Assembly (NCBI GenBank): GCA_038046325.1
Contig: JBBSWK010000207.1
Span: 1-31,104, forward strand
Direction: 5' to 3'
Source of the DNA: Nanobdellota archaeon
GTDB lineage: Archaea; Nanobdellota; Nanobdellia; Woesearchaeales; GW2011-AR9
DNA: 31,104 nucleotides
Shown here: positions 1 to 31,104 of the stretch, in pieces
Layout: every line of letters begins with the position of its first letter
Numbering within the stretch: the first letter of the stretch is position 1
The notes under the pieces: generated by a model
What the model saw: only the letters and a program-made list of their open reading frames with translations
Told to the model about the DNA's origin: nothing
Database searches by the model: none
Program-made: the position numbers and the translations under genes

Positions 1-2
1 TT

Positions 3-368
3 GTTGGAGTTGGCGCTTTATTCATGCACATGGGCGTTCTCTATTCTATCGGCAAACTGCAACCATCAAACCTGTATCATATTGTTTTCAACAATTTTGC
101 GCACGATTCAGTGGGCGGACAGCCTACTGCAGCCGACGCTATTGATATCTCTGCTTTAGCGAAAGCAAACGGATATAAAGAAACATTCCTAGCGCAAACG
201 GCAGAAGAAATTAGGCATGGTTTGTTGAAGATGAAGAATGCTGCCGGGCCGGTATTGTTAGAGATCCGCTGCAATAAAGGAGCGCGTAAAGATCTGGGAA
301 GACCAACACAGTCTCCTCTGGAAAATAAGAAGCATTTTGTCGAATTTCTGCGAGATGAAATTAAATGA
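3..368 (+). CDS. aepY: Phosphonopyruvate decarboxylase, C-terminal ThDP-binding part (5'-truncated by window edge)
   Basis: Frame is open from nt 3 (VGVGALFMHMG...). Motifs HIVFNNFAHDSVGGQPT, GPVLLEIR and GARKDLGRP match the C-terminus of phosphonopyruvate decarboxylases. Adjacent to a phosphonoacetaldehyde-reductase-like gene. Confidence 0.88.
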   Translation, partial: VGVGALFMHMGVLYSIGKLQPSNLYHIVFNNFAHDSVGGQPTAADAIDISALAKANGYKETFLAQTAEEIRHGLLKMKNAAGPVLLEIRCNKGARKDLGRPTQSPLENKKHFVEFLRDEIK

Positions 369-380
369 AATTAAATGAAA
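355..380. repeat. Short tandem repeat ATGAAATTAA x2.6 spanning the stop codon
   Basis: atgaaattaa atgaaattaa atgaaa at 355-380. Confidence 0.8.
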
Positions 381-400
381 ATTGATCAGGGAGTAGAGGC

Positions 401-1540
401 ATGCAAAGAGAATATGTTGGTTCAGGGTGTTTGATCCGTCTTAAGGAGGTTTTAGAAGCAGAAAAACCTTCATCTATTTTTTTGGTGACTGGAAAAGTGT
501 CGTATGGCCAATCCGGAGCTCAGAGAGTTATTGAACCTTTGCTTTCCAATTATAAAGTAACGTATTTTTCAGAGTTTTCTGTTAATCCACAATTGGAAGA
601 TATCAAGAAAGGAATATCTTTATACCGACAAGCTGGTTGTGACTTAGTTATTGCTGTGGGCGGAGGGAGTGCCATTGACATAGCAAAATCGATACATCTC
701 CTTGCAGCTCAGCCCGGAGCGGCAGAGAAATATATAACCAAAGAGCTTACTCCTGTTCATAAACCAAAACCATTTATTGCTATACCAACCACGGCGGGAA
801 CAGGATCAGAAGCAACCCATTTTGCCGTCATATACATAGAGAAGGTAAAATATTCTCTCGGCCACAAGGAATGGATGATTCCTCAGTATGTGTTTCTAGA
901 TCCTACTTTTACTTTAGGTCTACCTAAGTCTATTACTGCTTCTACGGGGATAGATGCGTTATGCCAAGCGGTAGAATCGTATTGGTCCACTCAATCAACA
1001 GAGGAGTCAAAAAAATATGCGAGGCAAGCAATAACCCTGATTTTGAATCATTTAGTTCCGGCAGTTCATAAACCTTCACTGCAGAGTCGCGAAGCAATGT
1101 TGCAAGGAGCGAACTTAGCGGGGAAAGCGATCAATATTTCTAAAACTACTGCTTGCCATTCTGTTTCCTATCCTATCACTTCTTATTTTGGAGTTGCTCA
1201 CGGTCATGCCTGTGCGCTGACACTGGGAGAGATGTGCAAGTATAATAACGATATAACAGATCATGATTGCCTGGATACACGAGGAGCAGCATATGTGAAA
1301 GGTATTCTTTCAGAATTATGCGAGCTGTTTCAAGTAAGTACTGTTGAAGAGATGCAGCGGAAGATTGATGGCATAATGGATCAGGTTGGACTTACCAGAA
1401 AACTTAGTATGCTTAACATATCTGCTCTCGAACATCACGATATTATTGTTGCTAATGGTTTTAATCCAGAACGGGTGAGAAACAACCCCAGAGAGTTAAC
1501 CGAGGGAGCATTGCGGGAGATATTAAAAAAGATTAGTTGA
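401..1540 (+). CDS. Iron-containing alcohol dehydrogenase, phosphonoacetaldehyde reductase (2-hydroxyethylphosphonate-forming) type
   Basis: GGGSAIDIAK, PTTAGTGSEAT, DALCQAVES (Gln where many Fe-ADHs have His) and HSVSYPITSYFGVAHGHAC. Directly downstream of the decarboxylase. GGAG-like RBS upstream. Confidence 0.85.
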   Translation: MQREYVGSGCLIRLKEVLEAEKPSSIFLVTGKVSYGQSGAQRVIEPLLSNYKVTYFSEFSVNPQLEDIKKGISLYRQAGCDLVIAVGGGSAIDIAKSIHLLAAQPGAAEKYITKELTPVHKPKPFIAIPTTAGTGSEATHFAVIYIEKVKYSLGHKEWMIPQYVFLDPTFTLGLPKSITASTGIDALCQAVESYWSTQSTEESKKYARQAITLILNHLVPAVHKPSLQSREAMLQGANLAGKAINISKTTACHSVSYPITSYFGVAHGHACALTLGEMCKYNNDITDHDCLDTRGAAYVKGILSELCELFQVSTVEEMQRKIDGIMDQVGLTRKLSMLNISALEHHDIIVANGFNPERVRNNPRELTEGALREILKKIS

Positions 1541-1588
1541 TGAAGGATTATTTTTTACCATAAAAAACCTAATTCCATAACCGCAGCC

Positions 1589-1622
1589 GAAGGCGAGGGC
1601 AAGTCACTACGTTCGTGCCTTC
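1589..1622. other. GC-rich intergenic imperfect palindrome (possible RNA hairpin, terminator or REP-like element)
   Basis: gaaggc (1589-1594) ... gccttc (1617-1622) enclosing gggcaagtcactacgttcgt, in an otherwise AT-rich spacer downstream of the reductase. Confidence 0.35.
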
Positions 1623-1702
1623 ACGAAAACTGAAGAATACAAGCAATATGAAGAATATCATATTGCTGTACAGGAATGAAATCTTTGTTTCATTCCTTGT
1701 AT

Positions 1703-1799
1703 CAGTTTTCGGAACTGAAAAATGATAGTTTTCATTTTTCATGTTTCCTAACGGAAAGATTTGAAATCATGTTTTATGATTTCATAATCTTCTTAAATC
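1703..1799 (+). promoter_or_regulatory. Cluster of four inverted repeats followed by a TATA-like box upstream of the cmk-like gene
   Basis: cagtt-N5-aactg (1703-1717), gaaaaatga-N6-tcatttttc (1717-1740), tttcc-N4-ggaaa (1744-1757), tgaaatcat-N5-atgatttca (1762-1784). CTTAAATC at 1792-1799 lies 21 nt before ATG 1820. Confidence 0.5.
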
Positions 1800-1819
1800 A
1801 TTTCTGCTTGGTTTTGTTC

Positions 1820-2539
1820 ATGAGTGGAAAGAAAAGAGAAAAGATGATTATCACTATTGACGGTTCTTCGTGGACTGGGAAATCAAGCTCTGCAAAAGCT
1901 CTGGCAAAAATGTTAGGGTACCAGTATCTGAACACCGGGGCAATGTTTCGAGCGATTGGATATTTTGTAAAACAGAAAGGTCTGAAAGAAGAAAAAGACA
2001 TCATTGGTGCGCTGAAGGATGTAACCATGGAATTTAAGCTGGTTCAAGGGGAAAGTAGATTATTTTTGAATAGTGAAGATGTGAATGAGCAGATAACCAG
2101 TAATGAAGTTGTTTCCTTGGCTTCAAAAGTGGCTGGCATCCCTGCAGTTCGAGAGAAACTTCTTCAGCTTCAGCGCCATATTGCCAAAGAGGGAGGATTT
2201 ATCGTAGAAGGCCGGGATACCGGCACCGCAGTCTTTCCAGATGCTGATTGGAAATTCTTTTTAGATGCTTCTATGGACATAAAAGTGAAGAGATATTTTA
2301 AGATGCTTCCGCCTGAGGAGAAAACAAAACATCCTCCTGGGGAAGTTCGCCAGATTATTACCGATATTGATGCACGGGATCGCAGCAGGCCAGTCGGACC
2401 GTTGACTAAGGCTAAAGATGCCATTCTCTATGATAATTCAGACAGTCCAAGCGCAGAACAAGATGCTATGGTGATGTGGTATTATATCACTAAAAGTGAG
2501 GAGATGATTCATAATCTTAATAACTTACACAAAAATTAA
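1820..2539 (+). CDS. cmk: Bacterial-type cytidylate-kinase-like protein (divergent)
   Basis: IITIDGSSWTGKSS P-loop, YLNTGAMFRA, EGRDTGTAVFPDADWKFFLDAS, RDRSRPVGPL. Start moved from the ORF-track 1676 to ATG 1820 (1844 also possible) because homology begins there and a TATA-like box precedes it. Confidence 0.8.
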   Translation: MSGKKREKMIITIDGSSWTGKSSSAKALAKMLGYQYLNTGAMFRAIGYFVKQKGLKEEKDIIGALKDVTMEFKLVQGESRLFLNSEDVNEQITSNEVVSLASKVAGIPAVREKLLQLQRHIAKEGGFIVEGRDTGTAVFPDADWKFFLDASMDIKVKRYFKMLPPEEKTKHPPGEVRQIITDIDARDRSRPVGPLTKAKDAILYDNSDSPSAEQDAMVMWYYITKSEEMIHNLNNLHKN

Positions 2540-2571
2540 AAATCTACAATCATTAAACGTCTGCCATCACC

Positions 2572-3300
2572 ATGGTTACCATAACAGAAATTCGTGAAAA
2601 ATGCAAAAAAGAATACTGGGGATTCTTTAATAGGTTAGTTCATGAAGTTGGTTTTTACTTCACTAAGCCGTTCATCAATACACCTATCACCTCCAATCAG
2701 GTTACCTTGTTCTGGTTGTTTTTAGGCGTAGTTGGAGCAGCGCTGTTGTCAACCGGCGTCTACAAATGGATGCTTTTAGGAATTATCATATATCATCTTG
2801 GGCATTTTTTTGATTGCGTTGACGGGAATTTAGCCCGATACCGCAATAAGCCCAGTTTGAAAGGACAATATCTGGAGCAGATCGCTCATCATATTACTAT
2901 ATTGTCTGTTTTGTGTGGTTTAACAGTTGGTACGTTCAGAATGACCGATAATGTTCTTTCATTATATTTAGGCGGAATAGCGGTTGGAGCTTTCGTATTT
3001 GCGAAGCTGTTTAACATCAACCTGATTTCGTATAAAGCTGAACTACGGGACAGAGTTGCACAGATCATAGATAAGCTTAACCCTCGGAAAAGAAGCAAAC
3101 TGACTATTTTCATTTTTGGTTTTGTGCGCATAGAACATCCCTTGAATCTGATGTTTTTCACTATCCTGCTTAATAAGCCTTTGGTCGGCTTAGGATGTTA
3201 TGCTTTTCTGCATACGGTAGAGATGGTGAAGAAGTTAGCGACGTCTCTGGTAAAGCTGCAGAAGGCGGATGACGAAACTGCTTTAGCACAGCAGAAATAG
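2572..3300 (+). CDS. CDP-alcohol phosphatidyltransferase family membrane protein
   Basis: ITSNQVT followed by a TM helix. Signature FFDCVDGNLARYRNKPSLKGQYLEQIAH. Several hydrophobic segments. Confidence 0.85.
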   Translation: MVTITEIREKCKKEYWGFFNRLVHEVGFYFTKPFINTPITSNQVTLFWLFLGVVGAALLSTGVYKWMLLGIIIYHLGHFFDCVDGNLARYRNKPSLKGQYLEQIAHHITILSVLCGLTVGTFRMTDNVLSLYLGGIAVGAFVFAKLFNINLISYKAELRDRVAQIIDKLNPRKRSKLTIFIFGFVRIEHPLNLMFFTILLNKPLVGLGCYAFLHTVEMVKKLATSLVKLQKADDETALAQQK

Positions 3301-3322
3301 GTCATAAGAAATCTAACCCGAG

Positions 3323-4252
3323 TTACACCCTTTTGTTATTGATCATATCTGCTAAAAAGCCAAAGAGAACAATCTGGATTCCTACCAACATGAATAAGGC
3401 GCTTAAGACGGTGGTAGGTAGTCTTCCGACATTACCTAGGGTGATAAATCGATATACCAGCCAAATTCCGAGAATAATGCCGATGCTGAAGAAACTCAAG
3501 CCGATTTTTCCAAAGAACTGCAATGGCTCATAGTTTCGGTAAATTCTAAATATATTTATCCAAGCCTTAACTGCATACTGGAATGGATTTTTGAAAAGCC
3601 TGCTCTTCCGCGTTCTTCTGGAATCAATAGGTATTTCGGTGATCTTGAATCCCTGCTTGGCTGCCTTGATGATTTGTTCTTGAGTGTAGGTAAAGGTGTT
3701 GATGAAATCTATTTCCCGCGCTAGTTCAGCGGTGAAAGCCCTAAAGCCAGTAGTAGAGTCGGTGATTCTAATTTTGGTTAAGGAGCTTAAGACTTTGGAG
3801 AATAAGATGTTTCCTATGCGTTTGGTGAGCGGCATGTACTGGATTCTTCCTCGGAATCTGCTGCCTAAGACGAGATCGTATCCCTGCTGTACTTTTTCAA
3901 TAAGTTGGGGGATGTGTCTGGGATGGTATTGGCCGTCAGCATCGGTATGAACGATGATGTCAGCTTTCCGCTCCAGGCATTCTTTCATTTCGGAGCGGAA
4001 AGTTTCCGCCAAGCCTTTGTTGCGGCGATGGGAAACCACTATAGCTCCATGTTCTTGGGCGATTTTTGCAGTTTGGTCTTTGCTTCCATCGTTTAAGACA
4101 AGTATCTTGTAATGGTACGAAGTTACTTTCAAGGCTTCTTTTATTTCAAGAATAGTTCTTCCGATGTCCCTTTCTTCGTTATAGGCGGGGATGGAAATGA
4201 TGATAAAGGGCTTTTTAGGTTTAAGAAGCTGTTTAGCAGGAATGCTTTTCAT
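3323..4252 (-). CDS. GT2 glycosyltransferase, polyprenol-phosphate sugar synthase (DPM1-like) with two C-terminal TM helices
   Basis: ISIPAYNEE, VLNDGSKDQT, HTDADGQY, LVLGSRF, DSTTGFRAF, hydrophobic C-terminal hairpin. Confidence 0.9.
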   Translation of the reverse strand: MKSIPAKQLLKPKKPFIIISIPAYNEERDIGRTILEIKEALKVTSYHYKILVLNDGSKDQTAKIAQEHGAIVVSHRRNKGLAETFRSEMKECLERKADIIVHTDADGQYHPRHIPQLIEKVQQGYDLVLGSRFRGRIQYMPLTKRIGNILFSKVLSSLTKIRITDSTTGFRAFTAELAREIDFINTFTYTQEQIIKAAKQGFKITEIPIDSRRTRKSRLFKNPFQYAVKAWINIFRIYRNYEPLQFFGKIGLSFFSIGIILGIWLVYRFITLGNVGRLPTTVLSALFMLVGIQIVLFGFLADMINNKRV

Positions 4253-4274
4253 CTCTTTATCGGCAAAAGTTCAG

Positions 4275-4321
4275 CTTAAATATTTTATGAATCTGGGCTT
4301 TCTATTTCAGAAATTATATAA
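4275..4321. promoter_or_regulatory. Divergent archaeal-type TATA boxes
   Basis: TTATATAA (4314-4321, preceded by purine-rich cagaaa) is 24 nt before ATG 4345. A reverse-strand TATTTAAG (4275-4282) is 23 nt before the start at 4252. Confidence 0.55.
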
Positions 4322-4344
4322 AGCAACTTTCTCCAATTTTAATA

Positions 4345-5643
4345 ATGAAGAATCGTAAGCTTATAATCCTCTTGGTATTAGCCGTTATTCTGTTAGGAGC
4401 AGCTGTTCTAAGATTGTACAATCTGGAAGAAGAGAGTTTATGGCTGGATGAGTGTTTTACTCTTGATTACAGTTCAAAGCCGATCCCTTCGCTGATAGAG
4501 ACCCTGAAGAAAGATGTTCATCCTATCGGGTATTATCTTCCCCAGCACCTGCTGTTGGATTATTTCGGTTCTTCGGAGATTAGTTTACGGATCTTATCAG
4601 TGTTTTTTGGAGTGCTTTCGGTGTATTTAACCTATTTGCTGGGGAAAAAATTCTTTTCCTGGAAAGAAGGGTTGCTGGCTGCTTTTTTTATGGCGATGTC
4701 GTATACCGCTATACTTTATTCTCAAGATGCAAAGATGTACAGCATGTTTGGAGCATTTTTCCTGCTTTCTCTGCTCGCTTTCATCAGATTTCTGGAGAAG
4801 CCCTCATGGCTAAACACGGTGTTCTTTTCTCTCTCTTCAGCATTGCTGCTGTATACACATATCATAGGATTAGTAATTTTTGGCGGTTACTTCTGTTTTT
4901 ATGTCACTGGTTATTTGCTTAAACATAATGCTGGCATTGGCTCTTCATTTTCTTATAAAACTCTTTTTTCTTCAAAAATATTCTTAGTCTTACTAATAGT
5001 CTTTTTGTTGTACTGGCCTTGGTTTACAATGTTAGTGCTGTATCAGCTTCCTCGTTTATACATCTCACTGGGAGAAAAGTTTATTGAAAAGACCGGGTTA
5101 AATCTTTTACCAGTTGTAGTTGCTAGTATGATATTTTTGGTTTTACTTTATGTAATTATTTTGTATCTTATGGTTAAAGGTAAAATTAATGTTGACAACA
5201 TCCAGAAACGCTTTGGATCTTCTACTTTCCTCGCGAATGAAAAGGCCTTGTTTTTATTATTACTACTTTTCTTAGCCTTTGATCTTTTAGTAAGCCGTTA
5301 TCTTTTTTCTTCGGTACCTATAGTTCGCTTTGTTTTTTTCCTGCTTCCTATGGGCCAGATTTTACTTTCTAGAATTTTACTGCGGATGAAAAGCACTCAT
5401 TTTGCTACTATTCTATTTGTTCTTTTTATGATAAGTGCGTCATTTGAGCTTTACAAGTATTACCAAGTTGATTCTAAGGAACAGTTTAGAGAAGCTGCGA
5501 AGTATGTTGAAAATCATGCTTCGGCAGCAGATATTTTATTTCTGCACCGTGCAACCATAGCTAAGCTCTGTTTTGATTACTACTATTCTGGTAATGTTGA
5601 GGAAATACGGCTGATAACTTCTGGCGAGGACGTTATTTGTTGA
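4345..5643 (+). CDS. GT-C fold membrane glycosyltransferase (GT39/GT83, PMT_2/ArnT-like); main part of a frameshifted gene
   Basis: LRLYNLEEESLWLDE, DVHPIGYY, LRILSVFFGVLSVYLTYLLGK, YSQDAKMYS, many TM segments, KEQFREAAKYV. The C-terminus appears cut short at 5643. Confidence 0.8.
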   Translation: MKNRKLIILLVLAVILLGAAVLRLYNLEEESLWLDECFTLDYSSKPIPSLIETLKKDVHPIGYYLPQHLLLDYFGSSEISLRILSVFFGVLSVYLTYLLGKKFFSWKEGLLAAFFMAMSYTAILYSQDAKMYSMFGAFFLLSLLAFIRFLEKPSWLNTVFFSLSSALLLYTHIIGLVIFGGYFCFYVTGYLLKHNAGIGSSFSYKTLFSSKIFLVLLIVFLLYWPWFTMLVLYQLPRLYISLGEKFIEKTGLNLLPVVVASMIFLVLLYVIILYLMVKGKINVDNIQKRFGSSTFLANEKALFLLLLLFLAFDLLVSRYLFSSVPIVRFVFFLLPMGQILLSRILLRMKSTHFATILFVLFMISASFELYKYYQVDSKEQFREAAKYVENHASAADILFLHRATIAKLCFDYYYSGNVEEIRLITSGEDVIC

Positions 5644-5825
5644 TGGAAAGAGCTGCTGGAAAAAGAGATGCCTATCTGGTCCTTACCCATAATTACCATA
5701 CTAAAGATTATTTTAAGCGAAAAATGGATGCGCTTTACGAATTAGTGGAGGAAAAGAAATTTATCGGGATAACTATTTACAAATATAGGATAAGTGATGC
5801 TTATTCGCGGACTTCAGAATCATAA
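5637..5825 (+). pseudogene. C-terminal fragment of the preceding GT-C gene in the -1 frame
   Basis: Overlaps the previous stop. AYLVLTHN...LYELVEEKKFIGITIYKY resembles the extracellular tail of such GT-C proteins. One extra T in the TTT run at 5636-5638 would fuse the two frames. Confidence 0.65.
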
Positions 5826-5867
5826 TCTATTTAAATCAATCCTAATGCAAATAAGCTGTGTGTAAGA

Positions 5868-6833
5868 GTGGTTAAGATTGGTGTCATTGGATCCGGTAAA
5901 TGGGGTGAAAACCATCTCAAAGATTTATCTAAGATTTCGTCCTGTCATTTGGTAGGATTAGCTGATATTGATGAAGGGAAGAAAGAATTGGCCGAGAGGC
6001 ATGGCATCAAATTCTTTAAGAATTATCAGGAGATGCTCCCTCATGTAGATGCAGTTACGGTGGTAACGCCCACTCTTTTTCATTATGAGATAGCGAAAGA
6101 TTGTCTTCTTCAAGGCAAACATGTCTTTGTGGAAAAACCTTTATGTTTTGATCACCAGCAGTCGGAAGAATTAGTACATCTGGCAAACGAAAAAAAGATC
6201 ATACTTTCCGTGGGATATGTTTTTCGCTTTAATCCACTGATGAACAGAGTCAAGGAGTTATTGTCGGTGATTGGCGAGATCCATTATATCTCGGGAAGGT
6301 ATATTCATTCTACCGTTCCGCCGCGGAAGGATTCCGGAGCTATTTTTAATCTAGGGGTTCACCTTATTGATTTTTTAAATGTTCTCCTTCCGCAAAATCC
6401 CCAAAAAATATATGCACGAAACTCTCATATTATTTCCAAGCATAATGAAGATTCCTCTTTTATCACCATCGATTATGGCAATTTTAGCGCACACTTAGAA
6501 GTCAGTTGCTGTCATCCCCTGAAAAAGAGGGATATGTGGATTATCGGTTCAAAAGAAAAACTGTATCTTGATTTTTTAGATCAAGTAATCGAGCGGCACC
6601 CGTTGGTGGTGAATGAGGATAAGACTGAAAGAAAAGAAACCTTCCGTGACCCGGAAGTGGGCAAAAATCAGCCTCTGTATGAAGAATTAAAATATTTTGC
6701 TCATCTCTGCAATAAGAAGAGCATTGGAGAGGGAGTGAATCTCAATCTTTCTGCAGAAAATGTTCTTACCACCAAGATGTGTTCTTTAGCTATAAAATCG
6801 GCACAACAGAATGAGGTTCAGGCAATAGAATGA
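5868..6833 (+). CDS. Gfo/Idh/MocA family NAD-dependent oxidoreductase (WbpB/WlbA-like sugar 3-dehydrogenase)
   Basis: KIGVIGSGKWG, DAVTVVTPTLFHYEIA, HVFVEKP, VGYVFRFNP, LGVHLID. GTG start. Confidence 0.88.
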   Translation: MVKIGVIGSGKWGENHLKDLSKISSCHLVGLADIDEGKKELAERHGIKFFKNYQEMLPHVDAVTVVTPTLFHYEIAKDCLLQGKHVFVEKPLCFDHQQSEELVHLANEKKIILSVGYVFRFNPLMNRVKELLSVIGEIHYISGRYIHSTVPPRKDSGAIFNLGVHLIDFLNVLLPQNPQKIYARNSHIISKHNEDSSFITIDYGNFSAHLEVSCCHPLKKRDMWIIGSKEKLYLDFLDQVIERHPLVVNEDKTERKETFRDPEVGKNQPLYEELKYFAHLCNKKSIGEGVNLNLSAENVLTTKMCSLAIKSAQQNEVQAIE

Positions 6834-8461
6834 AGAATGTTACAATCTCTACTACGGCTATGGTAAAAGATTCTGTAATAGGAGAGGGGTCGCAAATCTG
6901 GGAATTTGCAAATGTGTATGGAGCAAAGATAGGGGAGAATACTAAAATAGGATCGTATGTAGAAGTGCAAAAAAATACGGTCATTGGAAAGAATGTCATC
7001 GTTTCTTCCCACTCATTTATCTGCTCTTTAGTTACCATAGAAGATAATGTATTTGTTGGCCATGGAGTTATGACCATCAACGATCTTTATCCGCCGTCGA
7101 AAAGAAGAACCGGAACAGATGCAGGATGGAAATCAACCTTAATTAAAAAAAATGCAGTGATTGGAAGCAACGCTACCTTGATGCCGGTAACTATAGGTGA
7201 AAATTCAATTGTCGGTGCCGGAGCAGTGGTTACCAAGGATGTTCCAGATAATTGTATTGTAGCGGGAAATCCTGCGAAAATTATAGGGCAACTGCCTCAA
7301 GACCAGAGAAATGCCAGTGGCGCTATGAAAATACCCTTGGCTGATTTAAAATTACAGCATGCAAAAATACGTGATGAGCTAGACACGGCGATCAAGAAAG
7401 TGATTGATGATTGTTCGTTTATCATGTCGGAACAAATGGGTGTATTTGAAAAAAACTTTGCCGAATTTTGTAAGGTTAAGCATGCCCTTGGAGTGAGTAA
7501 TGGCACCAGTGCCATTTCCTTAGCCTTAGAAGCTTGTGGCATTAAAGAAGGAGATGAAGTAATTACTACCCCCCACACTTTTATTGCCAGCACGGAAGCA
7601 ATCTCCAAAGCAGGAGCAAAAATAAAGTTTGTGGATATCGAAGAAAAAACCAATTTGATTGATGTTAAAAAAATAGAATCAGCAATCACGGAAAAAACGA
7701 AGGCTATCCTCGCTGTTCATATGAATGGCCTCATGTGTGATATGGAGAGTATACGAACAATTGCTGATAAATATGGTCTGAAAGTCATAGAGGATGCTGC
7801 TCAAGCGCATGGCGCGTTGTATAAGCATAACTCTCCTGGCTACTATAGTGATGCAGCTACGTTTAGTTTTTATCCTGGGAAAAATCTCGGTGCCTTTGGA
7901 GATGCCGGGGCAGTAGTGACTAACCATGATCACATAGCAGAAAAAATAGCGATGCTGCGGAATCATGGCCGAAAACCAGGTGACAAATATCTTCACCAGA
8001 TAGAAGGTTATAACGAGAGATTAGATAGCCTTCAAGCAGCGGTGCTTACCGTAAAATTAAGGCATCTTCAGGAATGGAATGAACAAAGGATTAAAAATGC
8101 ACAGTTATACCATCAATACCTGCACACTGCAGGTCTCATTTTACCTCTCGCTCCAGAAAATTGCAAACATGTGTATCATCAGTATCCTATCCGCTGTAAA
8201 GATGGGGAAAGGGAAAAATTAATTCAGTTCTTAAAAGAGCACGGTATTAGTACAGGAATTAATTATCCTCTTCCTTTACATTTACAGCCAGCCTATGCTT
8301 ATATGGGCCATAAAAAAGGGGATTTCCCCGTAGCAGAGATGGTGACTGCAGAGGTTATCTCTTTACCTATGTTTCCTGAATTACAGGAAGAGCAAATTAA
8401 ATATGTAGCAGAAACAATTCATCAATTTTTAACTTTAAGAAATAAAACTGGAATACCATGA
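6830..8461 (+). CDS. Fusion of a hexapeptide-repeat N-acetyltransferase (WbpD/FdtC-like) and a DegT/DnrJ/EryC1/StrS PLP aminotransferase
   Basis: N-terminal IGEGSQIW/IGENTKIG/IGAGAVVTKDVP...AGNPAK. From residue about 166: MKIPLADL, VSNGTSA, EDAAQAHG, SFYPGKNLGAFGDAG, YNERLDSLQAA, SLPMFPEL. ATGA overlap with the upstream gene. Confidence 0.92.
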   Translation: MKNVTISTTAMVKDSVIGEGSQIWEFANVYGAKIGENTKIGSYVEVQKNTVIGKNVIVSSHSFICSLVTIEDNVFVGHGVMTINDLYPPSKRRTGTDAGWKSTLIKKNAVIGSNATLMPVTIGENSIVGAGAVVTKDVPDNCIVAGNPAKIIGQLPQDQRNASGAMKIPLADLKLQHAKIRDELDTAIKKVIDDCSFIMSEQMGVFEKNFAEFCKVKHALGVSNGTSAISLALEACGIKEGDEVITTPHTFIASTEAISKAGAKIKFVDIEEKTNLIDVKKIESAITEKTKAILAVHMNGLMCDMESIRTIADKYGLKVIEDAAQAHGALYKHNSPGYYSDAATFSFYPGKNLGAFGDAGAVVTNHDHIAEKIAMLRNHGRKPGDKYLHQIEGYNERLDSLQAAVLTVKLRHLQEWNEQRIKNAQLYHQYLHTAGLILPLAPENCKHVYHQYPIRCKDGEREKLIQFLKEHGISTGINYPLPLHLQPAYAYMGHKKGDFPVAEMVTAEVISLPMFPELQEEQIKYVAETIHQFLTLRNKTGIP

Positions 8462-9432
8462 ATAAAGAGCTATTCAAAAATAAAGTAGTCCTGGTTACGG
8501 GCGGAGCAGGTTTTATAGGCAGCCATTTAGTTGATAAAGCGTTGGAGTTAGGGGCAGAAAAAGTGGTTTGTTACGATAATCTTATTGGAACTAATAATAG
8601 CCTTGCCAATATCGCTCATCGTAAGTCTGATCCGCGGTTTACTTTTGTTAAAGCGGATATTAAGCATTATCAGGAAATAAAGCCTTGGGTGGAAGAAAGT
8701 GATATTATTTTCAACGAGGCAGCTTCAAAGTTAGTGGTTAGTTTAAAGGATCCAACTATTGATGTTCAAACCAATGTAGTGGGTAATTTTAATGTAGCAG
8801 AAATTCTACGGAAAAGCGAAAGTGATGCCAGGATAATACATGCTTCTACAGGATCGGTGTTTGGCAGCAATGATAGGCCGTTTGAAGAGACCGATCCAAT
8901 GAATCCTTCTACTGTGTATGGCATAAGTAAATTGGCGGCCGAAAAATATTTCTTGTTATACCATCGGCTTTATGGGATTAAAGCTACAGTATTACGTTAT
9001 TTTCATGTCTTTGGGCCAAGGCAGGATTTTACTGGCGAAGCAGGAGTAGTGGGAATTTTTGTATCTCGGGTGCTTAAGGGATTACCTCCTCAGGTATGCG
9101 GCACTGGGGAAGCCATTCGCTGTTTCACTTTTGTGAATGATGCGGTTGATGCCAACATTCTTTTGTATAAGAATAACAGTTCAATTGGGCAGGATTATAA
9201 TGTCGCTTCTCGGAACAGAGTCAGTGTGCTTCAACTGGCTAATGAGGTGATATCTAAGTACGGTACTCCTGGCATGAAGCCGGAGTTTATCGCTCCGCGG
9301 CTGGGAGAAAATTTTAAACCTATACCCAGTACTAAAAAAATAGAAAATCTGGGATTTAAGGAATCGGTTACTTTTAACGAGGGGTTGGAAAGAACCAAGC
9401 AGTGGATTGCTGTTCAGTTGGGACACAATTAA
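8458..9432 (+). CDS. Extended SDR NAD-dependent nucleotide-sugar epimerase/dehydratase
   Basis: VLVTGGAGFIGSHL, ASTGSVFG, YGISK (YxxxK), LRYFHVFGPRQ, RCFTFVNDAV. ATGA overlap. Confidence 0.92.
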   Translation: MNKELFKNKVVLVTGGAGFIGSHLVDKALELGAEKVVCYDNLIGTNNSLANIAHRKSDPRFTFVKADIKHYQEIKPWVEESDIIFNEAASKLVVSLKDPTIDVQTNVVGNFNVAEILRKSESDARIIHASTGSVFGSNDRPFEETDPMNPSTVYGISKLAAEKYFLLYHRLYGIKATVLRYFHVFGPRQDFTGEAGVVGIFVSRVLKGLPPQVCGTGEAIRCFTFVNDAVDANILLYKNNSSIGQDYNVASRNRVSVLQLANEVISKYGTPGMKPEFIAPRLGENFKPIPSTKKIENLGFKESVTFNEGLERTKQWIAVQLGHN

Positions 9433-9484
9433 TAGATTATTTTATTAAATTCTTTATTTTGGGCTGTGCTTCATAATCATAAAG

Positions 9485-9492
9485 TTTATATG
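9485..9492 (+). promoter_or_regulatory. TATA-like box
   Basis: TTTATATG preceded by aaag, 24 nt before ATG 9516 and only 6 nt before ATG 9498. Confidence 0.45.
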
Positions 9493-9515
9493 TAATTATG
9501 AAGAAAACCAGCAAC

Positions 9516-10472
9516 ATGAGAGGTTCTCCAAGTATAAAAGCAAAGCCAGAGATTAGTATTGTTGCTCCAGCTTACAACGAACAAGGATGCATTGAAGAAT
9601 TTGTGCAAGAAGCAGACAAGGCTTTTGATGAAAATGGGTATTCTGGCGAAATTATTGTCATTAACGATGCCAGCCGGGATAATACTTTGCCTATCTTACT
9701 TTCCCTACAGAAAAAGTTTCCAAGGTTAAGGATTATTTCGCATCGCAAGAATCGCGGCCTCACCTCGGCTATGATCACCGGCATTGAAAATGCCCGCTAT
9801 GATATTATATTTTTTACTTCTTCCGATTTGGAATCGCATACAAGGGAAGATCTTCCCAAACTGATCGCAGCTTTGGAACAAGGATATGACGTGGCTATTG
9901 GTTGGAGAACCAATAAGCGGCAAGGATTTTTGAAAACGCTCATTTCTAAAAGCTTTAATGCAGTAGTGAGATTACTATTCAACGTTAAATTCCGCGATGT
10001 AGGTTGGGTGCGGGCATTTCGTAAAGAAGTGTATTACAATATTGAATCTATGCGTTCAGATTGGCACCGTTATTTTGTCATTTTAGCCGCGCAACAAGAG
10101 TATAAAGTTAAGGAAGTCCCGCTGCGGTTTTATCCCCGAAAGTCTGGGAAATCAAAATATGGCCGAATCGGCTTGAAAAGAATTCCTGGCGGCTTTCTTG
10201 ATTTACTGGTAATCAAGTTTCTTACCTCTTTTTCTAGGAAACCGATGCGCATGTTTGGCACTTTTGGAGCTTTCTTGACCGCCTTAGGATCGTTATGCGG
10301 CCTTTATGTGTTGTACCTTAATTTTGTGGCGTTAGAAGCAGTAGGAACGCGCGTGCCCTTAGTATTACTGACGGTTTTTTTATTCCTGACTGGCTTGCAG
10401 CTTTTCGGATTAGGATTTGTAAGCGAGCTTATCGTTTCTAACAGTAAGAAACAGAAACGAAAGCAGAGTTAG
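9516..10472 (+). CDS. GT2 glycosyltransferase, ArnC/DPM1-like with two C-terminal TM helices
   Basis: SIVAPAYNEQ, INDASRDNT, GYDVAIGWR, RDVGWVRAFR, HRYF, SKYG, C-terminal LQLFGLGFVSEL. Start 9516 is preferred over 9498 from TATA spacing. Confidence 0.88.
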   Translation: MRGSPSIKAKPEISIVAPAYNEQGCIEEFVQEADKAFDENGYSGEIIVINDASRDNTLPILLSLQKKFPRLRIISHRKNRGLTSAMITGIENARYDIIFFTSSDLESHTREDLPKLIAALEQGYDVAIGWRTNKRQGFLKTLISKSFNAVVRLLFNVKFRDVGWVRAFRKEVYYNIESMRSDWHRYFVILAAQQEYKVKEVPLRFYPRKSGKSKYGRIGLKRIPGGFLDLLVIKFLTSFSRKPMRMFGTFGAFLTALGSLCGLYVLYLNFVALEAVGTRVPLVLLTVFLFLTGLQLFGLGFVSELIVSNSKKQKRKQS

Positions 10473-10546
10473 AATTGTAGAAATATTCACTATAGAATGC
10501 CTGAAGAGCATTAACAATAAGAAATAGAAAATACGGAGAAAAAATC

Positions 10547-12457
10547 ATGTGTGGAATTGCCGGGTGGTATGGGCCGAGTAATCGGAAACTTCTGGAGAAG
10601 ATGACTTCTTTTTTAGATCATCGCGGCCCAGATGGGGAAGGTTTTTTTGTCGACAAAAAAGTTTCTTTAGGGCATAAAAGACTGAGCATTATTGATCTTA
10701 AAACTGGTCAGCAACCTATCTATAATGATGATAAATCAGCAGTTATTGTCTTTAATGGAGAAATTTATAACTATAAAGAGATCAGAAAAGATTTAGAAAA
10801 AAAGTATACCTTCAAAACTAAAAGTGATACGGAAGTTATTTTGCGCGCCTACGAGGAATATGGCCCTGAATGTGTGCAAACGTTTAATGGCATGTTTGCG
10901 TTTGCGATCTGGGATGCTAAAAAGGATCTTCTTTTTCTGGCTCGGGATAGGCTGGGAGTTAAGCCGCTGTATTATTATCAAAATGCTACCAAGCTTATGT
11001 TTGCATCAGAAATAAAAGCCTTTCTGGCCGATCCTACTTTTCCTCGTCAATTACATCATCAGGCAGTTGCCGAATACCTCACTTTCCAGAATATTATGGA
11101 TGATAAAACTTTTTTTGCAGGTGTGAAAATGCTTCTTCCGGGACATTACCTGGTGGTGCAAGAAGGGAAGGATGTGATAAAACAATATTGGGATGCTTCT
11201 TACGTGAAGAGCAATAAACAGAAGGTCGAGGAGTATTATGCTGATTTTAGGTCAATCTTGTCACGATCAGTAGCTCGGCACATGGTCAGCGATGTTCCGG
11301 TAGGGAGTTATTTAAGCGGGGGATTTGATTCTGGTTCAATAGCTACCTTTGCGGCGGGAAAAAGCCAAAAAAGGATAGAAGCGTTTACCGGAACTTTTAA
11401 AGAAGGTGGAATCTACGACGAAACAAAAGGCTCAAGGTTGGTGGCTCAAAAGATTAATGCAGTTGTTCATGAAGCAGTCGTATCTTCTCAAGATTTTGTG
11501 TCTTCCATTGAAAAAATACTGTATCATCTTGATGAACCAAAAACCGGAATACCGGTCATTTCCCAGTATGTCGTTTCAAAATTGGTGTCAGAGCAGGTCA
11601 AAGTAGTGCTTACCGGTCATGCGGGAGATGAATTGTTTGCCGGTTATCCTATTTACAAGGTTGCATATTTTAAAGATCTAGTTAGAAAAAATCCTTTTAC
11701 TGCCTTGCGCTTCTTTTCTTTCTTTACCTGGAGCGAGATGCCCCGCAGCCTTTATTTTCTATTTTTTCCCCTTTTTGATAAGGAAGTTAAACACGGCCTC
11801 TTTATCATGTTTAACAAAAGACAGCGTAAAAAATTATTGTCGAAACAATTTTATCAAGGTTTGCCGGACAAAAATACAGTTTCAGTTTTAGAAAAATTCT
11901 GTCGCCCGGATCTGAAGTCTCAAACTGACAAAATTCAATATCTGTACTTGAAAACCTATCTCCCTTCCCTGCTGGTCTGTGAGGATAAGATGGGCATGGC
12001 GCACGCGATAGAAGCAAGAGTTCCGTTCTGTGACAATGAAATGGTTGATTTTGCCAATTCCATTCCTCTGAAATTTAAATTGTATGGCCATGAACTTAAA
12101 CATATTATAAAACAGAGCATGAAGAAGGATTTGCCTTCAATACATTACCATCAGCAGAAAAAAGGCTATCCTACTCCTTTCTCTTTATGGCTGCGCAAGG
12201 ATTTAAAAGAGTATGTTTATTCGGTCCTGCTCAGCGAGAGAACCAAGCAAAGAGGAATTTTTAATCAAAAATATGTCAAAAAACTTCTTGATGCACATTG
12301 CGGCCGCAGCAAAGACGGCTTAATGGACCTGGTCAATGCCGCGCGGATATGGTCGCTTCTCAATGTTGAGTTGTGGTGCAGGATATTTATAGACGGAGAA
12401 TATGAGAAGTTCGCCACAGATAAACTTAAAAAGCCAGAAAGAGCTGTGAAGGCATGA
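10547..12457 (+). CDS. asnB: Asparagine synthase (glutamine-hydrolysing) family amidotransferase, likely glycan amidation
   Basis: MCGIAG N-terminal Cys, HRGPDGEG, GHKRLSIID, FNGEIYNY, GMFAFAIWD, ARDRLGVKPLYY, YLSGGFDSG, GHAGDELFAGY, EARVPFCD. Confidence 0.93.
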   Translation: MCGIAGWYGPSNRKLLEKMTSFLDHRGPDGEGFFVDKKVSLGHKRLSIIDLKTGQQPIYNDDKSAVIVFNGEIYNYKEIRKDLEKKYTFKTKSDTEVILRAYEEYGPECVQTFNGMFAFAIWDAKKDLLFLARDRLGVKPLYYYQNATKLMFASEIKAFLADPTFPRQLHHQAVAEYLTFQNIMDDKTFFAGVKMLLPGHYLVVQEGKDVIKQYWDASYVKSNKQKVEEYYADFRSILSRSVARHMVSDVPVGSYLSGGFDSGSIATFAAGKSQKRIEAFTGTFKEGGIYDETKGSRLVAQKINAVVHEAVVSSQDFVSSIEKILYHLDEPKTGIPVISQYVVSKLVSEQVKVVLTGHAGDELFAGYPIYKVAYFKDLVRKNPFTALRFFSFFTWSEMPRSLYFLFFPLFDKEVKHGLFIMFNKRQRKKLLSKQFYQGLPDKNTVSVLEKFCRPDLKSQTDKIQYLYLKTYLPSLLVCEDKMGMAHAIEARVPFCDNEMVDFANSIPLKFKLYGHELKHIIKQSMKKDLPSIHYHQQKKGYPTPFSLWLRKDLKEYVYSVLLSERTKQRGIFNQKYVKKLLDAHCGRSKDGLMDLVNAARIWSLLNVELWCRIFIDGEYEKFATDKLKKPERAVKA

Positions 12458-14475
12458 TCAGCATTGTCACTATCTTACTGTTCTTCATTTATCTTTGGGG
12501 CTTAGGATTTTCTGTAACTTATTTCATTTATTCAAAAAATCGAGACCCTGAAAAGCCAAAACCTGATTTTTGGGAACGGGAGATTATGAATATAGGTATT
12601 GGTTTAGGCGTTTTTGCCATTCTTTCCATCATCCTTAACTTTTTTCGTGTCCCTTTGGATTGGAAAATTTTTTTATTGCTAAGCTTGATTGTTCCCATCT
12701 ATGCAGGAGCCACCATTTTAAAAAAGAATGGGTTTAGATTGCCATTGCCAACCAGATTTCCAAAGTTGGTCTTAACCAAAAACAATTTATTTACCTTTGC
12801 AGCCCTGTTTATTTTTGCGGTTTCTCTTTACATCTACGCTTCCGGAGCTTTTGCCTATCCCTATCTTGAAGATGAAGACCCCTGGGGGCATTCAGTAGGA
12901 GTGAAATACGTTGCTCTGAATAAAGATGCCTATGATCCACATCTCAGCCCTACCGGTGCAGTAAACTTAGATTTATCATATATAGATCCTTATCCGCCAG
13001 CGTATGATGTTCTGATGGGAATATTGCATCAAACTTCACCAAATCTTACCTGGACTTTAAAATTCTTTAACGCTTTGATTATTGCCTTAGGATTTTTGTT
13101 CTTTTATTTTTTTGTAAATTTGTTGGTGCAGCACAAAACCAAAGCTTTAGTAGCTACTTTTTTTTTGGCGGCTCTTCCTAGTTACCTATCTCATTTTATC
13201 TGGGCCCATTCCATGACTATTACGCTTCTTTTTCCTGCTCTGTATGCATTTACCAAAATTTTTGAAGAGAAAAAATGGGCTATCGTTCTGGCCGTAGTCG
13301 TGGGAGGCATCTGGGTAACTCAAAATCTTTCTCAACCGATTAAACTTACCACTATACTTTTGATTTACGCAGTAGTAGCGTCGGTTGTCAACTATCGTTT
13401 TTTGAAATATCACTTTGCCGGGATTTTTGGCGGGACAATTCTTTCTCTTTTTTGGTGGATGGCTATGATACATAAATATTCTTTACAATATTTTTTTGGA
13501 GCCTACGTGAGGGTGCCAGTTGCGCTTCGAGAGACCATGATCTCAAATTCAAGTGCGGGAACTGCTGTTAATACTGCATGGACGGCAGGATTTAGCTTTT
13601 TTGGAAAATTTCTGTCCATAATTAAAACTATCACTCATCCTGGCGGATCAGGATCAAGAGCATACACCCTTGGAGATTTCTTTGTAGCAAAATCAAATAA
13701 TATGATTAATGCTCCCATAGGGATAGGTGTGGTTCTAAGTCTCCTGACTTTATTTGGACTAGCATATCTAGTGTTCAAATACCGTTCTTCTTTAGTTTCT
13801 CAAGAAAATTGTTGGAGGATAGTCGTGTTGTTTTGGCTGATCTATACTTTCTGGGTGGTAAACGGTATGACTTTTCCGATTTCCATAGCTCGGGATGCGT
13901 TTAGAACTTGGTTTCTGTTGGCGATCCCGGTTTCCATCATAGCGGCAGAAGGGAGTTATGTTTTTATTAATACTTTTAGAAAAAATAAATTGGTGCAAGT
14001 ATTACTTACGGTGCTTATAGTAGCGGGAGTGATCTTAACTTCTGGAGTACAGAAATATGAAGCGAATACCTCTATCTGGCCGACTTCTGGATCATTTTCT
14101 ACTTCTCAGGAACCATTTTTGTATGGGGAATTATTTAAACAGCTTCCGCTAAACTCCAAGGTTTTTTTATATGCTCCTCGTGATAAATTAGTGATCGGAT
14201 ACGGCATGTTTAGTTGCGATTGGTGTCTGGAAGTTACTGATTTTAGAAATGAAGTTATCTATAAAGATGCAAATGAAGTATACTCTTTTTTAAAGAAAAA
14301 TGAATATCAATATTTTATGATTAATAAACACATGGATTATAAATATTTGACAGGTAAATTCGGACAGGAGGAAGTGGAATCTTTGCTACCAAAACGATAT
14401 CAAGAATTTTTAAGCTTGCCTGCTCTGGTTCCAATTTACTCTAATGAAAATGTAATCTTGTTTATGGTGAAATAA
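12454..14475 (+). CDS. Multi-pass membrane protein, putative GT-C fold glycosyltransferase
   Basis: More than 10 hydrophobic segments. First extracellular loop EDEDPWGH...DPYPPAYD carries an acidic motif typical of GT-C enzymes. Soluble C-terminal domain. ATGA overlap with asnB. Confidence 0.6.
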   Translation: MISIVTILLFFIYLWGLGFSVTYFIYSKNRDPEKPKPDFWEREIMNIGIGLGVFAILSIILNFFRVPLDWKIFLLLSLIVPIYAGATILKKNGFRLPLPTRFPKLVLTKNNLFTFAALFIFAVSLYIYASGAFAYPYLEDEDPWGHSVGVKYVALNKDAYDPHLSPTGAVNLDLSYIDPYPPAYDVLMGILHQTSPNLTWTLKFFNALIIALGFLFFYFFVNLLVQHKTKALVATFFLAALPSYLSHFIWAHSMTITLLFPALYAFTKIFEEKKWAIVLAVVVGGIWVTQNLSQPIKLTTILLIYAVVASVVNYRFLKYHFAGIFGGTILSLFWWMAMIHKYSLQYFFGAYVRVPVALRETMISNSSAGTAVNTAWTAGFSFFGKFLSIIKTITHPGGSGSRAYTLGDFFVAKSNNMINAPIGIGVVLSLLTLFGLAYLVFKYRSSLVSQENCWRIVVLFWLIYTFWVVNGMTFPISIARDAFRTWFLLAIPVSIIAAEGSYVFINTFRKNKLVQVLLTVLIVAGVILTSGVQKYEANTSIWPTSGSFSTSQEPFLYGELFKQLPLNSKVFLYAPRDKLVIGYGMFSCDWCLEVTDFRNEVIYKDANEVYSFLKKNEYQYFMINKHMDYKYLTGKFGQEEVESLLPKRYQEFLSLPALVPIYSNENVILFMVK

Positions 14476-14778
14476 ATGGAAGAACATAATCCTTCTACAC
14501 CTACAGTGAAGCGGTCGCACAAAATATCGCACAACATATTGTTGTATTCCTTGTATTTTCTGCTGCTGCTCATGGTGTTTTTTTCCTTGCTGGCTATACG
14601 AAATGCTGGCGAAGAGGGATATGAACGATGTGTGCAGAAAAAATGCGAGCAAAAAGGAGACGCTTTTTGTTCAAAGGCCAGGGAGATAGCTAATTGCTGT
14701 GCCGGAGCCGGCGGAAATCTGGGCATGGTTAATGATCCAAACTCAGGAAGTTCAAAATATACTTGCGTGTTTAATTAA
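14476..14778 (+). CDS. Small single-pass membrane protein with six-cysteine C-terminal domain
   Basis: 100 aa ORF abutting the upstream stop. TM segment ILLYSLYFLLLLMVFFSLLAI, then C-x4-C-x7-C-x8-CC-x21-C. Confidence 0.75.
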   Translation: MEEHNPSTPTVKRSHKISHNILLYSLYFLLLLMVFFSLLAIRNAGEEGYERCVQKKCEQKGDAFCSKAREIANCCAGAGGNLGMVNDPNSGSSKYTCVFN

Positions 14779-14809
14779 GTATTTAATAGAAAAAAATGCA
14801 TGAAAGCTT

Positions 14810-16576
14810 ATGAAAATTAAAAAAACCTTAGCGGTACTCTTTTTAATTGTTGTTCTTGCTTTTATATTGCGCCTGGTGGTTGCCCAATACGTCGAAATGG
14901 TGCCGGATGAAATAGTGTATTCTCTCCTCCCTTGGAACATTATTTCCGCGCAACGGTTAGGCACGGTCGATGGTGGTCCACTGTTCTCTTATCTTACTGA
15001 TCTTAGCTATATACTATTTGGAGAGGTAAATGCCGTTTCTTCCAGATTTCCATCTATCTTCTTTGGATCGTTAACGGTTATCCTTCTGTATCTCTGTTCG
15101 CTAAAACTGTTTGGCAATAAAAAAGCAGCCTTATTTGGCGCTTTCTTATTTGCTGTTTCTGGATATGCGCTTGAAAGCAACACCGAACCGGATACGGCTG
15201 CCTACTTTTTTGCCTTACTCAGTATTTATTTTTTCTTATACTTCCTTGAAGGAAAAAGAAATTACCTGTACCTTGCTACTGCTTCCCTTACGTTAGCTGC
15301 TCTTTGTAAAATTTTACCGCTTATGCTGGTGCCGGTGTATGTATTGGTCTTTTTTCTGCACGGGAAGGGATATCTTAAAGGTGATCAAGATCATACCGGA
15401 GAACGGGGCAAAACTGATACAAAATTATTTGATAGAAAACTGCTTACCATCATAGCAGGATGTTTGGTTATAGTTTTACTGTTGCTCATGCCGGTAGTCA
15501 TGTACAATTATCTTGAATATAAAAATAACGGAAAAACAGAAAATATTGTTTCTACCTTACTGGGTATTGGCGCGCAATTTCATCCGGAAACGTCCCAAAT
15601 TGATCCTTGGAATTTTTCTACCATGGTGGGGTTTTTAAAGATTTTTGTTGCTAAGTTTTTTAGGCCCGATCCGCTGGTGGTGGGATTAGGAATAGCAGGA
15701 ATATTATTGGTGTTACTGCAAAGAAAAGCTGGACATTTTATATTCATACTTTCGGCATTGCTGTTGTTAACCTACATCGGCGGAATTACCGGCAGCGCAT
15801 CCCATTATCTCTGGATACCTTTAGTGCTAAGTTTGTTTGCAGGATATACTCTTGAGAAAAGCCAGGCCTATCTTAGTACAAAGTTTCAACTGCGCCCGAC
15901 TTCGGTCGTTTTTGTTTTTATTTTGGTAATAGCCGCTGTTTCATCCATCCATGTACAAGCAATTACTGCCGAGAAATCTGCGAGCATGGCTCTACGCGAA
16001 TATGTCGTAGATACTATTCCTAAAAATGCTATTGTAGTTATGGATCCGCGAATTTACCATGGAAGTTATGCTTGGATCTTAAACGAACGGCATTATCTTA
16101 ATGGAATCCACTTTGAAGGATTATTAAATCAAATTGCCCAATCTTCTGGCCCTACGGTAGAAGTTCCTTTGTATTACATTGAATGCAGCGGGGATACCAC
16201 TTGCGGATGGAAAGTGGAAGATTACGATAGAGTAAGTCCTTTTGCAGAAAGTTTAGCAGATTATTTGAAGAAAAATTTAGAGTATATCGGCGAAGTGGAT
16301 GCCAATCATCATTTTTTTATCCATAACGGAGTCATAACCGTGCCCTCCTCAATATTTCAAAGCATTGACAGAACGCACGTGTTTTGGGGCTCTTCAGTAG
16401 GATGGAAATATCCTGATTTGAATATTGACGAATATCCTTTGCAAGGAAGCAATAAAGTCTTTCATGTAATCGGTTTAGTATTTTTGTATCTTGATCTGTT
16501 GTTAGCTTTTTTAGCGATAGTGCTTTTATTTGTGTTTTTGAGGAGAAGTGAGAAAGGGAATAGATTAATTTCATAG
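14810..16576 (+). CDS. GT-C fold membrane glycosyltransferase (GT39/PMT_2-like)
   Basis: LRLVVAQYVEMVPDEIVYS, SRFPSIFFGSLTVILLY, EPDTAAYFF, ALCK, many TMs, extracellular domain with IECSGDTTCGW, C-terminal TM. Confidence 0.8.
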   Translation: MKIKKTLAVLFLIVVLAFILRLVVAQYVEMVPDEIVYSLLPWNIISAQRLGTVDGGPLFSYLTDLSYILFGEVNAVSSRFPSIFFGSLTVILLYLCSLKLFGNKKAALFGAFLFAVSGYALESNTEPDTAAYFFALLSIYFFLYFLEGKRNYLYLATASLTLAALCKILPLMLVPVYVLVFFLHGKGYLKGDQDHTGERGKTDTKLFDRKLLTIIAGCLVIVLLLLMPVVMYNYLEYKNNGKTENIVSTLLGIGAQFHPETSQIDPWNFSTMVGFLKIFVAKFFRPDPLVVGLGIAGILLVLLQRKAGHFIFILSALLLLTYIGGITGSASHYLWIPLVLSLFAGYTLEKSQAYLSTKFQLRPTSVVFVFILVIAAVSSIHVQAITAEKSASMALREYVVDTIPKNAIVVMDPRIYHGSYAWILNERHYLNGIHFEGLLNQIAQSSGPTVEVPLYYIECSGDTTCGWKVEDYDRVSPFAESLADYLKKNLEYIGEVDANHHFFIHNGVITVPSSIFQSIDRTHVFWGSSVGWKYPDLNIDEYPLQGSNKVFHVIGLVFLYLDLLLAFLAIVLLFVFLRRSEKGNRLIS

Positions 16577-16633
16577 TTCTCCGATCCTACCAAAAGGAAT
16601 AAATAGTTGTAGACTGCTTTTATAGGAATAACG

Positions 16634-17332
16634 ATGGTTTCTGCAAAGAAAGATCACGGAAAACGAACCCAGGAGTGGGATTCATACTGGGGGAAAAAAA
16701 ATACGGTAAGTAACGGTCTTTATGATACTGTTGCCAAGATCTATAGAAAACTTATCATGGTCAAGATGTTTGAGCACTTTATGAAGAAAAATTTTTCTTC
16801 AGGTTCAAAACTCCTGCATGCCGGATGCGGCGGCGGATATGCTGATGTCTGTTTACACGGTTATGCTGACATCACCGCCCTGGATAATAGTTCAAATGCC
16901 TTGGAAAGGTACAAAAAAAACCATGGCGATAAATCTAAGATTATTTTAGGCGACATTTTTCATCTTCCTTTTGAAGAAAAAAGTTTTGATGGCATCTATA
17001 ATCTCGGAGTGATGGAACATTTTAAAGAAGATGAAATTCAGGCCATTCTCACTGAGTTTAAGCGGATTTTAAGTGACCACGGTAGGATAGTGCTCTTCTG
17101 GCCGCCGACCTTTGGATCTACCACCAATACTCTGGATGCCTTGCACTTTATTCTCAATACTATTTTGAGAAGAAAAGTACGGTTACATCCTCCTGAGTTA
17201 ACCCGAATCAAGTCTAAAAGACAGGCCCTGGAAACGCTTCAGAAAGCTGGTTTTTCAGTAGTAGATTATTACTTTGGGCCGAAAGACTTTTTTACCCAAG
17301 TAGTTATTGTAGCTAAGAAAAGTGATTTGTGA
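16634..17332 (+). CDS. Class I SAM-dependent methyltransferase
   Basis: KLLHAGCGGG (motif I), ITALDNS, GDIFHLPFEEKSFDGIYNLGVMEHF. Confidence 0.88.
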   Translation: MVSAKKDHGKRTQEWDSYWGKKNTVSNGLYDTVAKIYRKLIMVKMFEHFMKKNFSSGSKLLHAGCGGGYADVCLHGYADITALDNSSNALERYKKNHGDKSKIILGDIFHLPFEEKSFDGIYNLGVMEHFKEDEIQAILTEFKRILSDHGRIVLFWPPTFGSTTNTLDALHFILNTILRRKVRLHPPELTRIKSKRQALETLQKAGFSVVDYYFGPKDFFTQVVIVAKKSDL

Positions 17333-17388
17333 ACATATAATTTAAAAATTAAAGTCAAATTTTGTTCTGTGGGTTTTACTGGCGTACC

Positions 17389-19221
17389 ATGAAAGAAGCA
17401 TTATCTCGTTATTACCAATCGATAAAAGAACATAAAGCAGCAATAGCAGTTTCTTTACTTATTGGTTTTATTTTTCTGTTACCTCACCTACTGATACCTT
17501 TGTTACAAGACGATAGTAGGAATTATTCTCCCTTGGTGGTTAAAGGGGTAGATGCACGAAGCGTGGATGAGGTTTTTTATGCCGCTTACGTGCAAGAAGC
17601 AGCGGAAGGCCATCTTCTTCCTCGCTCTAATATATTAGAATGGAAAAATACTTCTATCCTTTCGCATGCAGGGGCTCCGTTTCCTTCTTTCATTGTAGGT
17701 ATGCTGTCTTTAGTCTTAGGCGGAGTTGTGCCTACCTACATTTTTTCTTATTTTTTCTTTACCGCTTTAAGTTCACTTCTTATGTATACGCTTGCGTATC
17801 GCTTGACCAGACATAAAACGCTCTCCCTCCTGGCTGCTCCGTTACTGTTCTTTTCTCCTACTTACTTGCTCAAATTTTTCTCTGACCAAATCGTCCAGCC
17901 CATAAGTTACTTTTCTCGTTTTTATCCGGTCTTAGTTGACTTTCCCATTTTTGCAGTTACCTTATTGGCAATTTTCTTGCTCTTAGAAAGGAGAAAATGG
18001 AAGTTCGCGCTGCTGAGCGGGATTTTGGGTGGGTTGCTGTTTTATACTTATTTTTATTACTGGACCTTTTACCTTGTTTTTATCGGTTTGCTGTGCGGGT
18101 TATATTTGATCAAGAAAGATTGGGTTTTGTTCAAGAAATTAGCTCTGTCTTGTTTTTTAACTATTACGATTGGCGCAACCTTTTTTTTGAACTCTCTGAA
18201 TACGATTGCCAACCAAACAGAAATACTTCGCCGGCTGAATGCTATAGTCGGACGAAGTCCGGAATGGCTTATCACTCTTCTGCTTTTGAGTATGGTAATG
18301 ATGTTGGCTTATACTTATAAGAAATTTAAAAAAAGCAGTATCCAAAATGCTGAAAATAATTTTTATTTCCTGTTAATTTTGACCTTGGCAAGCATAGTTG
18401 TTATGAACGTCCAGGTAATTGTAGGGTACACCATTAATCCGCGCCATTGGTTAACTACCGCTTTATGGCCTATTCTGGTTCTGGCTGGAATATACGTTCT
18501 AGAGGTTGTAATTGGAATAATGATCAATAAGAGAGAAAACCTAAACAAATATTTCAAAGCATCTCTTTTCTTTTTTATGGGCTTACTGCTCTTATTTGGA
18601 GTATTATGGCAAGTACGCTTTGCGTATACTACTCATTCCGTATATTCGCTCTCTGATTCCCAGCTAGAATTATTTAAATGGCTTAATAACCATACCGCAA
18701 AAGACGAGGTGGTTCTCTCGATAAGTTCAGAAATGATTCTTCTTATACCAGTTTACACCCATAATAATAATTATATTCCTAATGCAGTAGTAGAACCTAT
18801 CCCCATCCCGGAAATAATTGCCCGAAGATTAGTTGCCTATAAATTAGTAGGTGTTTCAGAGCAGGACATTGCATTTTTAGATAATCCTTGCGCCTTCGGC
18901 GAGTTAATGAGTTTTGAACGCAGCAAAGAGGGGATCTATAATTATTCTTTATTTGAGGAAGCATTTTCCCATCTTCTCACCTTTGAAGCAGCCTTCCCGC
19001 GAAGTAAAGGATGTGCTGTTCCGCAAGAATTTAGAGAAGAAGTTTTCAAGACTTATGCCGCTCTTCCAGATGATAAGGACACATTAATCCAGAAATACGT
19101 TGTTGATTACGTTATTATTGGCGCTGATGAAAAAGATAATCTATCTTTAAAAGCTCTAGAACCTCATGCTCAGATGGCGTATAGGAATGCTGATTTTACT
19201 GTTTATAAAGTAGATGAATAG
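17389..19221 (+). CDS. Multi-pass membrane protein, putative GT-C fold glycosyltransferase
   Basis: Many TM segments. Loop motif SVDEVFYAAYVQE, TYFYYWT, C-terminal WLNNHT...VVLS and YVVDYVII. ATG 17389 is preferred over TTG 17362. Confidence 0.6.
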   Translation: MKEALSRYYQSIKEHKAAIAVSLLIGFIFLLPHLLIPLLQDDSRNYSPLVVKGVDARSVDEVFYAAYVQEAAEGHLLPRSNILEWKNTSILSHAGAPFPSFIVGMLSLVLGGVVPTYIFSYFFFTALSSLLMYTLAYRLTRHKTLSLLAAPLLFFSPTYLLKFFSDQIVQPISYFSRFYPVLVDFPIFAVTLLAIFLLLERRKWKFALLSGILGGLLFYTYFYYWTFYLVFIGLLCGLYLIKKDWVLFKKLALSCFLTITIGATFFLNSLNTIANQTEILRRLNAIVGRSPEWLITLLLLSMVMMLAYTYKKFKKSSIQNAENNFYFLLILTLASIVVMNVQVIVGYTINPRHWLTTALWPILVLAGIYVLEVVIGIMINKRENLNKYFKASLFFFMGLLLLFGVLWQVRFAYTTHSVYSLSDSQLELFKWLNNHTAKDEVVLSISSEMILLIPVYTHNNNYIPNAVVEPIPIPEIIARRLVAYKLVGVSEQDIAFLDNPCAFGELMSFERSKEGIYNYSLFEEAFSHLLTFEAAFPRSKGCAVPQEFREEVFKTYAALPDDKDTLIQKYVVDYVIIGADEKDNLSLKALEPHAQMAYRNADFTVYKVDE

Positions 19222-19285
19222 TATTTGATGGAGTACGGCAGTGGTGACTTTTTCTACTAATCACTATAGTATAGTAGCATAAATG

Positions 19286-19293
19286 TTATAAAT
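19286..19293 (+). promoter_or_regulatory. TATA box
   Basis: TTATAAAT 25 nt before ATG 19318, with no SD motif. Confidence 0.55.
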
Positions 19294-19317
19294 ATCTTCT
19301 TAGACCACCTATTTACT

Positions 19318-20211
19318 ATGGTTACCAAGATAGGCAGCGTGGTTCAGGAATTTTACAATAAAACTCCTTTCCCAGACTACGATTTAGCGCGTTTTAATAG
19401 CAAGGAAGATCTTTCTCTTGCCGCTTATACCTTTGCTAAAATACTGGATAGAAGTATTCCCGCAGATGCTTCGGTTATCGATGTTGGAACAGGTACAGGA
19501 CAACTTTCTGCTTTCCTCTCTTTGCGCCGTGACTGCGTCTGGGGGATAGATTTTTCCGATAGTTCTTTACTGAAAGCTAAAGCCTTAAAAGAAAAATTAA
19601 AATTAAATTCCTGGAACCTTAAAAAAGCAGATATTCTTGATCCGGCTCAGGTTGAAGCTATTGGGAAGCAATTTGATTATGTTCTGTGCATGGGAGTGCT
19701 GCATCATACTGGAAATGCCTACCGCGCTTTTGAGAATATTATGAAATTAGTTAAGCCGGGAGGCTATGTAGCCATAGGATTGTATAATTCTTACGGCAGA
19801 ATCTTGCTTAAAAAACGTATTTTTTTGGCTAAGACTATTTTTAAAAATAATAATGCTGCCAAGGATAAATATATCAAAATGCAGATAGGCGAGGTTGAAG
19901 ATAAGGAACGAGCTCGGGGTTGGTGGAATGATCAGTACCTGCATCCTCATGAAACGACTCATACGGTGGGAGAAGTCATAGGTTGGTTTAAAAAAAATGG
20001 GATAGAATTTTATGAAACCGTTCCTTCCACCTCGGTGTTTTCTTCATCAGCAATGGAGATAGGCGGAGTATGGAACAAAACTACTTCTCCTCTTTTTATG
20101 GTACAGCTCTATAAACAATTAACCTGGATTTGGAAAACTAACTGTGAAGGGGGCTATTGGATCACTTTTGGAAGAAAGCCTGGATCTTCTGTGACTGCAA
20201 AAAATCAATAG
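19318..20211 (+). CDS. Class I SAM-dependent methyltransferase
   Basis: VQEFYNKTPFP, VIDVGTGTG, WGIDFS, FDYVLCMGVLHHTG, VKPGGY, DQYLHPHE. Confidence 0.9.
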   Translation: MVTKIGSVVQEFYNKTPFPDYDLARFNSKEDLSLAAYTFAKILDRSIPADASVIDVGTGTGQLSAFLSLRRDCVWGIDFSDSSLLKAKALKEKLKLNSWNLKKADILDPAQVEAIGKQFDYVLCMGVLHHTGNAYRAFENIMKLVKPGGYVAIGLYNSYGRILLKKRIFLAKTIFKNNNAAKDKYIKMQIGEVEDKERARGWWNDQYLHPHETTHTVGEVIGWFKKNGIEFYETVPSTSVFSSSAMEIGGVWNKTTSPLFMVQLYKQLTWIWKTNCEGGYWITFGRKPGSSVTAKNQ

Positions 20212-20223
20212 GTACCTGAAACT

Positions 20224-21603
20224 ATGCGTAAAACGACGATAAGCGAACTGATATTCTTTTTAACAGGCATTTTTCTTCTTTTGCTAGGCGTAAAATTCTT
20301 TCATAATCCAGTTGGTTATAATAAAATCTTATTTTTATTCCTAACTACCATAAAGTACGGAACTATTGCTCTGGGGGCTTTGGTCATGGTGTTTTCCATC
20401 GGTTCTATTTTTTCTGCAACTTCGTGGTTAAAAAATGCAAAAGTAAAAAAATATTTCATTAATATTGCGGTTCTGTTGGTTTCTTCTCTTCTTTGCGCTC
20501 TGGTTTTGGAAGTTATTTTACAAGTCACTTTTCCGGAAAGCTGTAAACAAGATGATCCTATCTATGATCATTCGTATAAACCAAATTGTTATTCCCGCTT
20601 TAGTTCTTTTGAATGGGATACGGAAGTATACATTAACGCAGAAGGTCTTCGTGACGATGAAATTGTGCCCAAAGAACAGTTTGATTTTAGGATATTGATG
20701 TTAGGAGACTCTATGACTTGGGGATACGGCGTAGAAAAAGAAGAAACCTTCAGCGAAGTGTTACAGCAAAACTTGAGAGCCAAAGGCATCAATGCGGATG
20801 TTATTAATGCCGGAGCAACTTCATATTCTCCCTCTTTGGAATATCTTTTACTTAAATATAAAGGATTATCTTATCAACCTGATATAGTGGTGTTAAATCT
20901 CGATATGAGCGATGTTCAGGATGATTATATCAGAGAAAAAGCTGCAGAATTTGATCAACAAGGAAATATAATAAAAGTTTCAGGCATTAAAGAAGAAGGT
21001 TATACTCTCTTGCATAAAATTAGAAAGAAAATGAAATTAAATCGTTTTATTGTCGATAAGTTAAATTTAATTGATTCCAAATGGGTTAAAAAAGAGGAAG
21101 CTCCGGAAGTGCTGCCGCTAGGCGATCCTAAAACTGATCGATATGCTATTCTTCGGGATATGCCGGTGCAGGATGAAGAGGAGCATTGGAATAGGACTTT
21201 TCATTACCTCTCTCTTATTAACGAGTTATGTAAAGAAAACGGGATAACTTTTGTTTTAACTCTCTATCCCTACGGAGTACAAGTTTCTCCTGATGAATGG
21301 AGTGAAGGGCGACATATGTTTGGATTTAAGCCCGGCGTGGTGGAGGGTGATGCTCCGCAACGAAAAGTACGGGAATATGCTGAAAATAATATTATCTACG
21401 TGGAGATGTTAGATTCGTTTCAAGAATCAGAAACATTTCCTTTATATTTCCCTTATGATGGGCATATTAATCGGGACGGACATGCTTTGGCGGCCACGGT
21501 TTTGGAGAAACAGTTACGGGAAGAAGGAATAGTGGAGCCTTCTGGCAAGCTAGGGGAAAGTATGAATACTGGTTATCCTTCTATGCCTTTTAAGATAAAC
21601 TAG
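20224..21603 (+). CDS. Membrane-anchored SGNH/GDSL hydrolase family protein (possible glycan O-acyl esterase/transferase)
   Basis: N-terminal TM helices. Block I MLGDSMTWGYG, block II INAG, block V YDGHINRDGH. Confidence 0.85.
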   Translation: MRKTTISELIFFLTGIFLLLLGVKFFHNPVGYNKILFLFLTTIKYGTIALGALVMVFSIGSIFSATSWLKNAKVKKYFINIAVLLVSSLLCALVLEVILQVTFPESCKQDDPIYDHSYKPNCYSRFSSFEWDTEVYINAEGLRDDEIVPKEQFDFRILMLGDSMTWGYGVEKEETFSEVLQQNLRAKGINADVINAGATSYSPSLEYLLLKYKGLSYQPDIVVLNLDMSDVQDDYIREKAAEFDQQGNIIKVSGIKEEGYTLLHKIRKKMKLNRFIVDKLNLIDSKWVKKEEAPEVLPLGDPKTDRYAILRDMPVQDEEEHWNRTFHYLSLINELCKENGITFVLTLYPYGVQVSPDEWSEGRHMFGFKPGVVEGDAPQRKVREYAENNIIYVEMLDSFQESETFPLYFPYDGHINRDGHALAATVLEKQLREEGIVEPSGKLGESMNTGYPSMPFKIN

Positions 21604-21646
21604 GGGCACGTACAGTCCTCCTACCGTTTCTCGTCCTAAAACCTAA
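21604..21646 (+). repeat. 43-bp direct repeat, copy 1
   Basis: gggcacgtacagtcctcctaccgtttctcgtcctaaaacctaa begins immediately after the SGNH stop codon. 39/43 identical to 22908-22950. Confidence 0.9.
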
Positions 21647-21693
21647 AGAGAAATCAGAAAAGGATTAAATACTCCTTTAACATCTTTATTGAT

Positions 21694-22071
21694 ATGATTA
21701 AAAAGGATAAAAATAAAAAACTAGGTTTGTTTTTGTTAGTCTTAAGTGTAATCTTTCTAATAACAGGATATAGGTTAAGTAGTAATGATCTTCTCTCATC
21801 CCCCTATCTTTTGCTGATTATTATCGGCTTCGTAACTGGCTTCATAGCAGCATATTATATAGGAAAATCAAAGGATTATCAAAGACTTAATCCAAAAATA
21901 AGCTCTAAAAAAGATTTAAAACATTATTTTGGTCGCGGCGCATTGGCAGGTTTGATAGTTAGTTTATTATTAAATTTCTCTTTAATTAAAACAATCATAT
22001 GGATAATTACTTTTGAGGCAATAACTTTAGCTTTTTACTATTTCTTCAATCAAAAAAAATCTAAAAAATAA
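21694..22071 (+). CDS. Hypothetical membrane protein (about 4 TM)
   Basis: 125 aa, four hydrophobic segments with Lys-rich ends, very AT-rich. ATTAAATA at 21664-21671 is 23 nt upstream. Confidence 0.7.
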   Translation: MIKKDKNKKLGLFLLVLSVIFLITGYRLSSNDLLSSPYLLLIIIGFVTGFIAAYYIGKSKDYQRLNPKISSKKDLKHYFGRGALAGLIVSLLLNFSLIKTIIWIITFEAITLAFYYFFNQKKSKK

Positions 22072-22208
22072 AGATTTTAGTACGTAAATTATATATTATA
22101 AATAAAACTTTATATAAAGAGGGGAAGAAGATATATTTAAAAATACCTTGATATTCCTTACCTTAACCAATAGTTTAAAAATTGTTGAAAAATAAGAAAC
22201 TGTCAAAA

Positions 22209-22898
22209 ATGGAACATTCGCAACAGAAAATCATTGAAGAAACAAGAAAATTCTTTCAGAAAGTTTATACATGGATGTTTCTTGGCCTTATTCTGTCAGG
22301 ATTGACCGCATTTGTGGTAGCTAGCAACCCTATGCTTTACAATATCATTTTATCTAATAAAATTATTTTTTTTGGTCTACTCCTCACCGAGTTAATCTTA
22401 GTATTTAGCTTAATAGGATTTCTTAAACGGATTTCCGCAAGCCTTGCTATTTTCATGTTTTTTCTGTATTGTTTTATGACCGGTCTTACTTTTTCAGTAA
22501 TATTCTTGGTGTACACAATGGGGTCAATTGGGTTGGTCTTTTTTATTACAGCAGGAATGTTTGGAGCGATGAGCGTTTATGGTTATTTTACTAAAGCTGA
22601 CCTTACTAAAATTGGCCAAGTTTTGATTATGGCTTTATTTGGCCTAATAATTGCTTCAGTTGTAAATTTATTTATGAGAAACGATACTGCTGATTTTGTT
22701 GTTTCGATTATAGGAGTTATTATTTTTACCGGATTGACTGCCTACGATACTCAAAAAATTAGAAAGAGTAATATTATTGGAAATGAAGGCACCCCAGAAG
22801 ATACTAAAGAGTCAATTATGGGGGCATTGCATTTGTACTTGGATTTTGTAAACTTATTCTTAAAATTATTACGTTTGCTTGGAAAAAGAAAACGCTAA
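22209..22898 (+). CDS. Bax inhibitor-1/YccA (TMBIM) family membrane protein
   Basis: FFQKVYTWMFLGL, GLTFSVIFLVYT, SIGLVFFITAGMFGAMS, FTGLTAYDTQKI, GALHLYLDFVNLFL. ATG 22209 is preferred because TTTAAAAA at 22174-22181 precedes it. Confidence 0.92.
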   Translation: MEHSQQKIIEETRKFFQKVYTWMFLGLILSGLTAFVVASNPMLYNIILSNKIIFFGLLLTELILVFSLIGFLKRISASLAIFMFFLYCFMTGLTFSVIFLVYTMGSIGLVFFITAGMFGAMSVYGYFTKADLTKIGQVLIMALFGLIIASVVNLFMRNDTADFVVSIIGVIIFTGLTAYDTQKIRKSNIIGNEGTPEDTKESIMGALHLYLDFVNLFLKLLRLLGKRKR

Positions 22899-22907
22899 AA
22901 ATGTTCT

Positions 22908-22950
22908 GGGCACGTAAAGTCCTCTTACCTTTTCTCGTCATAAAACCTAA
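22908..22950 (+). repeat. 43-bp direct repeat, copy 2
   Basis: gggcacgtaaagtcctcttaccttttctcgtcataaaacctaa, 9 nt after the YccA stop codon. Confidence 0.9.
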
Positions 22951-23058
22951 TCAGAAAATCTGAAATTCGCTCCTTATTCCTTCTATTCTAAATTCTCTCT
23001 AACGAGAATGAACACGGCAAAACTTGGGGCTGTATTCACTTTTTCTACCTTACAAAGC

Positions 23059-23508
23059 TTAAGAATGCAATCTCTCCTCAATCTCTTTTTTCAATGTAGA
23101 AATGTATAGGTCCATTTCCGCACTTTTCCACATTTCCTTGCTGATGTCAAGTCCTTGATACTTATTTTTATTCCTAATCGTCCTGACATTTTCTAAGAAT
23201 TTCCAATCAAATTCTAAATCTTTAAAATGAAGAACTATGAATGTAAATAATGCCTGATGATTGCTGGTCTTTTGCCGTTTGAAACGCATTAATTGGTCAC
23301 CAAGTTCTCTAAATACATCGTAATGGATATTAAATATCACGCGCCAACTGGGATTTTTTAACTTGCGCAACTCTTTTCCGAATTGGTAATCTTCCATCAC
23401 CATGGTTAAAACTTTCTTTATCTCATCTTTATCTAGGTTAGCCTCTTCGTATAATCCCTCCGTGGAAAACTGTTCATATATTTGTTCTGCTGTTCTTTCT
23501 TTACGCAT
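23059..23508 (-). CDS. HEPN-domain protein (putative toxin of an MNT-HEPN pair)
   Basis: Helical 149 aa protein with IHYDVFRE and RTIRNKNKYQG (R-x4-Y variant of the HEPN R-x4-H motif). Overlaps the MNT gene by 8 nt. Confidence 0.72.
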   Translation of the reverse strand: MRKERTAEQIYEQFSTEGLYEEANLDKDEIKKVLTMVMEDYQFGKELRKLKNPSWRVIFNIHYDVFRELGDQLMRFKRQKTSNHQALFTFIVLHFKDLEFDWKFLENVRTIRNKNKYQGLDISKEMWKSAEMDLYISTLKKEIEERLHS

Positions 23509-24094
23509 GGACTCTTACCTCAAATGGTTCTATATTTTCAGTTATTAAAAAACCTTTTACAATATTTGGAATGACGGTAGGATCAAGATTTCTTTTAATC
23601 TCATTCTTATTTTGATATGCAAAAACCTGTATCTCACGACGTAACTTTTTCTCATATAACCCTTTCTGAAATTCTGCATCCTCTCCGTAGATAAACAAAT
23701 CTATATCGCTGGACTTGCCCCAATCACCTCGGGCAAAACTTCCAAACAAAATTGCTGTTTTAACACCTCTGCAAGTATTAAGCCCTTCAAAAAGCCCGCT
23801 TTGTTCAAGTAGTTTTAATCCATACAATCTTTTTTCGGAACGAAATTTTGCAGATTCTTTATTTGCCAGGTAATATGGCATCTTCCCCTTATTCTTGATC
23901 CGCATGATAAATTTCTCTTTGAGAAGTTCTTTAAGAAAATGATTCACTCTTTCTCTGCTAATTCCTGACTCTTGCAGGAGGGCTTGGAAATGCCATCTTC
24001 TCAGCGTATTGTAAAAAAACAGCGCTTTAACTTTTTCTTTCATTTTAGTATGGAAAATCAAACTAATATTTAAAGATTGCTGTTTAGGGTACAT
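23501..24094 (-). CDS. Minimal nucleotidyltransferase (MNT) with N-terminal HTH, putative antitoxin
   Basis: ILFGSFARGDWGKSSDIDLFI (GS-x10-DxD). N-terminal winged-helix-like SGISRERVNHFLKELLKEKFI. Start ATG 24094 or 24043. Confidence 0.85.
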   Translation of the reverse strand: MYPKQQSLNISLIFHTKMKEKVKALFFYNTLRRWHFQALLQESGISRERVNHFLKELLKEKFIMRIKNKGKMPYYLANKESAKFRSEKRLYGLKLLEQSGLFEGLNTCRGVKTAILFGSFARGDWGKSSDIDLFIYGEDAEFQKGLYEKKLRREIQVFAYQNKNEIKRNLDPTVIPNIVKGFLITENIEPFEVRVHA

Positions 24095-24260
24095 AAAGTT
24101 CTCCTTGTCCGAAAACCTTGTTTGTCGTCGCAAAATGCTTTTATAATTTCTAAAATATGAGTTAACTCTATGTCCACAGCTAGGCAAATGATGATCTCTG
24201 TTTATCTTCTATCAGCATGAAGTTCATAACTATTATAAAGAAATAGTGCGCCCAGGTTCT

Positions 24261-25070
24261 ATGGCAAAGAAAAGTATACCTGTTTCGTATTTCGCTCAGA
24301 CCAATCTTCAACTCTATAATCAGATGGTGGCAGCAGGATACGATGAAACAGATCTTGCTCTGATCATGAATGCATATCAATTAGCAACCACCATCTTTGT
24401 GGGCTGCTATCGCCGTTCAGGTAAAACTCAGCTGGCTCACCTTATCGGCACAGCTAGCATCATGGTGTGGCTCAAAAGATCAAGTACTACGGTTGCGGCT
24501 GCTTTGTTACATGCTGCCTATGCGGAAGGAGATTTTGGTGGTCAGTCGATTCAAAAAGAATTACGAAAGGCCACCTCTCCGGAAGTACAGCGGCTCATTG
24601 CTGCCTATTATCGGTTACCCTGGCAATATGAGCCAACTCAGGTGAATGGATTGATCACCAGGATCAGTCATATGACCGACGCTGAACGTGAAGTAGTTTT
24701 ACTTAGGGTAGCCAATGAACTAGAAGATTATCTTGATGCGGCTCCCGGTTATCATGAAAGAAAAGATGGACGTTTGACCTACTTAGATGAGGTTTCTTTG
24801 TGCAGACTTGCTCAAGCTTTGGGACAACCACGGCTGGTTACTGAAATACAACAACAATCTACGCTCTTGAAAGCATCATTAGCATCGTTTCCTGCTGCCT
24901 TCCGTCGTAAATACGTACGATTTAATGCGCCTCGGTCTTATGGTCTTACTCTAAGCGGCTACTGGCGGAAGTTACAGCGTTGTTATAGAAGAATACACAA
25001 ATTAGGGCTGCTGGAAGTGTCTAAGGCACTACGCCGTCGCTTTAAGCTACTTCTACGAGGACGTACATGA
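24261..25070 (+). CDS. Degenerate HD-domain (RelA/SpoT hydrolase-like, DUF6817-type) protein
   Basis: AQTNLQLYNQ, AYQLA...YRRSGKTQLAHLIGTASI...AAALLHAAY aligns to the SpoT-type HD core, with HD reading HA. TTATAAAG at 24233-24240 is 21 nt before ATG 24261. Confidence 0.65.
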   Translation: MAKKSIPVSYFAQTNLQLYNQMVAAGYDETDLALIMNAYQLATTIFVGCYRRSGKTQLAHLIGTASIMVWLKRSSTTVAAALLHAAYAEGDFGGQSIQKELRKATSPEVQRLIAAYYRLPWQYEPTQVNGLITRISHMTDAEREVVLLRVANELEDYLDAAPGYHERKDGRLTYLDEVSLCRLAQALGQPRLVTEIQQQSTLLKASLASFPAAFRRKYVRFNAPRSYGLTLSGYWRKLQRCYRRIHKLGLLEVSKALRRRFKLLLRGRT

Positions 25071-26074
25071 AGATAGCGTTAATTACTCGGGATTCAAAAG
25101 TAACCAAGGAAGCAACCTACATTACTTCTCGTAATTTCGCCGATCGATTGTCAGAGTATGGAGAGGTAACTATTATTCCCGATAAAGAATTACGAAGTTA
25201 TGTATCTAAAATAAAAGCAGTAAGAAATAATTTTACAATCGTCCATAACTTCAGCGCTTCTCCCTTATTCGCGCTTAAAACTATTTTGGCTAAGAGATAC
25301 CATAAAAATGCTAAAACCGTTCACACCCTCAAATCATATTCGCGCTCAATCTTAGGTTCACTTTATTTTTCGCGCCTTCTTAACTTTGTTGATATGGTAA
25401 CCGTGCCTACTCAGGTTATGGCAGAAAAGCTTCTACGATGTGGAGTAAAGAAAGAAAAAATGAAAGTTATCCGCTCGCACATCGATACAGAAAAATTTGT
25501 GCCTTTAGACAAAGAGAAATTAAAAGTTAAGTATGGTTATGCAGGCAAAAAAGTGGTCTTATATTATGGTAGCACTTATTTCAAAAAAGGACTGCAAAAC
25601 CTGGTTAAAGCCAGTCCAGCTATTGAAGCCAACATTATCATCGCCCCCCGTGATTACCCTGATCAACATTTTTTTGAATCAATTAAAAATAAACCTAATA
25701 TTAAAGTAATTACTGATGATATTAATGTGGTTGAATATGTAAATCTCGCTGATGTAGTAGTTCTTCCCTACCTCAATCTTACCGCTACCGAAGGCAACCC
25801 TTCCAGTTTATTGGAAGCAATGGCTTGTAAAACAGCTCTGGTGACCACGGATCTTCCTGAACTGCGAGAAATTGTTGAACCAGAAAGAGAAGTGCTTATG
25901 GCTACGCCAGGAGATGTTGATTCTTTAACGCTACAAATAAAGAGAGTATTAAAAGATGCCTCATTAAGAAAAAAGTTAGCAGAAAATGCGTATCTTAAAG
26001 TGAAACAATTTGATACCAAAATTATCACCAAGCAATTTGTGGATTTGTACCAAGAATTGGTCTCTTCAAAGTAG
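25067..26074 (+). CDS. GT4 family glycosyltransferase
   Basis: IDTEKFVP, KGLQNL, ADVVVLPY, EGNPSSLLEAMAC (E-x7-E), TDLPELREIV. ATGA overlap with the HD-like gene. Confidence 0.92.
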   Translation: MKIALITRDSKVTKEATYITSRNFADRLSEYGEVTIIPDKELRSYVSKIKAVRNNFTIVHNFSASPLFALKTILAKRYHKNAKTVHTLKSYSRSILGSLYFSRLLNFVDMVTVPTQVMAEKLLRCGVKKEKMKVIRSHIDTEKFVPLDKEKLKVKYGYAGKKVVLYYGSTYFKKGLQNLVKASPAIEANIIIAPRDYPDQHFFESIKNKPNIKVITDDINVVEYVNLADVVVLPYLNLTATEGNPSSLLEAMACKTALVTTDLPELREIVEPEREVLMATPGDVDSLTLQIKRVLKDASLRKKLAENAYLKVKQFDTKIITKQFVDLYQELVSSK

Positions 26075-26103
26075 AAAACCTATTATTGAACCTATTACTA
26101 AAT

Positions 26104-27456
26104 CTAATACCAATCAAGTAATAACTTGGCCATTACAAAATTAAGAAGAGCTCTGTTATCTCTTTCCAAATTCTGCGTCTCAAGACGCAAATGGTAAGAT
26201 AATCTATTAAATATATTCATCTGTCGCTGTAATTCCTGGATGGTCTCGGCAGGGCGCCGTTGATGAAGGATTTCTGGAGTGTTGTATAATAAAATAGAAA
26301 TAGTGGGTTTAGGAAATAAAGAATAAAGCAATTTTTTCCACCAGAAAGGAACGTTTTTCATTAGTATTATATCAGTACAGTATCTATCAGTGATAACTAT
26401 TTTTTTACGCATTCTGAGTGGAAAGACGGTTAACCAATAACGTAATAAAAGATCGGAAACAAACAGAAAGGAAGATGCGGTGTAGAGGAGAGAACGTGTA
26501 AAAGGGACATGCCTCGAGGCATTATGATTAGTAAACTCATTGGTAAACTCACCTGCATCACGTTTCTTTTCTGCACTTTTGTACTTTCTGCCTATTGCCA
26601 TGAAAGGCAAAATATGATCCCTTCCTCTCCCCAGGTATACCATTACCGGATTTCGCTTATTTTCTTGCAAATAACCATGCAAGGATTTTACTAAAGTAGA
26701 TTTTCCTGCTCCATCGGGGCCAACAATGCTAATCAAGGGATACGGTCGCAAGGGGCGTTTCCAGCGTATCCATCTGAAGGTAAGTCTAGCTAAAGTGATA
26801 CTATTTTTAGGATTTTTGAGTATAAACAAAGATAACAAGTAAGAGATTGGAATTCTCCGGAATTGTTTTACCTTCACTAATTCTAGTAATTTTTTAGCAG
26901 TGCTTTTTGTGAAAATGAAAGACAACTGTTGAAGTACAAATAGTTCGTTTACTGCTCCTTGCTCCAGTAGTTGGGAGAGAATATGCTGATATTTAGGTTT
27001 GAAATATCTTTTTCCCAGTATCGAATGCACCAGAAGCATGACAAAAGTATCATTGGCATTGGGCACATTAAAAAAATCTTTTCGTACTCGATTTGCAATA
27101 ATTGATTCGTCCATATACTTCATATCATTCCAGTATACTCCTCCTACTTGGATATCAAAACTTACTTTTATATCATCTATTAGCTTAAAATAAGCTCGAT
27201 GCCGAAGGGAAAATTGTTGTTTCCGTTCTGTAAAGCCATTCCGGAGCAGAATTTCTTGTACTCTCTTAAAATCCTCTTCGCAAACAGCCATATCCAGCCC
27301 TTCCCAAGGATACGTAGAATCAAATAAAAATTCAAAATTTCGTAAGAGGCAGTAGCCTACTGAAAAGGCATCAAAATCGCTGAATATAGCTTGGTATTCT
27401 TTGCGGAGAGCGGCATGATTCTTTTTGTTCAGGCTACTTTTTTCTGTTTTCTCCAT
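26104..27456 (-). CDS. Fusion of a nucleotidyltransferase-like N-terminal domain and a thymidylate-kinase-like P-loop domain
   Basis: N-terminal YCLLRNFE...GLDMAV...SFDIQ (NTase-like fold, by eye). C-terminal LISIVGPDGAGKSTL and IVITDRY. Confidence 0.72.
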   Translation of the reverse strand: MEKTEKSSLNKKNHAALRKEYQAIFSDFDAFSVGYCLLRNFEFLFDSTYPWEGLDMAVCEEDFKRVQEILLRNGFTERKQQFSLRHRAYFKLIDDIKVSFDIQVGGVYWNDMKYMDESIIANRVRKDFFNVPNANDTFVMLLVHSILGKRYFKPKYQHILSQLLEQGAVNELFVLQQLSFIFTKSTAKKLLELVKVKQFRRIPISYLLSLFILKNPKNSITLARLTFRWIRWKRPLRPYPLISIVGPDGAGKSTLVKSLHGYLQENKRNPVMVYLGRGRDHILPFMAIGRKYKSAEKKRDAGEFTNEFTNHNASRHVPFTRSLLYTASSFLFVSDLLLRYWLTVFPLRMRKKIVITDRYCTDIILMKNVPFWWKKLLYSLFPKPTISILLYNTPEILHQRRPAETIQELQRQMNIFNRLSYHLRLETQNLERDNRALLNFVMAKLLLDWY

Positions 27457-27524
27457 TTTTGTATTATTGTGTTGTACTATGGTATTATTGTTATAACTTT
27501 GTTATAATTATCTTAAAATGGCCA

Positions 27525-29012
27525 TTATCTCTTAAATATTTTTAACGAGATGCTTTTTAATTCTTTAAAATCAATGATGTTGAAGAGGTATAGTAATAAG
27601 ATATAGATCAGTGAAGCAAAAAGAAATGATATGATTATTTCGAGATAAATAGTAAGATGAAGCATTCTACTTAGATAAAAAACAACCATGACAAAAACTG
27701 AGGCGCTTAAGCATAATTTTATCCAATGCAGGTATGGTGAAGGAACACCAACCGATTTCATTAATTTCTGGGTGGAAAGTATCAAGATTAGCAGATACGC
27801 TAACGCCGTGGATATAGCTGCTCCAGTAATACCCCATAAAGGAATGAAGAAGAGGTTTAAGCCTACATTTAATAAAGCGGAAAGGAGTATAATCTTAGTT
27901 ACGATCTTTGGTTCACCCATACTGGAAATGATAATGTTATTCACCGAAGCAACAATGAAAAACATTGATCCAACCAAGAGGATCCGAAAAGCTAAAGTTC
28001 CGGTAACATATTCATTTCCAAAAAAGAGAACCAGGTAGAAGCTAGCGAAAGCAAAAAGAATGAAAATTAAAGGGATGACCAGGGCTAAGGTGTATTTGTG
28101 AAGCAGAGAGATGCCTTTTGCTAAGTTTTTAAAATCATTTTTCACAGAAAGTTCGGTAGAAATGGGAAATACTATCGCCGAAATAGCTCTACTTACATGG
28201 ATAAAGAAAAGAGAAGTGGGAAGGACTACGTTATAGATTCCAACTTCTGCTAAGGAGCTGAAATAAGTTAGCATAAGTGTATCAGTATAGGCAATTATTT
28301 TTCCACCGATATCTGCGGCCATCAAGGGCAAGCCAAACCAGAGAAGATCGCGGCTGATTTCTTTGAAATGGACTATTTTGTATTTGGAAAAAGAAATATT
28401 GCGTCGAATGAAGGGCAGAAGCAGAAAGAACAAAACGATACAAACTAAGGCATAAGGTATTGCGGCTGCCAGAATACCGTAATTATAGCGAAGGAGAAGT
28501 ACGGAGAACAGCAAGATAAAAAGATTTTTTCCTACTTCCATGAGAGAATACGGTATCATGTCCTGAAAGCCGTTGAGAACAAATTTAGTAATAATAAATA
28601 AAAAACTAGTCATGGTATAAATCACTAATATCAGCAAAATTATTTTTGATTCTGGAGCCTTAAAATAATGTACGGAAAGGTACCCAGAAAAAATGATAAT
28701 TACTATTCCAATAAGAGCGGAACTCAGAAACTGCATACAAAAAGTAGCATAAATTGCAGTTTTGATTTCATTATATCTTTCTTCTACTTTATATTTAGCG
28801 ATAAAATTGACCAGCGCGCTTCCTAAACCAAGATCGCGGAAAAATAAGAAAAACAAAATGAAGGTTAACACTGCTGAGAACAAACCAAATTGTTCCGGCC
28901 CTAGTTTTCTAGCAACAATAACGCGGGTCGCATAACTGAATAATGCAGCAATAAAAGTCATACTGAATACCAAACCTATGCTTCGTAGTATCTTGCCTAG
29001 ATGGTTAGCCAT
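27525..29012 (-). CDS. Oligosaccharide flippase (Wzx/MOP superfamily, AglR-like)
   Basis: About 12-14 TM segments. ARKLGPEQFGLFS, YTDTLML...EVGIYNV, LFFIPLWGITGAAISTALAY. ATG 29012 is preferred (reverse TTTAAAAA 22 nt upstream) over TTG 29024. Confidence 0.92.
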   Translation of the reverse strand: MANHLGKILRSIGLVFSMTFIAALFSYATRVIVARKLGPEQFGLFSAVLTFILFFLFFRDLGLGSALVNFIAKYKVEERYNEIKTAIYATFCMQFLSSALIGIVIIIFSGYLSVHYFKAPESKIILLILVIYTMTSFLFIITKFVLNGFQDMIPYSLMEVGKNLFILLFSVLLLRYNYGILAAAIPYALVCIVLFFLLLPFIRRNISFSKYKIVHFKEISRDLLWFGLPLMAADIGGKIIAYTDTLMLTYFSSLAEVGIYNVVLPTSLFFIHVSRAISAIVFPISTELSVKNDFKNLAKGISLLHKYTLALVIPLIFILFAFASFYLVLFFGNEYVTGTLAFRILLVGSMFFIVASVNNIIISSMGEPKIVTKIILLSALLNVGLNLFFIPLWGITGAAISTALAYLLILILSTQKLMKSVGVPSPYLHWIKLCLSASVFVMVVFYLSRMLHLTIYLEIIISFLFASLIYILLLYLFNIIDFKELKSISLKIFKR

Positions 29013-29146
29013 ACTTTTCTCCAAGAATCTTTCTTTTTAAAGCTAATGAATTAGAAATTTTTAATCGTTCCTTGAGCTAGAGTCATTCTAATATCATAAA
29101 AGTGCAGAGCTATCCGTCCTTTTAATGTATTTGAGCTTCGAAAAGC

Positions 29147-29154
29147 TTTTAAAA
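29147..29154 (+). promoter_or_regulatory. TATA-like box overlapping palindrome AAAAGCTTTT
   Basis: TTTTAAAA 24 nt before ATG 29178. Perfect 10-bp palindrome at 29141-29150. Confidence 0.45.
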
Positions 29155-29177
29155 GATAGATTTTCACAAGAAAGAAG

Positions 29178-30443
29178 ATGATCGTAAGAGAGCGGTGCAG
29201 GGTTGATGATAGTGAACTTATAGAGTTGTTTGACCTAGGAGAACTCTACCTTTCCCATTTTCAGGATCCTCATCAGCCGCCGCAGCAACCGAAAGTTCCC
29301 TTGGTTCTCTGCATGGGAAAAAACAGCAAGATAGTACAGCTCAAACATAGCGCTCCGTCTTCCAATATGTATGAAGAATACTGGTACCGCTCCGGCATTA
29401 ATCAAACCATGGCCAATGAATTAAAGTCTATCGCTGCTTCAGTAATGGAAAATATGTATTTAAAAGAGAAGGATATCGTGGTAGATGTCGGCTGTAATGA
29501 TGGCACATTAGTAAAAAACTATCCAAAGCATCTTACTATTGTAGGTTTTGATCCAGCTAAAAATTTATATCAATACTCCTCTCAACATACCACTAAAACT
29601 ATTGTTACTTATTTCACCGCGGAAGAATATTTCAAGCATTTCCAGCAGAAAGCAAAAGTTCTTACCAGCATTGCCATGTTCTATGATTTGGAGGATCCAA
29701 ATAAATTTGTAAGTGATGTGTACAAAGTGCTCGATAAGGAAGGATTATGGGTCATCCAGATGAGTTATCTTCCTTTGATGTTAAAACAGATGGCTTTTGA
29801 TAATATTTGCCATGAGCATCTGGAATATTACTCTTTACAAAGTTTAGTATATTTGCTGGACAGGCATAATTTCCAGGTTGTTGACTGTCAGCTCAATGAC
29901 ATTAACGGCGGAAGTTATAGAATTTACATCCGTAAAAAAGATGCCAACCCGCTTTTATTTAGCACGGCCCAATATCGTGATGTAGCTGATTTCAGAGTGC
30001 AGAGCATTCTTGCCTATGAAAAAAGTCTGAAATTAGATCAGCCCGAGACTTATATTAACTATTTTGAGGAGATGCAGAAGATAAAAAATCAAACTCTCAA
30101 TTTTTTGCAGCAGGAAAAAGCAAAAGGAAAAAAGATTTTTGGATATGGCGCTTCTACCAAAGGAAACACCTTGCTGCAATGGTACGGCATTGATAATCAA
30201 AATAAGCTCATTGAAAAAATAGCTGAACGTAATCCTGATAAATGGGGTAAAGTTACTATTGGAACAAACATCCCTATTTGTTCTGAAGAAGAGGCGAGAA
30301 AAGAAAATCCCGATTATCTGTTGGTCTTACCTTGGCACTTTCGTTACGAATTTGTAAAGCGAGAGACTGATTTTTTACAACGAGGAGGAAAATTCATCTT
30401 TCCACTTCCTAAGTTTGAGGTTGTTGGTTTAGGTGACATCTAA
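29178..30443 (+). CDS. NDP-sugar C-methyltransferase (TylC3/EryBIII/NovU/TcaB9-like, class I SAM)
   Basis: N-terminal CRV...LFDLG...PLVLC...VQL, YWYRSG, VDVGCNDG, FDNICHEHLEYYS, GYGASTKGNTLLQ, PDYLLVLPWHF. Confidence 0.88.
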   Translation: MIVRERCRVDDSELIELFDLGELYLSHFQDPHQPPQQPKVPLVLCMGKNSKIVQLKHSAPSSNMYEEYWYRSGINQTMANELKSIAASVMENMYLKEKDIVVDVGCNDGTLVKNYPKHLTIVGFDPAKNLYQYSSQHTTKTIVTYFTAEEYFKHFQQKAKVLTSIAMFYDLEDPNKFVSDVYKVLDKEGLWVIQMSYLPLMLKQMAFDNICHEHLEYYSLQSLVYLLDRHNFQVVDCQLNDINGGSYRIYIRKKDANPLLFSTAQYRDVADFRVQSILAYEKSLKLDQPETYINYFEEMQKIKNQTLNFLQQEKAKGKKIFGYGASTKGNTLLQWYGIDNQNKLIEKIAERNPDKWGKVTIGTNIPICSEEEARKENPDYLLVLPWHFRYEFVKRETDFLQRGGKFIFPLPKFEVVGLGDI

Positions 30444-30447
30444 ACAT

Positions 30448-31104
30448 ATGTCCAAGCAACCCTCAAAATTATTTCTCTCTTATGTGCTTCCTGCTTATAA
30501 TGAGGAAAAAAATGTTCTTCCCTTAATGGAGAGCATTACCTCAGCCATGAAAAATAGTAAGGAAGAGTACGAAATTATTTTTGTGATTGAAGGAAATGAT
30601 CAAACCTATCCGCTTCTGCAAAAATACCACGAAGAACATCCGCAACTAAAAATGAAGCTCTTCTACCAGCCAGAACCATTAGGATTGACTAATGCTTTCA
30701 AGAAAGGATTTGGACATATTGCGCAAGAATCAACCCATGCCGTGACTATGGATGTTGATCTTAACCATAAACCGGAAGAACTGCCCTTACTCATACAAAA
30801 AGCGAAAGAAGGATACAATATAGTAATTGGTTCCCGAGCTTTAGATGGAGCCAAAGTTATGAATGTTCCGGCTTGGAAAAGAGTTATCAGCAAATTTGCT
30901 AATACAGTGTTTAACAAAGCTTTTAAGATAGAAGTTAAAGATAAAACCAGCGGTTTTAGGATGATTGACGCTACCACTATCCGAGAAATTGCTCCTCTCG
31001 TCCAGGCTAAGAATTTTGAGGGCCTGATGGAGTTTTTATTGATTGCCAATTACCGCCACAAATCGATGGTAGAAGTTCCCATCACCTTAACCTACCGCCA
31101 ATAC
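30448..31104 (+). CDS. GT2 glycosyltransferase, DPM1-like (3'-truncated by window edge; absent from the ORF track)
   Basis: ATG at 30448 translates as MSKQPSKLFLSYVLPAYNEEKN...VTMDVDLNHKPEE...IVIGSR...DKTSGFR...EVPITLTYRQY, open to the end. Confidence 0.9.
   Translation, partial: MSKQPSKLFLSYVLPAYNEEKNVLPLMESITSAMKNSKEEYEIIFVIEGNDQTYPLLQKYHEEHPQLKMKLFYQPEPLGLTNAFKKGFGHIAQESTHAVTMDVDLNHKPEELPLLIQKAKEGYNIVIGSRALDGAKVMNVPAWKRVISKFANTVFNKAFKIEVKDKTSGFRMIDATTIREIAPLVQAKNFEGLMEFLLIANYRHKSMVEVPITLTYRQY

Follow-up and report, generated by a model that had tools for sequence, protein, structure and literature searches.

Several described systems resemble the operon reported here. With the Nitrosopumilus maritimus cluster (Metcalf et al. 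2012, cited in PMC9381506) and with the thaumarchaeal loci L008 and L009, it shares PepM, Ppd, Fe-ADH, MpnS and a nucleotidyltransferase; the thaumarchaeal clusters likewise lie amid surface-polysaccharide genes, and their MpnS proteins are 57-60% identical to ours, with the H/Q/F/I/H signature in common. In Thaumarchaeota, however, PepM is unfused, Ppd consists of two subunits, a PF12804 protein of its own serves as the nucleotidyltransferase and two sulfatase-family proteins flank MpnS, whereas the PF01066, Cmk and HD-like genes of the DPANN operon are missing. The fosfomycin enzymes Fom1, Fom2 and FomC of Streptomyces share the cytidylyltransferase (PF01467)-PepM fusion, Ppd and Fe-ADH; there, 2-hydroxyethylphosphonate (HEP) is then cytidylylated, and the Fom1 cytidylyltransferase domain is cited in PMC6697681 as shown to produce CMP-HEP. 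The DPANN operon lacks a Fom3-type methyltransferase, FomD and HppE and has MpnS and a membrane transferase instead, suggesting that its product is a cell-bound group rather than an antibiotic. The radical SAM gene of some relatives was rejected as a Fom3 candidate, being of the SPASM type and not Fom3-like.

A predicted bacterial precedent is provided by the 'Burkholderiales_CDP-OH' group 1 clusters (Li and Horsman 2022, PMC8942020), which combine a cytidylyltransferase-Ppm fusion with phospholipid biosynthesis genes and were read as phosphonolipid makers acting via a CMP-phosphonate, their product never having been characterised; the likeness is one of description, with the CDP-OH-type gene taken from the group name. 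Unlike the DPANN operon, these clusters lead through a transaminase to AEP or 1-hydroxy-AEP and have no MpnS. For the transferase itself, the nearest solved relatives are the archaeal CDP-alcohol phosphotransferases AF2299 (4o6m, E 1.4e-14 in a profile comparison with the PDB) and IPCT-DIPPS (E 6.4e-06), with alignments spanning the D1xxD2GxxAR...G core, which lies on the second and third membrane helices. Our protein differs from both in having Glu and His for the third and fourth Asp, and in having no fused cytoplasmic domain.

The window, that is, the whole 31,104-nucleotide stretch analysed, is an entire MAG contig (C207) that starts inside ppd; the head of this gene, codons 1-218, is found in the same genome at the end of contig C19, read in reverse. 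L020 (ENA), an independent contig of 51 kb from groundwater, bridges the two across a gap of 113 nt, with 99.98% identity to the C19 end and 99.88% to window positions 1-6539. The full operon comprises seven genes, encoding a cytidylyltransferase-PEP mutase fusion, MpnS, an HD-like protein predicted to be a metal-dependent phosphohydrolase-type partner, Ppd, Fe-ADH, Cmk and a CDP-OH transferase. The window carries the following features:

1..368 (ORF 3-368), plus strand: 3' end of ppd, last 121 codons, truncated by the contig end
401..1540, plus strand: Fe-ADH, 379 aa (PF00465, PF25137)
1541..1819, no strand: Fe-ADH/Cmk spacer, 279 nt (from gene coordinates, compared with L004, L011 and L020)
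1820..2539, plus strand: bacterial-type Cmk, 239 aa (TIGR00017)
2572..3300, plus strand: CDP-alcohol-phosphotransferase homolog, 242 aa (PF01066)
3323..4252, minus strand: GT2 of the AglJ / dolichyl-phosphate-hexose-synthase type, 309 aa (PF00535)
4345..5643, plus strand: GT-C (PMT_2 / Agl23-like) membrane glycosyltransferase (PF13231, TIGR03663)
5868..12457, plus strand: amino-sugar branch of the glycan island (profile matches; synteny with relatives)

The four genes that the earlier note had described at 3-3300 are all present on the plus strand. Of the GT2 and GT-C genes into which it saw the co-directional run lead, the GT-C gene is on the plus strand, but the GT2 gene is on the minus one and converges with the transferase gene. 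The decarboxylase it named is represented in the window by a C-terminal fragment only, because the contig begins within the gene. Its advice to look upstream for pepM and a cytidylyltransferase was borne out by both, fused, immediately upstream on the adjoining contig C19. The source of the DNA is groundwater metagenomes, and the genome, of about 1.1 Mb, is archaeal and DPANN-like rather than bacterial, as the same note had supposed. None of the three outcomes that the note had named as refuting its reading was observed. The gene order is non-random and recurs in independent assemblies and MAGs, and also in the two further species that represent the genus in the genome collection; wrong MAG binning may affect any single contig. 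Loci of the same type as ours (own-type loci) are L004, L011, L020, G068 and G224.

PepM scores 390 bits on TIGR02320 (cut-off 319.55) and contains the EDKVGSKRNS motif. Its fused N-terminal PF01467 domain has an HxGH motif and matches the Fom1 domain structure 5x3d at 165.7 bits, about three-fifths of the aligned positions being identical by eye. The window fragment of Ppd covers positions 246-360 of TIGR03297 at 134 bits (56 bits for sulfopyruvate decarboxylase beta) and the C19 fragment positions 1-204 at 260.8 bits, while the intact 378-aa protein reaches 492.9 bits (cut-off 312.5). Grouping with sulfopyruvate decarboxylases, named earlier as grounds for refutation, was rejected, the complete Ppd scoring 123.9 bits on the beta-subunit model, under its cut-off. 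The window's first 45 nt differ from five independent assemblies at five contig-end positions (nt 4, 10, 21, 43 and 45), and the resulting loss of the Ppd GDG thiamine-diphosphate motif is in silico only. The Fe-ADH (PF00465, 143.8 bits; PF25137, 107.5 bits) is encoded downstream of ppd in all related loci and is, by context, the phosphonoacetaldehyde reductase making HEP. On TIGR03405 Phn_Fe-ADH it reaches 182.8 bits against a cut-off of 423.7, equalled by lactaldehyde reductase at 184.2, and this sub-cut-off score on the phosphonoacetaldehyde-reductase model counts against the proposed pathway.

The MpnS gene lies outside the window; every own-type locus has it between pepM and ppd, and it is present in all variant loci. 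Its product matches N. maritimus MpnS (6b9s) over the full length at 542.5 bits (E 8e-162) and HepD (6b9r) at 301 bits. Residues H141, Q145, F155, I177 and H183 correspond to H148, Q152, F162, I184 and H190 of MpnS, do not vary among 19 homologs from DPANN and Thaumarchaeota, and are those used to tell MpnS from HepD (Lockwood et al., PMC9381506, supplementary table). The DPANN sequences form a separate clade in the tree (SH-aLRT 96); the nearest relatives occur in MAGs named 'Nanoarchaeota' and 'Woesearchaeota', i.e. DPANN, where they are annotated merely as HTH proteins, and no report of MpnS in DPANN was found in the literature searched. Given an MpnS with the MpnS signature inside the operon, HEP is probably a pathway intermediate, and methylphosphonate (MPn) the likely operon product and decorating group. 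The contig L020 comes from well H51 at Hainich; with 2.73 mg/L O2 (PMC8672522) this well is oxic, which fits an O2-dependent MpnS.

The transferase scores 42.8 bits on PF01066 CDP-OH_P_transf (gathering score 22) and is a polytopic membrane protein with five hydrophobic segments. Its motif, D81xxD84GxxAR(x8)G98xxxE102xxxH106, departs from the canonical catalytic one, with Glu for the family's third Asp, and His for the fourth in its own clade (Thr or Asn in relatives); its catalysis and chemistry are predicted. Four DPANN settings that differ in arrangement have a PF01066 gene downstream of the MpnS cassette: the own-type loci, L006/L007 (opposite strand), L010 (order swapped with Cmk) and G157, which has another nucleotidyltransferase fusion, PepM-NTP_transf_3. 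The pair formed in a pepM-less relative by a 139-aa cytidylyltransferase gene and, 18 nt after it, a 33%-identical transferase homolog fits a family that would use CDP-activated small groups. All these loci with the MpnS cassette are glycan islands, so the adjacency could partly reflect a shared neighbourhood. In one assembly from this population, a premature stop interrupts the gene of our transferase.

The neighbouring Cmk exceeds the TIGR00017 equivalog cut-off (180.9 against 135.55 bits), and its best matches among solved structures are those of Cmk (1q3t, 124 bits). A second, archaeal-type Cmk is encoded on contig C110 (106.8 bits, cut-off 102.1); the operon copy is an extra, cluster-tied one of bacterial type, adjacent to the transferase gene in either order in L004, L011, L020 and L010. 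Its frame can be extended to 1676, an overcall probably, with the start at 1820, where the orthologs begin at the equivalent position; the spacer behind Fe-ADH is 279 nt here, against 64-72 nt in the orthologous loci L004, L011 and L020. The subfamily has the invariants IDGS(S/A)WTGKS and LNTG(A/S)MFR and conserved substitutions at positions usually conserved in Cmk, and we favour reading the enzyme as a kinase that recycles CMP, not as a pathway step.

Beyond the transferase, the GT2 (PF00535, 86.1 bits; TIGR04182 AglJ, 153.9 bits, under cut-off) keeps its position and strand in L004, L011 and L020, and L010 likewise has a minus-strand GT2 beyond the CDP-OH/Cmk pair, there after Cmk. The GT-C gene (PF13231, 31.4 bits; TIGR03663, 33.7 bits) has a 1-nt deletion at 5633 that shortens the frame to 432 aa, whereas L020 and L011 encode 493 aa. 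The amino-sugar branch, in identical order in L011 and L004, encodes a GFO/IDH/MocA dehydrogenase, an acetyltransferase-aminotransferase fusion, an epimerase/dehydratase, a GT2 and an AsnB-type amidotransferase. The GT2, GT-C, amino-sugar and flippase genes nearby suggest that the modified molecule reaches the cell surface.

With a probability of roughly 60%, we propose that the operon makes methylphosphonate and attaches it to a membrane-associated alcohol. Four steps have sequence support: PEP mutase would convert PEP to phosphonopyruvate, Ppd this to phosphonoacetaldehyde, Fe-ADH would reduce the latter to HEP, and the MpnS ortholog would turn HEP and O2 into MPn and CO2. We infer three more, in which the Fom1-like domain would use CTP to form CMP-MPn, or CMP-HEP ahead of the MpnS step; at the membrane's cytoplasmic face, the transferase would shift the phosphonyl group from CMP to a hydroxyl, either on a lipid of archaeol or polyprenol type or on a lipid-linked glycan; and the adjacent Cmk would convert the released CMP to CDP. 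Since the domain is Fom1-like and Fom1 makes CMP-HEP, passing a CMP-activated phosphonate to a CDP-alcohol-type transferase is a reasonable idea; in this outline, for which the Burkholderiales clusters offer a predicted precedent, the earlier proposal is supported, but with MPn in place of HEP as the likely product.

The same resemblance to an enzyme specific for HEP means that CMP-HEP may be what is transferred, with MpnS serving a side branch or with esters of HEP and of MPn both being made. Marine dissolved polysaccharides reportedly bear esters of both. We regard this as unlikely: MpnS, with active-site and signature residues intact, sits inside the operon in every own-type locus and occurs in all variant loci, and a conserved HEP-consuming enzyme argues that HEP is not the sole end product. 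Quite unlikely, in our view, is that the transferase and Cmk serve the glycan island with an ordinary CDP-alcohol such as CDP-glycerol, the phosphonate being freed or installed by another enzyme. Homologs of 23-36% identity do occur in 34 of 400 sampled phylum genomes without MpnS, so the family is not phosphonate-specific, and three further PF01066 genes exist in our genome. The pepM-less locus of G011 has two transferase-like genes near a TagD-sized cytidylyltransferase, one immediately downstream. Orthologs above 80% identity, however, are confined to the neighbourhood of the MpnS cassette, four rearranged architectures, among them one whose nucleotidyltransferase is different, place a PF01066 gene right after that for Fe-ADH, and neither the window nor C19 showed any other candidate phosphonyl transferase of the LicD or sulfatase family.

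The classical direction of the family, with CDP-archaeol as donor and the HEP hydroxyl as acceptor, would give an archaetidyl-hydroxyethylphosphonate head group. HEP has a free alcohol, as glycerol phosphate does, and the best NCBIfam matches of the transferase are lipid head-group synthases, archaetidylinositol phosphate synthase leading at 43.6 bits, far under cut-off; yet this direction leaves the fused cytidylyltransferase and MpnS no part in the transfer, and MPn has no alcohol group, which makes it very unlikely.

Finding the MpnS gene, which is not visible in the window, shifts the probable product from HEP to methylphosphonate, the compound from which microbes release methane in oxygenated water. 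The route by which methylphosphonate would reach the cell envelope in these DPANN archaea seems to differ from that predicted from the marine archaeal clusters.

Contig C207, which makes up the whole window, belongs to a metagenome-assembled genome (G000) of 231 contigs and 0.94 Mb with a completeness of 85.65%. We read the first 3.3 kb of the window, together with the end of a second contig of the same genome, as a methylphosphonate (MPn) biosynthetic operon in a DPANN-type archaeon, a reading to which, judging from sequence comparison, we give a probability of about 0.9. The genes at the start of the window are as follows.

First 3.3 kb, + strand: 3' end of ppd, last 121 residues (TIGR03297 positions 246-360, 134 bits)
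First 3.3 kb, + strand: iron alcohol dehydrogenase of 379 aa (Fe-ADH family)
First 3.3 kb, + strand: bacterial-type cytidylate kinase, Cmk (TIGR00017)
First 3.3 kb (2572-3300), + strand: PF01066 protein of 242 aa (Pfam), hereafter the transferase
3323-4252, - strand: GT2
4345-5643, + strand: GT-C/PMT_2

The four forward-strand genes are present as the earlier note described them; of the GT2 and GT-C genes into which it saw them lead, the GT-C gene lies on the + strand and the GT2 gene on the minus strand. What remains of the window is taken up by a glycan island that encodes amino-sugar enzymes and has more GT2, GT1 and GT-C genes, methyltransferases, an SGNH protein and a Wzx-type flippase. 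Two large ORFs of this island (12454-14475 and 17362-19221; 673 and 619 aa), which have no significant family match, could encode polymerase- or GT-C-like membrane proteins, and a hydrophobic ORF of 125 aa at 21694-22071 has a weak, sub-threshold match (E 0.0017) to CTP_transf_1, the CDP-diglyceride/CDP-archaeol synthase family. The spacer ahead of the Cmk gene (window 1541-1819) measures 279 nt, about 210 nt more than the 64-72 nt found in two loci of the same type, L004 and L011.

Within G000, the PEP mutase model gave a single match above its cut-off, on contig C19, whose minus strand ends with four genes: a cytidylyltransferase-PepM fusion, a 460-aa protein, a 297-aa protein and the start of ppd (first 218 codons, TIGR03297 positions 1-204), which runs off the contig end. 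Both contigs are bridged by L020 ('Hain_H51_01um_R3', 51,460 b), a groundwater contig from an independent ENA assembly that encodes an Fe-ADH identical to that of the window; it matches the reversed C19 at 99.98% over the last 4,487 bases and window 1-6539 at 99.88%, leaving a gap between them of only 113 nt, within ppd. Contigs of four further runs (Logan) extend about 370 nt beyond the first base of the window. The Ppd fragment of the window reads GVG in place of GDG, but a true loss of this motif was rejected in favour of a contig-end artefact, because all five other assemblies (L020 and the Logan contigs of the four runs) disagree with the window there, differing from it at nt 4, 10, 21, 43 and 45; in L020 the GDG of the thiamine-diphosphate motif GDG...NN is intact. 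Elsewhere, a 1-base deletion at window 5633 relative to L020 leaves the GT-C/PMT_2 gene with 432 aa, as against 493 aa in both L020 and L011 and 491 aa in L004; it reflects a genuine frameshift or a mistake of assembly. The transferase gene of the Hainich H51 contig has a premature stop at codon 188, created by a T at L020 7733 where the window (position 3133) has G; the difference could come from variation within the population or from an error.

The pepM gene that the earlier note proposed to seek was found in the operon half directly upstream, on C19: PepM scores 390.4 bits on TIGR02320 (equivalog cut-off 319.55) and carries the EDKxxxxxNS motif as EDKVGSKRNS. For the decarboxylase, profile scores distinguish phosphonopyruvate from sulfopyruvate decarboxylase in favour of the former, as the intact Ppd (378 aa; the L020 copy, with 99.9% identical DNA) reaches 492.9 bits on TIGR03297 (cut-off 312.5) versus 123.9 bits on sulfopyruvate decarboxylase beta, which is under the cut-off of 221.5; the fragment in the window gives 56 bits on the latter model versus 134 bits. 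The Fe-ADH stays below the equivalog cut-off of TIGR03405 (phosphonoacetaldehyde reductase, PhpC/FomC type; 182.8 vs 423.7 bits), level with its score on the lactaldehyde reductase model (184.2 bits), and is assignable by score to the Fe-ADH family only; its predicted role as phosphonoacetaldehyde reductase follows from its conserved position after ppd.

A cytidylyltransferase, whose presence had likewise been proposed as a check, is fused to PepM as the N-terminal domain of the 435-aa protein on C19 (PF01467, 60.8 bits). Its HxGH motif reads HDGH, and it matches the Fom1 domain (5x3d) with 165.7 bits over residues 4-136, at an identity, estimated by eye, of about three-fifths of the aligned positions. 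The motif, the N-terminal fusion to PepM and this similarity mark it as a predicted phosphonate cytidylyltransferase, with an activation domain of the same type as that of Fom1, which converts 2-hydroxyethylphosphonate (HEP) into CMP-HEP in fosfomycin biosynthesis (PMC6697681). Fusions of PF01467 with Ppm are common in bacteria (PMC8942020). The substrate of the domain in this operon would be either HEP, before the action of methylphosphonate synthase (MpnS), or MPn, after it.

MpnS (EC 1.13.11.73) converts 2-HEP and O2 into methylphosphonate and CO2. The 460-aa protein on C19, outside the window, is a full-length two-repeat HTH/cupin protein nearer to MpnS than to HepD, matching N. maritimus MpnS (6b9s) with 542.5 bits over residues 3-458 and HepD (6b9r) with 301.1 bits only. 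Its residues K21, R95, Y103 and N138, which do not vary across 19 aligned homologs from DPANN archaea and Thaumarchaeota, match what we take to be the substrate-binding residues K28, R102, Y110 and N145 of the MpnS structure. Residues that discriminate the two enzymes are H148, Q152, F162, I/V184 and H190 in MpnS, and I/Y162 and E/G184 in HepD (PMC9381506, supplementary table); they include the Fe ligands H148, Q152 and H190. In the C19 protein, H141, Q145, F155, I177 and H183 align to H148, Q152, F162, I184 and H190 of MpnS, and they too are invariant among the 19 homologs. Because of this match and the conserved signature residues, HEP is most likely an intermediate and MPn the predicted product. 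The pathway of the earlier note, in which HEP itself was made, activated as CMP-HEP and transferred, is thus corrected in its likely product, while the wiring that it proposed is partly supported.

The closest MpnS homologs (65-79% identity) come from MAGs named 'Nanoarchaeota archaeon' or 'Candidatus Woesearchaeota archaeon' by NCBI and are annotated merely as 'helix-turn-helix domain-containing protein'. A quick maximum-likelihood tree places the C19 protein and every sequence labelled Nanoarchaeota or Woesearchaeota in a clade of 30 sequences, split with an SH-aLRT of 96 from a clade of 90 that holds all those labelled Thaumarchaeota. MpnS is rare: of 400 other genomes sampled from the phylum, 3 yielded it, two of them representing the remaining species of the same genus and one another family. 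A radical SAM gene (512-518 aa) accompanies MpnS in three DPANN loci, directly after it in L006 (11562-13100) and L007 (8010-9548) and two genes upstream of MpnS in L010 (811-2367), and is absent from the locus of G000. Its interpretation as a Fom3-like methyltransferase was rejected, as the L006 copy is of SPASM type, and the protein matched neither Fom3-type nor B12-dependent radical SAM methyltransferase models.

The motif scan of G000 found no 16S rRNA gene and just three weak 23S-like matches, so the domain was assigned from ribosomal protein families: the archaeal/eukaryal L19e was found and the bacterial L20 was not. Together with relatives bearing DPANN names, this identifies the host as archaeal and speaks against the contig being bacterial. 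The archaeal marker, a genome size near 1 Mb (0.7-2.1 Mb among the genomes sampled from its phylum) and DPANN-classified relatives point to membership of DPANN, and the closest homologs of the transferase, too, come from MAGs named Nanoarchaeota or Woesearchaeota by NCBI. The archaeon has a reduced genome and is probably host-dependent. DNA of the locus is present in groundwater metagenomes of two studies, no RNA run being among those listed for the locus, and Hainich well H51 is oxic (PMC8672522), its dissolved O2 of 2.73 mg/L suiting the O2-dependent MpnS.

The transferase belongs to PF01066 (42.8 bits; gathering threshold 22), is a polytopic membrane protein with five hydrophobic segments and finds its best solved relative in AF2299 (E 1.4e-14). 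It keeps D81, D84, G85, A88, R89 and G98 in the arrangement D81xxD84GxxAR(x8)G98, and departs from the complete signature D1xxD2GxxAR(x8)GxxxD3xxxD4 in that D3 is E102 and D4 is H106. Because D3 and D4 are replaced, we describe it as a CDP-alcohol phosphotransferase homolog with a variant motif and a predicted function, rather than as a proven phosphotransferase. The His at D4 is invariant in 12 members of the clade, with Thr or Asn in more distant DPANN homologs, and His106 could act as a base. G000 has three more PF01066 genes, on contigs C152, C106 and C96; only the C106 copy is near-canonical (D..DG..AR...G...D...D, its AR-to-G spacer one residue short), and the motif of the C96 copy opens with DCVDGN(I/L)AR as in the gene of the window, likewise without the fourth Asp.

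The link between the transferase and the phosphonate genes was examined across loci, with complete syntenic versions on single long contigs in L004 (122 kb, GCA_030697505.1) and L011 (135 kb). The gene orders compared are as follows.

L004 and L011: cytidylyltransferase-PepM, MpnS, 297-aa protein, Ppd, Fe-ADH, Cmk, PF01066 protein, GT2 (minus strand), GT-C, amino-sugar genes
L025 (G157:C10:34000-50000, another family): GT4, flippase, GT2, PepM-NTP_transf_3 fusion (580 aa), MpnS (473 aa), Ppd, Fe-ADH, PF01066 gene (237 aa, with Thr at the position of the fourth Asp of the motif), methyltransferase
L024 (G011:C6:2000-14000): aminotransferase, 139-aa cytidylyltransferase, PF01066 gene, SDR and second PF01066 gene, Fe-ADH_2 protein, 653-aa type I phosphodiesterase

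The PF01066 link is retained in three rearranged versions of the locus: that of G157, that of L006/L007 (Woesearchaeota MAG), where the gene lies right after Fe-ADH but on the opposite strand and Cmk is missing, and that of L010, which reads Fe-ADH, PF01066 gene, Cmk. Among the 400 sampled genomes of the phylum, orthologs with more than 80% identity to the transferase occur only beside MpnS, and homologs at 23-36% identity occur in 34 genomes without MpnS. One such homolog, in G011, a relative that has no pepM, lies 18 nt downstream of the gene for the 139-aa PF01467 cytidylyltransferase, in what looks like a different CDP-head-group decoration system within a glycan island (L024). This adjacency suggests that the subfamily generally uses a CDP-activated small group produced by a neighbouring gene.

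The Cmk of the cluster scores 180.9 bits on TIGR00017 (equivalog cut-off 135.55) and has the P-loop GSSWTGKS and the GRDTGT motif; it is an extra copy, since G000 also encodes an archaeal-type Cmk on C110. Where the usual CMP-site and lid sequences are LDTGAMYR and RDxxD...R, it reads LNTGAMFR and IDARDRSR, and the LNTGAMFR and IDxRD substitutions are conserved in all four cluster-linked copies; as they fall at usually conserved positions, a changed specificity is possible. The cluster Cmk always adjoins the transferase gene, and the simplest role predicted for it is recycling of CMP that would be set free by the transferase. Transfer of a CMP-activated phosphonate by the PF01066 homolog, coupled to this recycling, is a reading that we favour by a small margin over even odds.

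The family of the 297-aa protein encoded between MpnS and Ppd is small, with 34 clusters among 1.8 billion representatives, and H74, H110, D111, H150 and D222 do not vary across 25 homologs. Searches of Pfam, NCBIfam and PDB sequences returned nothing significant for it (Pfam HD only 14.1 bits vs 22), the Atlas feature search gave weak HD/SidE_PDE leads, and Foldseek against the PDB found no match to its model at E<=0.001. The AF2 model (pLDDT 91.8) had HD/HDOD proteins as its best VIA-align matches, at Z 7-9, scores that count as weak in a helical protein. From the VIA-align matches and the invariant residues, to be compared with the H...HD...D metal ligands of the HD superfamily, the protein is a candidate HD-type metal-dependent phosphohydrolase; that it might proof-read or hydrolyse CMP-phosphonate is a guess.

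The biosynthetic core of the operon is the same as that of the MPn pathway of N. maritimus. Thaumarchaeal MpnS loci, unlike the DPANN loci of the type described here, have neither a PF01066 gene nor Cmk; in them PepM is a protein of its own, Ppd is split, and a separate PF12804 nucleotidyltransferase is encoded along with two proteins of the sulfatase family. A bacterial, predicted precedent for combining a Ppm-cytidylyltransferase fusion with a CDP-OH-type gene is provided by the 'Burkholderiales_CDP-OH' AEP-type phosphonolipid clusters, whose product is itself a prediction (PMC8942020). The archaeal entries of a marine survey are Thaumarchaeota and Crenarchaeota only, and our search for literature pairing MPn, mpnS or pepM with DPANN, Woesearchaeota or Nanoarchaeota, which took in few subscription journals, found no report of MpnS in these archaea. 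We regard as new the DPANN host lineage for MpnS, the terrestrial oxic-groundwater setting of an MPn operon, and the presence of a PF01066-type transferase, a dedicated Cmk and an HD-like protein alongside MpnS.

In the most far-reaching mechanism that we consider, the cytidylyltransferase fused to PEP mutase would yield a CMP-phosphonate, the variant CDP-alcohol phosphotransferase, with His for the fourth Asp, would esterify the phosphonate to a lipid or lipid-linked glycan, and the dedicated Cmk would recycle CMP; a methylphosphonate lipid or glycolipid would then coat the surface of an episymbiont. Aerobic, C-P-lyase-driven methane formation uses MPn as its substrate, and MPn is the accepted precursor of the methane that arises in oxygenated water. 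The marine thaumarchaeon Nitrosopumilus is the only source of MPn to have been characterised, and there are gene-based candidates in SAR11 and a few further bacteria (PMC9381506); the DPANN MpnS clade bears on who produces MPn in fresh water. Such a clade matters in view of a lake study in which KEGG annotation yielded pepM and ppd genes of Woesearchaeota-like type without mpnS (PMC10734540). Tentatively, and at odds somewhat short of even, DPANN archaea of ultra-small size that live in oxic groundwater, and perhaps in lakes, may be unrecognised MPn producers that attach MPn by this route, one not described for MPn. With an MpnS clade and an operon in an organism of an oxic aquifer, a terrestrial or freshwater source of MPn becomes directly testable. 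The PF01066-type transferase and Cmk, in place of sulfatase-family transferases, would constitute a second, genetically distinct module for MPn installation, open to in vitro reconstitution, and a genome-reduced archaeon would be spending seven genes on a C-P decoration of its surface.
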